64,000 nucleotides of DNA, taken from positions 2,967-66,966 of the IMG/VR virus record IMGVR_UViG_3300036791_000892; one strand, written 5' to 3'. The notes beneath the pieces were generated by a model. That model made no database searches. It was not told the origin of the DNA and saw nothing but the letters and a program-made list of their open reading frames with translations. The first letter of the stretch is position 1. Every line of letters begins with the position of its first letter. This document shows positions 1 to 64,000 of the stretch, in pieces. Made by a program: the position numbers and the translations under genes. The stretch is from a virus.

Positions 1-362
1 GAGTCAGTGAGTACAAGATCGGCAATCATGTAGTCAGACATGTCACCCGTTCCTCTACGAGGATTCTGCACGTAACCCATGGCAACGCTACGCCAATTGT
101 TTACGTCCACTCCATTCGTAGGATGGTCATTCGTTACAGGCTTTCCATTAAAGCTCGTTAAAGTAGCTTCACTGAAAAGTTCTACTTCTTCTCTATCGAT
201 GTAGGCTACTCCATCATAGCCTGTCTGGACGGGAGTTTCACCCGGCCCGTACATCATTGTCCCCACACGACCGATGGGAACATCCAGACACACTAAAAAT
301 CCTTCAGGGGTCAGATACCTGCTAGGACCTATCTTTTCGGTAGCGAAGTAACGAGGTTTCAT
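1..362 (-). CDS. DUF2213-like prohead protease/scaffold protein, N-terminal part (truncated by window edge)
   Basis: Manual translation from ATG 362: [34 protein letters not shown]...[17 protein letters not shown] and GKPVTxDHP are typical DUF2213 motifs; follows the MuF gene. Not in ORF track. Confidence 0.8.
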
Positions 363-562
363 TTCTTCGGATAAAGCTCCCGATGATCCTTGTTGATGTC
401 AGCTAGAGTCTTGTCATTGACAGGAAAATAGCTGGCATTGTTGCTCTTACCAGCCTTCTTCATGGCAATGGCTACAGCCTGTTCTTGTGGGTGTCCGGAC
501 TTAACAAGTTCGGCAATGTTTTCACTGATAACTTCCTTGCTCGATCCCTCTTGCAATGGCAT
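359..562 (-). CDS. small head-region protein (MPLxxGxSxxxISENIxELxxSGHPxxQAVAIA type)
   Basis: ORF track; stop overlaps the next ATG (ATGA); motif recalled from phage head modules. Confidence 0.65.
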
Positions 563-1301
563 AGTGACCTCCGATCACGTCTGGCAAAATTGGTTCCGGC
601 CAACAGCGACACAGATAGATAGCTCCAGCATGAGCTCTCTGGCCGTTATCACCGGATACTGGCGGACTACCCCACAAGATAACCTGGCCTTCCAGCTCTC
701 TATGGAGCTGTCTGACATTTGTATCCAATCGAGTGCGCCATATATAAGATGTGCTCCCTACTGACTCTGCTCGAGTTTCCGTGACCAGCGAGGAGGCCCT
801 TCTTGCCGAGGTGATGGCAAGGAAGTTTGACCTCCCCATAGCCACGGAGCCAGTACGGAGGATCTCATCAGTATAGTCAATTCCTTCAGAAAACATCCTC
901 TGGGCATATCCCGAAACTCTATTATAAGCCTCAAGAGGTATTCCAGTAATTAAATCAACCTGTTCACTGAGAAGATTACGTAGAACAATATCAGTATGAA
1001 GCAGACGGGGACGAAGCTCATGACCTACAGAACGCCCAAGGTCAGTCCATGCTTTCAGATCCCGATTGGAAACATCAAGATGCATCTTCTGAGTAATTGA
1101 CAGAGCCCAAGGACGCAGAGCGTCGGAATACTGGCGCATTACCTCATGAAGTCTCGGCAGGTTTCTCAGAGATACCGGCATCATGCCTTTGATGAGACTG
1201 TCCACCTGTTCTGCTACTGAGACCAGTGTTCTCCTGTATTGATTTTCAGCCAGCCCAGTGTGGCGGAATCTTTCTCGAACTAAGCGTCGTTCCTGTATCA
1301 T
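522..1301 (-). CDS. MuF/SPP1 gp7-like head morphogenesis protein
   Basis: YIWRTxxDxxVRxxHxxLEG...W..PP...CRCW.EP motif; located after portal. Confidence 0.85.
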
Positions 1302-1311
1302 AAACTTGTTG

Positions 1312-1344
1312 CCCGGGACTAGATAGAAGGATTCTAGTCCCGGG
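1312..1344. terminator. hairpin, probable terminator
   Basis: cccgggactaga N9 tctagtcccggg perfect 12-bp stem in an intergenic gap. Confidence 0.55.
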
Positions 1345-1396
1345 TGTCTCCGCTATTCAACCGAGAGAGGAAAGGTAGCAACCTCGAGCGGAGATT

Positions 1397-1693
1397 TCAC
1401 TCCTTTTCCTTCTTTTCCTTCTTCCCCTTTTTCTCTTCCTTTCCCTCTTTTTCTTTCTTTTCTTTCTCCTCAAATGGATGAACGGCTGTCACAATTCCAT
1501 CTGTCACCACTATGGAGTTCTGCCCGGGAGCTTGAACCATAAGGATTGCTTCAGAACCATCTCCATTCTGAGCGATTGAGGCCAGGTTGGTATTGGTGAC
1601 CGACCACTTCACATTGGGCCCTGGCTGGAGGCTTACCGGGTTTCCCTGTGCATCTTCATTCATGTCTGAGAGCTTAATAGTGTGATTACTCAT
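1397..1693 (-). CDS. hypothetical Ig-like protein with K/E-rich tail
   Basis: ORF with SD; beta-rich sequence; C-terminal EKEKKEKEGKEEKK. Confidence 0.55.
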   Translation of the reverse strand: MSNHTIKLSDMNEDAQGNPVSLQPGPNVKWSVTNTNLASIAQNGDGSEAILMVQAPGQNSIVVTDGIVTAVHPFEEKEKKEKEGKEEKKGKKEKKEKE

Positions 1694-1702
1694 TTTTTCT
1701 CC

Positions 1703-2146
1703 TCAATCGTGTATGCCAACACAGTTAACAGTTGCCACGTTGGCATTAACATTTGCTCCGTAGTTGCCTACGGTGACGATCATTGTAGTTGGGAACTTAC
1801 TTCCTGTTTCTTCAACGACCATGGAACCACTGGTACTGTCCAGAGTACAGACAGCACTGTAGAGACCGTCAACAAAAGGGGTAGGCCAATTTATTGTTGT
1901 ACTGCAAGTGCCATAGGTTATTGCCGGAGTAGTACAGGTTAGCTGCCTGACGTGCTGGAAACCCTTCCCAGGAGGTACACCGGTATTGATCCTTAGAGTA
2001 GTTACAGCGGCACTGCTCGGAGTCGTAGCGCCAAGTGATGTGCTGTCAACTGTGCTGTTTACCATCACTACGCTGGTTAATCTGGTAACTCCCCAGGACA
2101 GGATACACACGGCGAGAAAGAAAGCGATAATCTTTAGAGTCTTCAT
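1703..2146 (-). CDS. hypothetical Thr-rich protein with N-terminal signal/TM segment (gp53/H-type-lectin-like beta fold possible)
   Basis: MKTLKIIAFFLAVCILSWG; SD GGAG upstream. Confidence 0.6.
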   Translation of the reverse strand: MKTLKIIAFFLAVCILSWGVTRLTSVVMVNSTVDSTSLGATTPSSAAVTTLRINTGVPPGKGFQHVRQLTCTTPAITYGTCSTTINWPTPFVDGLYSAVCTLDSTSGSMVVEETGSKFPTTMIVTVGNYGANVNANVATVNCVGIHD

Positions 2147-2161
2147 ATTTTATTTTCTCCT

Positions 2162-4126
2162 TCAAGAAGGCCGAGTAACCTGACCCTGAATATCTCCCAC
2201 AGCATGTTGCAAATCAGCCTTGGTAATCCACGCTTTAAACTGATCTACTGACATAGATGTTACGGCACCGATACGTGCTGGTCCAGAACCATCGCTCCAG
2301 CTCTTGATGTAAGCAGCCAGAGCAGCATCCTGACTGTCAAAACCCAACATTACCTTATGCTCATCAAAGTGGGCAGGACTGAGACTCAGCTGGTCAATAA
2401 CAAATACGTAGGGGCTGGAGGGATCAGGCCCGAGGTAAGCGTCAAGCTGATCCCCATCAGCCCCGGTATGGGCACGAATATACCCATAATCTACAGGCAT
2501 AACACTTTCCCAATCTTTACCTCGTCTTACACTTCCTGCGGGATTTTCAATGACCATATATAAGCCGGTGTGCCAAGCCAGTGTTGAGGCTGAGCTATCT
2601 TGCGTGGGGCCATTCTGTGTGGGCTTGCCATTCGACTTAGTTCCTCGCGTTCCCCACTCACCACGTCCCCATGATGGATCGTTGACTCCTGCTTCACGAC
2701 CCTCAGGGACTTCAGTACCAGCCTTGATAGCAGCGACCTGTACAGGTACAGGCAGCGGAGGTAGATCGTATTCAGCATTACGAATCTCTTCATCGCTGAT
2801 GCTCTCAAACCTGCCAGTAGTATATGATGACGCGCGAAGTTCCTTCAGTGAATCCTGGCGATTGATAATACCAGCCTCATGAGCCTCACGTGTTGTCCTC
2901 TCATCTTTGGATGCAATCTCTGACTTCTCCGTGTCCGTAAGCTGCCATAGAGGCTTGAAGTCAATGACAAACCCATCAGGTATGCTGATGCCCAGAGATT
3001 GAGCTGTAGCACGGAACATAGCTGTCATAGGTATGGTGAGGTCTGAAACCTGTCTCTGTCGGATGCCATCATAATATGTACGCAGATCACTTTCCCCGCT
3101 GGCATTCAGTCCTGTGGGGCTCTGACCAAGCAGCCGGACCAGCGGTATCTGTAAAGCTCCAGAAAGCTGCTGCCCCAGCTGGAGAAGCAACTCAGCGATT
3201 CCACTGAAGGCGTTGTGAACATGTCCCTCGAACTTGTCCTTGGCATCCAGCAGCGTGACACCTTCAATACTCTGAAATCGCCGCATCATGTCTACGTATT
3301 TGGTGAGACCGTCTAACGCTTTTCCTCCCTGTGATGCGATAGTCCTCAAACCCTCGATAGAGTAGGTACGGATGTAAGCCTTGTAGACGAGTTGTGATGC
3401 GCCTGTTGTTGCGCTGTCGTAAGCAATCATCCTATCGTAGATACGCTCCAGGACCGACAGACCCCACAGGTTTTCTGTGACTGACTGGTTAAACGGAAGT
3501 TCAATTCCCACAAGACGGAGGCAACGGGTGTGGTGTATCTTCATGCCGCGATATGCCTGTGCTGTGCTCATGATCTTGTAATACTTAGGCAGCCCCATCT
3601 CAGGACCGAGCTCAGTGATAAGATCATTAAAGCTAGGCTCGATCTGCCAGCGGTCCAGTACCATTAAACCCCTGAACTGGTCTTTACCGACACTCTGCAA
3701 GCGGAATGGTGTCTGTGGGTCCTGACCATCAATCAGTATTACTCCGATAGCACCACCATACAGACGGCTCCATTTTATTGTCTGGTTTACTTTTTTCCAC
3801 AGCTTCAGACGGACAAATTCTTCATGTATCTTCTCAGCGTCGGACGATGGAAGCCTCCCGCGGATATCGATTCCAGCACGGGTCATGTCGTCAGCTACTA
3901 AGTCAATGGCTACGCCGCCAAGCCATGATCCTCGGTGAATCCATTCAAGCATCTGCCTCTGGCGAGTGATGGGATTAAAACCGTATGAACCACCGGTAGT
4001 AATATTGTCGTTTCCCAAGCCCATCTTAGCGATGAAGTTCGTGAATGAGTCTGCCGAACGGGCCAAAGCCTTCTTCTCTGCTGAGGATGCAGATCTCATT
4101 GCTTGTTTTATTGACAACTTTGACAT
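2162..4126 (-). CDS. portal protein (DUF1073 type) with C-terminal inorganic-pyrophosphatase-like domain
   Basis: WSRLYGG, IHHTR, IPLVRLLGQSPTGLNASGESDLRTYYD portal motifs; C-terminus IENPAGSVR...DYGYI...GADGDQLD...FDEHKVMLGF. Confidence 0.9.
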   Translation of the reverse strand: MSKLSIKQAMRSASSAEKKALARSADSFTNFIAKMGLGNDNITTGGSYGFNPITRQRQMLEWIHRGSWLGGVAIDLVADDMTRAGIDIRGRLPSSDAEKIHEEFVRLKLWKKVNQTIKWSRLYGGAIGVILIDGQDPQTPFRLQSVGKDQFRGLMVLDRWQIEPSFNDLITELGPEMGLPKYYKIMSTAQAYRGMKIHHTRCLRLVGIELPFNQSVTENLWGLSVLERIYDRMIAYDSATTGASQLVYKAYIRTYSIEGLRTIASQGGKALDGLTKYVDMMRRFQSIEGVTLLDAKDKFEGHVHNAFSGIAELLLQLGQQLSGALQIPLVRLLGQSPTGLNASGESDLRTYYDGIRQRQVSDLTIPMTAMFRATAQSLGISIPDGFVIDFKPLWQLTDTEKSEIASKDERTTREAHEAGIINRQDSLKELRASSYTTGRFESISDEEIRNAEYDLPPLPVPVQVAAIKAGTEVPEGREAGVNDPSWGRGEWGTRGTKSNGKPTQNGPTQDSSASTLAWHTGLYMVIENPAGSVRRGKDWESVMPVDYGYIRAHTGADGDQLDAYLGPDPSSPYVFVIDQLSLSPAHFDEHKVMLGFDSQDAALAAYIKSWSDGSGPARIGAVTSMSVDQFKAWITKADLQHAVGDIQGQVTRPS

Positions 4127-4262
4127 CCCTGAAATGATATACCATGAGCTGGGTGCCTTGTCAAGCTAAGATGAGAAATCCTACGGTGATATGAAATCCT
4201 ACGTGTGATGTGGGATAATGTGGGAGTATGATGATGGGAGTGTAACTTAAGTTACGTGTGGT

Positions 4263-5549
4263 TTATTGTGATAAGCGTTCCCACTGTGCCAATTCGCCGC
4301 GCTGCATGATGAACAGGTCATGCGCGTAGCGTACTGAGTCCCACCCGTGATTGTGTCTGTCTTGGATGATAGGCAGCACTTCTCCTGTGACCCGATCGAC
4401 CTTATACGAATACAACCGTGCCTCTTCCTGCATATGCTTGCATGATGCGTGAATATGGATCTGGCGAAACGCCTTGAGATGCGCGATACCATCTTCCACT
4501 GAGCCCGGCCATTTTTCGCTTGGGGTGATATTAAACCCGCGTTTAGCCAGGTAGCTGATGGACTCCGGCCGGGATGAGTCAGCGTGTATGGGCCAGGTCT
4601 TTGCCGTATGAATGCCGTGTGCGGAACTCTCTCCTGGGTTAGCATTAGGATCTCCCTCGTTGATAAAACTCTCATAATCATCAATCTCAATGTTAAAGCC
4701 AAAAATCTCACGGTCTATCCACAAATCCTCGTCCGGAGGCTCACCCGTAGTATAGCTGCGCGTGAGCGCCATAGGATCATTAGCAAAACCAAAATCCAGT
4801 CCATGACGGAACAGCGGTGATGATGTGATAGTAAGATTATTGAGTGAGGATGGGTCTGGTGTAGTCCAGGTTTCAATCACGTAGCGATTCTTGAAGATGA
4901 CTGAGCTGCCAATCTTACGTGTGTTTCCTTCCCACACATGTTCGTAGGCTTCAGGGTCGATGGAGAGCATGTAAACACGTTCTTTTTCCAGTGTCGGGGG
5001 AAACCATGGATTGCGGTCCCAATTGACCTTAAGAATATCTGTATCTGGAGGGGTATTTACTACAAAACGCTGGTAGGTATCATCAGTCTCCTCCAGAGGA
5101 TTGAATGAGACCCAAATCTCTGAGCCGGTTTTTCGTATCGTCGGTATCAGTACTTCCCACGAGGATGATGATACAAGCTGGGCTTCTTCAACCCAGCAGA
5201 TGTCGATAGCCTCTGTGGACTTAATCTCATTAAAATTATGGCGGAGACCCTTGAAAATGAATTCGGTACCTGTGAGGCGATGTGTAATGGAAGTCTTGGT
5301 GACATCAAACCATTGGGATAATTGGAGAAGGTCTATCATGTCAACCAGGAGGCGGTGGACTGAATCTTTGATCGATGTTTGTAATTCGCGTGCACACAGG
5401 ATACGGAGGCGTTTTTCGGTAGCTAGGATGAGCAGAGCTCTCGCAAATGACCAGCTCTTAAGTCCACCCCTGCCACCATAGCGCACCTTGTAGCGCATGG
5501 GACGAAAGAGACCAGCATACTCCGGAGTAAACTGCGCATTAATCTGCAT
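4263..5549 (-). CDS. terL: terminase large subunit (PBSX type)
   Basis: YGGRGGLKS Walker A, CARE, WVEEA Walker B, SFNP, GLDFGF nuclease and NHGWDSVRYA motifs. Confidence 0.95.
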   Translation of the reverse strand: MQINAQFTPEYAGLFRPMRYKVRYGGRGGLKSWSFARALLILATEKRLRILCARELQTSIKDSVHRLLVDMIDLLQLSQWFDVTKTSITHRLTGTEFIFKGLRHNFNEIKSTEAIDICWVEEAQLVSSSSWEVLIPTIRKTGSEIWVSFNPLEETDDTYQRFVVNTPPDTDILKVNWDRNPWFPPTLEKERVYMLSIDPEAYEHVWEGNTRKIGSSVIFKNRYVIETWTTPDPSSLNNLTITSSPLFRHGLDFGFANDPMALTRSYTTGEPPDEDLWIDREIFGFNIEIDDYESFINEGDPNANPGESSAHGIHTAKTWPIHADSSRPESISYLAKRGFNITPSEKWPGSVEDGIAHLKAFRQIHIHASCKHMQEEARLYSYKVDRVTGEVLPIIQDRHNHGWDSVRYAHDLFIMQRGELAQWERLSQ

Positions 5550-5585
5550 TAGGGAATTGTATCAGAGGCTATGCCGCTCAGTCAA
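5550..5585 (-). promoter_or_regulatory. sigma70-like promoter for leaderless terL
   Basis: TTGACT-18 bp-(TG)-TACAAT, then 6 nt to the terL ATG; no SD. Confidence 0.6.
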
Positions 5586-5733
5586 GGCATGGGACGTTTG
5601 TAGGAATTTGGGAAAAAAATTTTGGCAACTTCGTGATTTTACAAAATCCTATCCCTGTATCAGGGCAACCTTGCGGTTGGCCAGAAATAAGAATGCTTCT
5701 CCAAGCAATTCAAATACCAAACTGCGAAAAAAA

Positions 5734-5755
5734 TTCTTATACGAACGTATAAGAA
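5734..5755. promoter_or_regulatory. palindromic operator-like site TTCTTATACG-AA-CGTATAAGAA
   Basis: perfect 10-bp inverted repeat, identical copy at 6129-6150. Confidence 0.8.
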
Positions 5756-5771
5756 ATAATTTCTAACCCCC

Positions 5772-5800
5772 TTGACAAAATTCGTATAAGAAATTATTAT
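5772..5800 (+). promoter_or_regulatory. cassette promoter 1 with operator half-site in spacer
   Basis: TTGACA-17-TATTAT, CGTATAAGAA at 5783-5792, ATG 7 nt after the -10. Confidence 0.85.
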
Positions 5801-5807
5801 CTTATTC

Positions 5808-6086
5808 ATGGACACGCTAGTAAATGACGCAATCGAAACGAACGATCAAGCCAATTCAGGCACAATAACAATCGAAAAGACATCCAAGCCAGTCAAGACA
5901 TCCAAGCCAGTCAAGTCTGAAAAGACAATGACGACACGCGACATGGCCAAAATTCTTGGCATAACATCCAAGCAATTGCGTCGCATCTTACGCGACACGG
6001 ACAAGTATGACGACGGCAAATATACGCGCTATTTGCTGACAAAAAGCGACTTGGATGCTGTCAAGAAAAAAATAGCTGGCAAGTAA
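5808..6086 (+). CDS. small HTH DNA-binding protein (paralogue of 10784 and 18688)
   Basis: MTTRDMAKILGITSKQLRRILR HTH signature; KTSKPV duplicated linker. Confidence 0.8.
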   Translation: MDTLVNDAIETNDQANSGTITIEKTSKPVKTSKPVKSEKTMTTRDMAKILGITSKQLRRILRDTDKYDDGKYTRYLLTKSDLDAVKKKIAGK

Positions 6087-6097
6087 ATCCAGACACG

Positions 6098-6130
6098 GAC
6101 GCGCTAGTCATCAAGCTAGCGCGTCATTTT
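6098..6130 (+). terminator. intrinsic terminator
   Basis: gacgcgctag N8 ctagcgcgtc followed by atttt. Confidence 0.75.
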
Positions 6131-6150
6131 CTTATACGAACGTATAAGAA
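6129..6150. promoter_or_regulatory. second full palindromic operator-like site
   Basis: TTCTTATACGAACGTATAAGAA. Confidence 0.8.
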
Positions 6151-6169
6151 AAAAATTCGAGGAGGTTTT

Positions 6170-6313
6170 ATGCTATTAGTTACTGACCCGCAAGAAAGAC
6201 GTATGAACATCGCCGCCATGCTAGAACGCGCCACCCCCTGCTGGCAAGCCCTAAACCCCATACCTCGGGCATCTGCCCTGCTCCAGACCCCAGCCCCCGG
6301 AGGAGACAAATAA
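6170..6313 (+). CDS. hypothetical 47-aa protein
   Basis: GGAGG SD, ATG 6170, stop abuts GTG of next gene; not in ORF track. Confidence 0.45.
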   Translation: MLLVTDPQERRMNIAAMLERATPCWQALNPIPRASALLQTPAPGGDK

Positions 6314-6526
6314 GTGGATCCCAATACAGTCACAGCCGCGCTATTGCTGATCGGCCTAGCCGGTTTTACGATCGGCTTCTACTTCCTCCCGACCACCATC
6401 GCCGGGCTGCGAAAACACAAAAACACCTTCATGATCCTCTCCCTGAACCTTGTTTTTGGGTGGACGATAATCGGGTGGTTCGCTCTGATAATCTTCGCTT
6501 GCGCATCCCAAGATAGGAAAGCATGA
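6314..6526 (+). CDS. superinfection immunity protein (T4 Imm-like)
   Basis: YFLPTxIAxxRKHxN...LNLxxGWTIIGW signature. Confidence 0.85.
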   Translation: MDPNTVTAALLLIGLAGFTIGFYFLPTTIAGLRKHKNTFMILSLNLVFGWTIIGWFALIIFACASQDRKA

Positions 6527-6651
6527 AAAACGACAAAAAACTTCTCCTCGTCATCTCCTTCACCTCCATCGCATGGGCGGTGCTCTCAGGCTCACTCCTC
6601 TCCATCCTCATCCTCATCGCAATATCAACCTACATCGTCATCTCATCCTAA
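6523..6651 (+). CDS. small hydrophobic membrane protein, 42 aa
   Basis: ATGA overlap with the imm-like gene; MKNDKKLLLVISFTSIAWAVLSGSLLSILILIAISTYIVISS. Confidence 0.55.
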   Translation: MKNDKKLLLVISFTSIAWAVLSGSLLSILILIAISTYIVISS

Positions 6652-6773
6652 CCCGAATGGGAGATCCTCCGATCTCTCATTCTTTTGCGTTGGGGTGATC
6701 ACCACCAACACCACCAACACCCCGATTGGTTCGGGATCCCCTCGATCACCCCCAAAAATAAATCTCCACCCCC

Positions 6774-6802
6774 TTGACATGGGATTGGCTTTCTTATACG
6801 AT
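6774..6802 (+). promoter_or_regulatory. cassette promoter 2, operator overlaps -10
   Basis: TTGACA-17-TACGAT; TTCTTATACG at 6791-6800; ATG 6 nt later. Confidence 0.8.
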
Positions 6803-6808
6803 TCTTGC

Positions 6809-7045
6809 ATGGACATGAATCAAATTCGCAACTTATTGCTAGCGCAACAAAAACATATTGGCACGATATCAACCAGACAATTTGGCATAGACGAATTTTA
6901 CGATGTCACACGATCAGCTCTTGACTTGGCATCACAACTTCTTGACATCGTACAAGACGGCAACCCCCAAGACTTTGAAAACCTCGATCTTGACAATTTT
7001 GACAACACTGGCATATGTCAAGAAATCCTCGATATCAAGTCATAA
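6809..7045 (+). CDS. small acidic protein, G[IV]CQxIxD family member 1 (leaderless)
   Basis: start reassigned to ATG 6809; similar to 7761 and 8633. Confidence 0.75.
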   Translation: MDMNQIRNLLLAQQKHIGTISTRQFGIDEFYDVTRSALDLASQLLDIVQDGNPQDFENLDLDNFDNTGICQEILDIKS

Positions 7046-7101
7046 CAAAATCCCCCGAAAACGAATCGGGGGTTTGTGTTGAAATTGAGATCACCACCCC
7101 C

Positions 7102-7130
7102 TTGACAAAATAAATCCCTTCGTTTATCAT
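7102..7130 (+). promoter_or_regulatory. cassette promoter 3
   Basis: TTGACA-17-TATCAT, ATG 6 nt later. Confidence 0.8.
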
Positions 7131-7136
7131 GTCTGT

Positions 7137-7415
7137 ATGTCAAACATATCTCATACTTGCCAAGACCAACCTCACTTGGCTTGTCCCGCTTGCAAATCCG
7201 CAAACGTCTATGAATTCTTCACCGAACAACTCGGTCACCCACCAACCGACGAAACACTGAAAGAGCTCCTGATCACCGACCCCTGCGGCAGAGATTGCAT
7301 GAAGGTCATTATGGCTGCAAGACTGTACATGATCCTCGCCGACCCCCACCCCGGTGTGACTGCACCACTTCTCACGTCAGTCGATTGCGCGGTTGGAATC
7401 CTCTGGCATGGCTAA
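7137..7415 (+). CDS. hypothetical Cys/His-containing protein (leaderless)
   Basis: ORF track; own promoter and downstream hairpin. Confidence 0.7.
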   Translation: MSNISHTCQDQPHLACPACKSANVYEFFTEQLGHPPTDETLKELLITDPCGRDCMKVIMAARLYMILADPHPGVTAPLLTSVDCAVGILWHG

Positions 7416-7471
7416 ACTAACCCCCACAGACGAAACGCTCGTTTGGGGGGTTTAACACCAACACCAGCCCC

Positions 7472-7500
7472 TTGACAGACATATTCCACTTTGATACAAT
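7472..7500 (+). promoter_or_regulatory. cassette promoter 4
   Basis: TTGACA-17-TACAAT with TG extension, ATG 6 nt later. Confidence 0.85.
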
Positions 7501-7506
7501 TTACTT

Positions 7507-7677
7507 ATGAAAACTGAACAAATCGTTTCCGAACTCCAACGCCTTTTTGCACTTCTTACTGACAATGCCCAACCCATCCCACCGTACAAAATCACCAACA
7601 ACCAAGACAAGCTCCTGGAGGTTGCTAAGGGTTTAGACCACCTGGCTGACAAACTCCTTGACTCGATTGACAGCTAA
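7507..7677 (+). CDS. hypothetical 56-aa protein (leaderless)
   Basis: MKTEQIVSELQRLFALLTDNAQPIPPYKITNNQDKLLEVAKGLDHLADKLLDSIDS; fills the gap between promoter and hairpin; not in ORF track. Confidence 0.75.
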   Translation: MKTEQIVSELQRLFALLTDNAQPIPPYKITNNQDKLLEVAKGLDHLADKLLDSIDS

Positions 7678-7725
7678 ACCCCATGAGGGGTTAGTGTAGG
7701 GGTGATCACCAACACCACCAGCCCC

Positions 7726-7754
7726 TTGACTAGGAGTTTATTTTCTTATACGAT
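7726..7754 (+). promoter_or_regulatory. cassette promoter 5, operator overlaps -10
   Basis: TTGACT-17-TACGAT; TTCTTATACG at 7743-7752. Confidence 0.8.
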
Positions 7755-7760
7755 TATTGC

Positions 7761-8150
7761 ATGACAATTTTCAATTCTGGCACGTTAACCCGCGAAACAT
7801 TACGTAAACTAACCCTTGCTCAACTTAAATATATGTCCACCCTCGCAACTGACGATGACTGGCAACACTCCGACGAAACGAATGATAATCTAACCTCAGC
7901 AATTACGCTCGCCGACCTTCTCCACGATCTGACAATCGATACAAGCATGAAAAATTCTGAATCTCAAGAATTTCAAGACACCCTCGATATGGCAAGATAC
8001 ATCTTCGATAACAAACTCCACTTGTTTACGGGTGGCATTTGCCAAGAAATTCATGACCTTCACCCTCGATCGCTCGATGACAATTTCGAACCACCTCCTC
8101 CAACCTCACATAAAAACACCCGGTGGGTTCATGCTTGGATATTTGATTAA
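7761..8150 (+). CDS. acidic protein, G[IV]CQxIxD family member 2 (leaderless)
   Basis: LAQLK...GICQEIHDLH. Confidence 0.75.
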   Translation: MTIFNSGTLTRETLRKLTLAQLKYMSTLATDDDWQHSDETNDNLTSAITLADLLHDLTIDTSMKNSESQEFQDTLDMARYIFDNKLHLFTGGICQEIHDLHPRSLDDNFEPPPPTSHKNTRWVHAWIFD

Positions 8151-8203
8151 ACACCATCAGACTAGAAATAGTCTGAGTCGTCAATACCAACACCTCCTTC
8201 CCC

Positions 8204-8232
8204 TTGACGAGGAGTTTATTTTCTTATACGAT
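8204..8232 (+). promoter_or_regulatory. cassette promoter 6, operator overlaps -10
   Basis: TTGACG-17-TACGAT; spacer AGGAGTTTATTTTCTTA identical to promoter 5. Confidence 0.8.
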
Positions 8233-8238
8233 TTATGC

Positions 8239-8550
8239 ATGACATATCAAAACCTCTTGCAAGCAATTGACGCGAAACTTGACTTAACCATCGACAACCT
8301 CACCTCCGAATTTGGCAATGAGGGTGCTGACATCGGGGATGCGGGAAATGCGATGGAGCTAATTGGCAATGCCATCGGGGACGATCATGAATCATACACC
8401 GCTGAGGAGTTTATTGCCAATCTAGCCAAAACCCTCGAACTCCCCAAATCCGAAATTCAAACCGCCTGGGATGAAATGAAATCGTGGGATAACAAGCAAT
8501 GGCATGACGCATTTAAAACTTATGACGCATACCCCGGCTTTCGGGGATAG
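8239..8550 (+). CDS. acidic hypothetical protein (leaderless)
   Basis: start reassigned to ATG 8239: MTYQNLLQAIDAK... Confidence 0.75.
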   Translation: MTYQNLLQAIDAKLDLTIDNLTSEFGNEGADIGDAGNAMELIGNAIGDDHESYTAEEFIANLAKTLELPKSEIQTAWDEMKSWDNKQWHDAFKTYDAYPGFRG

Positions 8551-8597
8551 CATCGAACAAACCCCACAATGTGGGGTGTTCGAGTCGCAAAAATCCC

Positions 8598-8626
8598 TTG
8601 ACAAGAGATTCGTTTTCTTATACGAT
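8598..8626 (+). promoter_or_regulatory. cassette promoter 7, operator overlaps -10
   Basis: TTGACA-17-TACGAT; TTCTTATACG at 8615-8624. Confidence 0.8.
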
Positions 8627-8632
8627 TCAGGC

Positions 8633-8941
8633 ATGACATATTTCGATATCGATTCTCTTACCAAAATTCAACTCCGTGAGATTACGATCGCCCAACTCAA
8701 ACACACCGCAACACTCTGCAATGACGACCACTGGCTATACTCCGACGACGGGTTCGATTACGTTCAAGCTGGTGTAACCTTGGCATCAAATCTGCTCCAT
8801 GCTATGGACCAATCACAAACCGACGCCGGTCAAGACCTCCATGATGCCAAAGAGCTCCTGGCAAACTTGGATGACTATGCATGTGATGGTGTTTGCCAAT
8901 ACATCTACGACCTCCATTTTAAATGCCTTGAACAAGACTAG
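8633..8941 (+). CDS. acidic protein, G[IV]CQxIxD family member 3 (leaderless)
   Basis: start reassigned to ATG 8633; IAQLK...GVCQYIYDLH. Confidence 0.75.
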   Translation: MTYFDIDSLTKIQLREITIAQLKHTATLCNDDHWLYSDDGFDYVQAGVTLASNLLHAMDQSQTDAGQDLHDAKELLANLDDYACDGVCQYIYDLHFKCLEQD

Positions 8942-8948
8942 GGGAGAT

Positions 8949-9266
8949 ATGAAAATTATAAGAGATAGCAACCCACGTATCGGGGAGATTGAAACCGAGA
9001 TAAGTAAACTCACCACTGAGCTGGAGCAGCTAATAGCTGCAACACCAAAAGAACTAGATCATAGCCGAACAAGCGTGTTCGAGGACATGCGTGACTGTGG
9101 TGAGGATGGAATACCAAAGATTGAGGTGCTAAAAGATGTATTAGACTGGCGCGTGGAGTGCATGGAAATGGCAAGAGATCTCTTAAGTCAGGGGAGGACG
9201 GTCGAAGCAGCAGAGGAACTAAAGAGCATAGATGAAACAATCGAAGGTCTAAACTACGGAGGTTAG
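8949..9266 (+). CDS. helical acidic protein, partial paralogue of 24630
   Basis: SD GGAG before ATG 8949 (MKIIRDSNPR...). Confidence 0.65.
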   Translation: MKIIRDSNPRIGEIETEISKLTTELEQLIAATPKELDHSRTSVFEDMRDCGEDGIPKIEVLKDVLDWRVECMEMARDLLSQGRTVEAAEELKSIDETIEGLNYGG

Positions 9267-9267
9267 A

Positions 9268-9441
9268 ATGAGAAGTATAGACGATGATGCGCGTATACTC
9301 ATCGCCAGTGTGGAGAGAGCACTGGCGAGGGGAACGAAACACTTCGACATCGACGGCAATGCACTCAACACCGTCGAGGAGATTCTTGAAGCACTGTGTA
9401 TAGATGGTAGAATCAGGTTTGAACCGAAGCCACCACAGTAG
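9268..9441 (+). CDS. hypothetical 57-aa protein
   Basis: GGAGG SD; MRSIDDDARILIASVERALARG...; not in ORF track. Confidence 0.55.
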   Translation: MRSIDDDARILIASVERALARGTKHFDIDGNALNTVEEILEALCIDGRIRFEPKPPQ

Positions 9442-9546
9442 GGGGCGGTCGCGGCAGGTAATTGAGGTCACGAAGTAATTTACCCTTCCCTCATTGGGTA
9501 ATGATCCTTCACGAAGCTCTTTACCTGCCACGAGCACCCCCTCCCC

Positions 9547-9575
9547 TTGACAAGGTGATCTTTTTCGTATAAGAT
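9547..9575 (+). promoter_or_regulatory. cassette promoter 8, reversed operator overlaps -10
   Basis: TTGACA-17-TAAGAT; CGTATAAGAT (1 mismatch) at 9566-9575. Confidence 0.75.
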
Positions 9576-9581
9576 ACTTGT

Positions 9582-9689
9582 ATGAAATTAAGACTGGCAA
9601 AACTGGCAAGACTAATCTCTTTTACCAACCACAAGCCAATACTCGGCAAAAACCAAATTGTCAAAATTCTCCTGGAGAAGTCAAAATGA
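9582..9689 (+). CDS. 35-aa basic leaderless peptide coupled to next gene
   Basis: MKLRLAKLARLISFTNHKPILGKNQIVKILLEKSK; TGA overlaps ATG 9686. Confidence 0.5.
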   Translation: MKLRLAKLARLISFTNHKPILGKNQIVKILLEKSK

Positions 9690-10051
9690 CAAGCAAAAAA
9701 CAACAGAAACAAATCTTCCTCGCAGCACTTGATCTCTATGTAACCTGGCTTAACTCCTTTCACGACGCCGCCGATCCCACTGATAACGAGCACCCATACA
9801 CCGCCAAAGATTTTACCGAAGGTTATGGACGTTATACAATCGTCTCCTGCAACCCAGCTGCAAACGCTGACCTCGTCCTCCATGTATCTCTGACCGACGG
9901 GGATGAAGGTGGACCTCATGACCTCATTTTTGGCTGGCATGAATCTGACAATACCATCAAATTCATCCTCCAGGGATTTGATACCCTCTGGTGCATGATT
10001 TATAACGACGGGGAATTTGACCTGAAGGGATTTAAGCCAAATGCAATCTGA
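9686..10051 (+). CDS. hypothetical protein
   Basis: SD GGAG; start reassigned to MTSKKQQ. Confidence 0.65.
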   Translation: MTSKKQQKQIFLAALDLYVTWLNSFHDAADPTDNEHPYTAKDFTEGYGRYTIVSCNPAANADLVLHVSLTDGDEGGPHDLIFGWHESDNTIKFILQGFDTLWCMIYNDGEFDLKGFKPNAI

Positions 10052-10358
10052 AGAGATGCTAGAACCTTCACTACCCTGCTGCGAGTTCTGCAACAAGGAG
10101 TTCAACCCCAACAACCTGGAAAGCACAAATGGTGAGTATCACGAACGCCGAGAAGATGAGTTCTCCCGCGGCAAGAAGTTCCCCTGGCAAAAGAAGCAAG
10201 GATCACATCCGTACATCTTCTGCTCTGAAGAATGTGAGCTGGAGTCGGTAGATGATTACCGCATAGGTATGTGCGAGCTGCGTGATGCAATCGCCCATGG
10301 AGAATACCCTGACGACACCGAAGATCTTGGACCGGATCCCATGAGGCCGGAATACTAG
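10041..10358 (+). CDS. acidic Zn-binding (CxxC...FCSEEC, TRASH-like) protein
   Basis: CEFC and FCSEEC motifs. Confidence 0.6.
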   Translation: MQSEEMLEPSLPCCEFCNKEFNPNNLESTNGEYHERREDEFSRGKKFPWQKKQGSHPYIFCSEECELESVDDYRIGMCELRDAIAHGEYPDDTEDLGPDPMRPEY

Positions 10359-10530
10359 GCAAAATGACAGTCAAGATACGAATTGAGATATCATTTTATC
10401 ATCTCGGGGTGGCCTTTTAAAATCCCCTCTGACATGTCTTGACCGTATCATGCCAAGACTAGAAGCAAATCGCCTAGAGGCAAGCAGAAAATCCCTTGAC
10501 AATCTGTGATATCTCTTGATATGCTTAGGC

Positions 10531-10710
10531 ATGTCAAACGAATTGAGTAATACGCGGATCGTTCGCCACCCTCAAAGACACCTGGAAGTGGTCGAGGTTG
10601 TTGATAAGAAAACATACTTCGTCTACTTCCGCGCTATCACCAAACCCCAGGAGCTCACTGACTTCCAGATCTACAAGCTGTACCAACAGAGTGACCACCT
10701 GGAAAATTAA
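10531..10710 (+). CDS. hypothetical protein (leaderless; promoter 9 at 10496-10525)
   Basis: TTGACA-18-TATGCT then ATG 5 nt later. Confidence 0.65.
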   Translation: MSNELSNTRIVRHPQRHLEVVEVVDKKTYFVYFRAITKPQELTDFQIYKLYQQSDHLEN

Positions 10711-10783
10711 TTTGAGCCCCCCTTGACAAATTGTCAGGGATAACTTATGATAATGCAAGTAAGAAATTCAAAGGAGACAAATC

Positions 10784-11143
10784 ATGGACAACGAAACTGT
10801 TAAACCGATCGATACTAACCCCGCCGTTCTCAACCTGGCCAAGAAGCCGGTCGAAGCTGCCAAGACCGCCAAGACAGCCAAGGCCAAGATCGCCAAGACC
10901 GCCAAGACCAAGACCGAAGCCAAGACCAATGGCAAAGAGGCCAAGACCACCAAGACCAACGGTGAGGCCAAACAGACCAAAGGTGGCATGACCACACGCG
11001 AGGCGGCCAAGATCCTCAAGACGACCCCGAAGGCTCTCCGCCGGGCACTTCGTGACATGGACAAATACGACGACGGTGTCTACACCCGTTACCTTCTGGG
11101 CAAAGCCGACCTCAACGCCCTGGGCAAGATTCTCAACGCTTAA
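10784..11143 (+). CDS. HTH protein with histone-H1-like AKT-rich N-terminus (promoter 10 at 10723-10751)
   Basis: AKTAKTAKAK repeats; MTTREAAKILKTTPKALRRALRDMDKYDDGVYTRYLL closely similar to 5808; SD AAGGAG. Confidence 0.8.
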   Translation: MDNETVKPIDTNPAVLNLAKKPVEAAKTAKTAKAKIAKTAKTKTEAKTNGKEAKTTKTNGEAKQTKGGMTTREAAKILKTTPKALRRALRDMDKYDDGVYTRYLLGKADLNALGKILNA

Positions 11144-11897
11144 CTTCGTCCGCCGGTGGCATAAGTATCTCTCTAGCCACCGGCTTCTTTTTGTCTTTTT
11201 TATTGACCACCTGCAACACCTGCACGGTGATCTTGGGTGGCTGTATGGGTGATCCGTCGGGATTGCTGAACTCATGCTTCATGATGTTCTGCCCCAGCTC
11301 ATCCCTCACCGCCTTGTGTATGCTGATCAATGAGTCCACCACGGGTGTATCAATATTATACACCTCCACCACCTGAAAATCATCACCCTTACCAATCCCC
11401 TTCAGCGTGCGGGTGACCAACCCAGTTCTCCCTCCTGGGACCTCTGCCATATCATCAGACTCCCCGCGCTCAAACACTGCGGTGGTGATGCGTTCGTGCA
11501 TGTCGTTGAGCACCGCTAGCCTCCGCTCCTTCTTCGCCAGACCCTCGCTCAAGAATCTCTTAGCATATGCTTCTGCACTGTTGTTCACCATCACCTTAAA
11601 TTCATCATGAGATTTCCAAGCCAACAACTGGCGTCTGGACATTCCCACAGTCTGGGCTACCTCGTTGAGTGTGTACCTTCCTTCACCGATCATCGCCGCA
11701 GCCATGATCTTCTTCTGCGAGCGTATGTCCAGACAAACCTGCTCTTTACTCCTTTTCTTGCCACCTTTCCTTCTATGCTTCAAACTTGGCTTCTCGTCAG
11801 TTGCCTGTACTTCTTCAGTGGTCATGTCATCAAGCTCTGCTCTACGCCTGAATCCTTCAGTGTTTGAGTCCCTCCGACATTTTGGTGTTACTCTCAT
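11133..11897 (-). CDS. terS: terminase small subunit (N-terminal HTH)
   Basis: HTH LNEVAQTVGMSRRQLLAWK; C-terminal ELGQ...KHEFSNPDGSPI typical of TerS; same strand as terL. Confidence 0.7.
   Translation of the reverse strand: MRVTPKCRRDSNTEGFRRRAELDDMTTEEVQATDEKPSLKHRRKGGKKRSKEQVCLDIRSQKKIMAAAMIGEGRYTLNEVAQTVGMSRRQLLAWKSHDEFKVMVNNSAEAYAKRFLSEGLAKKERRLAVLNDMHERITTAVFERGESDDMAEVPGGRTGLVTRTLKGIGKGDDFQVVEVYNIDTPVVDSLISIHKAVRDELGQNIMKHEFSNPDGSPIQPPKITVQVLQVVNKKDKKKPVAREILMPPADEVKR
11152..11192 (+). terminator. intrinsic terminator ending the island
   Basis: gccggtggc N15 gccaccggc followed by ttcttttt. Confidence 0.7.
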
Positions 11898-11927
11898 AAT
11901 TAACTCCCCACAACGTATGGTACAAAA

Positions 11928-12125
11928 TTCTTATACGAAGATTCAAGGCACCTGAAAACTTCTCATACTCATTCTTATACGAGAATCAAAATTCTTATAC
12001 GAGGGAGTATCAAACACCACCCCACCCCGATCTAGCAAGGGTGTGAGCGGTCTAGCGGAGTAATCTAGCAACCTATCCTCAAACCAAAAAACGATCACAA
12101 ACCTGTGAAAAAAAATTCTTATACG
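11928..12125. repeat. four direct copies of TTCTTATACG(A) upstream of terS
   Basis: copies at 11928, 11972, 11992, 12116. Confidence 0.85.
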
Positions 12126-12268
12126 ATCTTTAAAAATGGTCCGAGTTTCGCCCCTGATTTCAGGTATTTTCGACATCATTCTAACTTCTCTTTTTTGCCT
12201 CCATCGAGATTAAAAGTCGCTGGATCATTTTAAAAACTTTGCTGGTTTTGAGATTAAATATATCTGCA

Positions 12269-12467
12269 TTATCTGCTTATTCTTAGATAGCAAGTGTTAA
12301 TAAAATGAACTACTATGATAATCCAGTAAAAATCATATTCTCACTATCTCAATCTTCACGACTTTTTAAAATGAAACATTCATACCTCGACTCAAAAGAG
12401 AAACGCTACTGTCTCCAGCGTTTTTTCTATTTTTTTTAACTGTCCGTATCTAAGAATAAGCAGATAA
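12269..12467. repeat. 21-bp perfect inverted repeat flanking an AT-rich spacer
   Basis: TTATCTGCTTATTCTTAGATA (12269-12289) / TATCTAAGAATAAGCAGATAA (12447-12467). Confidence 0.85.
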
Positions 12468-12574
12468 CCCAGCGATTTCTCACCTTTTACTTTTTTGACA
12501 TCTCTTTGCCCCCTTCCCTTGACATGTCCTCATCCCTCTGTTATCATTTTTCATGCAATTCTACGGAGCCAATT

Positions 12575-13714
12575 ATGTCCAGACCTCGCAAAGAAATCTT
12601 CGACTGTATTCACGAGATTTATCATGCATTTGAAAGAGAAGGAATGTACATCTCAGCATCTTCAAAGCTGCTTACCAACATAAAATCTCTCTACTCTTAC
12701 CTCACATTCAAACGAGCACTTAATCTCCTCGGCGCAAAACTTGTAACTCGCAAAGTCAATATTCTCACCAACACACACAGCATGTCATCTTCACGAGTTA
12801 CACGGCATTACTATCATCTTGTAATAGACCCCAAACTAACACTCTGGAAAGCTAAACAGCGGGCTGATGAGCTCCCACTAGCATCCTACACTGAGTTATC
12901 TACCCGTATCCGTGCTCCCCGGCTCATGAAAAAAACCAAGACGGAGAGAGAAAAAATAGAAGATATCAAGAAACACCTACACGACCGAAGAAAGAAGGAA
13001 GCACACGACATGCAGAAGTCTGAGCCGGCCGGACTTTTCCACAACCGTCCTATGCAGACTAAGCAAGAGATTTTTGCCTCTGTACGCGAGTTGTTTCCAG
13101 TAACTAACTACAGATATCGAATAAGCCTCATCACGCTCAGTAAAGCACTCCGTCTTGTGGGAGCTAGACCTATCCAGATGGAAGATGGGTGGTATTGGAT
13201 GTATCCATCCGAGCAGATACTTGAGTTCGTCGAGGAGTTAACTCGGGACAAGCTGCCTGTCCCTGAGGTAGAAATCTTCAAGGAATGCCGCAGGCATAAC
13301 TATCTATGGATCCCCGAGGTTGTTGTGTTTAGTATAAAAGATAGAGAAATGCATAGGATGGTATGGCCCCAGGACAACTCTGCCCACATGAAATGGTGCT
13401 GGTATAATGGCAGGGCCGGGGCTTCATATCCACGCACAACACCAGAGGTTATTTACATGCCCATCGAGCCTCCCGTGAGAGTTAGAAAGCCGGAAGGAAC
13501 TGACATTGTGGGAGACTTTCTGCGAGATATTTTGGGAGAAGAACTCAAGGTAGATCACAAGATCATACACAGGGCAGCTGCTGATGTGGGTATATTACCA
13601 TTGCAGCTGCGCCAGAAAAATAGTTATGCCATAGGCCCAGGACAGCAGGTAGTAGGAGAGCGTTGGGGAGTAAAGAACAAGTTCGCATACTGGCACATCA
13701 CATATAAAGATTAA
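12575..13714 (+). CDS. basic protein with internally repeated, probably winged-helix, domains
   Basis: start reassigned after GGAG SD; repeats EIF...ITL/LTFxxAL.L.GA; promoter TTGACA-17-TATCAT at 12519-12547. Confidence 0.6.
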   Translation: MSRPRKEIFDCIHEIYHAFEREGMYISASSKLLTNIKSLYSYLTFKRALNLLGAKLVTRKVNILTNTHSMSSSRVTRHYYHLVIDPKLTLWKAKQRADELPLASYTELSTRIRAPRLMKKTKTEREKIEDIKKHLHDRRKKEAHDMQKSEPAGLFHNRPMQTKQEIFASVRELFPVTNYRYRISLITLSKALRLVGARPIQMEDGWYWMYPSEQILEFVEELTRDKLPVPEVEIFKECRRHNYLWIPEVVVFSIKDREMHRMVWPQDNSAHMKWCWYNGRAGASYPRTTPEVIYMPIEPPVRVRKPEGTDIVGDFLRDILGEELKVDHKIIHRAAADVGILPLQLRQKNSYAIGPGQQVVGERWGVKNKFAYWHITYKD

Positions 13715-13734
13715 CACCACACAGGAGTAACATC

Positions 13735-16700
13735 ATGGAGATAAATGAAGTAGTAAAGAAGTTTCTAGCCAGCCCGCCGAAAGATCTCATCAGAGAGTTT
13801 CGCCAGTTCGTGATTCATGAGCCCATAGCCAAGAATCTTCTCATTGAGATATGTACTGAATCGCTTGAACGTGGTGCCCGGCCATCAGACCTGGCTGGAT
13901 TCTCACTTATGTACGGGATGGCTATAGGAGTTATGCTTGAACGCCATCGAACCTCAACCCTTGACAAAGAATCCTGACGCATGTATCATATATTACGTTT
14001 CAAAAAATTTTTTTCGGAGAAACTATGAATGGACAAGACATTGACCAGCAAACGGCGTTTGCAGTTGGTCACATCTCATGCTGGCTCGGTACCTATGCAG
14101 AAAGCTGCTCAGTACTTCGGTCACAACTTACCCTCAGGGTGGCATCGATACTTCTCGCCGAGGCGGACGGGACGCTACTTCGGCCTGAAGATATTATGCC
14201 CTCACTGCCAAGACGTGCCACCAAAACACGTAAAGCCTTGGAACCGATGGCGTTGGCTAACGGTACACATCCTGACACACCGCCACACCATACAGTGAGA
14301 AAGCAAAAGAAAACGAGGAAGGGGTGGAAGATGCCTCAGGCGCAGAAAGACCACTTGTCGCACCTCGCTAAACTACGGTGGGGTAGTATGTCCAAGAACA
14401 AGAAAACTCGCTTGCAGAACAAGATGAGTAAAGCCAGGTTGGGTAAATAACACCTGTGGGGCCCCAGAAGATGGGGCCTCCGTGTTTGAGGGCATATGAG
14501 AAAGAAGAAAAAATTGAAGACTGCCCTGCTCAATGCTGCTCATAGTCTTGAGAAGGCAAGCGAGGCGATAGCTAAGGTTCTGGAGGTAATACCTAAAGAC
14601 CACGTGCATCGGAGAATGTTTTCCGAGCTCGAGAGTAGTTTGATGGATTCATCGGAGATGGCAGAGAGTCTTGCGAAGCTGTAAAAAAATACCCCCTTGA
14701 TATCAAATAGGTGGTGAAAAATGGACAGAGAAATGAAATACATTATCTTTGAAGTAACTAAAGGCCACACAATTCATATCCCTGTGGTATTCCATCGGGT
14801 TCTTAATCACAAGGATGTGAGTCAGGCATTGCTGCCCGTGTTGCTTGAAACTTTCTCACCTCACACGGTGAAGCCAGTGAGTGCTGGATTTTATAGCCTG
14901 CTGACTGGCCGGTGTACGGGTGAGTCGACATCTCTGGATTTGAGACACCGTGCTGAGGACAAGGAAATTATAGAACACGGCATCCCTTGACATAGTGAAT
15001 TCTCGCATGTAACATATGTTACGTTATGTTAGTCAATTCAAAAGGAGCCTACATGGCGGACAAGAAGCCAACCTACGAAGAACTGCAGGAACAGTTGGAA
15101 GAGATGAAAAAGAAAGAAGCCAACCTGTCTTTCAAGGTAAGCGATAAAGGCGGAGTGAGTGTTTATGGCCTCGGCCGCTTTCCCGTGACATTGTATTATG
15201 AACAGTGGCAGAAACTGTTTGACAACATCGAGCAGCTTAAAACCTTCGTCAAGGACAACAAGAAAAAGATGAAGATGAAAGAATAAAACAATTTGCCTGC
15301 GTGCTGCGTGTCCATACACTGAGTACGCCGTGGGACTTTTGTCCATGGGGCCCCCAACGTCCACAGGCACAGTATTAAACCAATAGGAGGAAGGATGACA
15401 ACCATCAACAGCAAGGAACTTACCTCAGCACTGTCAGAGTTACAGGAACTACACCGCGAATCACACCGCAAAAATTTCAATGAACAAATCACACAGGCAA
15501 TGAGATCCGAATTGGGCTGTCCCATCTGCGATGTCGGAAACAGACTCCTTGCCGATGATGAGATGTTTAAAGAATTCTTTGATTTCATGATGTCATCACT
15601 TGGGATTCGCTGTGTCACGATGGCAACCGTATTGGGACTTCAGTTTGATGTTTTCTATTCTCATACATCCATGCTATCTTTGGGAATCATAATCGGGAGA
15701 AAACAAGCCCAGGTGGAGGCCATGAAGGTTAAAGTATGAGTGTGCTCCAGCCTTGGCTAGAAAAACTCTCGTGGAAGAAGCAGACGGTCATGCTTGGTGC
15801 TATCCGTTCACCGGACAACGTGCATACACTAAAGCTCAAAGCACTTGTTATATGGATCCGTAACAACATAGTCCAGAATGCTGATCCTATGACTGGGTTC
15901 TTACATGCAGCCTTAGATGACCTTCCGCTGTTCGAGCACATGGACAGGGAGTTTGAGAGGCTCACATTACATGCCGCGCACCACATTCTACTGGCAATGG
16001 AAGTTATTGGATTCGACCACCCCGATGAGTTTACCCGGATGAATGCATGGAAGTTTTATTCCGACGCAGTTGATGCTCAGCATTTAAACCCAGAAACTCC
16101 GGCACAATACGAATCCCGATACACAGACAATCCTTCAAGAACTAAAGGAGTGAGTTAAATGAGAGATATTCTGATGTTCCAGTGGCTACTGGAGAACTGC
16201 CTGGAGAAGGTACAAAATGGCGCAGTCATCTTCCGCAGTGAACAAAGCCGCGACCACGCCATACAGAAATTCATGACGTACTTCTGTGGTGGCTCGTATG
16301 ATGCTGCCAATCACAAGTACACGCTACCCAACGGAAGCACCATCACATTTTCAGTTATCCCGCCTGACCTCGAGCCGCCCGAGATGTACTATGACGAGGT
16401 GAGCCGGGTGAACCCAGCTCTGTACGAAATTGCGAAACGAGTAACACTGGACGCCGGTCTGCCCTATACGGACCCGCGAACCGGCATAACTACGAAACCA
16501 AAACCACCTAAAAGAGACCCGAAAAAGATCAGTAAAGCAGATTACGAGAACTTGGTAGCTTTCGTGAATGGCACCCCACAGAAGAATAAGAATGGTGTAA
16601 AGTTCATCGGAGAGCCAGTGCCAACGCCGAGAAAGAGTTCTAAAAAGAGGAGAAAAAAATGAGTGAGCGAACATGGAAGTGGGGAAGAATCCAGCTTGAT

Positions 16701-16847
16701 CTTGATTTCACGATGTTCGGTGTAGGCTTAGGGTTCTGTTTCAGTAACGGCTCGGCTTTTTTCTGTGTGCCGTTCTTTCTAGTTACTCGCGGGCCGGTAG
16801 AAGAGAAGCCGGTAGAAGAGGACGAATGTTCACCCGAGAAGAATTAA
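13735..16847 (+). other. run of small early hypothetical genes (13735, 14025, 14496, 14721, 15053, 15395, 15736, 16159, 16659)
   Basis: tightly packed plus-strand ORFs with SDs; promoters at 13961-13989 and 14987-15015. Confidence 0.7.
15053..15286 (+). CDS. conserved small protein (KVSxKGGVSVYGLGRFPVTLYxEQW)
   Basis: SD AAGGAG; motif recalled from bacterial and phage hypothetical proteins, function unknown. Confidence 0.7.
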   Translation: MADKKPTYEELQEQLEEMKKKEANLSFKVSDKGGVSVYGLGRFPVTLYYEQWQKLFDNIEQLKTFVKDNKKKMKMKE

Positions 16848-16978
16848 TACACTTACAATCACGTTTAAGAATCCAGTGTTATTGGATAATTTATCTCTCA
16901 AACCCAGACCTTCCCCTTGATCGTGATGAGATTATTCTCGGCTATTTTGAAACTTTGGAGATATCCAAAATACTCAAT

Positions 16979-17452
16979 CTATACCTTCCGCTTGAAAGCA
17001 TCGGGGTCTCGTCTTTTCCGAGATAGTAAGTCACGCAGTTTAAATAGATCGTCTGGTGAGATGTTGGAGATATCCAGATGCTTCAACCATTCAGCCGTCT
17101 TACCTTTGATCTTCCATTCCATCAATTCACTCAGCAAGTACTCAGCTTCACTGCGCCGGTTTGGATATTTGCGATGTCCTGTGCTACGATTCACATACTC
17201 ATCGGAGTTCCAGAAGCCGTTAACTCCGGTATCTCTGGTAGAACCATCCCATGAAGTTTGTCGTTTCTTTCTACCTTTCCTATTATTGCTACCTTGTGGG
17301 TGTTTAAGTTGTGATTTATTTCCTACTCCACCTAATACAGCTCGGATCTTTCTTCGACTTGCTGGGTTACGCTCCATTCCTAATGCCAGAGCGATCTCAC
17401 CAGTTGTCAAGCCGCGTTCATGAAGATCCTTAATCTTCAATATATCAAGCAT
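16979..17452 (-). CDS. HTH-containing regulator (leaderless)
   Basis: GLTTGEIALALG; promoter TTGACA(17486-17481)-17-TAGAAT, ATG 5 nt later. Confidence 0.6.
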   Translation of the reverse strand: MLDILKIKDLHERGLTTGEIALALGMERNPASRRKIRAVLGGVGNKSQLKHPQGSNNRKGRKKRQTSWDGSTRDTGVNGFWNSDEYVNRSTGHRKYPNRRSEAEYLLSELMEWKIKGKTAEWLKHLDISNISPDDLFKLRDLLSRKRRDPDAFKRKV

Positions 17453-17657
17453 GTTTCATTCTAGCAAAAAAAGACCCCTTTGTCAAGGGGCCTAGAGGTG
17501 GGGAGAGTGCCGGGAGGAACAAGTCGTAGTCGGGCTTTTTTTTCACGAAGTAACCGACCACTTTCGCCATCCCAGCAGAATTCATTATAGCAAACGGGCT
17601 CCTCAAAGTCAAGCTGGATCCCTTGACAAAAGTTTGTATAAGAATTAATATACGTCT

Positions 17658-17861
17658 ATGACAAACAAGAAACTCAAGACGAAACCCGAGAACGGGCATA
17701 AGCGTGTTGTTAAAGATTCAATCCAACCCGTTAGATTCACCCAACGTGAGCTAAGAGTGCTCAAGAAGCTCGCTTGGCCCAAGCAGAGCATCTCAGAATG
17801 GATTCGTGAATCTATCCGGCAAAGAGTTAACAGGGAGTATCGCAAGGAATTCTCGGCATAA
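17658..17861 (+). CDS. ribbon-helix-helix (Arc/CopG-like) regulator (leaderless)
   Basis: PVRFTQRELRVLKKLA...SISEWIRESI; promoter TTGACA-17-TAATAT at 17623-17651. Confidence 0.7.
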   Translation: MTNKKLKTKPENGHKRVVKDSIQPVRFTQRELRVLKKLAWPKQSISEWIRESIRQRVNREYRKEFSA

Positions 17862-17928
17862 AAAAAGTTTCAAAGATTTCCTTGACATACTGCCAGCAAA
17901 GGACTTAATATAGACTAGACGAGGCCAC

Positions 17929-18660
17929 ATGGACAAAAAGAAATGTCGGTGCCAAAAACCCGCAAAGTTTTATTCCAAGCGATTAGGGGCACCGTTCTGT
18001 TCCGACAAATGCTATGAGGAAGCCCAGACTCCTCTTGATATCAACGAGCCCCACATCGTAGTGACGCGCAAGACCGGCGCCTACTTCAAGCAAGGCGAAA
18101 TCACATTCCACGTCGATGAACACAATCTCGATAAGGTATTAGGCGCAGGGACCTATTCAGGATCCAACTCGTGCTTGGACCTGTTGCTGGATTCGCAGGT
18201 CACAACTCTGGCCCTCGCAAATGGTCTAAGCGTCACACCTTTCGTCTACGAGCTGGTAAAGCATCCACTCCACGGCATCATCCAGATGGTTTGGTATAGA
18301 GATCTCAAGCATAATGTGGACTTCAAACATCTTGAGAAGAATCAAATCCAACGAATCCGGGACTACAACATAGCTCTGGCAAGTTACAAGCCGGGGGAGA
18401 ACGGGGAGGCCAAGCGAGTTACGAAGAAGGCATCCATGCTCTCCACTGTTTTTCGGGTCATCAAAAAACATCCAAAAGTTCCAGCCGGACGTGCAACCCA
18501 AATGCTGAGTGTGATAAAATCCTTCCCTGATGGAGCTACGCTCGCACAAATCATCGAAGCTGCGCCGGACAAGGTCAAGACCAAACAACCAATTGACAAA
18601 ATCTGCACCCGCTTTGTGGGGGAGCTAATGAAGGCTGGAGCAGTGGAGGAAGTTAAGTGA
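17929..18660 (+). CDS. hypothetical protein, N-terminal Zn motif and C-terminal winged-helix-like region
   Basis: CRC...FCSDKC; GATLAQII...ELMKAGAV. Confidence 0.55.
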   Translation: MDKKKCRCQKPAKFYSKRLGAPFCSDKCYEEAQTPLDINEPHIVVTRKTGAYFKQGEITFHVDEHNLDKVLGAGTYSGSNSCLDLLLDSQVTTLALANGLSVTPFVYELVKHPLHGIIQMVWYRDLKHNVDFKHLEKNQIQRIRDYNIALASYKPGENGEAKRVTKKASMLSTVFRVIKKHPKVPAGRATQMLSVIKSFPDGATLAQIIEAAPDKVKTKQPIDKICTRFVGELMKAGAVEEVK

Positions 18661-18687
18661 CCACACAATTTAAAAAGGAGCAACAAA

Positions 18688-19104
18688 ATGGCAGAAAAGA
18701 AGAAAGCTAAGAAAGTACTATCCAAAAAACCAACCAAGAAAGAGAAGGAAAAGAAAAATACCATCGGCACAACCGAGGTAGCCAAGAAGTTCGGTATCGA
18801 ACCAACAGCCCTACGGCGCCTGCTCAGGGCCGAAGGTTACAACACCAAAGGCGAGTACAGCCGCTATGAATGGGACAAGGATGAAGATCTTTCCGACATC
18901 AAGGAACTGATCGACAAGATGAAAGAAGGAAAGAAGAAGAAAAACGGCAAAGGCAAAACCAAGGCAACCAAGAAAAAGAAGAAGGCGGAGCCTGAAGATA
19001 CCGAGGATTTGGAGGGCGAAGAAGAAGAAGAACCCCTCGACGAAGAAGGAACCTCGGACGACGAAGAAGAAGAGGAAGAGGAAGAAGAAGAAGTTGACGA
19101 CTGA
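18688..19104 (+). CDS. third HTH paralogue with Lys-rich and poly-acidic tails
   Basis: GTTEVAKKFGIEPTALRRLLR...YSRY. Confidence 0.7.
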   Translation: MAEKKKAKKVLSKKPTKKEKEKKNTIGTTEVAKKFGIEPTALRRLLRAEGYNTKGEYSRYEWDKDEDLSDIKELIDKMKEGKKKKNGKGKTKATKKKKKAEPEDTEDLEGEEEEEPLDEEGTSDDEEEEEEEEEEVDD

Positions 19105-19205
19105 GGCCGGCCTGTAAACCTGTGTAATCTGTGAGCGGACTTCGGAGGTCCGCTCCTCTTCCTAGACCCCTTGACATGCGAGAATCTCTTAATTATGATA
19201 ATGGC

Positions 19206-20997
19206 ATGTCATTATCGAATTACCCGCCAGGTCATCCAACCGGAGTATCACACGGAGAATCGTCCGTTGTCTATCACTGCGAACCATGCTGTCGCTGGAT
19301 AACTCCAGAAGATACTGATGCTCTGAAATTCCGACTTCAACTCAAACATAAAAAACAACCGACTTGCCCACAATGCAACAAGCCGGTCGAACGGGCTCTG
19401 TGTGATAACTGCGATGCGCCTGCAACGCGAATCGACGAGGACAGAGCAGTAAACTTCTACATGGCATATTGCGATCAGTGCAGGATGAGGTAAGACATGG
19501 ATCAATTGGTAATCGCGGTTAAAGAACATGCAAGAAAACACTATAATGAAGATGGGTGGGACATTCTTGAACTTTACGATGATACCGATATTGTGGAGGC
19601 AATCGGGTGTGCAAGCACCAAAGCAGGAGCTATTCGTAATGTTGGAAAAGAGCTGCGTACTCATCTCAGGAGGTAAACATGGGAAAACTAGTAAAAACTG
19701 ACGGAACTGAAGAGGATCTGCAACCTCGGAATAAGAAGTTCGTTTTTAACGGCGAGCTCTACAAGATCCTCACAACTGATATGATTCAAGTCATCCGACT
19801 AGCCGACGGGAGCTTGATGCTGTTGGATGAGATGGCAAAGCTTCATCGGCCTCTAAAGCCTCTGAACCAGAAAGCAACCGAACTGCTGCGACAAGCCGGA
19901 AGCCTTCCCGGCGACTATGTTCTAGGCGATGTTGTTATCTGCTCACGCAAGGAGTTCAGAAGATGAAGAAAAAAATGGTTCCATCTGTTCAACCAGAAGA
20001 CACCTCCATCCCTTCGTATCGGGAGGATTAAGATGACCACTACGGGAAGTAAACCGATTATCGTTCTCGCTGGTAATTACCGTGAGTTCAGGGACTACGC
20101 CAAAGGAGACAAACGATGCATCTTCGGCGATCGGGAAGATAAACTACGCGGCCTAGACGCTGAAAAGGTGGTTGAGGTCGGGACGTTTTGGCAACGCAAA
20201 GATTCCCACGAGCTGTTTCAAATTGCAAGATTGCAGGTACGAGGTAAAACCCCATGACCGCTAAAGTAGAGCCGCGGTGTCCGGAGTGCAATATTCAGTT
20301 CGATCATACATGGGAACGCGGCGATATTGCCGTGGTCTGTCCCAACTTGCACCGGTTTCCAATTGAGAAAGTTTCCGACTTCGCCCAATTCTTTCTCACA
20401 CCACCGGAACCGTCACCAGCCGAGAAGTATGAAGCATATCGGCAGGATAATTGGGATCACAATTTACCCGAGTGGGACAAGTTGCCGCCGGAAGAGAAAG
20501 CAAAATGGTCTCCCCCCGATCCGCCTTTAAAGCAGCGTCTTAAGTTAATAAAAGACCTGTTCGTGAACGAGGACAACCGTATTGGTTTCGGAATTGAAGG
20601 ATCAAACGGCTTACTTGAGCTGGAGGAGCTCATTAAAGAGATACCAAACCCTTGACAAATAGAGAAACTCTAGCTAAAATAGATACAGAGGCCAAATAAA
20701 ATGCCGGAACAATTTGAATCTCAGCCTAAGCCGGTGGATAATGCCATCGGTATGGTTGTCACGCAGAGTGAAGATGAGGCAAGACGCACCATCAACTTTC
20801 TGCGAGGACGATTTAGTTACAACAGCATAGGATGGTTTTATAAGGAGGGCTGTTACAATGTCCTCATTATTGGAAAACCAGAAGATTTTGTCGGAGGGGA
20901 AGAATATTTCCACTATCTCAAAGGAATCCTCGACAAATATCTTCATGATGAGCTCATGCCAAGCTCTCTTCCATTAGAAGTATTTCAGGAGGTATAT
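19206..20997 (+). other. small early genes (19206 Zn-finger, 19497, 19679 DUF3846-like, 20033, 20254, 20701)
   Basis: promoters at 19171-19199 (leaderless ATG 19206) and 20652-20680; ORF packing. Confidence 0.65.
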
Positions 20998-20999
20998 CT

Positions 21000-21833
21000 G
21001 TGAACGGTAAAGAAAAAGTGCTCGACACCTTGGGCAAACTCAGGGCCCACATGGAGTCAGCACAAGACCTCGGTAGCGAGCAGGAAGCACAGGCTTTCGC
21101 CGAGATGATTCAAAGACTTCTCATCAAACATAAACTCGAGATGACTGACATCCAGTACAACAAGCATCTCCAAGACGAACCAGTTGAGGAATATCGGGTC
21201 GGCGGTGGCACAATGCCCCAATCACCTGGTTCACGAGTAAGAGTAATGGTTGACTTTCCCGATGTTGAAGTCGCCGGCCAACGAATTGAGTGGATGGAAA
21301 CTCTTGGAGGAGTCATCGCCAGAGCACATTCCTGTTCCATTCTCGTTCCTGCCAAAGGCAGCTCGCTCATCTGGTTTGTGGGCAGACATTCCGACATAAA
21401 GGTTGCGGAATACATGTATGTCACCATGATCCGCGCTGTCAATAAACTCTCCCACAAGGCATACATGAAGCTGCGTAGAGAATGTCGGGCTCAGGATAAC
21501 GGAGGAGGGAGATACCTAGGCAGGACTTATCACTTCAAGGAGAGTTGGAGAGCTGGTTTTATTACCAGACTCCATGAAAGATTTGAGGAGGCCAAGCGCG
21601 AGATGGAAGGGGCCGGCTCAAAAACTGCTCTGGTAAGAATCAACAAGGAGGCTCTGGCAGTCCGAGATTATATGAAGGAAAAATTCGGAGACAAGTCAGC
21701 CAGGAGTCTCGGGGGGGCTAGAGGTCATAACTCTGAAGGATATCTTAAAGGTAAAGAGATGGCCGATGGCATCAACTTGAAACCTAATGTAATGGAAGGT
21801 GGTAACCCGGAAGTACCGAAGGAGCTAAAATGA
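21000..21833 (+). CDS. DUF2786-domain protein
   Basis: KVLDxLxKL...EAQAFAExxQRLLIKHxL N-terminus; FVG..SD...AEY.Y; SWRAGF. Confidence 0.75.
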   Translation: MNGKEKVLDTLGKLRAHMESAQDLGSEQEAQAFAEMIQRLLIKHKLEMTDIQYNKHLQDEPVEEYRVGGGTMPQSPGSRVRVMVDFPDVEVAGQRIEWMETLGGVIARAHSCSILVPAKGSSLIWFVGRHSDIKVAEYMYVTMIRAVNKLSHKAYMKLRRECRAQDNGGGRYLGRTYHFKESWRAGFITRLHERFEEAKREMEGAGSKTALVRINKEALAVRDYMKEKFGDKSARSLGGARGHNSEGYLKGKEMADGINLKPNVMEGGNPEVPKELK

Positions 21834-24800
21834 GAAATGTGTTATCGAATGATGTAATCGATCTGGCAATCGAAGCTCTGCAAAGAGCTCGTAACCCCGA
21901 CCCATTCGTGGCGCGGGATAACTTAGACGCAGCTATCAGAGAGTTGGCTGTTCTAGTCAAGATAGAAGGAATCAACCCCGATGACAAGGGAATTAGTCCT
22001 ATGGTGATGCCGGTTATCATTCAACTCCACTTGTTATCGAGTTTCTTGGGGTGAGAAGATGAAAATAACACGAAGTCTTGCTGCTCTTGTCCGTAGTGGT
22101 AAAATAAAAATGTTAGTCGGTTCTCTTACTAAACCGGCGAAGCCGGGGCGCCAGAGTGGTAAGGGAAAGTCAATCCCTGTTGGTTCTATTAGCGGTAATT
22201 GCAAGGCCGGAAAATGTTGGAGTTGTACAAGTATTAATTGTGGTCATAAATGTCATGGCCAATCACTGGAGATCAAATGACTTTCCGATTCGTCGGCATC
22301 CACTCCTGCTCTGCTAGCGACTTCACCGAAATGGCTGATGAGAAAGAATATTCTCTGGTAACAGAGGCCTCATCGCTACAACTTCCGCCGGGAAATTTCC
22401 CCAGAGCTCTTGATATTGATGGAGAGAAATATTACGTGAGCTCATGGGACAAAGATGCAGTAAGATATCTCCATGATAATGGTTCAAGTGCAACGATACT
22501 AAACGATTGAGGGAGATTGACATGGCGAAGAACTACGACGACCCAAATCAGCCAGAGATGCAGACAGACAAGCCTTGTCCTGGCTGCCAGAACGACAACG
22601 TAGACCTGCTCATCTGGGACGACTTCGACAATATAGACGGACCCGTAACCTGTCTTACCTGTGGGACTCGATACCACCCGCATCATCCAGAGATACCGCC
22701 TACGAGGCCATCATGAAAGTTATGGAGGTAGTATATGAAAGCTGAATTAGTAAGGATGCCGGGATTCGCGGCTGCTGTTATCGTTCGAGAAGAGACATCT
22801 TATGACAGCAATTGCGTAGTCCTATTTCAAGGACAGTTCTGTTATCAACTGGCCCAAGCACTTGTCACCTCTGTGGAAAAAAACATGTGCCCAGAGTGCG
22901 GAGGATTCAATGGGGATCACAGAGAGAACTGGGTCAAGACGGGCCAGGATGGTTTCGGATCGGTGGAAGGATTCTGGCAGAAGTGCAACACTGCCAAGGT
23001 GAAGTCATGAAAAAAAGGATACCGGTTGTACCCCAGCTAATCCCAAGAGAGGTAAACGAACAGCAGAGAGACATGAGTGTTGTTACCACTATGGAGATTT
23101 TCAACAAGGTGAGAGACGATGCCGTCAATCAGAGATATTATGACAAAGAGATGTGGGAACATCTTGAGGGTAGATTAAAATACCTTCTCCACATGGTCGG
23201 AATGCAATAGAACCCTTGACAAGAGAATCTCTGGCATTTATAATTAGCCTATGAAAAACAAGACTAACGGAGGTAAAGGAAATAATATGCAGAAAGATGA
23301 TGTGATCGCTAAAGGAAAGAATGTGCTGGTTCGTCTGAAACGTGGGCAGGCACCCAGGAAGATGTTCTCCATGCTTCTCCCAACCGTAAAAGAGGATGAG
23401 TTCCTGGCGTACATTCACAAGATAACCAACAAGTCCATCATCCTTCACATCGATGACCCAAATGGAACCTACTTCGAGGTTCATTATCCGGCGAACAAGG
23501 CATATCAACTCAAGAGAGCGGAGGAATAATGGAGGAACATCGTCATCTCATGGACATGTGGGAGCTAGAGAACCTCATTAAATCTCCCACAACATCGAAA
23601 GAGGACAGAGAAGATGCAGAACTCCGCTTGCAGATACTCAAAGGACTTATCGAGTTCTGTATGAAGATGCAAAAGGAAACACCCCTATGCTACGAAGATG
23701 TCTGCACTTTGATCGTGGAATTGATATGAAATCGCCGTTTAGTCTAGTTAGGCTAGTATAGTCTGAATGCAATCGGAGACGCCAGGAGGCAATCAGGGAT
23801 GCCCTGAGATGCCTCTTTATTGGCAATTAGGCTAAAAATATCGATATGGGGAAAACATGGATAATAGCAATCTGAGAGTGAAATGGATAGATCGGCATAG
23901 AGAGCCGCAGTGCCCGCCTAACCCGGATTACCCAAATGGGATTGATCTGGATGTGACCCGTGGACAGGAAGCGAATTGTGAGACTAGCCTCCCCTATCCG
24001 GCCAAACGCTGTGGGTATTTTTTGATTGAGTGTTCTCTATGTAAACTTTCCGTTATTGTCACGACCGCTGGCAGACCGGATGATCCACGGTCAATCAAAT
24101 TGCCCTGCAACTTGAGTAATAAGGAGAATTGAGTTTTGAAGGAAAAAGAACTGATCCACGCACAGGTGCTTGTAGGGGGAGACACGTTTGTCGGTTTTCG
24201 CCGTTGTTTCAAATGCGGGCATGTAGAGTTAATGGACCCAAAACTATTTCCGTACGACAAACCTGGACCTACCCACTGTGGAACAACAATGATTCCGCTT
24301 TTGGATAAGGAAGTGAGTTATTATTTGGAGAAGGAATGGAAGATTAAAGAGAACCTCCGTAACTTCTCCCGCCTCCTTGAATCGGGAGGATTAACAACTG
24401 AATGAGGTAGAGATGACTCAAGACGAAATGAATAAAGAACTCGACGATGCCCTGACTGAGGCAATCTACAATGGGGATATAACGCCATACACCTCTGTGA
24501 AGAACATAAAGAAAATTCTTAGTTGCATGGTTCAATTCAGCGATGAGCAGTGGCAGCAGTTTGCCATCTACTGCTTACAGGTGACAATGGACCAAAGAAC
24601 TGAGATACCGAAGGAAAGAATACAGTGATATGAAAACACCAACACATTACGAACTCTACGACCCTCTCAGCGGGAGGACGATAGTTACAGAAAAGTTTAG
24701 ACCTCCCGCCACGTCATGGAAGAATGCTGTGACGCGGATCGGAAAAATTAACCTCCAACTTACCAAGCATCAAGCTCTTAATCGCGCAAGGCTGCCTCTG

Positions 24801-27800
24801 ACAGACAAGCAGAAAGAAGCTTTGTTGCGTTCCTGGGACTCAGCTCGCTTGGAAGCCATTAGAGACCAGATTAACGTCCTGACGAAAGAATACTTGCAGT
24901 TGGTCGCACCGACGCCTGAGGAACTCGCTGAGGCCAGAGAACAGATATCCGAGGACGGTAGTGGCTGTGCTGAGGTATTGTCCGACCTCGACGACTGCCT
25001 CGGCCAATATATGATTGCCGACGAGATCCTAGCTATGAGGAGTGACAGGCAGGACAAACCCCTTGACACAAAGATCTCTGACAATTAATATTAATCATGT
25101 CAGACAATCAGATCTACGAGAGGAAACGAAACATAAGACTATGATTGCTCAAATCTACACTGTGAAATCCCTGATGGGACAGGATGATATGCGACCTCGC
25201 CCAGAACTCGGAGAGACCCAGGTGCGACATGCTGATATGTTGCGCTACGACCTGGCTTTCCACAACCCGGACAATCCGAATGAGGTCATTTTCCCCGTAT
25301 TCAAAGGACCATACGGACTCAGCTCAAGAACAATAACCACTGCTCGCTGGCATTCCTTCTCGATGATTCTTCAAGCGAATCTGGCGAAGAATCGATACAT
25401 CGAAAATTATGGAGATTGGATTACGTATCGCCATCCTGACGGAAAGCACTTCGACCTCGTCCCACAAACCTTGAGAGAATACTTGGAGTCTCAGAAGAGA
25501 ACCAAGCTGGCGGAGAGGCACAGATGAATACCCATTGGATGGCTTACGACGCCGACGACCAAGGCAGCTCTCACGAATCACGCGAGGATGCAGTAACTTA
25601 TCTCGCTAACAAATACAACATGTCCGATGCTCAGAAGGCTGAGCTCGGTAAAGATCTGGTCACCAGAGTTAAGAAAGGTCGCAGGAAAATCCTGATTGCA
25701 GTAGAGTCCTGCGATTGCACTGATGGAGAACATGAGGAGGATGAATGAACGTGTGGTGGATGGTAGTCGCAACTCCTTTCATATTCGGAGGTGTGTGGTT
25801 CTACGTATATAAAGGTTTCAGGAAGAAGAAGAAGTTTCATCACCATATCGGGACATTCCCGAGCGGAAAGGATAAACAATGAAGGTCATCTTATATCCGG
25901 GTGGCGGGGATTCCATCGAGTATGAGGATTGTACTCTAGTCAGCGTGATAGATTCCGGACATGGAGAACCTGATGCTGTTGTCTTCACAGACAATGAAGG
26001 GTTCTTACACACAGCTCATAACATGCCCTTTCAGGTAATCGAGAAGCCATGATCCATCGAGCTCGATATAAATCTGCCGAGGAAATTGCTCAGCTGGAGT
26101 GGGTGAAGAAGTGTAGATGCAATAAGATAGTTGAGGATGTCATCAACCACCCTCAAAATTTTCTGGTTGATACAGAGCTGTGTGCAGAAAATCTAGTTAG
26201 ATGCTGCGGGTGTCATCAGATACTCGGTACTGTAAGAGGAGTATATGATATCCGGTTCAGAGCACTTGTACCTTTTGACATGATCGACATAGAAGAAGGA
26301 GAATATCATGAAGAAGAAACAAGGTAAGGATTATATTCTAACAACTACAAATGACACCGGTAGAGAAGAGGGTCACAGTCATGAAGGGCTTGGACAGAAC
26401 GTGGATGAGATTCAACGTGTAGGCGCGATCGTTGTACTTAACCCACGTCAGACTTCGGTCATCATAGCAGATGCCACATCTTGCCCTGAGTGTGGCAGCG
26501 GTTATAGGATAATAATGAACAAGGTAAAGGGCCGCGGATGGTGTAGAAACGAGTGGCACACAGTCACACCTGTGGACCCGCCGGAGAAAAAATCTGGTGA
26601 GTAAACCCTTGACAAAGAGATCTTTATCAAATATACTTGACAAATGACAGACGAAATCCTACCGAGTCTCATGAAAAATCCGAAGGAGATTTTGAGTTAC
26701 ATGATGGCCGGAAAATCAAGTTTTACCATCGCATCCAAACCAACTGGCAAGACCTATAAATTTAAGGTCAATATCTCCGACGATGGTAGTGTTCATTTCG
26801 TTTCCGTCCTGTGGGGATCAGGCCATAAGTCCAGCTATCGCTACCTCGGAATCATCGGTAAAGATGGAGTCTTCAAGACAACCCGAAGATCTGCTGGTCA
26901 ATTAGCTAATAACCCACAGGCAAAAGCATTCGATTGGGTGCTACGCTATGTCAGTCACCCAGGAGCTAAGGATCTCGTCAATTTGGAGTTCTGGAAAGAA
27001 GAGGAGAAAAAAGATGGCAGATAGCAGACCCTGTCCCTGTGGAAGCGGATTACCCTCATGGTGGGAGTATGACGCACAGAATATTCCTCTGTGCCGCGTA
27101 TGTCCCAAGTGCAGAGGGGAAAAACTTTCACACTACCGCCCAGAGATCTTAACTGGGTACACGCAAGCCGATGTCGATGAGCCCATTGAGGAGGATTAAT
27201 GAGAACCGTGATACATCTTTGAGCTGACGGGACTTTTACTGCCCGGCGGGCGGATGCAATACTTCCAAGATCAGTGGAGATGGCAATACCTGTGATGGTT
27301 GTGCCATCTGAGGAGCTGGCTAAAGACCTCATGATATTGACCTGCAAAAAATCCTATGATGAAGAAAGATTCATCATCAATCCAGAAAGCGGATTTATGA
27401 GAGGAGAGGTATCAACTCTTCCCGATGCAACACGATACCTCGAAAGAAACCTGAGCTTGATAATGAATAGGAGTAAAATCAATGAGTAGACAAACGTGGA
27501 ACATTCCCGTACACAAGGAAGCACACGCCAAACTAGCCTCAGAAGGTTATTACTTTGTAGAAAGCAAATACGAAGGTGAGATAGCCGTCTCCAAGTACCG
27601 GAATGATTCTGGGAACATTAAACGGGTATCACAGTATGGAGATATCAAAAATGGTGAAGCAAAAAGATAGGATTCCTGTCATCATTGATACACTCCCGTA
27701 AAGATGCCAGGAGGTCGTCTACATGACTTACGAAACAAACGCGAGTGTATCAATGGTAACAGGAGCGAGCATGAAGATCAAGAGAACTGTTTCAAGTAGA

Positions 27801-28848
27801 AACGATAGTAATAACCTTATAGATCTCGATCAAGCAGTTAGAGAAATCCATAGGTATAACCATATGCAACAACCATTGATCCAACAAGCATTACGTGATG
27901 GATCAACAATATTAGCCTCCGGTCATTATTACTACCGTCAACCATCAATCTTGGACATGTTGAATGAAGATAACAACTTCGACAAATTGATGGAGATAAT
28001 TATTAAAAAGTTTGGCGACCAAGGAAGCTGTGAGAATGTGGAAGATCTGATTCTGGATAGTGACAGCGATCGCCGCGAAATTCTTCAAGAGGTATTTGCC
28101 TTCGCGGATGAGGTATTGGGATTATGAGCGAAGTATGTTTGAGTCCTCGTTGGACAAAAGAAGAACACGAAAAGATTGAGTTCTTACGTAATGAATACTA
28201 CCGCATCGGTAAGGAACTGAAAGAGATTGTTAAACCAACTGACGAAGAGATTAAAGATCTCATAGAAGATCTAAATCTTAACCGCGAAATTTATACAAGC
28301 TACATGGAGGAAGATCCATTTTTCCAATCAGAAAACATCTACGATGAATGTAACGCTCAATTAGAGGCAGAACAAGATGACAAAAGCTGAGGCAGTAAAG
28401 GCACTTAGAGAACGGCGTAAACATCCTCCTAATCAAATCGACAACTCCAGCTTGTATGCTGGCTCGGACATGTACTACTACTGCATCTCTTGTGGGGCTC
28501 TGGCAGATCAATTACCTGAGACACATATGAGCAGGCCGAAAAAGCTCTGCAATGAATGTCAGGAAATGAAAGACAATGGATGGTTGAATGAAAAGAGCAA
28601 GAATTAAATCCTTTGAGAATTTGCCAGAGTGGTTGAAATGCTGCCCTCAGATGATCGAGGAGACAAAGGAAACTACTGGGCAAGTTATAACTATAACCGA
28701 GGCTAGATGGAGAACTACTGTTAAGTGTGGATATTGCGGTTCCGAGAAAGATGGCAAACTTTATACCGAAGCCAAGGTAAACGGAGGTTTTATCTGGATT
28801 CCATTGGAAGTGCTCGATATTGATGAAGGGGAAACAAGTGACAATTAA
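21830..28848 (+). other. about 28 small early hypothetical genes, many with CxxC pairs
   Basis: densely packed plus-strand ORFs; promoters at 23216-23244, 25063-25091, 26609-26637. Confidence 0.65.
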
Positions 28849-29272
28849 AGTTGGTTTCACCGGAACCCAGAAAGGAATGACTCCGGCACAAGAGTTTAGA
28901 CTTAGAAAAGAACTTGAAATACTCCGCCGCCAAGGTGCCAGAAAGTTCCATCATGGAGATTGTATCGGAGCAGACGAGCAGGCCCATAAGATAGCAAAAA
29001 GTTTAGGGTATGAAATTCATATTCATCCTCCTACCAACAGTATCAAAAGAGCTTTTTGTAAAGGAGATGTCGTTTATCCTGAGCGGGATTATATAGCTCG
29101 CAATCATAATATCGTATCTCTATGTGATATGTTGATAGCAACTCCAGGAACAATCAATGAGCAATTGAGATCTGGCACCTGGGCAACAGTCCGTTATGCA
29201 AGGAAGGTTGGGAAGAAAACCGTTATTATTTTAAAGGAGAATAGAGAAGGAGAGATCATTGACAATCTCTAA
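28838..29272 (+). CDS. SLOG-superfamily (YspA/Smf-like) nucleotide-binding protein
   Basis: VGFTG...HHGDCIGAD...RNHNIV...SGTWATVRYA. Confidence 0.75.
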   Translation: MTIKVGFTGTQKGMTPAQEFRLRKELEILRRQGARKFHHGDCIGADEQAHKIAKSLGYEIHIHPPTNSIKRAFCKGDVVYPERDYIARNHNIVSLCDMLIATPGTINEQLRSGTWATVRYARKVGKKTVIILKENREGEIIDNL

Positions 29273-29294
29273 ATCTATCATGTATGATTTTTTA

Positions 29295-29495
29295 TGAGGC
29301 GGACATTGCTAAATCGAAGCATAGGATTGAAGGGAACTTGTTTGTCATGAACTCGACTCCACCCCGAAACCTATGCTTCGACTTGGCAATGAGGTCAAGA
29401 AACTAGCCATTTTGCTAGAGACGACTAGAATGGGTGCCAATAGACACGCTAAGGAGACCCGTAGGGGATCTGCCTCTGTCTATCGCATTCATACC
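29295..29495 (+). ncRNA. candidate structured RNA or long structured 5' leader
   Basis: promoter 29259-29288; 22-bp stem 29304-29325/29370-29391; second stem 29430-29446/29477-29492 with G-U pairs. Confidence 0.4.
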
Positions 29496-29532
29496 AAACA
29501 TAAACGAATAAAGGCCAAAAAAGGAGATTCAA

Positions 29533-30231
29533 GTGAAGCACAAGAGAAAGATTCACAGAGAAACCTCAAACGATGTGGAATCCAAGAAAGCTATTGCAAA
29601 GAGTGTTGTGATTCCGCCGTTTAATGCCATCATCGAACCAAAAGATGGTGAAGCATTTCCGGCCAAAATCACTCCTCTGGCTCCACTCACACCCGGAGTA
29701 CCGTCCTTCCCAATCATCCTACCGCCGGGGACAGTGCTTCCGCCGGGACTACCAATTGGGGGTTATCCGCCAGTCATCGGCGGTGGCCCGATTGTTCCAG
29801 GTACACCGGGCGCACCAGCATTCCCAATCGTATTGCCACCGGGAACTATATTTCCACCGGGAACACCGATTACGGGTTACCCACCAATAATAGGCGGTGG
29901 TCCGATTATTCCGCCGCCAGTAGATCCAACTGAACCACCACAACCAGGAGTCCCACAATTCCCGATTTGGGGACCTCCGGGCGTTGACTTCCCAGACAAT
30001 CCCGGTTATCCGCCATGGGTTGGCGGTGGGCCAATCATACCAATCGGAGAGCCGCCTGACACCGGCGATGTTCCTTCACATCCAATAAACCTTCCTCCAC
30101 CAGGCGAACCACCAGACGGGACGATGTGGGTGCTGGTTTACATTTACAGCATCGGCTGGATGTGGGTATTGGTTCCTATTCCAAATATGCCCAAATCAGA
30201 AGAGAGCGAAGAAGAAGAAGACGACGTTTAA
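29533..30231 (+). CDS. proline-rich repeat protein with C-terminal aromatic hairpin and acidic tail
   Basis: repeats FPIxLPPGT and GYPPxIGGGPIIP; SD AAGGAG. Confidence 0.7.
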   Translation: MKHKRKIHRETSNDVESKKAIAKSVVIPPFNAIIEPKDGEAFPAKITPLAPLTPGVPSFPIILPPGTVLPPGLPIGGYPPVIGGGPIVPGTPGAPAFPIVLPPGTIFPPGTPITGYPPIIGGGPIIPPPVDPTEPPQPGVPQFPIWGPPGVDFPDNPGYPPWVGGGPIIPIGEPPDTGDVPSHPINLPPPGEPPDGTMWVLVYIYSIGWMWVLVPIPNMPKSEESEEEEDDV

Positions 30232-30315
30232 CCCAACAGCCAACGGGGGTGGTAGAAATACCGCCCTCGTTTTTACACTTGACAAAGTAACCACATTTAA
30301 TTTAGGGTATATATT

Positions 30316-30519
30316 ATGAAGGACAGATACACAAAAATCTATCAGCTCCGCCGGGAAAAGAGAATGACCTTTAAGGAAATTGGAGAGTATATGGGCATCT
30401 CTCGTCAGAGAGCTCATGAGATTTATCATCGTGCAGTTAAGAAACTGAAGCTTACAAAGAGGATGGAGCGCCGGACCAACGCCATTCAAACCCGCCCTTC
30501 GAATTCCGCCGTGGCTTAA
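30316..30519 (+). CDS. sigma70 region-4-like HTH protein
   Basis: MTFKEIGEYMGISRQRAHEIYHRAVKKL. Confidence 0.75.
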   Translation: MKDRYTKIYQLRREKRMTFKEIGEYMGISRQRAHEIYHRAVKKLKLTKRMERRTNAIQTRPSNSAVA

Positions 30520-32482
30520 GACCCATATCAGCATAAATTTTCTTGAGAAGATGGATTTCAATTCCACCCTGCCTTGCTTGTTCAAATAGTAATTCTTCCT
30601 TCATTGGACCGTCAGAGAGTGTTTTTACTAGAAATTCGGTAGCCTTCGCTGTGTCCTTTTGAGAAGCATTGTCCGACTTGGGAGATGACTTATACCATTT
30701 TATTCTACTTGATTGGACGTAGTCTTCTCCTTTCCATTCACCGTTGGTTTTATGTTTCTCGGCTGAGTGAATTTCGTATTCCAAACTCAAAGGTATTTTG
30801 GAGTTAGTTACCTTCGAATTAGAGATAATCATTCTCTCTTTTGATTCTTCAGTTCTCTTCACATTTATTACCGATCTTGCAGCACCTACAATAGCTATCG
30901 AGCCCAGTACTCTATATATCTCACTGGATTCTTCTTTCTTATTGTAGTGAGTAACTCCGGCAATGGTAGCTCTTGTCCTCTCAGCTATCTTCTCTATAGG
31001 GCCTAAGACTGATCTTACATCTGAATCAGTGTTGGAATTGAGACCACCAAGAAAAGCACCAAGCGGGTCTATCATTACGAAGTGTATACACCTCTTTAGT
31101 ATGTATTGCTCCAAGGAATTAAAATCACGAAACAGGGAAAAGGACATTTTATCATCTCCATTGTTTACGTGTTTAAAGATATCAATCCTATCAAGGTTTG
31201 CATCGGCCATGATTAAACGAGGTACGATGGTATCTCCGGCGGCATCTTCAAAACTGATTATCAGACAATTACCTGTTCCTACTCTGTTTTTCTCGAGAGG
31301 TAATTTTCCTCCTCGAGAGATTCTAGAGATCATATCCAAAGTAAAAGTAGATTTACCAAGACCGGGATCACCGGCTATTACAGTCAGTTTTCCATCGGGA
31401 AACCAGCCACGCCAGGTCCAATGAACATTCTGCACTGTTACCTTACTGGCTCTAACAGCAACCAATCCTTGTTTACCGTCATCTACGGTATCATCTACTT
31501 CTCCAGAGAAATCTACCCAGAATCCCCCGGTATCATCCCTTCTAATCTTTTTGTCAGGTTTAGGAAGCATCACTACTACTCCTCGCCCCTTAGGATTCTT
31601 CTTGATAAATTCGGCAGCTTTGCGAACAGTACGTTGGACGTAATCTTCGGCATGTCCTGACTTCCTTTCCAACACATCCTTGCCCCGATGACTGGACATG
31701 AAAGTTGAGTAGGTGTCTTGCTGGCTGAGTCCGAAATTTAGGAGTCTTGTGATAACTGCTGAATCGTCTTGGCTGGGATCGTCACCATCATTCCTGTCAC
31801 TGATATGTCTGAGAGCATCTATTATCTTAGGAGGAAGATCAGTTCTAACTTTACCAGTTCCCACGTAATTGCCGGGATCGTCTGTTTTTTCTTTAAAGAA
31901 CCCGGACTTACGGAATGTCTCAAGTTGGTATAGATTCTCATGAACAAGATAGGATTTAATAAGTGGCGGAGATTCATATTCAGGCTTACGATTCCTGAAT
32001 CCTGGAACTCTAAGGATTCTGGTAATATCTATAGTTTTTGTATCAGCACCGAATCTCTCAGCTAGACCACGAGCTATTGCTTCTATGTACCTGATATCTT
32101 CAATATCTCTTACCAGCTTTGGGCAAGTTAGAAGCCAATAGCCGTGAGTACCTCCGCCGGACCCCACAACAATGTTAGGAGGTAAAGATAGGTTTATAAC
32201 TTTTTTCATTGGGATTTCATCAAAGTCTGCCCAGATGGCGTTGACTCGGAAGCAATCACGTTTTGTCCCACCTTCACGAAATCGGGTGGATACTCCGAAG
32301 TAAACATCTAACTTGGTGTACTGGCCAGCAGACTCTAGAAATTCGGACACTGAACTGGAGAACTCACGATGAATCTCATCGGCTTTTCTATCAATAGCTC
32401 TTAGTTCTAATTTCTCATCTCTAATCAACCTTGTCGGCCAGACCCTTGAAAAAAACTCGGAAGGAGTCAGTAAGTTCATCAT
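30452..32482 (-). CDS. primase-helicase fusion (RepB-type primase, AAA_25 helicase, C-terminal wHTH)
   Basis: WADFD, SGGGTHGYW, RILRVPGFRN; GDPGLGKS Walker A, VMIDP, THYNK. Confidence 0.85.
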   Translation of the reverse strand: MMNLLTPSEFFSRVWPTRLIRDEKLELRAIDRKADEIHREFSSSVSEFLESAGQYTKLDVYFGVSTRFREGGTKRDCFRVNAIWADFDEIPMKKVINLSLPPNIVVGSGGGTHGYWLLTCPKLVRDIEDIRYIEAIARGLAERFGADTKTIDITRILRVPGFRNRKPEYESPPLIKSYLVHENLYQLETFRKSGFFKEKTDDPGNYVGTGKVRTDLPPKIIDALRHISDRNDGDDPSQDDSAVITRLLNFGLSQQDTYSTFMSSHRGKDVLERKSGHAEDYVQRTVRKAAEFIKKNPKGRGVVVMLPKPDKKIRRDDTGGFWVDFSGEVDDTVDDGKQGLVAVRASKVTVQNVHWTWRGWFPDGKLTVIAGDPGLGKSTFTLDMISRISRGGKLPLEKNRVGTGNCLIISFEDAAGDTIVPRLIMADANLDRIDIFKHVNNGDDKMSFSLFRDFNSLEQYILKRCIHFVMIDPLGAFLGGLNSNTDSDVRSVLGPIEKIAERTRATIAGVTHYNKKEESSEIYRVLGSIAIVGAARSVINVKRTEESKERMIISNSKVTNSKIPLSLEYEIHSAEKHKTNGEWKGEDYVQSSRIKWYKSSPKSDNASQKDTAKATEFLVKTLSDGPMKEELLFEQARQGGIEIHLLKKIYADMGLKPRRNSKGGFEWRWSGAPSSL

Positions 32483-32650
32483 ATATTTTAACTTATCAAA
32501 ATCAAACGATATACCGAGAAAATCGAGATGTCAATGTACGTGGTCATGTAAGTTTCTGGGTTTGTTTGGGATCCTTGACAACACAAAAATTTTCGTCTTA
32601 TAATGCCATTTTATTTGAGCGGAGAAATATACTACAGTGGACAAAAATTC

Positions 32651-34108
32651 ATGAGATATCCCTATGCTCGAAAGCCCAGACCGGGACAGTTGCGGGCGAT
32701 GAAACGAGCTTACAAGTATAAGAGACAGGCTGTATTCGGTCCGCCGGGAACTGGAAAAACCAAGGTAGCACTTGACTTCATTGGAGTATTACTAAAGAAT
32801 AAGATTATCAAGAGAGTCCTTGTACTCGCTCCTCTCACGGCTATTGTGGGAGTATGGGAAGAACAGATAGAGATCGATTGTCCTTGGCTTAGATATTCAA
32901 TATGGAGAAGGAAGCAAGAACCAGACTGGAATTCTCAAGCTCTCCTCATTAATTATGATCTCTTTATTCCTCGCCGCAAGAAAAAACGCAGTAAGAGAAC
33001 TGGTAAGATCATTCCTGATAAATTCTTCAGAGACCATGCTATTCTAAATAAACTCATTGAATGGGAACCTGATGTTATTATCTTTGATGAAAGCCATAAG
33101 ATAAAGAATCCGTATAGCAAAAGATCAAAGGCAGCTCACAAGCTGGCTCGTACTGGAACCTACGTTCTCTGCCTGACTGGGTCCCCACAAGGCAACAAGA
33201 AGGTACTTGATTTGTGGAGTCAATTTGAAGCATTACAACCTGGATTGTTGGACCAGACGTATGATGAGTTCAAGAACCATTATTGTATCTGGACGGGATT
33301 CGGTGGACATGAGCTTCTTAAATTCAAGAATATCAAACACTTAGCTCATCTCATTGCTCCATTTGTAACACGACTAAAGGAGGAGGAGTTGCCCAAACAA
33401 AATGATATACCTATCCGCATAGACATGACTCCTCGGGCAAAGCAGATCTATAGACAAATGGAGAAAGAGTTCTTGACCGACGTTAGTGAGGAGTTCAAGA
33501 AATTAAAGAGGTCCAAAAAGCCAGTCTCCAAGATGGTTGCTACACCCATCGTTTTATCCAAGATGCTTAAGCTCTCTCAGATCAGTGGAGGATTCATTCG
33601 TGATGAAGAAGGAAATGATATTCCTCTGCATACCTGTAAGCTAGAAGCTCTAAAAGAAATCATGGATGACTTGAAGGAATCAAAAATCAAACGAGTTGTT
33701 ATCTATGCCCGATTCAAATGGGAGCTCAAGAAAATTCGTGAGTGGTTAGGAGACTGGGTAACCTACACGATTGACGGCGATACGCCGATAGAAATGAGGA
33801 GGATGGCTATAGAGATGTATAACAATTCCGGCGGTGTCGTCATTTGTCAGACAGCTACAGGTTCTGAATCTCTCAATCTTCAGGCGGGTAATTACGAGAT
33901 TGACTATTCCACGGATTATTCGTACATCAATTATTTCCAGCGTAGGAAAAGGATTCATAGATCAGGTCAGAAAAAACCATGTTACTTCTACCAGCTTAAA
34001 TGTAAAGGAACTATAGATGTTGATCTTTATAGACTCTTTGCTGACAATGAAAGTGCAGACAAGGAATTCATGAAACTCATTGATATGGTGAAGGAGCGCA
34101 ATGCGTGA
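32651..34108 (+). CDS. SNF2-family helicase
   Basis: PGTGKT, DESH, LTGSP, SLNLQ, QRRKRIHRSGQ. Confidence 0.9.
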   Translation: MRYPYARKPRPGQLRAMKRAYKYKRQAVFGPPGTGKTKVALDFIGVLLKNKIIKRVLVLAPLTAIVGVWEEQIEIDCPWLRYSIWRRKQEPDWNSQALLINYDLFIPRRKKKRSKRTGKIIPDKFFRDHAILNKLIEWEPDVIIFDESHKIKNPYSKRSKAAHKLARTGTYVLCLTGSPQGNKKVLDLWSQFEALQPGLLDQTYDEFKNHYCIWTGFGGHELLKFKNIKHLAHLIAPFVTRLKEEELPKQNDIPIRIDMTPRAKQIYRQMEKEFLTDVSEEFKKLKRSKKPVSKMVATPIVLSKMLKLSQISGGFIRDEEGNDIPLHTCKLEALKEIMDDLKESKIKRVVIYARFKWELKKIREWLGDWVTYTIDGDTPIEMRRMAIEMYNNSGGVVICQTATGSESLNLQAGNYEIDYSTDYSYINYFQRRKRIHRSGQKKPCYFYQLKCKGTIDVDLYRLFADNESADKEFMKLIDMVKERNA

Positions 34109-34700
34109 GTGAAGTCATAGACATGCTCAACACATTCATGGATGAGATCACGAAAGAAATCCATCCTAGTCTGGTGCCCTTTCATAAGGGTCTAAGAATT
34201 CTTCGTGATGTCATACAATATCTTGATGGTTCAAATCCAGCACCAGGTGGTGGAGTAAGCTGGGTTTTAACCTGGTGGAAAAGCGAGGAAAGCCGTGAAA
34301 TTAGAGAAGCGTATTTTCGAACACACAAAGTTCCTGCTCCTCATACCGGAGAATGAGGATGAGAGTAAAATTATCGACGAGATGCTTGGTGATACCGATC
34401 TCCCAATAAATGTCATCGGGCAGGTGAGATTGTCTGATGACTATGCCGAGCACTACATAAGTATTAGGAGGATGGAATGAATGGTCTAGATGCGCTGTCA
34501 GAAAATTATCCGTGGTGGGAGTCCGTTGAACGTATTCGTAAAGAGCATAATGGAGTCTTCAGCGTAGACCTGTTTCTCGGGCACGATGGTCATAACGTGT
34601 GCAGGTTCCGTGACTATACTCACATAATTGCCGAGGGACAATCCGGCCGCGGGATGCAGCAGGCGGTTGACCGTTGCATAGACGAATGGAGGAAATAAAA

Positions 34701-35411
34701 ATGCAAAGATTTTCAAGAACCGCAGTAATGGATAAAGAAGGAAAATTCTTACTCATTCACACCACAGCACATGGACGAAACCGCTGGGAGTTTCCCGGAG
34801 GTAAATCTCTTAAAGGGGAGAGTACAGAGGAAACAGCTTACCGAGAATTACAAGAGGAGACTGGACTCATTTCACAGATACTCATACCAGTATTTAGAAC
34901 CGATACCATCTTGCTGGATGATGACTATTGGGTTGGAAGCTTTTTTTATACCAATAGCTATGACGGGACCCCACAGGTTATGGAACCTAATAAAGCAGAT
35001 AAAGTTGACTGGTTTACAGTTGAACAGATGAAGCTTCTTCCAACGATTCCTCTTCTCAGTCTCGAAGTTGCCAGACTCCTAATGCGACCCAAGATCGTTT
35101 GTCTCTGTGGGTCCACTAAATTCCATGATGAGTTTGTTTTAGCAAACTATCAGGAAACCATGAAAGGACACATTGTTCTTTCTGTGGGTTTCTTCATGCA
35201 TACTCCGCAAACTGTACACGGACAAACTCTGGGCTGTACTCCAGGGCAGAAGATCAAACTTGACCAACTACATAAAAAGAAGATTGAGATGGCCGATGAA
35301 ATACTCGTTCTCGACATCGGCGGATACATCGGTGATTCAACTCGCAGCGAAATCGAACACGCTGAGAAATTAGGTAAACACATCCGCTACATTTCAAAAG
35401 AAGGGTGGTAA
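34701..35411 (+). CDS. Nudix hydrolase fused to a nucleoside-deoxyribosyltransferase-like domain
   Basis: GG...GES..ETA.REL.EETG Nudix box; IVCLCGST.F...LH..KI..ADE...GYIG.ST..EIE.A. Confidence 0.8.
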   Translation: MQRFSRTAVMDKEGKFLLIHTTAHGRNRWEFPGGKSLKGESTEETAYRELQEETGLISQILIPVFRTDTILLDDDYWVGSFFYTNSYDGTPQVMEPNKADKVDWFTVEQMKLLPTIPLLSLEVARLLMRPKIVCLCGSTKFHDEFVLANYQETMKGHIVLSVGFFMHTPQTVHGQTLGCTPGQKIKLDQLHKKKIEMADEILVLDIGGYIGDSTRSEIEHAEKLGKHIRYISKEGW

Positions 35412-35415
35412 CTAC

Positions 35416-35778
35416 ATGATTACTATGACAGAGCGTGAGGAGCTGTTTCAGCTCTTACAAAAGATCATGACTGAAAACCGTGAAGAACTTTTTGACTTTC
35501 TTCATAAAAAGATGTTTGAAGTTCAAGCTAAGAAAGGTCGAGATTATGGAGAAGAACAAGACGGACTGGGAAATCTTCGTCGTCGAGGTATCGCTGGAAT
35601 CCTTAATCGCATGGAGGATAAGATATATCGCATCCGAAATCTCACCTCCTCTGATCGTCAGCCACTAGTAGAGGATGAGTCGGTTGAAGATACCTGTATT
35701 GATACCGCTAACTATTCTCTTCTGATTGTTATTCTCTATTGGGACTTAACCGGACATAACCCTTTGAAAGGAGGGTAG
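35416..35778 (+). CDS. nucleotide-modification-associated domain protein (DUF1599/Nmad1-like)
   Basis: KxxDYG...RxxDKxxR...ESVEDTxxDxANY. Confidence 0.75.
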   Translation: MITMTEREELFQLLQKIMTENREELFDFLHKKMFEVQAKKGRDYGEEQDGLGNLRRRGIAGILNRMEDKIYRIRNLTSSDRQPLVEDESVEDTCIDTANYSLLIVILYWDLTGHNPLKGG

Positions 35779-35782
35779 CTAT

Positions 35783-36463
35783 ATCAACGTAACCGACTTC
35801 AATATCGAAATTCCAAAAGGTGATTTGTTGGAAGTCATCTTCAATTATCAGACCGGGCTCATGGACAAATATCATGTACTCGAACAGCAAAATCTTGGGA
35901 GAGTTTTGCCTGATCCCCACAAGATAGACCTCGATGCTCAAGAGGATCAGTTGCGCCTGAAAGAGTTTTCATGGCGAGTTACCGAAGAACTGGCTGAGGC
36001 AACAGAATGTGTTCAGTGTGGTGGCAAGCTGGACGAGCTACACTTTCTTGAAGAAATGATTGATGCCTTACACTTCTCTGTTGAACTCTTTATGATGTCA
36101 GGTCTTACGGTTAATGACCTCACAACAGAACCAAACAGGCTGACATTCTTGTATGAACTCTGGGAAGATTCACGGGTATTCCCTACCGCTTCCGGAAACA
36201 GCCGGTCATTCTACAACACTATCCATATCAAGACATGGGAGACAGTTGAGATTCTTGGTACGGCTATGAACTGCTTGAAAAACAAACCATGGAAAACAAC
36301 TCATATGGTGACTGACAAAGCGGCGTTCAGACACCTCATGACCAGATTCATGCACAGCCTTTTACGGCTGATGTGGGTATCCGGGTTCAATCCAAAAACC
36401 TTAACCCAGCTTTACCTGAACAAAAATGCGGTCAATAATTTCCGCTTAAGATCGGCATACTAA
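35783..36463 (+). CDS. all-alpha dCTPase/dUTPase-like NTP pyrophosphatase
   Basis: EELAE, EEMIDALHF, KPWK, YxxKNxVNxFR...Y; start placed at ATC 35783 behind AGGAGG (ORF track uses TTG 35825). Confidence 0.75.
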   Translation: MNVTDFNIEIPKGDLLEVIFNYQTGLMDKYHVLEQQNLGRVLPDPHKIDLDAQEDQLRLKEFSWRVTEELAEATECVQCGGKLDELHFLEEMIDALHFSVELFMMSGLTVNDLTTEPNRLTFLYELWEDSRVFPTASGNSRSFYNTIHIKTWETVEILGTAMNCLKNKPWKTTHMVTDKAAFRHLMTRFMHSLLRLMWVSGFNPKTLTQLYLNKNAVNNFRLRSAY

Positions 36464-36512
36464 TGCCAAAATTCCCCCTGACAAGGAGATCTTTTTTTGC
36501 TAGAATAGACAT

Positions 36513-36731
36513 ATGATGAGAAAACGTGCCAGGATTATCGAGGATCGTCTCCTCCCAAGTACCAAGATCGTTTTAGAAGAGGGAGATATAGTCTGGTTAG
36601 AGATTGGTATGAATCTAGTCTATGTCTATGACAATGATGGAAGTAATTCAACTACTCAAGGATTGCTCTATACATTCCAGAGTAAACATGAGGCCAACAA
36701 ACACGTAAGAGTATTGAAGGAGAAGAAATGA
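36513..36731 (+). CDS. hypothetical protein with own leaderless promoter
   Basis: CTGACA-17-TAGAAT at 36478-36506, ATG 6 nt later. Confidence 0.6.
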   Translation: MMRKRARIIEDRLLPSTKIVLEEGDIVWLEIGMNLVYVYDNDGSNSTTQGLLYTFQSKHEANKHVRVLKEKK

Positions 36732-37543
36732 TTCGAAGGAATTTTCCAGATCTGTTCACTGGATGGAGAGGAATCGTCGATGAGCTTGCCTATAACTGGC
36801 CTCACGATGATTACGATGTTCCTCTCAAATGGGGAGTATGCATGTCTTATCCTGAATGTGTAGAAGTAACCTTTGATGATGCTCTTCTCGACAGGGGATC
36901 CACAATGAAAGACAAGTTGCATCTCGATATGTCGAGCTACACTAAAAGCCGATGGACTCGATTCATGCGCCGTTATTTCCGTACCGACTTCGGAGAGTGG
37001 ATCGATGAATCGATGGAAAAATTGCAGAGGTACCCCCGAAGACCATTCGTTGCCAGCTACTCAATATCTTACAACATCTATGATACCAACGGGCGCATCG
37101 GCCACAACTACGGAGGATGTTTGGCTTCACTTCAAATTCGTATCTGCCCAAAACCCATGGTGATGCTTTTTTCCAGAGCTTGCCAGGTTGACAAAATCGG
37201 ATTTCTGGACTTTGCTCTGATGCATCTTGTGGCCAAACGTATGGGAGTCAAGCCAGTATCAGCACAGTGGGTGGTATCACTACCATTCATCTCTGCTATA
37301 AGTCAAACCTATTATACACTTCGCTTCGGGCTCGGTCTCAAAACTCATGTGATGCGTAATCGTGTGATTGAAAACCTGAGATTAGAGAGCTCAACTTACG
37401 GTCCACTAGAACGTACAATTAAAAGATTAGGTCAATGGAAGAATGACCAGTTTGTTCCCGGCAGTAAAGCAGTAAAAGATTTGAGTCTTGAGTTCGAGAT
37501 GCCGAAAGTAAAAAAGAAAAAGATCCTTGACAACTTGGAATAG
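36728..37543 (+). CDS. divergent thymidylate-synthase-fold protein
   Basis: GGCLASLQ (catalytic Cys region) and SRACQVDKIGFLD (RSxD-equivalent). Confidence 0.55.
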   Translation: MIRRNFPDLFTGWRGIVDELAYNWPHDDYDVPLKWGVCMSYPECVEVTFDDALLDRGSTMKDKLHLDMSSYTKSRWTRFMRRYFRTDFGEWIDESMEKLQRYPRRPFVASYSISYNIYDTNGRIGHNYGGCLASLQIRICPKPMVMLFSRACQVDKIGFLDFALMHLVAKRMGVKPVSAQWVVSLPFISAISQTYYTLRFGLGLKTHVMRNRVIENLRLESSTYGPLERTIKRLGQWKNDQFVPGSKAVKDLSLEFEMPKVKKKKILDNLE

Positions 37544-37583
37544 TCGCGTATAAAATCAAATCCTTGACAAACGGAGGTTATAG

Positions 37584-38261
37584 GTGCGTTTTTATAAGAA
37601 CTTTGCTGAGGCTCTTAATGAGCTTAAAAGAGAACTGAAAGAAATGGGTTGCAACATCCACACTAAAAGCGTTCAGAATATTGATATCACTAACAATCCT
37701 GATTACGACTCGAAAGAGATTACTAACTACATCTACACTGTCCTCGAACCTAACTGTGACGAGATCCCATTAAACAATCAAGAGTGGTGTAATGCTGAGT
37801 TCTCCGAACGTGTGGGAGGAAAGCCCGTGAATCCTGGCAGGGCATGGAAATTACGTGAGAAGTATTGGAAACAATTCATTACTCCTGATGGAATTTTTGA
37901 CTATGCCTACCCACAAAGATTGTGGATGACTTTACCACATGCTGTTAGTCTGCTTAAAAAAGACTCAATGAGCCGTCGAGTATACATCCCAATCTTTAAT
38001 CCTGATTTGGATGATGTATCCAATCTCACCACTCGCATACCGTGTTCTCTTGGATACTGGTTCGTTTATCGACAAAACAAACTCAGCGTAACTTACCTTC
38101 AGAGATCTTCAGATTTCTCAGAACACTTTAACAACGACATCTGGCTTGCCAATAAACTTAAAGATCATGTAGCCAAGGAAGCAGGACTTGAACCAGGTCC
38201 ATTTATTCACTGGCTCGGGAGCTTGCATATCTTCTCGAAAGATGTAGCTGGCGTGTTCTAA
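37584..38261 (+). CDS. thymidylate-synthase-family (hydroxy)methyltransferase, dCMP-type
   Basis: SRR, IPCS, QRSSDFSEHFNND, GSLHIF. Confidence 0.8.
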   Translation: MRFYKNFAEALNELKRELKEMGCNIHTKSVQNIDITNNPDYDSKEITNYIYTVLEPNCDEIPLNNQEWCNAEFSERVGGKPVNPGRAWKLREKYWKQFITPDGIFDYAYPQRLWMTLPHAVSLLKKDSMSRRVYIPIFNPDLDDVSNLTTRIPCSLGYWFVYRQNKLSVTYLQRSSDFSEHFNNDIWLANKLKDHVAKEAGLEPGPFIHWLGSLHIFSKDVAGVF

Positions 38262-38579
38262 AAAACTGGAGGGTTCTATGAGAAGGCTGCTCGCAGTTCC
38301 ACCATTCAATATCAAGGTACTTGTCGATCGTATGCATAACGGAGCCGACCTCAGCGAGAACCTCGTCAATTGGATGGCAGAGCAAGGTCTGCTGACTATC
38401 CAAGGTGGGCCTATTGGCCCCAACTCGCTGATTAACAGGTCCATCCTGAACTTCACGGTCAATTGGGTCGCAGCATGGGACGATGCAGAACTCCCGTCAC
38501 GAATCAGCGAGACATACACGGCGACGGGGACAACTCTTTTTAAGGCCCTTGAGTCCGTACTTGAGATGGCAGGTGTTTT

Positions 38580-39092
38580 ATGACAGATCGAATAAGTCGT
38601 GAAGAATTCTTGATCGAAATGACTAAACTCATCTCACGTAGAGGAACCTGCCTACGAGCTCAAGTAGGATGTGTCCTTGCAATCGATGGGCGTCCGATAG
38701 CAAGTGGTTACAACGGATCAGAACCGGGAGAACCTCATTGCATCGATGCAGGATGCCTGATGGAAGAAGGGCATTGTGTTAGAACAATTCATGCTGAGGC
38801 GAATGCCATAGCGTGGAGTGCTCGTAAAGGTATCGCTATCGAAGGCGCAACTTTATACACCTACGGTTGGGAGTCTGGTATCTGTCACAGATGCCGGAAG
38901 CTTGCCTTGTCCGCCGGGATTGTCAAGATTGTGGAGATCCCTATGGAGACTGCGGAAGATGCCTCTTTTTTTAAAGGTGAAACGATTAACTTTGATGACA
39001 AGACCGCCGGAGAACCTCAAAGAGTTCATGAATGTGGGGATCCGAATTGCATAGTTCCTCATCCAGCACCTCATAAAAAGAGGCCAGCTTGA
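38580..39092 (+). CDS. dCMP deaminase
   Basis: TC.R..VG, GYNG, HAEANA, ICHRC. Confidence 0.9.
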   Translation: MTDRISREEFLIEMTKLISRRGTCLRAQVGCVLAIDGRPIASGYNGSEPGEPHCIDAGCLMEEGHCVRTIHAEANAIAWSARKGIAIEGATLYTYGWESGICHRCRKLALSAGIVKIVEIPMETAEDASFFKGETINFDDKTAGEPQRVHECGDPNCIVPHPAPHKKRPA

Positions 39093-41626
39093 ACCATCAC
39101 CCACAGTCACTGAAACTCTGGGACAGACTCCGTAATCCTGAGTGTACTAATTGTGAACTCTCTCAGGGAGCACATACCGTCTGCTGTCTAGGAGATGGGC
39201 CAGTACCGTGTGATGGCATGGTCATTGGTGAAGCCCCAGGTTCCGGTGAGGATCAAACTGGAATACCATTCTCTGGCAGGTCTGGTCTCCTTCTTAGAAG
39301 AACTCTGAAAGAAATAGGAGTTGACCCGAGGACAGTATTCATTACGAACACCGTGGCCTGCCGTCCTCCGATGAATCGAACACCATCACGAACAGAAGCC
39401 AAGACATGCTCATCACTCTTTCTCATCCCACAGATTGACCTGGTTAAGCCTAAAGTCATCCTGCTACTAGGTAATACGGCTGTTCAATTCGTAACGGGAC
39501 GGAAGGCCGCTGTGACTAAGCTAGAGGGCAGTACGATAACCTATAATGGCATAACTTGTGTGCCATGTCGCCACCCATCGGCTGTATGCCGAGTTGAGGA
39601 CATTGATAGAGGAGCCTACAACAGAGCTCTTGCTGAATTCAAATTAAACCTGATACTGTTTCGTAGATTGCTCGATCCCAAGAGTGTGGACAAGATCAAG
39701 TTCTCGAAAGAACCCATTGAACTGGATAAGAATATTCCCTATACCTATACGGACATTGAAACTAATGGATTGGATCCTTTCAAACCGGATGCAAAAATAT
39801 GGTGCTTTGGTTTTGCTCAGTCCTCGGACAACGTATGCTCAATCAAGAATGAACCAGACGATCTTTTCAACGATGAGGTAACTCGCTATGTCAAGTTCAC
39901 CCTCAAGCACTATTCAATTATGGTTCAACGTGCAGGTTTTGAAGGTACATGGTATCGCCGTCACTTTGGTATTACTCCTCGAATCTACCATGATACCAAA
40001 GTCTCCGCTTATCTGATTGATGAGAACGAACAAACAGGTCTCAAGTATCAAGCCGTGAAATGCCTTAATGTGGAGCCATGGGAGGAAGGACAGAACTTTC
40101 GGGACCCAGACTTCAATACCCTGATGCCATATAACGCAAGAGATCTCAAGTACAGCTTACGACTCTATCATGAACGTGACCTGCCATTCTTCAAGAAAAA
40201 CCCCAAGATAGCCAAGCTCATGCGTTATATCATCTTACCCAGTTCTGAAGTACTGATAGAGATGGTGTGTAATGGTTTCCATATTGATGAGATTCTGGCA
40301 AAACGACGGCTTGAAATCTGTGAGCAAAATAAACGAAAACTCAATGACAAAATTAATTCCATCGCAAGTGCTGTCACCGGGGAAGAGGAAGATGTCAATC
40401 CGGGATCACCGAAGCAAATGGCAAAATTACTGTACGAAGATCTGGGATTGATTTGCCAAATCTATACGGATAAAGGAAAGAAGTCTACCGGAGAAGCAGC
40501 TCGAATCCGCCTTAAAGGTCAACACAAGATCATAGGTATATTGGATGAATGGCATAAGTGGGAAAAATATGAATCCACGTACTTTACTCCGTGGATAAAG
40601 AGAGGACCAATTCTACATGCTAATTATGACAACACCGGTACCGACACGGGCCGACTTAGTTCTTCAATGGTTAAAGACAAACGTGGTCAGAAAAAACTTG
40701 GAGCAGTTATACATCAGTGTCCAAGAGATCCTTTTGTGCGGACTATTATTTCTCCTCGCGGGTATTTACCTAGCCCTTTTCTGGATGCTTGTCCGCCCGG
40801 AATAAAAGCTCATCCAGAAGATTGGTGTCTTGTAGCGAGTGATTTATCTCAGATCGAATTAAGGTTGGTCGCTCACTGTGCTCAAGAACCAACTATGATT
40901 AAGATTTTCAATGACCCCACAGGAGATATTCACATAGCTACAGCTAGAACGCTTCAACCAGAAGGTGAGATAGAAAAAGAGACACGTAAGAAGGCGAAGG
41001 CAGTTAACTTCGGATTTGTCTATGGTATGTGGTGGCGCAAGTTCATTGCCTATGCTCTGGAAAAATTTAATCTGCGACTATCAGAAAATAATGGTAAGGA
41101 GTATCGTAGAAAATTCTTTGAGAAATATTCTGGTCTCTTGCCTTGGCATCGCCGAGTAGAGGCTTTTGTGGGTCATAACGGTTATATCGATTCCCCGATA
41201 GGAAGAAGGCGTCATCTACCGGAAGCCAAGATAACCGATGATACGGACTTTGAGAATGACTGGGTTCGTAAGGAAAAGATTAGACAGGCAATCAACAGCC
41301 CAATTCAGGGCATGGCTTCTGACCTCATGATGCTCATCCTTGCACTCATATGCAGTTATTCGCTAGACTGGAAATTTAAGATCGACAGGCAGAAAGCATT
41401 CCCGATGGGGACCGCCCATGATTCCGGCCTGTTTGAATGCCATAAGTCATATGCCCAGGAATTGAAGGAAGGTATCCTGTGGACAATCAAGAATCTGCCT
41501 CTTGTAAGATTTTTCGGTGTTGAGATGCTAGTTCCTATACTCATTGATGTCAGCATCTTTGATAATCACTGGGAGTTCGACGGGACTCCAGAAGAACTTA
41601 AAAAATTAACAGCGAAGGTAGACTAG
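39089..41626 (+). CDS. DNA polymerase family A with N-terminal family-4 UDG domain and 3'-5' exonuclease
   Basis: GEAPG..E...G.PF.G.SG, CRP..NR.P, HPS; DIETNG; TGRLSS, DLSQIELR, KAVNFGFVYG, NSPIQG, HDS. Confidence 0.92.
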   Translation: MNHHPQSLKLWDRLRNPECTNCELSQGAHTVCCLGDGPVPCDGMVIGEAPGSGEDQTGIPFSGRSGLLLRRTLKEIGVDPRTVFITNTVACRPPMNRTPSRTEAKTCSSLFLIPQIDLVKPKVILLLGNTAVQFVTGRKAAVTKLEGSTITYNGITCVPCRHPSAVCRVEDIDRGAYNRALAEFKLNLILFRRLLDPKSVDKIKFSKEPIELDKNIPYTYTDIETNGLDPFKPDAKIWCFGFAQSSDNVCSIKNEPDDLFNDEVTRYVKFTLKHYSIMVQRAGFEGTWYRRHFGITPRIYHDTKVSAYLIDENEQTGLKYQAVKCLNVEPWEEGQNFRDPDFNTLMPYNARDLKYSLRLYHERDLPFFKKNPKIAKLMRYIILPSSEVLIEMVCNGFHIDEILAKRRLEICEQNKRKLNDKINSIASAVTGEEEDVNPGSPKQMAKLLYEDLGLICQIYTDKGKKSTGEAARIRLKGQHKIIGILDEWHKWEKYESTYFTPWIKRGPILHANYDNTGTDTGRLSSSMVKDKRGQKKLGAVIHQCPRDPFVRTIISPRGYLPSPFLDACPPGIKAHPEDWCLVASDLSQIELRLVAHCAQEPTMIKIFNDPTGDIHIATARTLQPEGEIEKETRKKAKAVNFGFVYGMWWRKFIAYALEKFNLRLSENNGKEYRRKFFEKYSGLLPWHRRVEAFVGHNGYIDSPIGRRRHLPEAKITDDTDFENDWVRKEKIRQAINSPIQGMASDLMMLILALICSYSLDWKFKIDRQKAFPMGTAHDSGLFECHKSYAQELKEGILWTIKNLPLVRFFGVEMLVPILIDVSIFDNHWEFDGTPEELKKLTAKVD

Positions 41627-41770
41627 AATGATACACTGGCTAAATCACATATGGAATGACCCGCTCAGTATGAAAGAACAAATTAAAGTAGGTCTTATCT
41701 TCGCAGGTATAATCATCTTAGTCGGCTGGTTCATTGAGGTAATTTACCTCAGAGCAAAAGGAAGGGATCT

Positions 41771-42367
41771 ATGAATGGCAACACAAACCCATGGGGTAGA
41801 TATACCATGAATGCTAGTGGAACTCCAAACATCTTACAAACACTCACAGATATAGGTTATAATTATCGAGAACATCGTATAGACAGAGGAGATGAGGATC
41901 TTGAGAAATTCTTACGAGACAACAGAGATCCGGCAGCTCTACAGGTTAGACATACAGCAATGTACTTCTTTTGGAACAATCGGAGAAGAAATCCTGCTGG
42001 TTTTTTTAACACTAAGATATGCAAAGCAGCGTATTATTCTGCGGAGATAGATCAAATAAAGATCATGAAAGACCTTGAAAACTCATTTTTCATCATCTCA
42101 GACGTCAGAGAAAAAATCCTTGTGTGTTTAAAGGTTTCATCCCTCTGGCCTATTACTAAGATCACATTGCCACTTATAGGACAGAGGAGAACGGAGTGGA
42201 TAGAGAGGGAGAAAAGAAAAATTAGAGATTATGATCCAAATTACCGGAATATACCGATTGAAGTTGAGATGTCAACTCCGAACGGATCTGGAGCCCCGCA
42301 TTTACGAGTGGAGAAAAATAGCCATCTAGTGTTACGATTTGATGAGGTGTTTTCATATGAAAGTTAG
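41771..42367 (+). CDS. hypothetical protein
   Basis: 198-aa ORF between the polymerase and exonuclease genes. Confidence 0.55.
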   Translation: MNGNTNPWGRYTMNASGTPNILQTLTDIGYNYREHRIDRGDEDLEKFLRDNRDPAALQVRHTAMYFFWNNRRRNPAGFFNTKICKAAYYSAEIDQIKIMKDLENSFFIISDVREKILVCLKVSSLWPITKITLPLIGQRRTEWIEREKRKIRDYDPNYRNIPIEVEMSTPNGSGAPHLRVEKNSHLVLRFDEVFSYES

Positions 42368-43334
42368 TGGGGTAAGTTACAGTTCGGACAAGAAGTTGTC
42401 CCGTTGTGAGAAGCAATACTCCTACCGCTACGATCAGAAGCTAAAACGTAAGGTAAAGAAGATTGGATTATTCCGAGGGGATTGGCTACACCAGCTCATC
42501 GAGGCATATCGTAGAAAACAGGATTGGAAAGCCAAATTCAAAAAACTTAAGAAAGAACAATGGGATATCTTGTTTGATGAGGAGAAGGAAAATTACGGCC
42601 TCGATTTTCCGAGAGAAGTCTACGGATTGATGGCACACTACGTAGCAACTTATCGTGATCACGATGCCAGATGGAAGATAGTCGAAATTGAAAAGAGCCA
42701 CGAACTAATGACCAAATTCGGATGGCCGGTCAGATGGAAAAGTGACTTCATTGTTCATGAAGGTGACATTAACATCTTGGTTGAGAACAAGAATAAGAAA
42801 GAGATCCCAAAATCTGAAGAGAGAATTCTCGCTCCACAGGTACACGGATATTGCTATCTCTTATCCAAGATAGGCATTCGCATCGACAAAATTGTTTGGG
42901 ATTACGTGAGGACAGAGCCAGTCCCCAGACCGAAGATCTTAAAAGATGGGTCATTGTCAAGACGCAAGATTAACACCGATCAGCGTAGCTATCGTAAATC
43001 TCTCAAAGAAGCCGGAATTGATCCGAGTGATTACGATGGAATGGAAGAACACATTGACAGTCTGCCTGAGACTCTATCACTCCTGCGCATTGCCAATTCT
43101 CCCAATCTGCTTGTGGGTAGACTATTCGTTACTAGCTGGGTAACTAGAGCAAAAAGAGCAGAGTCAATCAAGGACCCGCTACGCACCTGGGTAAGTTCAT
43201 GTAAATGGGATTGTGACTATTATGCTCTGTGTCAGATCGATATGCTGGGTAAAGACAGAACGATGGAGATTAGTAAAAACTTTGTTCAAGAGACCCCAAC
43301 ACCAGAGGAGGAGTTGCACATTAAGGAGGTGTAA
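42357..43334 (+). CDS. PD-(D/E)XK exonuclease (Cas4/AddB-like)
   Basis: SYS...C..QY.Y.Y, G..LH, D...ENK, Q..Y, C.W.CDY..LC. Confidence 0.8.
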   Translation: MKVSGVSYSSDKKLSRCEKQYSYRYDQKLKRKVKKIGLFRGDWLHQLIEAYRRKQDWKAKFKKLKKEQWDILFDEEKENYGLDFPREVYGLMAHYVATYRDHDARWKIVEIEKSHELMTKFGWPVRWKSDFIVHEGDINILVENKNKKEIPKSEERILAPQVHGYCYLLSKIGIRIDKIVWDYVRTEPVPRPKILKDGSLSRRKINTDQRSYRKSLKEAGIDPSDYDGMEEHIDSLPETLSLLRIANSPNLLVGRLFVTSWVTRAKRAESIKDPLRTWVSSCKWDCDYYALCQIDMLGKDRTMEISKNFVQETPTPEEELHIKEV

Positions 43335-43564
43335 TTGGAAATCAGAAGATTAATAGCGCAATGGAATGGAAGAAGCAGAGGAGTGAGGGATGAAAAAGGT
43401 AGAGTAAGAACACGTTTTCATTTTGTAGGAGAAAACGGACTCACATACTGCCGAATTAAAATTCCATTCGAGGATCGTAATGCCGAGGTAGAAACTAGGA
43501 TGTCACTAAAAGGTAAAAATCGAGTTTGTGGCAAGTGCTTACAAGTAGCAGGGAAAGGTGCAAC

Positions 43565-44257
43565 ATGGCTGATGTAAAATTCCATTCATTCGATGCATAT
43601 TTCCATGACTTCCACCCCCACAGCCTGTACTACGGTTTTAATGGTACAGGAAAAACAACGTTGGCTGGAAAGAGTGGTCTGCGTACACTCCTGTTAGATT
43701 GTGGAGACGCTGGGGTACTTACTCTCCGTAAAGTGCCCAGAAAGTTCCTGAGAATCATTAGAGTTAAAAGTGCTCTGCATTATCTCGATATCATGGTCAA
43801 AGTTATTGGGATGGCGGAGCAAATTGATATTCTTGTGATTGATACTCTAACAGGACTTCAATCTATGGCAATTCAAGAGGTGAAAGGAAAACGAAACTTT
43901 GATGGTATGAACCAGAGACGCTGGGGACAAGTGTCATCCCGAGTTATTGAATGCATCTCTGAAACCAGAAACTTCCCAGGTGACGTAATCTACCTGGCTC
44001 AAGAAAAACGTAAAGGCAGGCCAGATGAAACAGGAATTGATATCTCGCCTAGCCTACAACCAGCAACACGAGAGTTTCTTTCCGGTTGTGTAGATTGGGT
44101 TGGACGCCTGTATGTCGAAGGAGGAAAGAGAAAAATGTCCTTTGCCTTAACTGAAAACATCGAAGCTAAAGACAGAGGGGCTCTTTTCCCCAAGACAGTG
44201 ATCAACCCAAAATACATTCCAATCCGCGAACGCATCGTGGAAATTATTAACGGTTAA
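43565..44257 (+). CDS. AAA_24/Sak4-like ATPase
   Basis: YGFNGTGKTT, VIDT, AKDR. Confidence 0.8.
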   Translation: MADVKFHSFDAYFHDFHPHSLYYGFNGTGKTTLAGKSGLRTLLLDCGDAGVLTLRKVPRKFLRIIRVKSALHYLDIMVKVIGMAEQIDILVIDTLTGLQSMAIQEVKGKRNFDGMNQRRWGQVSSRVIECISETRNFPGDVIYLAQEKRKGRPDETGIDISPSLQPATREFLSGCVDWVGRLYVEGGKRKMSFALTENIEAKDRGALFPKTVINPKYIPIRERIVEIING

Positions 44258-44275
44258 TTTTCAAAGGAGAAACTA

Positions 44276-45049
44276 ATGCCAGTAATCACAGTTGATTTTG
44301 CCGGGTTAAAGTCCGGTGGTGGAGGAGTGAATCCAAGGGTTCCGGCTGGAGACTACGGAGTCAAATGCACAAAGGTAGTATTAAAAACAAGTGACAAATC
44401 GAAACAGAAATATCTCGACATCTCTTTCAAACTCATTAAAGGAAACAAGAAGGGCTTAGGCCAAGTTCTTCATCATTCTTGTTCACTTCAAACTCAATCA
44501 CTCTGGAATCTCAGAGATATGCTGGAAGCCATGGGTAAAGAGATTCCGGCCAAGGCAATTAAAATCTCAACTGAGAGATTAGTCGGTTATACCTGTGCGT
44601 CATCAGTAACAGATGACGAGTATGAAGGCAGGAAGAAATCAAGAATTGCTTCTTTCTTCCCGCTTGCAGATCTGGGTAAGACTTCAGACAATGCCGACGA
44701 CCTCGATACTGAAGAAGAACCTGAAGAGGAAGAGGAAGAGGAAGAAATCCCCAAGAAAAAGAAAAAGAAACCAGTCGAAGAAGAGGAACCAGAAGAGGAA
44801 GAGGAGGAAGAGGAACCAGCTCCCAAGAAGAAAAAGAAACCTCGTCCAGTAGTCTCTGATGATGAGGAAGAAGATGAAGGAGAAATTCCTGAACCTCCAA
44901 AGAAGAAAAAGAAGGTAGTTAAGGAAGAGGAAGAGGAAGAACCCGAAGAGGAAGAAGAAGAGGAAGAACCGGCTCCTAAGAAGAAAAAGAAGAAAAAACC
45001 GGTTCTGGAAGAAGAGGAAGAAGAAGAGGCTGAAGAACTCTTCTCTTAA
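44276..45049 (+). CDS. DUF669-like ssDNA-binding protein with long block-charged tail
   Basis: VPAGDY...Y....F...LWNLRDMLEA.G; poly-E/poly-K blocks; ends ELFS. Confidence 0.7.
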   Translation: MPVITVDFAGLKSGGGGVNPRVPAGDYGVKCTKVVLKTSDKSKQKYLDISFKLIKGNKKGLGQVLHHSCSLQTQSLWNLRDMLEAMGKEIPAKAIKISTERLVGYTCASSVTDDEYEGRKKSRIASFFPLADLGKTSDNADDLDTEEEPEEEEEEEEIPKKKKKKPVEEEEPEEEEEEEEPAPKKKKKPRPVVSDDEEEDEGEIPEPPKKKKKVVKEEEEEEPEEEEEEEEPAPKKKKKKKPVLEEEEEEEAEELFS

Positions 45050-45108
45050 CTGATAACTGACTCTTGGGGCTATGATGAGTAGCCTCAAGAGTTTTTTAGG
45101 AGACTTAG

Positions 45109-45420
45109 ATGAGAGGCCCTGAAACAAGGCTTTATAAAAAGATCAAGAAGGCAATCGAGGTCGAGTATCCGGGTTCCTGGGTACGTAAGATTCATGGTAA
45201 TCAATTTCAAAACAGAGGAATACCAGATCTCCTATGCTGTATCAAAACAAGACCTCATTCTTTTTTTGCTGGCATGGAAGTAAAAGTTCCCGGCAAACAC
45301 GCTACTCCTATTCAGGAACATGAACTCAGTCAGATAAGACTAGCCGGAGGAGCACAAGGTGAAGTTCATAGTGTGAAGGAAGCATTGAGTCTGATTAGAA
45401 AGTTTAAAAAGTATTTTTGA
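45109..45420 (+). CDS. VRR-NUC nuclease / Holliday junction resolvase
   Basis: E...GIPDL...EVK.PG...T..Q. Confidence 0.85.
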   Translation: MRGPETRLYKKIKKAIEVEYPGSWVRKIHGNQFQNRGIPDLLCCIKTRPHSFFAGMEVKVPGKHATPIQEHELSQIRLAGGAQGEVHSVKEALSLIRKFKKYF

Positions 45421-46747
45421 AGCTTTGTTCCGCCATGTGGTTTTGTAGGCTGGGCATACCCTGCGCTTCAACATAAAGTGTGTAAACTCCCGGTAAAGGT
45501 ACATCAAGACCTCTCACGCTAAACTCTTTTGGTTCTCCGGGAATAACTGTGGAAAGAAGATAAGCGACTACACCATCTCTTGTTCCCCACAAGTTATATT
45601 GCCGGACGGTTGCTTCTGTGCCCTTAATTGTGAAGGCAATGGTATCTCCCGACGAAGAAGCCGAGATTGTGACATCGGTTCGGAGACCTCCTTGAGTAGC
45701 AGAACCTTCTTCGAAATCGTCCCATATTATGTTGCAGAGAAAGTCAATCCTACCACCACCCTCGACGTAAGCAGAGTTTGCAGCTAGTATATCAATCCAG
45801 GTCTGTCCGCCATTCTGTGGGATGTATTTCCCCAGCGACCACGACACGTTGCCGGTTAGTGTTCCATTAAACCCACTCCAGAATGAAGTCGCGTGGATCA
45901 GATCTGGATGCGAATCACAAGCCGGAAAGAAACTGTCTGTCAGATAAAGAACACCGGATGGGCTTTTTTCCGTATCTGCATCAGAATCAATCCATGAAAA
46001 ACTCCCGTCGCTTTTGTCAACTTCAAATCCACTGGCTTGATATTGAACCAGCAGAGGATTAAAATGAGGAACGACTGCTTTACTTACCTCATTCCAGTCC
46101 ACATTCTTACCAGCTACTGATACAACATTCCAGAGAAACAACACCGGGCGTGAGACACCATTGAACGTATAGTGCTCATACCCGGGATCAGAAGCATAGC
46201 GATCCATTAGGTGATTGATAGCTGAGATAATGTCTGCCTGCATCGTCTCAGGCGTACTACCTTGGTTGCCGAAATATTGCTGATCTATCATCAACAAGTA
46301 ATTCAGTCCGTGATTAGTACACGCACTTGCCCACAAGTCAATTACTGAGTCATTCGTACATGTGGTTTTGGTAGGATGGTACCAGTCAGGAATCAGGATG
46401 TCATAACCGCGCTCAATCATATCAACAACACAATTGATAACAGTTGCGGGATCCATATCGTTCACGCCGATGTCAGGATGATTGGGACGTCCCCACCACA
46501 ACATCGAATGTAACGCTATTCTGCCATTCCAACCTTTAGGCATCATGGTCCTGATTGACTCCTTACTGATAGTCATTGGAGCAGCAGCATTTTCTGAATC
46601 GTCGAACAGCGATGAGTCTACAGGCAAGATTGTGTTGTCATGGTATGTCATACCTGAAAACAGAGGTGGGTACGTAGCTGCATTGTAGCTAGGATTCGTT
46701 GACACGTTATGTGCCGTGAAGGAAGCTACTGAGCGTTTCTTCCACAT
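45404..46747 (-). CDS. glycoside-hydrolase-like TIM-barrel protein, paralogue of the central domain of 52746
   Basis: shared DDSENAAAPMxISKE, WWG...HP.IG, INHLMDRYAS, DDFxEGS, EAQGMPSLQNHMA. Confidence 0.65.
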   Translation of the reverse strand: MWKKRSVASFTAHNVSTNPSYNAATYPPLFSGMTYHDNTILPVDSSLFDDSENAAAPMTISKESIRTMMPKGWNGRIALHSMLWWGRPNHPDIGVNDMDPATVINCVVDMIERGYDILIPDWYHPTKTTCTNDSVIDLWASACTNHGLNYLLMIDQQYFGNQGSTPETMQADIISAINHLMDRYASDPGYEHYTFNGVSRPVLFLWNVVSVAGKNVDWNEVSKAVVPHFNPLLVQYQASGFEVDKSDGSFSWIDSDADTEKSPSGVLYLTDSFFPACDSHPDLIHATSFWSGFNGTLTGNVSWSLGKYIPQNGGQTWIDILAANSAYVEGGGRIDFLCNIIWDDFEEGSATQGGLRTDVTISASSSGDTIAFTIKGTEATVRQYNLWGTRDGVVAYLLSTVIPGEPKEFSVRGLDVPLPGVYTLYVEAQGMPSLQNHMAEQSFKNTF

Positions 46748-46755
46748 GGTTCCTC

Positions 46756-46917
46756 TCAGTGGTGAATAGATATTGACGACCCAGAGATCGTCAGCAGAAA
46801 TGCCAATAAACCAACGGCAAACATGATTCGCCCGGCCTCCGAAGCTCTGGCGTGAGTGCTAAGCATGTAGACCAACAGGCCCACAATTGACAAGACTAGT
46901 GAGAGATAGATTATCAT
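46756..46917 (-). CDS. 53-aa two-TM membrane protein (possible holin)
   Basis: MIIYLSLVLSIVGLLVYML...GRIMFAVGLLAFLL; not in ORF track. Confidence 0.5.
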   Translation of the reverse strand: MIIYLSLVLSIVGLLVYMLSTHARASEAGRIMFAVGLLAFLLTISGSSISIHH

Positions 46918-47166
46918 ATAGTTTTCCTTAGATTGATTTCTCCGATTCTACAAGACTTGGCCGTAATAATTATTGATGGTCGTTTTGGTCGTGTGGCCTT
47001 TGGATCATCAGTATCCTTTTCAGGCTCAGTCTCCTGAGTGATATAACCTCTTGAGGCTGGTGACCCCGCTGGGGAGGTTGACGGTTCCTTTAGGAACTCT
47101 TGAAAATTTATAACTTTTGCCATACCTTCCCCTCTCTTTATAACATGAACCTGACCTCAAAATGCC

Positions 47167-47535
47167 TTATCTGGTCTTCGGAGTGTGTCTGACTGTCTTA
47201 TCTGTGTCTGACTTGTCCGAGTCCGCCTGGTCGTCATTTGAGGCTATTGGCAGGGCCTTCAGCGCGTCAATTGCATTTTGAATGTGGCTAGTTATTGACT
47301 GGGTATCTGATGGATATCCAATTTTCTTCAGACCAACTGTGAACTCAGGAGCATGCTGAAGAGTGGTGGATAACATTTGAGTGTCTGTCTCACTCTCAGC
47401 TCCTGCCTCGGCTGTTCTCCTGAGAATTTTGGATACAAGAGTCCCCACCTGCGGGGCGAGACCATTAACTAAATTACCGAGTTGATCAGCAAATGAGGCA
47501 ACCTTACTCGGACTCGCAGAAATCATCTTAGACAT
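47167..47535 (-). CDS. hypothetical protein
   Basis: GGAGG SD before MSKMISA. Confidence 0.55.
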   Translation of the reverse strand: MSKMISASPSKVASFADQLGNLVNGLAPQVGTLVSKILRRTAEAGAESETDTQMLSTTLQHAPEFTVGLKKIGYPSDTQSITSHIQNAIDALKALPIASNDDQADSDKSDTDKTVRHTPKTR

Positions 47536-47545
47536 AAAAAACCTC

Positions 47546-49213
47546 CTAGTTGTAGAATCTAACGAACTGGACTCTAGTTGTGATTGTATTGGATGCACTA
47601 GCGACACTCCAGGTTGGAGAAAAAGCTAAAGTAGTTGCCGTTGAGGAAGATATTGCCGTGTTTGGACCGGCGTTGCCATAATCGGCGTCGACTCCGTTGA
47701 TTACACAGTGACCGTGAGTTTCCATTGAGTAGGTTGTGCTTACTGAGACAACAAGCAGATAACTAACACAGGACCACGGCACATTCGTAACACCAGATGC
47801 CAGAGTTAAAGTGGGGCCTTGTCCAAGAGTTGTAATTCCGGTAGCCGCAAACTTCAAAGCAAGAGTCGGTGTACCGGTGTCAGACAACACACCCATTGAG
47901 TTTATCTCAACAAGCTCACCGGCATGGAGTTGCTGTACACCGCCAGGATTCAGAGTAAAGGCGGTGATAGTAGTACAACCAGTAGTGCAGTTTGCTGATG
48001 AAATTGGAGTTGAACTGGTTTGAGCTATTCCTGTACTTTGAAGATTATTGTTTGGACCACCGATTGTTTTATTGGCATCAATTCCGGCATAACCACCAGC
48101 GACATTCTTATTGGCAAGCAGCTCGGCAAAACCAACATCGGATGCCTGAATTGCACTGGAAGTCCAGACCGTCCCGTTAGATCTCTGATAGTTACCCGCA
48201 GTGCCCGGAGCTGGTATGTCACTCAAAAAAGACATCTGTTGAGTAACTCCTCCTGCACGAATCATAAATCTACCGGTGTCAGTCCTATACCATGTATCAC
48301 CATTAACCAGAGTACTAGGGTCCGCTGAAACTCCGGAATGATTGGTACCAGCAGTGGAGGCACTTGAACTGAACACTTGCTTAAACCCAGCACCATAGGT
48401 ATTGGTTTGATTGTTATAAACTACTGTACCCGGTAACTGACCAGCAGTTGCTGTTCCACTCAGATTACCGAATCCCGGTTGAGTACTGGTAAAAAGACCA
48501 GTCGTAGAATCATAGCTATTAAACCATTGATTCACTACGTTGGCTTTAGTAGCTGGTAGTTGTCCGCCACCTCCAGTGGCCGCAGAGCAGCTTACAGCAT
48601 TACCTTGACTATCAATACCCAGCGGATAATTGCCAGCGGCACACTTAGTCGGAATGGCTGAGAAAGCCGTAGAAGTCGCTGCATTACCGGTTGTGTTTGA
48701 GGTGATGACAGCTGGAAGATCGGCAGAAGTAAGTACTCGAAACGAATATGCTCCGGTACCGCCGCTGGCCTGTCCAGCCAATACGGTGTTTTGTGCCACT
48801 GCTGTGGGATTAAAAGTAGCAGATGTAGTTCGATTAGAGACTGTAAACAGAACTGGCAGATCTCCGATCGAAGTCACTGAACCGGAAGCAGACAACATCA
48901 GACTCCAACTTGTGGGAGATGTAGAAGGAACATTTCCAGTATTGGAATTAGTTGAGGAAAAATAGAGATTACCGTTGTACGTTGCCATCTGCCCTTTGCT
49001 GTAAGTAAAGGTTGAGACCCACAAGCCCGTATAGGCATTTTGCAAAGTACCTACAGCAGTATCAATGATTGTAAAGTTGTTGTTCAAGATAACATCATAG
49101 TTTTGTGTTCCCTTGGGAGGAAGAGTCAGGCCCAGGTTTGGCGTGGTGGACACCTGGGCAATGACAAAGAGACACGAAGCTATGATCAGCAAGATGGTGT
49201 TAATGTATTTCAT
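47546..49213 (-). CDS. tail fibre/adhesin-like protein with N-terminal signal-peptide-like segment
   Basis: position after baseplate genes; T/S/G-rich; TPNLGLTLP...LNNNFTIID fibre N-terminal motif; CBM5-like WVSTFTYSKGQMATYNG. Confidence 0.65.
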   Translation of the reverse strand: MKYINTILLIIASCLFVIAQVSTTPNLGLTLPPKGTQNYDVILNNNFTIIDTAVGTLQNAYTGLWVSTFTYSKGQMATYNGNLYFSSTNSNTGNVPSTSPTSWSLMLSASGSVTSIGDLPVLFTVSNRTTSATFNPTAVAQNTVLAGQASGGTGAYSFRVLTSADLPAVITSNTTGNAATSTAFSAIPTKCAAGNYPLGIDSQGNAVSCSAATGGGGQLPATKANVVNQWFNSYDSTTGLFTSTQPGFGNLSGTATAGQLPGTVVYNNQTNTYGAGFKQVFSSSASTAGTNHSGVSADPSTLVNGDTWYRTDTGRFMIRAGGVTQQMSFLSDIPAPGTAGNYQRSNGTVWTSSAIQASDVGFAELLANKNVAGGYAGIDANKTIGGPNNNLQSTGIAQTSSTPISSANCTTGCTTITAFTLNPGGVQQLHAGELVEINSMGVLSDTGTPTLALKFAATGITTLGQGPTLTLASGVTNVPWSCVSYLLVVSVSTTYSMETHGHCVINGVDADYGNAGPNTAISSSTATTLAFSPTWSVASASNTITTRVQFVRFYN

Positions 49214-49225
49214 CTCAATCCTCTT

Positions 49226-49795
49226 TTATCCAGTAGCCACCATAGGAGATGTAACCATCAAAGTCCCATTGGATTGTACAACAAAAGATTGTGTACTGGT
49301 ACTACCGGCTGTAGGACTAATCGGGTCCATAGGAAGATTTGAAGGAGGAGTGAATACGCGACCTCCTACTCCGTCCTGATGAATCACGAATCTCAACTCC
49401 TGTCCGGGAATCGTGTTAACGAGTGTTGGATTTATGTTGCCTGTCAGGGTCATCTCAAATTTGCTGGCTTGGCTGGCATCAAAAACCGCTGCTGGATTGA
49501 AGGTCATGGCAAGGATGCTTGCATTTGCATTTCTCAAAGCAGATGTAAGGTTGGTAATGAGAACCGGTAGATTCCCATCATCAAGAATATTGATGTTGAG
49601 ATTGTTACTGATGAAAGTTGCTAAAGCAGCAGCCATCATGCTCGCCTGTCTCCAACACTTGTTGGCTTGATTGGGGAAGGCAGTACCATTCTGGAAACCA
49701 GCCGTTTGATAACCGGAACCAGCAAAAGCAGCTTGGGTATCGACATTGGACCCAGATGCCGCAGCTACGGGCAAATAATCAACCTGTTTCGCCAT
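49226..49795 (-). CDS. short tail fibre/baseplate protein
   Basis: GFQNG.A...QANK.WRQASMMAAALA motif typical of Bcep781-like fibre N-termini. Confidence 0.7.
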   Translation of the reverse strand: MAKQVDYLPVAAASGSNVDTQAAFAGSGYQTAGFQNGTAFPNQANKCWRQASMMAAALATFISNNLNINILDDGNLPVLITNLTSALRNANASILAMTFNPAAVFDASQASKFEMTLTGNINPTLVNTIPGQELRFVIHQDGVGGRVFTPPSNLPMDPISPTAGSTSTQSFVVQSNGTLMVTSPMVATG

Positions 49796-49805
49796 AGAAA
49801 CCTCC

Positions 49806-50468
49806 TCATAGTGGCTGTATCGTTATCCAGTTTCCTGTACCCCATCCCTGTATGATATTAGACGTTGGACCCCAGCCGAAGATGGGAGCAGTGGCTTGGA
49901 AATACCCCACAATGTTGACCCCGGCCGGACGCATAATAAGTAAACCGCTTTTGAGTAGAGATATAAAAACTGCACTAGTGGTATGAGATAAAACAATGAC
50001 GGACATGGACATGTCCTGATTGTCTTGAATAATCATTTGAACTCCAGTAAGTTCAAATAGCAGTTGCATGATGTCATAAGCTCCCGGAATCGTACCATCC
50101 CACTGATTACTGGCAATCGTGGCAAGAAGTAAAGTTCTATAGTCTCCATCAGCTAGAACTATCATACCGGCAGATGTGTCGAATGGACTCGTCCAGTTGC
50201 CTTGACCCCAACCCAAACCTACTATACCCCACGAGAAAAATACTCCGGTAACTGGAACGGATAGGTTTCGACTAACACCAACCCACCTACCAATGATGTC
50301 AAGCTGATCTCCGACAGCTACCTCAATATCGAACAAAGAAGGAAATGTATTACAAAGATTTTGAGAATCGATGGATGGCTGAACGAGAGCCTGTAACAGT
50401 GCCATGAAGTTAGGACGACCATTATGCTCCGAAGTGATAAGAGTCGTATATTGAAGTAGGTTAGCCAT
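49806..50468 (-). CDS. baseplate wedge protein (DUF2612-like)
   Basis: AVGDQLDIIGRWVGVSR, D.DYR, RPAGV. Confidence 0.85.
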   Translation of the reverse strand: MANLLQYTTLITSEHNGRPNFMALLQALVQPSIDSQNLCNTFPSLFDIEVAVGDQLDIIGRWVGVSRNLSVPVTGVFFSWGIVGLGWGQGNWTSPFDTSAGMIVLADGDYRTLLLATIASNQWDGTIPGAYDIMQLLFELTGVQMIIQDNQDMSMSVIVLSHTTSAVFISLLKSGLLIMRPAGVNIVGYFQATAPIFGWGPTSNIIQGWGTGNWITIQPL

Positions 50469-50469
50469 C

Positions 50470-51663
50470 TCATCCTATTAGAATTGTAACATTGTTGATG
50501 TTAATGACCGGTGCTTGATTAAAAGCGATAAAAACATCGGCTACTGCTGTGGGGTTCGGAACTACATCAACGGTTAAACCGATAACCCGGAAAGTGACAT
50601 TTCCATCCAAGGATGCAACTCCCAGGAGCCAGTTGTAATAAACGCTATCGCCAATAGGAATTGTGTTGATGAAGTTGATTACAGCAGTAGCAATCACTGA
50701 AGCTGTAATACTCGCGTAAGCTGACATTGGACGAATGGTGATTGTAACGTAGACGGGTACTTGCACCAGAGTGAAGTAGTTGATGGTAACAGATAGACCA
50801 GCCGGGTCTTGTACTGTAATAGAGGTAGTTCCAAAAGTATCAGTTCCAGGAGTTTTCTTGGCTTCAATCGTTTGAGCAATCTCCAGAGAATCTCCCCCAT
50901 CCACAACTACTGAGATACTATGAGGAGGTAATCCATTGGCATCAATTGTACCACCATTGTTTTCATAGATGGCTGAACGATTTACTCCGTTGAGATTGGA
51001 TACAGCAGCAAGAATCGACTGTATTGGAGTTTGCGCAGGTAGAGACGTACTCTGAGCTTGGCGAATACGAAGTTCTGCGTCTGTCTCCATATCGCTTCCT
51101 GGAAGTGCATCCGCAGCATTATTCACGGTTTGCCACCCCAACACAGGAGTGGCAATGACAGTGATAGTGTTTGCTAAAGCAGAGACGTTTCCGGCCTGTA
51201 AAGCAATTGCCCCAACATCTATTCCTCCGCTGGCTGGAATCGTTACCAGTAATGGAAGAACCCATTGGTTGCCATTCGTATCAGTAGCAAGACCTGATAC
51301 AATTTGAGTTCCTGCAACTCCAGTAATAGTGAGAGTAACAGTACTGTTTGTAGATCCTTTTCGGGCTATACCATTAATCTTAACAAGACTACTCAGGTTG
51401 GCTCCTTGAGCAAAATTCGGAGACATTCCATTGTAGATATTGACGAAAGCTTGGTTGGTATCATGAATAGCCAAAGCAAACACGGATATAAGTTGAAAGT
51501 CCTGACTGTCAGGTTCGAGATAGATATCAGAACCATAGATCTGTTGAAAGCTGGCAATCAATGAGTTTAGTATGTCATCATAAGACGGAGTCCTTATTCC
51601 ACTGGCATCAATCGTGGGTGCAAGCGTTGGTAAAACTACCGGAACTAAAGATGTAGTAGACAT
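50470..51663 (-). CDS. baseplate J-like protein
   Basis: G..L..L....G..R, ETDAELR.R, PPHSI. Confidence 0.9.
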   Translation of the reverse strand: MSTTSLVPVVLPTLAPTIDASGIRTPSYDDILNSLIASFQQIYGSDIYLEPDSQDFQLISVFALAIHDTNQAFVNIYNGMSPNFAQGANLSSLVKINGIARKGSTNSTVTLTITGVAGTQIVSGLATDTNGNQWVLPLLVTIPASGGIDVGAIALQAGNVSALANTITVIATPVLGWQTVNNAADALPGSDMETDAELRIRQAQSTSLPAQTPIQSILAAVSNLNGVNRSAIYENNGGTIDANGLPPHSISVVVDGGDSLEIAQTIEAKKTPGTDTFGTTSITVQDPAGLSVTINYFTLVQVPVYVTITIRPMSAYASITASVIATAVINFINTIPIGDSVYYNWLLGVASLDGNVTFRVIGLTVDVVPNPTAVADVFIAFNQAPVININNVTILIG

Positions 51664-51666
51664 ATG

Positions 51667-52071
51667 CTATTCTCCGTATCCGCCTTCTCCAAAACCACCC
51701 ATACCATATCCTGCCTGAACCGTCTTTACGACTCCTAAGGACACAGCACCATAAATCGTATCTACTCTGACGTTAATGGTTAAGTTACGGGTATTATCCA
51801 AAAAACTGCTATAACTAATAATTGATTTCACTCCCTGAACTTTACGAATAGCATCCTTAATAAGAAGATCATAAGTCGGCTTCGGAGTAAATCCAACAAT
51901 CTGATTGAACCATGGTACACCGGCAGTGGTATCAAGAAACCACTCTCCCTGAAACAGAAGAAGAGTAGTTTGAATAGCTTGAGCTACAGCAGAGGGAGAA
52001 TTAATAAAGAAATTAGACAGTCCTTGGCCCAAGCTGTAATCCCCGTTGCTGTCAAGTTTTCTGTATCTCAT
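51667..52071 (-). CDS. baseplate wedge/sheath initiator (gp25-like)
   Basis: MRYRKLD..GDY, L.LF.GEWFLD...G.PW, V.TIYG. Confidence 0.8.
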   Translation of the reverse strand: MRYRKLDSNGDYSLGQGLSNFFINSPSAVAQAIQTTLLLFQGEWFLDTTAGVPWFNQIVGFTPKPTYDLLIKDAIRKVQGVKSIISYSSFLDNTRNLTINVRVDTIYGAVSLGVVKTVQAGYGMGGFGEGGYGE

Positions 52072-52742
52072 CCTACCGGTCCTCCTGTAACTCCAGTGCC
52101 GGTTTGTACTCCGGGGTGTGTATGAGAACCTACCGTATGATTATTAAAAGACCCTTCACTGTCAGATGTCAATAATCCCTGAATACGAATGCCACCAGGA
52201 GCTACAATTCCGATTGAGTTATCTGGTGCGATCTCGATATAACAAGAGCCATCTTTACTTCTTAATTGAGCTCTGTCAGGACTGATATTCGGAATAATGT
52301 TGGGTCTACTGTATGGACCCACAATGGCAAACCCGTCGCTCATTCCATGCAAGCGGTAAACGGGGAGGCGATTGTTATTTCGATTAGTCCCTCTGATTTC
52401 TTTTCCTGTCCACCCTCCAATCCACCAGTCATCGATACAACGACTGGCAAAGATGATAAGAGCCTCATCTCCGGGATTGATTGGAAAAGTCAGAACAAAT
52501 GAACCGCCTCGGGGAAATAGAACTGGAACATTAAGAAGTTGAGGCAGGTTGACAACATCAAGAGTCTCATCGGGATTCTTCTGAACAACCTGGATCGTAG
52601 GTTGAGCAGTACAGGTCCCATCGCCTTGCTGATTAAAATCCTGTATGACGGCTGGAAGAGCAGTCCATATCCCTGACTGCCAGTTTATCAAAGCTGATTT
52701 CACGGCATCAATCGGATCTTTAAGTCTTTCTCTCGGGTCCAT
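52068..52742 (-). CDS. baseplate central spike (Gp138-like)
   Basis: VPV.FP.GG, GDE...IFA.RCID.WW, C-terminal HTH.GV iron-binding motif. Confidence 0.85.
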   Translation of the reverse strand: MDPRERLKDPIDAVKSALINWQSGIWTALPAVIQDFNQQGDGTCTAQPTIQVVQKNPDETLDVVNLPQLLNVPVLFPRGGSFVLTFPINPGDEALIIFASRCIDDWWIGGWTGKEIRGTNRNNNRLPVYRLHGMSDGFAIVGPYSRPNIIPNISPDRAQLRSKDGSCYIEIAPDNSIGIVAPGGIRIQGLLTSDSEGSFNNHTVGSHTHPGVQTGTGVTGGPVG

Positions 52743-52745
52743 AAA

Positions 52746-55397
52746 TCATCCATTCTGAGTCACAATAAAGAACATGCGAGAATTTTTTCCAAGACTATCA
52801 TAAGTGGGTATAACCTTGTTGTCACCATCTGTTTGCACTTCGATAGCTCCGCCGATATTAAGATGCCCGTAAGGAGCAAGCAAGTCGGTACCTGTCACTA
52901 GAGGGATACCGGATAGAATAGGATTGCTGGATGTATCCTTGATATCCAAAATCCAAGTTCCTTGAGGTCCAGTCTGGGTACTCCATCTGACTAGAAACAG
53001 GTATTCAACACCATTTAAAGTGATTGTGAAACTCTGTGCAACAGAACTCAACGGAATCTCATAGACAACTACTGTTTGAGAAACCAGTACTGTGACAATG
53101 GGAGTGATATCAACCTGTGACGGAGGAGGTCCAGCGATCACCACAGTGACGGATAACTGGACTTGATCGGTTCCCGTAAGACCTGCTGTATCTGTCACAG
53201 TCAGGATACAAGTATAAACTCCGGGATTCGTATAGATATGCTGAGCTCCAGCTGCGGTTCCAGACTGTGTAGCACCGTCTCCGAAATCAAAACGGTAGTT
53301 AGAGATTGAGTTGTCATTATCAACGGATAGACTGGCATCAAAGTTCACAGTTAATGGAGCAATACCACCTACTGAGTCCGATGCCAGATGTGCCGCAGGA
53401 GGAACGGCATTCAGAGTAAACTGTCTTTGCGGAGTTTGAGGAGCCATATGATTCTGCAAACTCGGCATACCCTGAGCTTCAAGATAAAGGGTGTAAAGAC
53501 CGGAAACTGTCAATCCGGGAAGAGCGGTCAAATCAAACTGAGTCGCACCGCCGGGAAGCATAGTTGACAGAAGTGTAGCAGTGACACCATCTCTTGAACC
53601 CCACAAATTGTATCTACGAACGGTTTTCGTGTTTCCGGTGACTGTGAATATTAAGTTATTGCCAACCATTTGAAGACCGACAACAACATCAGTGCGGATG
53701 CCGCACATGACTCCTGAACCTTCCTGGAAATCATCTCCGGTGATGGTACAGATGAAATCAAGTCTGCCACCAGTTGATATGTAAGCACTGTTGGTTTGCC
53801 AGACATCCAGCCACGTTTGACCTGCTCTCTGATCGATATATTTGCCCAGAGACCAAGAAGTAGATCTGGTCAAAGTTCCATTGAAACCTTTCCAGTTAGA
53901 GCTTAGACATATCTGACTCGGGTGTGCGGAGCAAGCCGGAAAGAATGAGCTAGTAAGATAACTTGAACCAGATGGGTCAGAAGAACTGTCAGCAGAACTA
54001 CTTAACCATGCCAGAGAACCGTCGGATTTGGCTACGGTAAAACCTGAAGCCTGATAGTGAATAAGTAGAGGATTCGCGTGGGAGGTGACTGCTGCACTTA
54101 CCGCTGTCCAGTCAACATTTGCCCCGGCTACTGATGCCACATTCCATAAGAGTATGAGTGGACGTGATGATCCCGCCAAAGTATAATGTTCATATCTCGG
54201 ATGAGAAGCATATCTATCCATCAGATGATTGATACCTGTGATGATACCCGATTGATAGGTCGCAGTCGTATATCCGTTGTGGGCAAAATATTGCTGGTCA
54301 ATCATGATCGCAAAATTGAGACCCACAGTATTACAAGCCGCGGCAAACAGATCTACAATGGCGTCATTACAAACTGTGGTGACAGTTGGGCTATTCCAAT
54401 CGAAGATTACTAGATCATAACCCCTGTCATACATGTCCTGAACCTGTCTCAAGACATCCGTTGAATTTAAGTCACTCATGCCAATCGCGGGGTGACTCGT
54501 AAGACCCCACCATGCTTGATAGTGCATCCCAATACGTCCGGGAAATGCACTAGAACCATCAGGGTTAAGAGCCAAGTAATTGCGAACTGTTTCCTTGCTG
54601 ATGACCATCGGAGCAGCAGCATTTTCGCTGTCATCCACAAATGCCGGATTCACCGCAATATTAACTCCATCATGATTGGTCGTACCAGTAAAGAGACCCG
54701 GAAAATTGGTCTGGTTGTATCCTGAATACATCGCAACATTGTGGGTGGAGAAGGATGATACTGGCTTGGTAGAAGGAGGGTATCCCGGAGAAAATACTAC
54801 AGCACCAGTGATTGTAATCGGAACACTGGTCATTTTAAGAGTTCCAGTATTATCCCAAGCTTTGAACAGGATGGTGTGAGAGCCGGCTACAGTTCCAGCC
54901 GGTGAACTAAGATTTTGACTGATGGATGACAGGCCTGATCCAGAAAGAGTGTAAATCCTGACAGAATCGAACCAGATCTCCCATCCAGTGATTCCTCCTC
55001 CAGTAGTTGTAGCATTGGCTGCATAGTTTATAAGTGCATTGACAGCGAATGATGCTCCGGAAGCTGGTGAGGTCACTGTAAGAGTCACCACTCCTGCTAC
55101 GGGGTTAGCAACCACAATTGTAACAGGTTTATCCGTGTGGGCACCACTCCCGTCATACGCCTTTACCGTGATAGTGTGATTTCCTAAAGCTGTACTGGTT
55201 GGAATGAGGATATTGACATTGAGAGCTGGGGCTGAGGTAGTAGAAATAGAATAAACTCGGGTATTGTCGAGAAAGACTTCCCAACCAGTAATATTCCCTG
55301 TAGTAGAACTTCCAGAGGCGATGACATTGAGATTGGCTCCTGGGGCTACATTCTGATTCGGTACAGGCGCGGTGACGGTATTAGTTACGACTCCCAC
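52746..55397 (-). CDS. baseplate plug-like protein with N-terminal Ig, glycoside-hydrolase-like and PKD domains
   Basis: two Ig repeats ending HTI..KA.D..G; GH-like core; PKD FDFGDG; last ~105 aa EIPL...Q.F.I.L.G.Y...W.LDI.D...GIPLVTG.DLL. Confidence 0.75.
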   Translation of the reverse strand: MGVVTNTVTAPVPNQNVAPGANLNVIASGSSTTGNITGWEVFLDNTRVYSISTTSAPALNVNILIPTSTALGNHTITVKAYDGSGAHTDKPVTIVVANPVAGVVTLTVTSPASGASFAVNALINYAANATTTGGGITGWEIWFDSVRIYTLSGSGLSSISQNLSSPAGTVAGSHTILFKAWDNTGTLKMTSVPITITGAVVFSPGYPPSTKPVSSFSTHNVAMYSGYNQTNFPGLFTGTTNHDGVNIAVNPAFVDDSENAAAPMVISKETVRNYLALNPDGSSAFPGRIGMHYQAWWGLTSHPAIGMSDLNSTDVLRQVQDMYDRGYDLVIFDWNSPTVTTVCNDAIVDLFAAACNTVGLNFAIMIDQQYFAHNGYTTATYQSGIITGINHLMDRYASHPRYEHYTLAGSSRPLILLWNVASVAGANVDWTAVSAAVTSHANPLLIHYQASGFTVAKSDGSLAWLSSSADSSSDPSGSSYLTSSFFPACSAHPSQICLSSNWKGFNGTLTRSTSWSLGKYIDQRAGQTWLDVWQTNSAYISTGGRLDFICTITGDDFQEGSGVMCGIRTDVVVGLQMVGNNLIFTVTGNTKTVRRYNLWGSRDGVTATLLSTMLPGGATQFDLTALPGLTVSGLYTLYLEAQGMPSLQNHMAPQTPQRQFTLNAVPPAAHLASDSVGGIAPLTVNFDASLSVDNDNSISNYRFDFGDGATQSGTAAGAQHIYTNPGVYTCILTVTDTAGLTGTDQVQLSVTVVIAGPPPSQVDITPIVTVLVSQTVVVYEIPLSSVAQSFTITLNGVEYLFLVRWSTQTGPQGTWILDIKDTSSNPILSGIPLVTGTDLLAPYGHLNIGGAIEVQTDGDNKVIPTYDSLGKNSRMFFIVTQNG

Positions 55398-55408
55398 TTA
55401 ATTTCTCC

Positions 55409-56020
55409 TTATCTAGTACTATTCTGCACAGTAGCCACAGATGGGTTATAGATAATTCCACCACTCGGGTCAAGATTTGCCGCTCCCTTATTGGTTACAG
55501 GGTTTGTCTTTTGGGGTTGAGTTTGATGAGACGGGTCAGCTGCCATAGTAGAAGTACTGACTGTAGCCACGAGCAGTTCTTGCAAGGTGATTCTGGCAAT
55601 CAACACATTCTCGCTGGCTCTGTCTGTAGTAACGCTGATACCCTGAATCATCATGTTGTTATAGGTCGCTTTACCGGTGATCACACGAAGCGGATTTCTG
55701 TCGGAATAAATTTGTCTTATCATTGTGTAGGTATCAACAAGAAACTCTGTACTGAGATCAATATTCTGTCTCCCGCCTCCACTCCAAACATAAGTCAAAG
55801 TCAACTCAGTCGGTCTCCTATAAGCGTGATCAGAGATTGTAGTTCCTTCTTGTACAGGATGTTGGGTAATCTCCATCTCATCACTATGAATTTCTTCGAG
55901 CACACAATCGGCAATGATATCACTGCCAATACTGCGTTGAGGTCTCAGGATGACTGTCTGATAATCCCTCTCAAGAAGAGTTGGCTGCTCTCCGCCGAAA
56001 CTAACACTCAGATCACTCAT
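55409..56020 (-). CDS. Dit-like baseplate/tube initiator
   Basis: EIHSDE..IT.HPV..G..ISDHAY..P, TGK..Y.NM.I. Confidence 0.8.
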   Translation of the reverse strand: MSDLSVSFGGEQPTLLERDYQTVILRPQRSIGSDIIADCVLEEIHSDEMEITQHPVQEGTTISDHAYRRPTELTLTYVWSGGGRQNIDLSTEFLVDTYTMIRQIYSDRNPLRVITGKATYNNMMIQGISVTTDRASENVLIARITLQELLVATVSTSTMAADPSHQTQPQKTNPVTNKGAANLDPSGGIIYNPSVATVQNSTR

Positions 56021-56985
56021 TTTTCAACACCTCGATTTACTGGCTGAGGCAGATTATCAAGAGCTAGGCATACAAGATCAGTGTACCATTCTTGCCCTCG
56101 AGTGTCCCCAGATTGCTCGGCTACCAGAACTTTGTATAAACCATTTTTATCGGCAGTAGCTATGAGAGATTGTTCTGGAGGAGCCTTATAAGCTGGAAAC
56201 CCATAAGATTCAATCATCGTCTGAGTGATATCTTTCTCATTGAGATGAATGAGTCTGCCAATGCGAATACGAGGATCAAGTAGAACTCTCACGTTGATTC
56301 CTTCCAGTGTCGCTTGTGGTATCCCGATCATACCTGTAAGTGAGTTGATATTGTAAATTTCTCCTGGCAAATAGCCATCAAGAGGAATAAGGAATAATAC
56401 TCCATTTTGGATACTCCAGTGAGCATTTAAACGCTTAGACAACTCACCTACTTGATCTCGAGCCATGCCCATAACTACTTTGCCTCGGCGGTTCGGAATA
56501 ATTCCTCCAGATTTTTTCATTGCGTATTGCAGAGATGATGGGTCTACCGTAATTCCCATAGCACTGGCATAGGCCTGTAGCTCTTGCTGAAATGTAGTTT
56601 CCGCAGCAAAGGTGCGATTGATTACTCCAGTAGCATATCCGTAGTCGGTATCTCCGGCTTGAATCTCAAGAAAAGAGTCGGTGTTGTTTTCCTTTCCTTT
56701 AACAAATCTTTTTATGTTTCCAGTAAAGATAATTGAGTGATAGGTCTCATATCCAGCATCCAGAGATACGCTGGTATACTCATTGATGATCCTGTTTACT
56801 GTCTGATCTTTGAGGTTATAAACTCTGACAATACAGATATTAGGAGTATCAATATCATTGTTCGTGATTCTAAACCTGAATCTCAACTGAGACAGGTCAA
56901 TCGCTCTGTTGTTTACATCCTGCTTGCCCACAAGCAAGGTAGCATACCTCTTAAACAATACTCCGGGTTGAGTTCCATTACTCAT
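56017..56985 (-). CDS. baseplate hub protein
   Basis: VYNL, L.AGY, IF.G.I, WSIQNG, TGMIG.P, GDTRG..WY. Confidence 0.8.
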   Translation of the reverse strand: MSNGTQPGVLFKRYATLLVGKQDVNNRAIDLSQLRFRFRITNNDIDTPNICIVRVYNLKDQTVNRIINEYTSVSLDAGYETYHSIIFTGNIKRFVKGKENNTDSFLEIQAGDTDYGYATGVINRTFAAETTFQQELQAYASAMGITVDPSSLQYAMKKSGGIIPNRRGKVVMGMARDQVGELSKRLNAHWSIQNGVLFLIPLDGYLPGEIYNINSLTGMIGIPQATLEGINVRVLLDPRIRIGRLIHLNEKDITQTMIESYGFPAYKAPPEQSLIATADKNGLYKVLVAEQSGDTRGQEWYTDLVCLALDNLPQPVNRGVEK

Positions 56986-58619
56986 TGATTACCAAAGTTC
57001 AGTGTGTAGCGAAATAGATCAGCATTAACATCGTCTTGACCACCAAGCACATGGTCGGCTACTGCTTTCGGGTCCCCGGCACCATTCACGTTGATTTCGG
57101 TTTTCTGGCTAAGAGTAACTTGAGCTCCTTTCTGTTCACCGAGTTTATATTGTTCAACGCGCTTGACATAATCTTGTGTTTCGGGGATATTCGGAATTTT
57201 TCCATGAACTGCGCCAGGACCAGCGTTGTAAGCTGCAACGGCTAATTCTTCATGCCCAGGATATAGAGCTAACATCTGTTTGAGATACTTGAGTCCTCCT
57301 GTGACATTCTGCTCAATATCGAATGGATTAGTTACTCCGAGACCGGCAGCGGTCTTGGGCATAAGCTGCATTATTCCCATAGCTCCGGCTTTACTGATAG
57401 CAAACGGATTGAAGCCGGATTCCTGATGAGCTAAGGCAGCAGCGAGATTTGGGTCAATCCCCATCTCCTGAGCTTTCTGGCGGATAAAATCATGAATGGA
57501 TTGACGTGAACCTGGTTGAGCTTGAGTACCCTTATATTTCCTGGTAAGAGCCTCAAGTACCGGCTCATCTTCTTTGGCTAATCGACCTTGTCCTTTTAAC
57601 AACTCAAGTCGATGCAGATGCATTTTTTCACGATCATCACCCTCAAGTTGAGTGAAGTCCCAAGCCTTCTTCATAAAATAACCGCTGGCAGCTATTCCGG
57701 CTAGGGCAGTAGCAGCAAGAACAAAAGTTCCGAATGCGCTGGCGGCTGCAATAGCAGATGCTGACGCTGCACTAAAACCTCCTGACAGTAGAGCAAGAGA
57801 GATGACTATAGGAGATATCGCTTCGGCTAAACCTCCTAAAGCAACCGCAATTGCGATAATTGCAGATGACCACCCTCCTGTCTCATCATGGAGTTTTACT
57901 ATCCAGTTTATAAACTCCTCAAGCCAGTACATAACCTTTTCTAGGATAGGGATCAGCTTATCCGTTGTGAGTGTAATAAAGTTTTGCCACTTCTCCTTGA
58001 GTTCTTCAACTCTCATGGCTGCTTCATGTATCTGCTTAGCTCTGGCCTCACTATACGGACTTACTTTTTGTTGTTCAATATAAGCCTTTTTAAGATCATC
58101 AAGATTCTGGATGAGAGCGTGGAAGGTCGGCTCATCAATACCTAGAACTGTTTGTGCTTTTCCAGCAGCTATCATGGCAAAAGCCGGGCTCAGAGCTGCT
58201 TCTTTCTTAAGTCCCTCAAGAACATTGAAGAGATTTTGAACATTATCTTTACTAACTGCAAAACCGAAGCCTCTAATTAAGGCTTCAAACCCTGGACCTC
58301 GGAGACCACTGGATATTTGGATTAAAGCACTATCAGCATTCTTTGCTTCAAACCCAACCTTTTTGAAGGCATATTCTAAAGCTTCCAGGTTCTTGACCGG
58401 AGTATCCGTTTTTTGACTGGTAATGTAGAGATCATTAACAGTGTTTATTATGTTGTTCAGGTTAGAAACCATCTTTACAGCTGTTGCGACAGTTGCCTCC
58501 GCCAGAGCAATGATCTTATTTCTGGTGTCGCGTAAGTTCTCCTTATACTTACGGGAGGACTCTTCATCGATCTTATAACCTATGAAGATGTAATACGATT
58601 GTAGGTTGATTTCAGCCAT
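56982..58619 (-). CDS. tape measure protein with SLT lytic transglycosylase domain
   Basis: helical N-terminus, TM region; QESGFNP.A.S.AGA.G.MQLMP, AAYNAG, ETQ.YV. Confidence 0.9.
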   Translation of the reverse strand: MAEINLQSYYIFIGYKIDEESSRKYKENLRDTRNKIIALAEATVATAVKMVSNLNNIINTVNDLYITSQKTDTPVKNLEALEYAFKKVGFEAKNADSALIQISSGLRGPGFEALIRGFGFAVSKDNVQNLFNVLEGLKKEAALSPAFAMIAAGKAQTVLGIDEPTFHALIQNLDDLKKAYIEQQKVSPYSEARAKQIHEAAMRVEELKEKWQNFITLTTDKLIPILEKVMYWLEEFINWIVKLHDETGGWSSAIIAIAVALGGLAEAISPIVISLALLSGGFSAASASAIAAASAFGTFVLAATALAGIAASGYFMKKAWDFTQLEGDDREKMHLHRLELLKGQGRLAKEDEPVLEALTRKYKGTQAQPGSRQSIHDFIRQKAQEMGIDPNLAAALAHQESGFNPFAISKAGAMGIMQLMPKTAAGLGVTNPFDIEQNVTGGLKYLKQMLALYPGHEELAVAAYNAGPGAVHGKIPNIPETQDYVKRVEQYKLGEQKGAQVTLSQKTEINVNGAGDPKAVADHVLGGQDDVNADLFRYTLNFGNQ

Positions 58620-58846
58620 TATCGTTTCTCAAAGTGTTTCCTAATTCTCGTTGTATTCTCATCCTGTACATCAAGAGCTTCATTCATACGTGCAATATCA
58701 ACCAACATGAGAGTCCCGTCCAACAAAGACTCATACTTGCACAGACCACCTAGTACAGGACGCATAACCCAATCCTCGTGGCCTTTCATCGAAACGAGAT
58801 CAATATCTACTTGGCGTCTGTAGTTGGCTGCTTGATAGAAAAAAAA
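58619..58846 (-). CDS. tail assembly chaperone C-terminal extension reached by -1 frameshift
   Basis: T8 run at 58846-58839; the -1 frame reads FYQAANYRRQ...DWVMRPVLGGLCKYESLLDGTL..D.ARMNEALD and stops overlapping the TMP start. Confidence 0.7.
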   Translation of the reverse strand, partial: FFFYQAANYRRQVDIDLVSMKGHEDWVMRPVLGGLCKYESLLDGTLMLVDIARMNEALDVQDENTTRIRKHFEKR

Positions 58847-59232
58847 TCCGACAGATTCTCCTGAATCACATTAATTGAGAGTCCCACAAGCGAGGTGAGA
58901 GTCAAATCTTCATACATCAGTTTTCCGCTCTTTGACTGTACCGCAGCCCACCCATCTGGTTTAACCGATCTCTGACAAACGCTGAGGCATTTGTGGACGA
59001 TGTAATCTACATCATCATCACTCATACTGGCAAACGCCTTAGCAATTTGAGAAAAATCAATATTGGAATCTTTGTCCCCATTCTTCGGTGTCCGGTCAGG
59101 CACATCTTTGACTGCTTCTTCAAGGCCGGCAAGCAGCGGAGCAAGACGACGTGAAACATGGAGCTGGTCAAAGACGCCCAACCGACCTATGCGATAATTC
59201 ACTCCCTCAACTTCAACTATGGTATCAGACAT
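58807..59232 (-). CDS. tail assembly chaperone
   Basis: Y.IG.L..F.Q.HV.RRLAP; ENL.DFF; located between tube and TMP. Confidence 0.8.
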   Translation of the reverse strand: MSDTIVEVEGVNYRIGRLGVFDQLHVSRRLAPLLAGLEEAVKDVPDRTPKNGDKDSNIDFSQIAKAFASMSDDDVDYIVHKCLSVCQRSVKPDGWAAVQSKSGKLMYEDLTLTSLVGLSINVIQENLSDFFSIKQPTTDAK

Positions 59233-59686
59233 TCCTCAGTATTCCTCCACCCGGCTCAATGGCGATGGCATTGAATATCCATTCACGAATGCCAGCATCT
59301 TTGGCGTAGGTGTCGTTAGCGAAACGAGCAAACGCCACGCCGGTGCAAGTATAGACTTCTCCATTGATAATGTGTGTAATCACCAGAATATTCCTGCCGT
59401 GGAACAGAGAACTGCTTGTCTGGAAATTATACATCTCAGTGAGAAGGATGTTGGTTGGCGATGTCTTGAGCAAACGGATTGTAACTTTTCCAGCTTTGCT
59501 TGCATGGAGACTGTGAGCTCCGCTGCCATCAGCCCCAATATGCATGACATCTTTTTCCTCGACTGGCTCAACACTGATACCTTCCTCGCTAGCTCCTGAA
59601 TTGTTTCCCAGAACGGCGGTCCCGGCAGGTCCGGTCAGGGTAGCCTGTACATCGAGGAAGGAGTAAGTAAATTGTGGTTGTGGCAT
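59225..59686 (-). CDS. tail tube protein (DUF3277-like)
   Basis: YSFLDV, IGADG...HSLHA..G.VT..LL.TSP.N. Confidence 0.85.
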   Translation of the reverse strand: MPQPQFTYSFLDVQATLTGPAGTAVLGNNSGASEEGISVEPVEEKDVMHIGADGSGAHSLHASKAGKVTIRLLKTSPTNILLTEMYNFQTSSSLFHGRNILVITHIINGEVYTCTGVAFARFANDTYAKDAGIREWIFNAIAIEPGGGILRNV

Positions 59687-59697
59687 TTAAATTCTCC

Positions 59698-61182
59698 TTA
59701 AGGATTGACAGTTACGATCACATTGACAGTGTGTATAGCTCCCGCCAGTTTCGCCGCTACCTGAATGGGAACTGACATCCGTGAGCTCCTGTTAGCTTGG
59801 CTCTGGGTACTAATCGGAGGAGCAAAGACATAATATCCTTTTGACATGAAATCTCCCTGATCTAGTGCTCCGAATCCAGCTTGATTCCAGATGCCGGGGG
59901 CCAGTTGGCCGTTTTGTACGAACTGAGAACATACCTGCTCAACAGTCGTAGTAAGAATATGCATCCCGGCATCGGTCTGTGGGATCTTCGTTGTTGTTGT
60001 ATACAGATCATTATAGAGAGCAGTCTGTATGGTGATGGCAAGAACATCAGTACCAATGACGGTATCGAGGAATTGGCCGCTCGAAGCAACTCCTGGTTCA
60101 ATGATAGCTGTGCTGTTGTCATAGTTCACAAAAACATTGCAGTTCTTGGCTTCAACTGCAGCGATCTGAGTAGTGTTGAGAGTTTCAGCGATGATACCGG
60201 GTTCCTGCTTATACATCAACGTAATCACCGAATTGTTCGCGGTGTAATCTGTAGTCAGGATACGAGCAAGCAAACTCACCACAGCATAGGGATTCGAGCT
60301 GCTATACTGTACGGTTGTCTTATTAAACTTCAACTGACTGAGTAGATAAGCAACGTCGGTGATGGAACCAGGATTCAGTGTGTTGGCATCTAGTGTGGAA
60401 ACACCATAAAGATGCTTGTTATTACCAGCCTCAATGTATGGAGCAATGGCCTGATGATCAGCAGTCACAGCACCGAGAACCGTAACAGCATACCACTGCT
60501 GGCCAAACTGTGAATCAAACAGGGTTACAGCAGCCAGAGCAGTTTCTGCTACCATGCCATTGGCCTGATAACCGCCATCAGTGGACCCCAAGCCTAGAAC
60601 ATGACTGGCATCCGTGCCAGTACCCGGAGGAGTAGCAAATGAAACCAGAGACGTAGCTCCGGTTGTTGCACTGGTAATCTCAAATCGGTTATAAACCGAG
60701 TTGTAGACGCAGGTAGCTGAAGCTCCGAGGCCTGTCTGGATAATGGATGCAACTGCATTGAAACTTGAAGCTGCTGAGAAGTTGAGTGCCGCCAAATTCT
60801 TCACAGTCGCATCGATGGTGATAGTGAACCCACCAAGGCTAATGGCTTGAATGGAACCAAGTGAGCCCACAGGACCACCGAAAAGCCTGCCAGGAGTTGG
60901 GGTTTGAGCCCAACGACCAATCAGAAGTAGCGGTGGCTGAGGAGATTGTTCAAACCACAATACGGCTGCAAGATATTCGGGTGCACTGGAACCGAAATCA
61001 GCTGCAACCTGGTTAATACTGGTGTATTGCCGCAGGCGACTCTTGACATCGATAACAGAGCTTGAACCGAGGATCAGGAGCGTGGAGGTACTTTGAGATT
61101 GCGCTGCGCTCGGCGTCAGATTAACCGAGACGTTGATTAGACGTGAAACCGGTAACGCTGGTGTTACTGGAGTAGTAGACAT
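59698..61182 (-). CDS. tail sheath protein (DUF3383-like)
   Basis: V..DFG....EY.AA...F.QSP.P, KQEPG, KIPQTD.G, AGAIH.V. Confidence 0.9.
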   Translation of the reverse strand: MSTTPVTPALPVSRLINVSVNLTPSAAQSQSTSTLLILGSSSVIDVKSRLRQYTSINQVAADFGSSAPEYLAAVLWFEQSPQPPLLLIGRWAQTPTPGRLFGGPVGSLGSIQAISLGGFTITIDATVKNLAALNFSAASSFNAVASIIQTGLGASATCVYNSVYNRFEITSATTGATSLVSFATPPGTGTDASHVLGLGSTDGGYQANGMVAETALAAVTLFDSQFGQQWYAVTVLGAVTADHQAIAPYIEAGNNKHLYGVSTLDANTLNPGSITDVAYLLSQLKFNKTTVQYSSSNPYAVVSLLARILTTDYTANNSVITLMYKQEPGIIAETLNTTQIAAVEAKNCNVFVNYDNSTAIIEPGVASSGQFLDTVIGTDVLAITIQTALYNDLYTTTTKIPQTDAGMHILTTTVEQVCSQFVQNGQLAPGIWNQAGFGALDQGDFMSKGYYVFAPPISTQSQANRSSRMSVPIQVAAKLAGAIHTVNVIVTVNP

Positions 61183-61193
61183 GATTAAGCTCC

Positions 61194-61838
61194 TTATCCT
61201 TGGGTCCAGTTACCTGTTCCCCAACCGCCTGTAAAACTTCCAAGAGGGCCCCAAACAAAAAGTGGAGCATCCTGTGGTGGAACCGTTATGTTTACTGAGT
61301 TTCCATCGGCATTGATTGACAGTGTTGAACCCAGAAGATTTAGAATATTATAGAGATAAGTAACAGCTCTACGCAGATGAAATTGAACATCAACTCTTGG
61401 AACCCAGCGTTCATGGTGCATGTCCATCGTAGTTATTGAATCATCGCAGGAGACAAAAGCATAGCCCTGAGTTGTCATAAACTCACGGTTCTGAGCAAGA
61501 CCGAAACCCATCACAAGTATCTCGGCATTCTTTTTAGCATTGGGTCCGTAGAAGCTACATAAGACTGTTAAGACCTCAAGACGTGATACACTGTTTTCAC
61601 TGACAAAAGGAAACGTATCACGACTACGGTTCATTTCGCCGACAGCAGCCCAGTCAACTCCAAAGTTTGGAATATTAGCCGGTTCTCCATCCGGCTGTAC
61701 TCTCTGGAATATCCATCTACCATCCATTCCGGTTATGCCCACAACGATAGCTTGCAGGAATCTCTGTAGATAGATGTCCTCAAGAGGTAAAGAGCTGGGA
61801 ATTGGTTGGAGATAACCAATGGTACTGCTGCTACTCAT
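61194..61838 (-). CDS. neck/tail terminator protein
   Basis: synteny; CSFYGP.A, QNRE motifs. Confidence 0.7.
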   Translation of the reverse strand: MSSSSTIGYLQPIPSSLPLEDIYLQRFLQAIVVGITGMDGRWIFQRVQPDGEPANIPNFGVDWAAVGEMNRSRDTFPFVSENSVSRLEVLTVLCSFYGPNAKKNAEILVMGFGLAQNREFMTTQGYAFVSCDDSITTMDMHHERWVPRVDVQFHLRRAVTYLYNILNLLGSTLSINADGNSVNITVPPQDAPLFVWGPLGSFTGGWGTGNWTQG

Positions 61839-62242
61839 TGTGTCACCTCCGGAATGGCATTCATATCCATCATCTCACAGACAGCTTTAACAAAACCTGT
61901 ACCGTACCTGCTGTAGTCATCAACGGAAACTACAACGAATTGATTACCACCCCAAATTACCAGGTCGGGCTGATAGTCTTGCGGAACTCCATCCTGAGTC
62001 TGCCCGCGCAAAGCAAACTTGGTGTAAACCATTAGGACTTTTCCGGCAATCTGAGCCTCTGGATTCCTCTGAAGTCGAGGAGCACTGTCTGGAGCTACAA
62101 CTCCGGCCACCTGAGAGAAGGTTTGAGGCTGGGGGATGCCTACCTCGCCTGATGTATTCACCAGTTGAGCCCTTCGTATAACATCAAAATAATCCAGTGT
62201 GTACGGATTAGTTAATGCCGCACTCACATCCATCAGTGGCAT
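61835..62242 (-). CDS. head closure protein
   Basis: synteny; PD.V.W.G..F.V..V.DYS.YG.GF. Confidence 0.7.
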   Translation of the reverse strand: MPLMDVSAALTNPYTLDYFDVIRRAQLVNTSGEVGIPQPQTFSQVAGVVAPDSAPRLQRNPEAQIAGKVLMVYTKFALRGQTQDGVPQDYQPDLVIWGGNQFVVVSVDDYSRYGTGFVKAVCEMMDMNAIPEVTQ

Positions 62243-62243
62243 C

Positions 62244-62726
62244 TTACTTCCCCTTCACTAATACATATCCTATCGAGTTTCTCATTTGACCGGTGGTGAT
62301 TAATGCACGTCCTTTTTTTCTTCTTCTCGTCTTGGAACTCAACGGAGCAAATGGACCTGTGTATATTTTAGCGCGAATGGCAGCAGCGGTAATAGTTCCA
62401 ACTGCATTAAGTCCATCCTCAATAGCTGCTTTATCTCCTCTCAAAGTTTTTCTGGCTGTCTGCCTCAAAATGACTTGATTCTTTTCCCGGGCATTCTCAG
62501 CTCCGGGAATCATAAATGGTCGAGCTGGAATATTTGATGAAGGACTCCCGGTGTCTTGGATGTATGCCAAGGTTGCGTTGTTGATACGATTGGGAACACG
62601 GTCGAGCTTATCTGGAACAACCCCGACATGAACCTTCGACTTGGCTAGAGTTGCTATCATCTTCTCTAAAGCAGGAGTGTTATCTACTGCAAGCTCAGTC
62701 TTAACCAATATTTCTTTGTTCTTCAT
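62244..62726 (-). CDS. neck/tail-completion protein
   Basis: start reassigned to MKNKE; NA.LA...G.P..NIPARPF, LI.TG.MR.SI.Y. Confidence 0.75.
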   Translation of the reverse strand: MKNKEILVKTELAVDNTPALEKMIATLAKSKVHVGVVPDKLDRVPNRINNATLAYIQDTGSPSSNIPARPFMIPGAENAREKNQVILRQTARKTLRGDKAAIEDGLNAVGTITAAAIRAKIYTGPFAPLSSKTRRRKKGRALITTGQMRNSIGYVLVKGK

Positions 62727-63217
62727 CTGTACCAGTACATTCCTGTTACAGGACCTGGCCATGCTGCACCATATCCATAGCCCATGTACCCGTAACCAAC
62801 ATCCATCCCTGCGCCAACCTGTATCGGCCCAGTGCCGACCATCATTGCCAGCCACCAGAATTGCTGGCCGTAGATCGTATAATTCCACCACCCGGCATCC
62901 TTGTTAACAACTGCTTGTGTGTTGTATCCAAGACTAATAGGACCAACAGTCTCATACTCGATAGGACCTCGAGTGACACCTGTTATCCCGCCTGATCCTC
63001 CCCCTTTCAGTGTATTGTAGGCTTGTAGTGATAGGTTATGAGCCATGAATAGTTCAAGACCGTAGTTGAGTAACTCTCCCCAACGAAGAGGATTCAACAG
63101 AAGATTTCCGAAGTCTAACCACATCTGAAGAGAAGTGTCTGGATACACAGTCTTGTCAGAGAATTGCGGAAGATCCGTACGAAACTGATCGATAGTGAGA
63201 GGTACGCTCGGGTCCAT
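62723..63217 (-). CDS. head-tail adaptor (DUF4054-like)
   Basis: FR...PQF.D...YPD, L..AH.L.L, WN.T.YGQQF. Confidence 0.85.
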   Translation of the reverse strand: MDPSVPLTIDQFRTDLPQFSDKTVYPDTSLQMWLDFGNLLLNPLRWGELLNYGLELFMAHNLSLQAYNTLKGGGSGGITGVTRGPIEYETVGPISLGYNTQAVVNKDAGWWNYTIYGQQFWWLAMMVGTGPIQVGAGMDVGYGYMGYGYGAAWPGPVTGMYWYR

Positions 63218-63268
63218 AACTACTCCTGAAAAGGTAGGGCAGTGATCGACTACTGCCCCTATGCCCGC

Positions 63269-63967
63269 TTACTTATTTTTCTTTCTCCGGAGACCGTGAA
63301 ACGATTTAGCGGAAGTTGTATCTTCTTCTTCTTCCTCTTCTTCATCCTCCTCTTCCTCGTTGTCGGCTGTCCGAGCTTTGCCCTTCGATTTTCCTTTGGG
63401 CTTGGACTCTCCTGCAAGCTCAGCGGGACTCTTTGGAGGTTGACCCGGTTCTGCGCCTTCTTGATTCGGAGGAGCAGCTTCACGGGCGCCAGATTCGTAA
63501 TTCTGAACCTGAGTCTGGCGAGCGGCCTGATCTTGTGTGTCCTCCCATTTGGCCACATCTTCCCTGTACTCTTCCTGTGCATCAGGATCAAGACTATCGT
63601 AGAAGCCTTGAGCACCAGAGAGTTCTGTGACTGGAACACCACTGGCTTGCATGAAATGAAGATCTTTATCACCCATGACACCTGGAGTTCCGCCATTTTT
63701 CTTCACCTTGCTAAGCCAGCCGGGTTTGCTTTCTTGCTTCTTCGCTCCACTCAGCTTAAGGTATGGTTCATCAGCGAGATGCTGAGGAACTTCAATGACA
63801 CCGGCGGGGAAATCAACCACGCCATTTCTTGTAGTTAAGCGTACTGGACGAGGGAATGACATGGTGACAGTTCCCTCTCCGGACTTCTTCGCATCTTCTG
63901 GAGACTTCGGAGCTTTTGTAGCTGCGGAGGCAAAAGGCGTTTGTTCCTGTTGTTTTTCGTCAACCAT
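63269..63967 (-). CDS. hypothetical head-region protein with acidic low-complexity tail
   Basis: GGAG SD before MVDEK; F.AG..EVP..LA..PY motif. Confidence 0.6.
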   Translation of the reverse strand: MVDEKQQEQTPFASAATKAPKSPEDAKKSGEGTVTMSFPRPVRLTTRNGVVDFPAGVIEVPQHLADEPYLKLSGAKKQESKPGWLSKVKKNGGTPGVMGDKDLHFMQASGVPVTELSGAQGFYDSLDPDAQEEYREDVAKWEDTQDQAARQTQVQNYESGAREAAPPNQEGAEPGQPPKSPAELAGESKPKGKSKGKARTADNEEEEDEEEEEEEDTTSAKSFHGLRRKKNK

Positions 63968-64000
63968 TTCTAATCTCCTCACATTCTTAGAGCTTTTGTG

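What the first reader, a model, noticed from the sequence alone, without database searches (positions are those of the whole stretch)
5730..11192. Array of about ten self-contained expression cassettes inserted between terL and terS
Seen: the island repeats one grammar. A C-rich lead-in (e.g. GATCACCA[A]CACCA...CCCC) precedes CCCTTGAC, a 17-18 bp spacer and a -10 box. An ATG follows 5-7 nt later with no SD in nine of the ten units (10723 has a leader and SD), then a small, often acidic ORF and in most units a hairpin. Promoter -35 boxes lie at 5772, 6774, 7102, 7472, 7726, 8204, 8598, 9547, 10496 and 10723. The genes differ while the regulatory joints are near-identical (promoters 5 and 6 share a ~29-bp stretch). 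Paralogous HTH genes open and close the array, and it contains an Imm-like gene. Established: mobile promoter/stem-loop cassettes in T4-type phages, SPO1 host-takeover genes, and Aca-controlled anti-CRISPR loci share parts of this logic. Inference: an exchangeable, co-repressed anti-defence or host-takeover cassette system that gains, loses and shuffles genes by recombination between the repeated promoter units.
Basis: partly seen in the sequence, partly recalled or inferred. Interest (0 to 1): 0.9.

Follow-up and report, generated by a model that had tools for sequence, protein, structure and literature searches.

The report
Leaderless promoter-gene units in a phage
A soil phage carries, between its two DNA-packaging genes, a row of small unknown genes that each begin right at a strong bacterial-type promoter with no ribosome-binding leader; one related phage carries a different set of these units.

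Summary
All ten CCCTTGAC promoters sit at the stated coordinates. In nine, an ATG follows the -10 box by 5-7 nt. Stable hairpins follow most units. The HTH paralogs, the Imm gene and terL are confirmed; terS is only probable.

Three corrections:
- The promoter class is phage-wide. Ten more CCCTTGAC sites lie at 12.5-26.6 kb, and 16 promoter-ATG fusions with ORFs occur in the record against 0.12 expected. One of them is terL itself.
- Ten promoters drive 17 ORFs, including three SD-linked operons.
- g5, g8 and g10 are paralogs, so the genes are not all different.

New here: an 11-nt motif, TTCTTATACGA, occurs 11 times against 0 expected. It lies only in island promoters and upstream of terS.

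One relative contig differs by unit-level events:
- P5-g8 and P6-g9 are absent.
- The P4 promoter is replaced by an SD.
- Imm-g4-P2-g5 and g11 are replaced.

My reading is an early accessory-gene region. It resembles T4-type PeSL regions and moron arrays, but the units are leaderless. Shuffling by promoter recombination and an anti-defence role are unproven. New variant of a known kind.

The parts
4263..5549 (-). terL (428 aa)
   Evidence: Pfam Terminase_3 3.5e-36 and Terminase_3C 8.2e-09. PHROG terL 3.3e-63.
5556..5585 (-). Predicted promoter fused to the terL start: TTGACT, 18 nt, TACAAT, 6 nt, ATG 5549
5734..5755 (.). 22-nt palindrome made of two abutting TTCTTATACGA half-sites, upstream of P1
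5772..5800 (+). P1 promoter, with a TTCTTATACGA site (minus strand, 5782-5792) in its spacer
   Evidence: 11 of 12 consensus matches. Motif.
5808..6086 (+). g1: leaderless, 92 aa, Lys-rich N-terminal tail plus C-terminal winged HTH
   Evidence: Paralog of g17. Weak HTH_17/ANT hits. Atlas structure rows of MerR, HTH_17 and KilAC type, TM about 0.5.
6098..6125 (+). Terminator hairpin after g1
   Evidence: -21.4 kcal/mol, 0 of 200 shuffles as stable. Also.
6129..6150 (.). Second copy of the 22-nt palindrome, before the SD of g2
6170..6313 (+). g2: 47 aa, SD-led (GAGGAGG)
6314..6526 (+). g3: superinfection-immunity-like membrane protein, GTG start, SD-led
   Evidence: Pfam PF14373 8.4e-17. PHROG 'immunity to superinfection' 7.7e-19.
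6523..6651 (+). g4: 42-aa hydrophobic peptide, ATGA overlap with g3
6655..6682 (+). Hairpin after g4
   Evidence: 3 of 200 shuffles as stable.
6774..6802 (+). P2 promoter. The -10 box TACGAT overlaps a TTCTTATACGA site.
6809..7045 (+). g5: leaderless, 78 aa, member of the g5/g8/g10 family
7052..7072 (.). Two-way hairpin after g5
   Evidence: 8 of 200 shuffles as stable.
7102..7130 (+). P3 promoter
   Evidence: 11 of 12 consensus matches. The stretch 7098-7223 differs at only 3 letters in the relative.
7137..7415 (+). g6: leaderless, 92 aa, 6 Cys
   Evidence: The stored gene call starts 13 residues later.
7419..7452 (+). Terminator hairpin after g6
   Evidence: -21.6 kcal/mol, 0 of 200 shuffles as stable.
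7472..7500 (+). P4 promoter. It is absent from the relative, which has an SD there instead.
7507..7677 (+). g7: leaderless, 56 aa
   Evidence: Aligned in the relative over 7534-7683.
7726..7754 (+). P5 promoter with a TTCTTATACGA site
7761..8150 (+). g8: leaderless, 129 aa, helical bundle. Absent from the relative.
   Evidence: AF2 pLDDT 87.2..
8157..8176 (.). Hairpin after g8
   Evidence: 0 of 200 shuffles as stable.
8204..8232 (+). P6 promoter with a TTCTTATACGA site. 92% identical to P5 over 36 nt.
8239..8550 (+). g9: leaderless, 103 aa, acidic. Absent from the relative.
8553..8583 (+). Hairpin after g9
   Evidence: -18.3 kcal/mol, 0 of 200 shuffles as stable.
8598..8626 (+). P7 promoter with a TTCTTATACGA site
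8633..8941 (+). g10: leaderless, 102 aa, paralog of g8
   Evidence: 38% identity, E 2.6e-18. An 89%-identical ortholog, P0004, has the same start.
8949..9266 (+). g11: SD-led, 105 aa. The relative has 250 other letters here.
9268..9441 (+). g12: SD-led, 57 aa
9440..9542 (+). Long structured element or terminator between g12 and P8
   Evidence: -50.6 kcal/mol, z -5.5, 0 of 200 shuffles as stable. No Rfam match.
9547..9575 (+). P8 promoter. The TTCTTATACGA site has one mismatch and lies on the minus strand, overlapping the -10 box.
9582..10358 (+). g13 (leaderless, 35 aa), g14 (9686-10051, ATGA overlap with g13) and g15 (10041-10358, 6 Cys)
10496..10525 (+). P9 promoter (18-nt spacer)
10531..10710 (+). 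g16: leaderless, 59 aa
10723..10751 (+). P10 promoter, the only one with a leader and an SD
10784..11143 (+). g17: 119 aa, Lys/Ala/Thr-rich repeats plus a winged HTH, paralog of g1
   Evidence: Homologs at 88% and 71% identity. The C-terminal domain resembles MerR-like DNA-binding domains, Z 6.0 and 5.9.
11152..11184 (+). Terminator hairpin after g17, lying inside the 3' end of terS
   Evidence: -20.1 kcal/mol, 0 of 200 shuffles as stable.
11133..11897 (-). Probable terS (254 aa)
   Evidence: PHROG terS families at 2.3e-06, 1e-04 and 1e-03, over residues 59-116 only. HTH_Tnp_1_2 falls below its cut-off. Atlas leads point to phBC6A51-type HTH and small-terminase clusters.
11928..12126 (.). Four direct TTCTTATACGA sites upstream of terS. 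The nearest lies in the spacer of a candidate terS promoter (TTGAAT, 18 nt, TACCAT).

Best explanation
This is the left end of the early, accessory-gene region of a virulent-looking soil phage of 66,966 bp. It lies between probable terS and terL and is read in the opposite direction to them.

HOW IT WORKS. The host sigma-70-type RNA polymerase starts at about ten strong promoters (extended -35 CCCTTGACA, 17-18 nt spacer, TAnnnT). In nine of them the A of the ATG sits where transcription should begin. The mRNAs would therefore be leaderless and need no Shine-Dalgarno sequence. Hairpins insulate most units.

REGULATION. An 11-nt motif, TTCTTATACGA, lies in or beside P1, P2 and P5-P8 and in the terS promoter region. 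It is most likely the operator of a phage regulator. The best candidate is the MerR-like winged-HTH protein g1, whose own promoter is flanked by the sites, or its paralog g17. That would switch part of the island and terS together.

PRODUCTS. Apart from a superinfection-immunity-type membrane protein, the products are small, mostly acidic proteins of unknown function. I infer early host-directed or exclusion functions.

CHANGE BETWEEN RELATIVES. Content changes in whole units, through tandem duplication (g5/g8/g10) and through gain, loss or replacement of units.

SHOWN VERSUS INFERRED. Shown: the sequence grammar, its statistics, the paralogy and the differences in one relative. Inferred: promoter activity, leaderless translation, who binds the motif, and the functions.
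For: - CCCTTGAC occurs 20 times against 2.36 expected.
- Promoter-ATG fusions with an ORF of 30 aa or more: 16 in the record against a mean of 0.12 (largest 2) in 100 simulations. Nine are in the island and one is at terL.
- Homolog N-termini support the leaderless starts. In alignment A5, 25 of 25 outside homologs begin 0-8 residues downstream of the g10 start and none extends upstream of it. An 89%-identical ortholog of g10 has the same start.
- Hairpins: 6 of 10 intergenic stretches beat all 200 shuffles.
- TTCTTATACGA occurs 11 times exactly against 0.00 expected, all between 5734 and 12126.
- The g17 C-terminal domain resembles MerR-like DNA-binding domains: pSK1 Par Z 6.0, RacA Z 5.9, and many MerR-family rows.
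- Phage context: replication and nucleotide-metabolism genes (PolA-UDG, primase-helicase, SNF2, NUDIX, dUTPase). No integrase turned up among the ORFs scanned.
- Unit-level differences in the relative contig.
- P5 and P6 are 92% identical with unrelated ORFs, whereas P5 and P7 are 75% identical with paralogous ORFs.
- Among ten TerL relatives, all ten have a small same-strand ORF abutting terL, and 5 of the 10 hit PHROG terS families. The split terS-terL arrangement here is therefore derived.
Against: - There is no transcript data. No RNA run holds the stretch, so no start site is mapped.
- The host is unknown. Kinship of structural genes only hints at Pseudomonadota, where leaderless genes are few. 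One paper predicts 55 leaderless proteins in P. aeruginosa PAO1 (PMC8244752, passage seen).
- The C-rich rather than AT-rich stretch upstream of the -35 box is unusual for strong sigma-70 promoters.
- Only one relative contig was seen, and it was aligned at a threshold of 80%. 'Other letters' at joints may be diverged homologs rather than different genes.
- The regulator-motif pairing is a guess. TerS also has an HTH and sits beside four sites.
- terS identity rests on weak hits.
Confidence: 0.6

Rival explanations
1. Active cassette shuffling. The repeated terminator-promoter joints would be the substrates of homologous recombination, which deletes, duplicates, circularises and swaps the genes between them, as described for PeSL motifs of T4-type phages.
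For: - P5 and P6 share 33 of 36 nt plus an upstream CACCA stretch, while g8 and g9 are unrelated.
- The relative lacks exactly P5-g8-P6-g9. The right edge of that gap lies 10 nt before the -35 box of P7.
- The relative also lacks the P4 unit.
- The right edge of the Imm-g5 replacement lies 4 nt before the -35 box of P3.
- PeSL-bounded indels and mini-circles are reported in the abstract of PMC2839356 (read); I also read its section 13 on PeSL anatomy.
Against: - All six joints have 'both' = 0, meaning no shared letters at the junction.
- Only 3 of 6 joints touch a promoter unit. The g11 swap is bounded by start codons instead.
- No joints appear in the source run X1, though contigs drop rare variants.
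- The repeats are short (36-59 nt) and mostly 50-80% identical.
Confidence: 0.2
2. An immunity or lysis-lysogeny control region of a temperate phage. g1 would be a cI-like repressor made from a leaderless mRNA, with Imm and other lysogenic-conversion genes (morons) expressed from a prophage.
For: - g1 is leaderless and its promoter is flanked by palindromic sites. Lambda cI is a known leaderless mRNA (PMC9031893, passage seen).
- An Imm_superinfect gene is present.
- The units have a promoter-gene-terminator anatomy.
Against: - No integrase, excisionase or partition family turned up among the ORFs scanned with Pfam or PHROGs. Not every small ORF was scanned.
- The phage has its own replication and nucleotide-metabolism module.
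- Twenty promoters of one class across 21 kb look like an early lytic programme.
- No copy was found as a prophage: the sheath scan of genome contigs gave 60% identity at most.
Confidence: 0.1
3. The repeats are not promoters. They would be binding sites for packaging, replication or partition proteins, for example pac-type TerS sites or centromere-like repeats for the RacA/Par-like HTH proteins. The ATG geometry would then be incidental.
For: - Four direct TTCTTATACGA copies lie beside terS.
- The best structural rows for g17 are DNA-segregation proteins, pSK1 Par and RacA, at a modest Z of about 6.
Against: - The CCCTTGACA sites have a fixed 17-18 nt spacer to a TAnnnT hexamer and a fixed 5-7 nt gap to an ATG that opens an ORF: 16 cases against 0.12 expected.
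- 19 of the 20 CCCTTGAC sites point with the genes on the + strand, and the one on the - strand precedes a - strand ORF.
- This rival could still hold for the TTCTTATACGA motif alone.
Confidence: 0.05

Closest known systems
PeSL (promoter-early stem-loop) regulatory cassettes in hyperplastic regions of T4-type phages (Arbiol et al. 2010, PMC2839356: abstract and section 13 read; Comeau et al. 2014, PMC4122927: search listing only)
   Same: - Dense repeats of strong sigma-70-like early promoters are coupled to stem-loop terminators.
- They are placed before small genes of unknown function in a variable region.
- Differences between close relatives fall at these units.
   Different: - PeSLs have an AT-rich stretch upstream of the -35 box and end with a Shine-Dalgarno sequence plus start codon. 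Here the upstream stretch is C-rich, and 9 of 10 units have no leader at all.
- This phage is not T4-like.
- No mini-circles and no junction homology have been shown here.
Morons of lambdoid and other phages: promoter-gene-terminator units added between conserved genes (recalled from Juhala et al. 2000 and Hendrix's reviews; not read here)
   Same: - The units are autonomous: promoter, ORF, terminator.
- They are present or absent between relatives.
- One encodes a superinfection-immunity-type protein.
   Different: - Morons are usually single insertions expressed from a prophage.
- Here there is an array of about ten units, in a phage without lysogeny genes among those scanned.
- The units use a promoter class shared with the whole early region.
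Leaderless phage genes: lambda cI from PRM (PMC9031893, passages seen), and leaderless middle and late transcripts of Thermus phage phiYS40 (Sevostyanova et al. 2007; recalled, paper not held)
   Same: The -10 box lies about 6-7 nt before the start codon, so the mRNA would start with AUG.
   Different: - Lambda has one such gene.
- As I recall it, phiYS40 uses leaderless transcripts from -35-less promoters in a Deinococcus-Thermus host, where that is the norm (PMC12340547, abstract in the search listing).
- Here the promoters are full -35/-10 early promoters, and the phage's structural genes are akin to those of Pseudomonadota phages.
SPO1 host-takeover module and Aca-controlled anti-CRISPR operons (both recalled; not read here)
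   Same: - A cluster of small early genes is driven by several strong host-type promoters (SPO1).
- An HTH gene is linked to promoters that carry inverted repeats (Aca).
   Different: - No sequence or fold match to any known host-takeover, Acr or Aca family was found.
- SPO1 genes have strong SDs.

Membership tests
PeSL cassettes of T4-type phages | Strong sigma-70 consensus promoter repeated before small ORFs | tested here: met
   Ten sites score 9-11 of 12 consensus matches. CCCTTGAC occurs 20 times against 2.36 expected.
PeSL cassettes of T4-type phages | Stem-loop terminator or attenuator as part of the motif | tested here: met
   6 of 10 intergenic stretches beat all 200 shuffles and 2 were marginal. 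The hairpin lies upstream of the promoter rather than inside it.
PeSL cassettes of T4-type phages | [quoted passage not shown] | tested here: not met
   The upstream stretch is C-rich. 9 of 10 units have the ATG 5-7 nt after the -10 box, which leaves no room for an SD.
PeSL cassettes of T4-type phages | Indels and replacements between close relatives are bounded by the motifs | tested here: inconclusive
   3 of 6 joints in one relative contig touch a promoter unit, and no junction homology was seen.
PeSL cassettes of T4-type phages | Mini-circles formed by recombination between motifs | not testable with these tools
   Only contigs were available, not raw reads.
Leaderless mRNA genes | -10 hexamer about 6-7 nt before the start codon, with no SD | tested here: met
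   16 sites in the record, 9 of them in the island.
Leaderless mRNA genes | Mapped 5' end at or within a few nt of the AUG, and translation from it | not testable with these tools
   No RNA holder was listed.
Imm_superinfect (PF14373) | Profile match above the curated cut-off | tested here: met
   g3 scores 61.2 bits against a cut-off of 27.9, E 8.4e-17.
Small terminase subunit | Profile match to a TerS family over the whole protein | tested here: inconclusive
   Three PHROG terS families match at 2.3e-06 to 1e-03, over residues 59-116 only. Pfam HTH_Tnp_1_2 scores 26.2 bits, below its cut-off of 27.9. The Atlas gives leads only.
Small terminase subunit | Lies directly upstream of terL on the same strand | tested here: not met
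   It is separated from terL by 5.6 kb of opposite-strand genes. In ten TerL relatives, all ten have a small ORF abutting terL.
MerR-like winged-HTH DNA-binding domain (g1, g17) | Fold match of the C-terminal 50 residues | tested here: inconclusive
   The model has pLDDT of 70-80 only in residues 68-119. VIA-align gives Z 6.0 and 5.9 for pSK1 Par and RacA, with many MerR-family rows at Z 3.4-4.5. Pfam HTH_17 scores 18 bits, below its cut-off of 27.
Aca-controlled anti-CRISPR locus | A known Acr or Aca family member | tested here: inconclusive
   Pfam and PHROGs gave no hits for g5-g16. No dedicated Acr library was available.

The most novel reading that the evidence does not exclude
In this phage lineage the leaderless design is what makes the regulatory joint universal. 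A terminator-promoter module of about 80 nt that ends 6 nt before an ATG can express any ORF without a matched ribosome-binding site. Genes can then flip between operon-internal (SD-led) and stand-alone (leaderless) states. That flip is seen at g7, where the relative has AGGAG, four bases and ATG in place of the P4 module. Whole units can also be gained or lost. A phage that starts at least 16 genes this way, terL among them, may also tilt host translation initiation towards 5'-AUG mRNAs as part of takeover.
Probability: 0.25. Interest if true: 0.75.

Novelty: new variant of a known kind. Interest (0 to 1): 0.55.

Why it matters
Phage early regions hold most of the unknown host-takeover and counter-defence genes, and how they turn over is known in detail only for T4-type phages. 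This is an unrelated soil phage with PeSL-like joints in which the promoter is fused to the start codon.

If transcription and translation really start at those ATGs, three things follow:
- It would be a compact, RBS-free expression unit, of interest for phage evolution and for synthetic biology.
- It would be a case of phage-wide leaderless gene expression outside the lineages where that is the norm.
- It would be a practical warning for annotation. Stored gene calls mis-start at least g5 and g6.

The work also defines a small, uncharacterised helical protein family, with about 36 distant members in 1.84 billion representatives, that is multiplied in the island.

Tried and rejected
RELATIVES.
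- blastn of 4200-12000 against cultured phages gave one 215-nt terL hit at 70% identity.
- tblastn of g1 against the phage collection gave nothing.
- TerL relatives in IMG/VR reach 57% identity at most. tblastn finds none of the island genes or terS in the 80 loci kept.
- The HTH alignment and terS found nothing in viral contigs. The HTH alignment found nothing in metagenome contigs.
- The 22-nt palindrome found nothing in viral contigs.
- The promoter-plus-motif pattern in metagenome contigs gave one hit inside an ABC-permease ORF. I judged it chance.
- P0011, a family member on a 69.5-kb contig, was not found in viral contigs.
- I therefore never saw the DNA of the relative contig, only its alignment tables.

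RNA. No RNA holder was listed. This says nothing about expression.

HOST.
- No tRNA genes were found.
- Structural-gene kinship points only loosely to Pseudomonadota.
- The g5/g8/g10 profile found nothing in 4 genomes that hold sheath relatives. In 401 genomes of one phylum it gave 4 weak per-genome hits (E 1e-4 to 5e-4), which I take as chance.

FUNCTION.
- Pfam and PHROGs gave nothing for g2, g5-g16.
- For the g8 model, Foldseek against pdb and BFVD gave no hit at E of 1e-3 or better. VIA-wide gave a best Z of 7.2 on BAR and other helical bundles, which is generic.
- A PDB sequence search with the HTH alignment found nothing.
- Two long hits of the family profile, P0024 and P0035, are repetitive proteins (Cna_B and similar). 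I dropped them as spurious.
- Rfam found nothing in 5400-12700.

REJECTED AND UNAVAILABLE.
- g9 as a clear member of the g8 family: it aligns poorly (24% identity).
- Literature searches turned up no paper describing an array of leaderless promoter units in a phage. This is not proof that none exists.
- Supplements of papers were not consulted.

Full report
WHERE IT LIES. The window is bases 2967-66966 of a 66,966-bp virus record that CheckV rates as complete. Only two public runs hold the stretch, both labelled soil metagenome, and one of them is probably the source.

The minus strand carries these genes:
- The portal, with a C-terminal InPase domain (2162-4126).
- terL (4263-5549): Terminase_3 at 3.5e-36 and a PHROG terL family at 3.3e-63.
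- Further on, a 254-aa HTH protein (11133-11897).

The 254-aa protein matches three PHROG small-terminase families at 2.3e-06 to 1e-03, but only over residues 59-116. Atlas leads point the same way. I call it probable terS.

Between terL and terS, everything is read on the plus strand. I checked ten TerL relatives at 57% identity or less. All ten have a small same-strand ORF that ends at terL, and five of the ten hit PHROG terS families. The split arrangement here is therefore derived.

- CCCTTGAC occurs at each of the ten stated places. The window holds 20 copies against 2.36 expected, with at most 6 in any of 100 shuffles.
- All ten sites are in the sigma-70 scan, with 9-11 of 12 consensus matches and spacers of 17-18 nt.
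- My own scan of the whole record looked for TTGAC, a 16-18 nt spacer, TAnnnT, 3-9 nt and then ATG. It found 20 sites, 16 of which open an ORF of at least 30 aa. First-order Markov simulations gave a mean of 0.12 and a maximum of 2 in 100.
- Nine of the 16 are the island starts: 5808, 6809, 7137, 7507, 7761, 8239, 8633, 9582 and 10531, with gaps of 5-7 nt. The tenth promoter (10723) has a leader and AAAGGAG before ATG 10784.
- Of ten intergenic stretches folded, six beat all 200 shuffles, two were marginal (3/200 and 8/200), and two were not significant.
- g1 and g17 are paralogs, 60% identical over 65 aa with E 7e-20.
- g3 is an Imm_superinfect protein (8.4e-17).
- Ten of the 17 ORFs have a pI of 5.3 or less.

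1. The grammar is phage-wide.
- Ten more CCCTTGAC sites lie at 12516-26613.
- Promoter-ATG fusions also precede ORFs at 17658, 19206, 23251, 26644, 30316 and 17452(-).
- terL itself has one: TTGACT, 18 nt, TACAAT, 6 nt, ATG 5549.
- With the replication and nucleotide-metabolism module at 30-45 kb, the island reads as the left end of a long early region in which terS is embedded.

2. Ten promoters serve 17 ORFs.
- g2-g3-g4 follow g1's terminator and have SDs but no CCCTTGAC promoter of their own.
- g11-g12 follow g10.
- g14-g15 follow the 35-aa g13 through an ATGA overlap.

3. The genes are not all different.
- g8 and g10 are 38% identical (E 2.6e-18), and g5 aligns with them.
- A profile of the three finds 41 proteins at E of 1e-3 or better among 1.84 billion representatives, six of them at 1e-10 or better.
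- Of those 41, two are the window's own proteins, one is an 89%-identical ortholog of g10, and two are repetitive proteins that I dropped.
- The family has no Pfam or PHROG entry.
- It models as a confident helical bundle, pLDDT 87.2, with no specific structural match.
- The homologs' N-termini never extend upstream of the leaderless ATG. All 25 begin 0-8 residues downstream of the g10 start.

4. A second repeat marks a local regulon.
- TTCTTATACGA occurs 11 times exactly against 0.00 expected, all between 5734 and 12126.
- Two abutting inverted copies form a 22-nt palindrome upstream of P1, and again after g1's terminator.
- One copy lies in P1's spacer.
- One copy overlaps the -10 box of each of P2, P5, P6 and P7. 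A one-mismatch copy overlaps the -10 box of P8.
- Four direct copies lie upstream of terS. The nearest sits in the spacer of a candidate terS promoter, in the same arrangement as in P1.
- The C-terminal 50 residues of g17 model as strand-helix-helix-strand-helix at pLDDT 70-80. They most resemble MerR-like DNA-binding domains: pSK1 Par Z 6.0, RacA Z 5.9, and many MerR-family rows (the Atlas leads agree).
- I infer, but have not shown, that g1 and/or g17 bind this motif.

RELATIVES.
- No close relative could be fetched as DNA.
- g17 has only two homologs among 5.8 billion proteins, at 88% and 71% identity.
- Laying the contigs of the two runs on 4300-12500 showed a 5,153-nt contig in run X2. 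It covers 5580-12025 in pieces: g1, part of g2, P3 with the start of g6 (3 differences in 126 nt), g7, P7-g10, and g12 through terS.

There are six joints, and none has letters shared across the junction:

| Joint | Letters skipped | In the relative | What it covers |
|---|---|---|---|
| 6089>6209 | 119 | 93 other letters | intergenic region and the start of g2 |
| 6296>7098 | 801 | 524 other letters | Imm, g4, P2 and g5; right edge 4 nt before P3's -35 |
| 7223>7389 | 165 | not known | inside g6 |
| 7428>7534 | 105 | 36 letters | the P4 unit; see below |
| 7683>8588 | 904 | 1 letter | P5-g8 and P6-g9 absent; right edge 10 nt before P7's -35 |
| 8952>9268 | 315 | 250 other letters | the body of g11, bounded by the start codons of g11 and g12 |

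At 7428>7534 the 36 letters read AGGAG, four bases, ATG, and then the start of g7. The relative therefore has a Shine-Dalgarno sequence where this phage has half a terminator plus the P4 promoter.

Three of the six joints touch a promoter unit. The source run shows no joints. There are three caveats:
- This is one contig.
- The alignment threshold was 80%, so 'other letters' may be diverged homologs.
- Contigs hide rare variants.

Within the window, P5 and P6 are 92% identical over the 36 nt before the ATG, while their ORFs match at chance level (32% and 23%). P5 and P7 are 75% identical, with ORFs 50-53% identical at the DNA level. Promoter segments and ORFs thus have partly separate histories.

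READING. The best-supported account is an early accessory-gene region built from terminator, promoter and leaderless-ORF units. Part of it is under a shared operator, and it turns over by unit-level gain, loss, replacement and tandem duplication.

The PeSL cassettes of T4-type phages are the closest described system. They combine strong sigma-70 promoters with stem-loops in hyperplastic regions and mediate modular shuffling and mini-circles (PMC2839356, abstract and section 13 read). They differ from these units in two defining features:
- They have an AT-rich upstream stretch, where this one is C-rich.
- They have a Shine-Dalgarno sequence before the start codon, where these units have none.

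Morons, the SPO1 host-takeover module and the leaderless transcripts of phiYS40 are cited from memory. Lambda cI as a leaderless mRNA appears in passages of PMC9031893. One dRNA-seq study found no leaderless transcript in phage phiKZ and predicted 55 leaderless proteins in its Pseudomonas host (PMC8244752, passages).

My four literature searches found no description of a phage with an array of promoter-ATG fusions. That is weak evidence of absence.

UNKNOWNS. The host is unknown: there are no tRNAs, and structural genes are 46-60% identical to those of Pseudomonadota phages and prophages. Also unknown are whether the ATGs are real 5' ends, who binds the motif, and what the small acidic proteins do.

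VERDICT. The feature is real, and more regular and more widespread in this genome than reported. It is a new variant of a known kind, with moderate interest.

Noticed in passing
window 5549-5585 (-): terL itself starts 6 nt after the -10 box of a sigma-70-like promoter (TTGACT, 18 nt, TACAAT). A late packaging gene thus appears to have its own leaderless start, uncoupled from terS.
   Followed up: partly
window 2162-4126 (-): The portal protein carries a C-terminal InPase (inorganic pyrophosphatase-like, PF18823) domain at 1.1e-34. The domain also matches PHROGs annotated as minor head protein and DarB-like antirestriction protein.
   Followed up: no
window 9440-9542 (+): A 103-nt structured element lies between g12 and P8. 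The 111-nt stretch folded gave -50.6 kcal/mol, z -5.5, with 0 of 200 shuffles as stable. There is no Rfam match. Its 3' arm forms the C-rich lead-in of P8, and the relative lacks 6 nt of that C-run.
   Followed up: partly
window 6684-6713, 7437-7466, 7691-7720: A repeated lead-in contains the 10-nt palindrome GGTGATCACC (which holds a GATC site), followed by CACCA repeats. It lies upstream of P2 (distal), P4 (a variant) and P5. Its function is unknown.
   Followed up: no
window 12251-12485: Inverted repeat with 55-nt arms, 75% complementary and 125 nt apart, just upstream of the promoter at 12519. It could be an origin or a regulatory site.
   Followed up: no
window 5877-5912 and 10854-10971: The N-terminal tails of the two HTH proteins are encoded by short tandem repeats (18-nt AAGACATCCAAGCCAGTC twice in g1; GCCAAGAC-type repeats in g17). 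These give Lys/Thr/Ala-rich tails of differing length. The homologs P0002 and P0003 differ mainly there.
   Followed up: partly
window 6695-7045 and 7137-7415: Stored gene calls miss the leaderless starts. g5 is on record as 116 aa from a GTG at 6695, upstream of its own promoter. g6 is on record as 79 aa, starting 13 residues late.
   Followed up: yes
window 37584-38261, 39089-41626, 52746-55397: Three other gene features. There is a thymidylate-synthase-like protein with only a partial match, which could be a pyrimidine hydroxymethylase and a hint of modified DNA. There is a PolA fused to a UDG-family domain. And a baseplate protein carries PKD domains plus a Pam3_gp18 cyanophage plug domain.
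   Followed up: no
window 7098-7178: A third, more distant contig in run X1 (1,229 nt, depth 4.5) matches only P3 plus the first codons of g6, with 9 differences in 81 nt. It runs on unlike this phage on both sides. It may be another phage carrying the same unit in a different setting.
   Followed up: no
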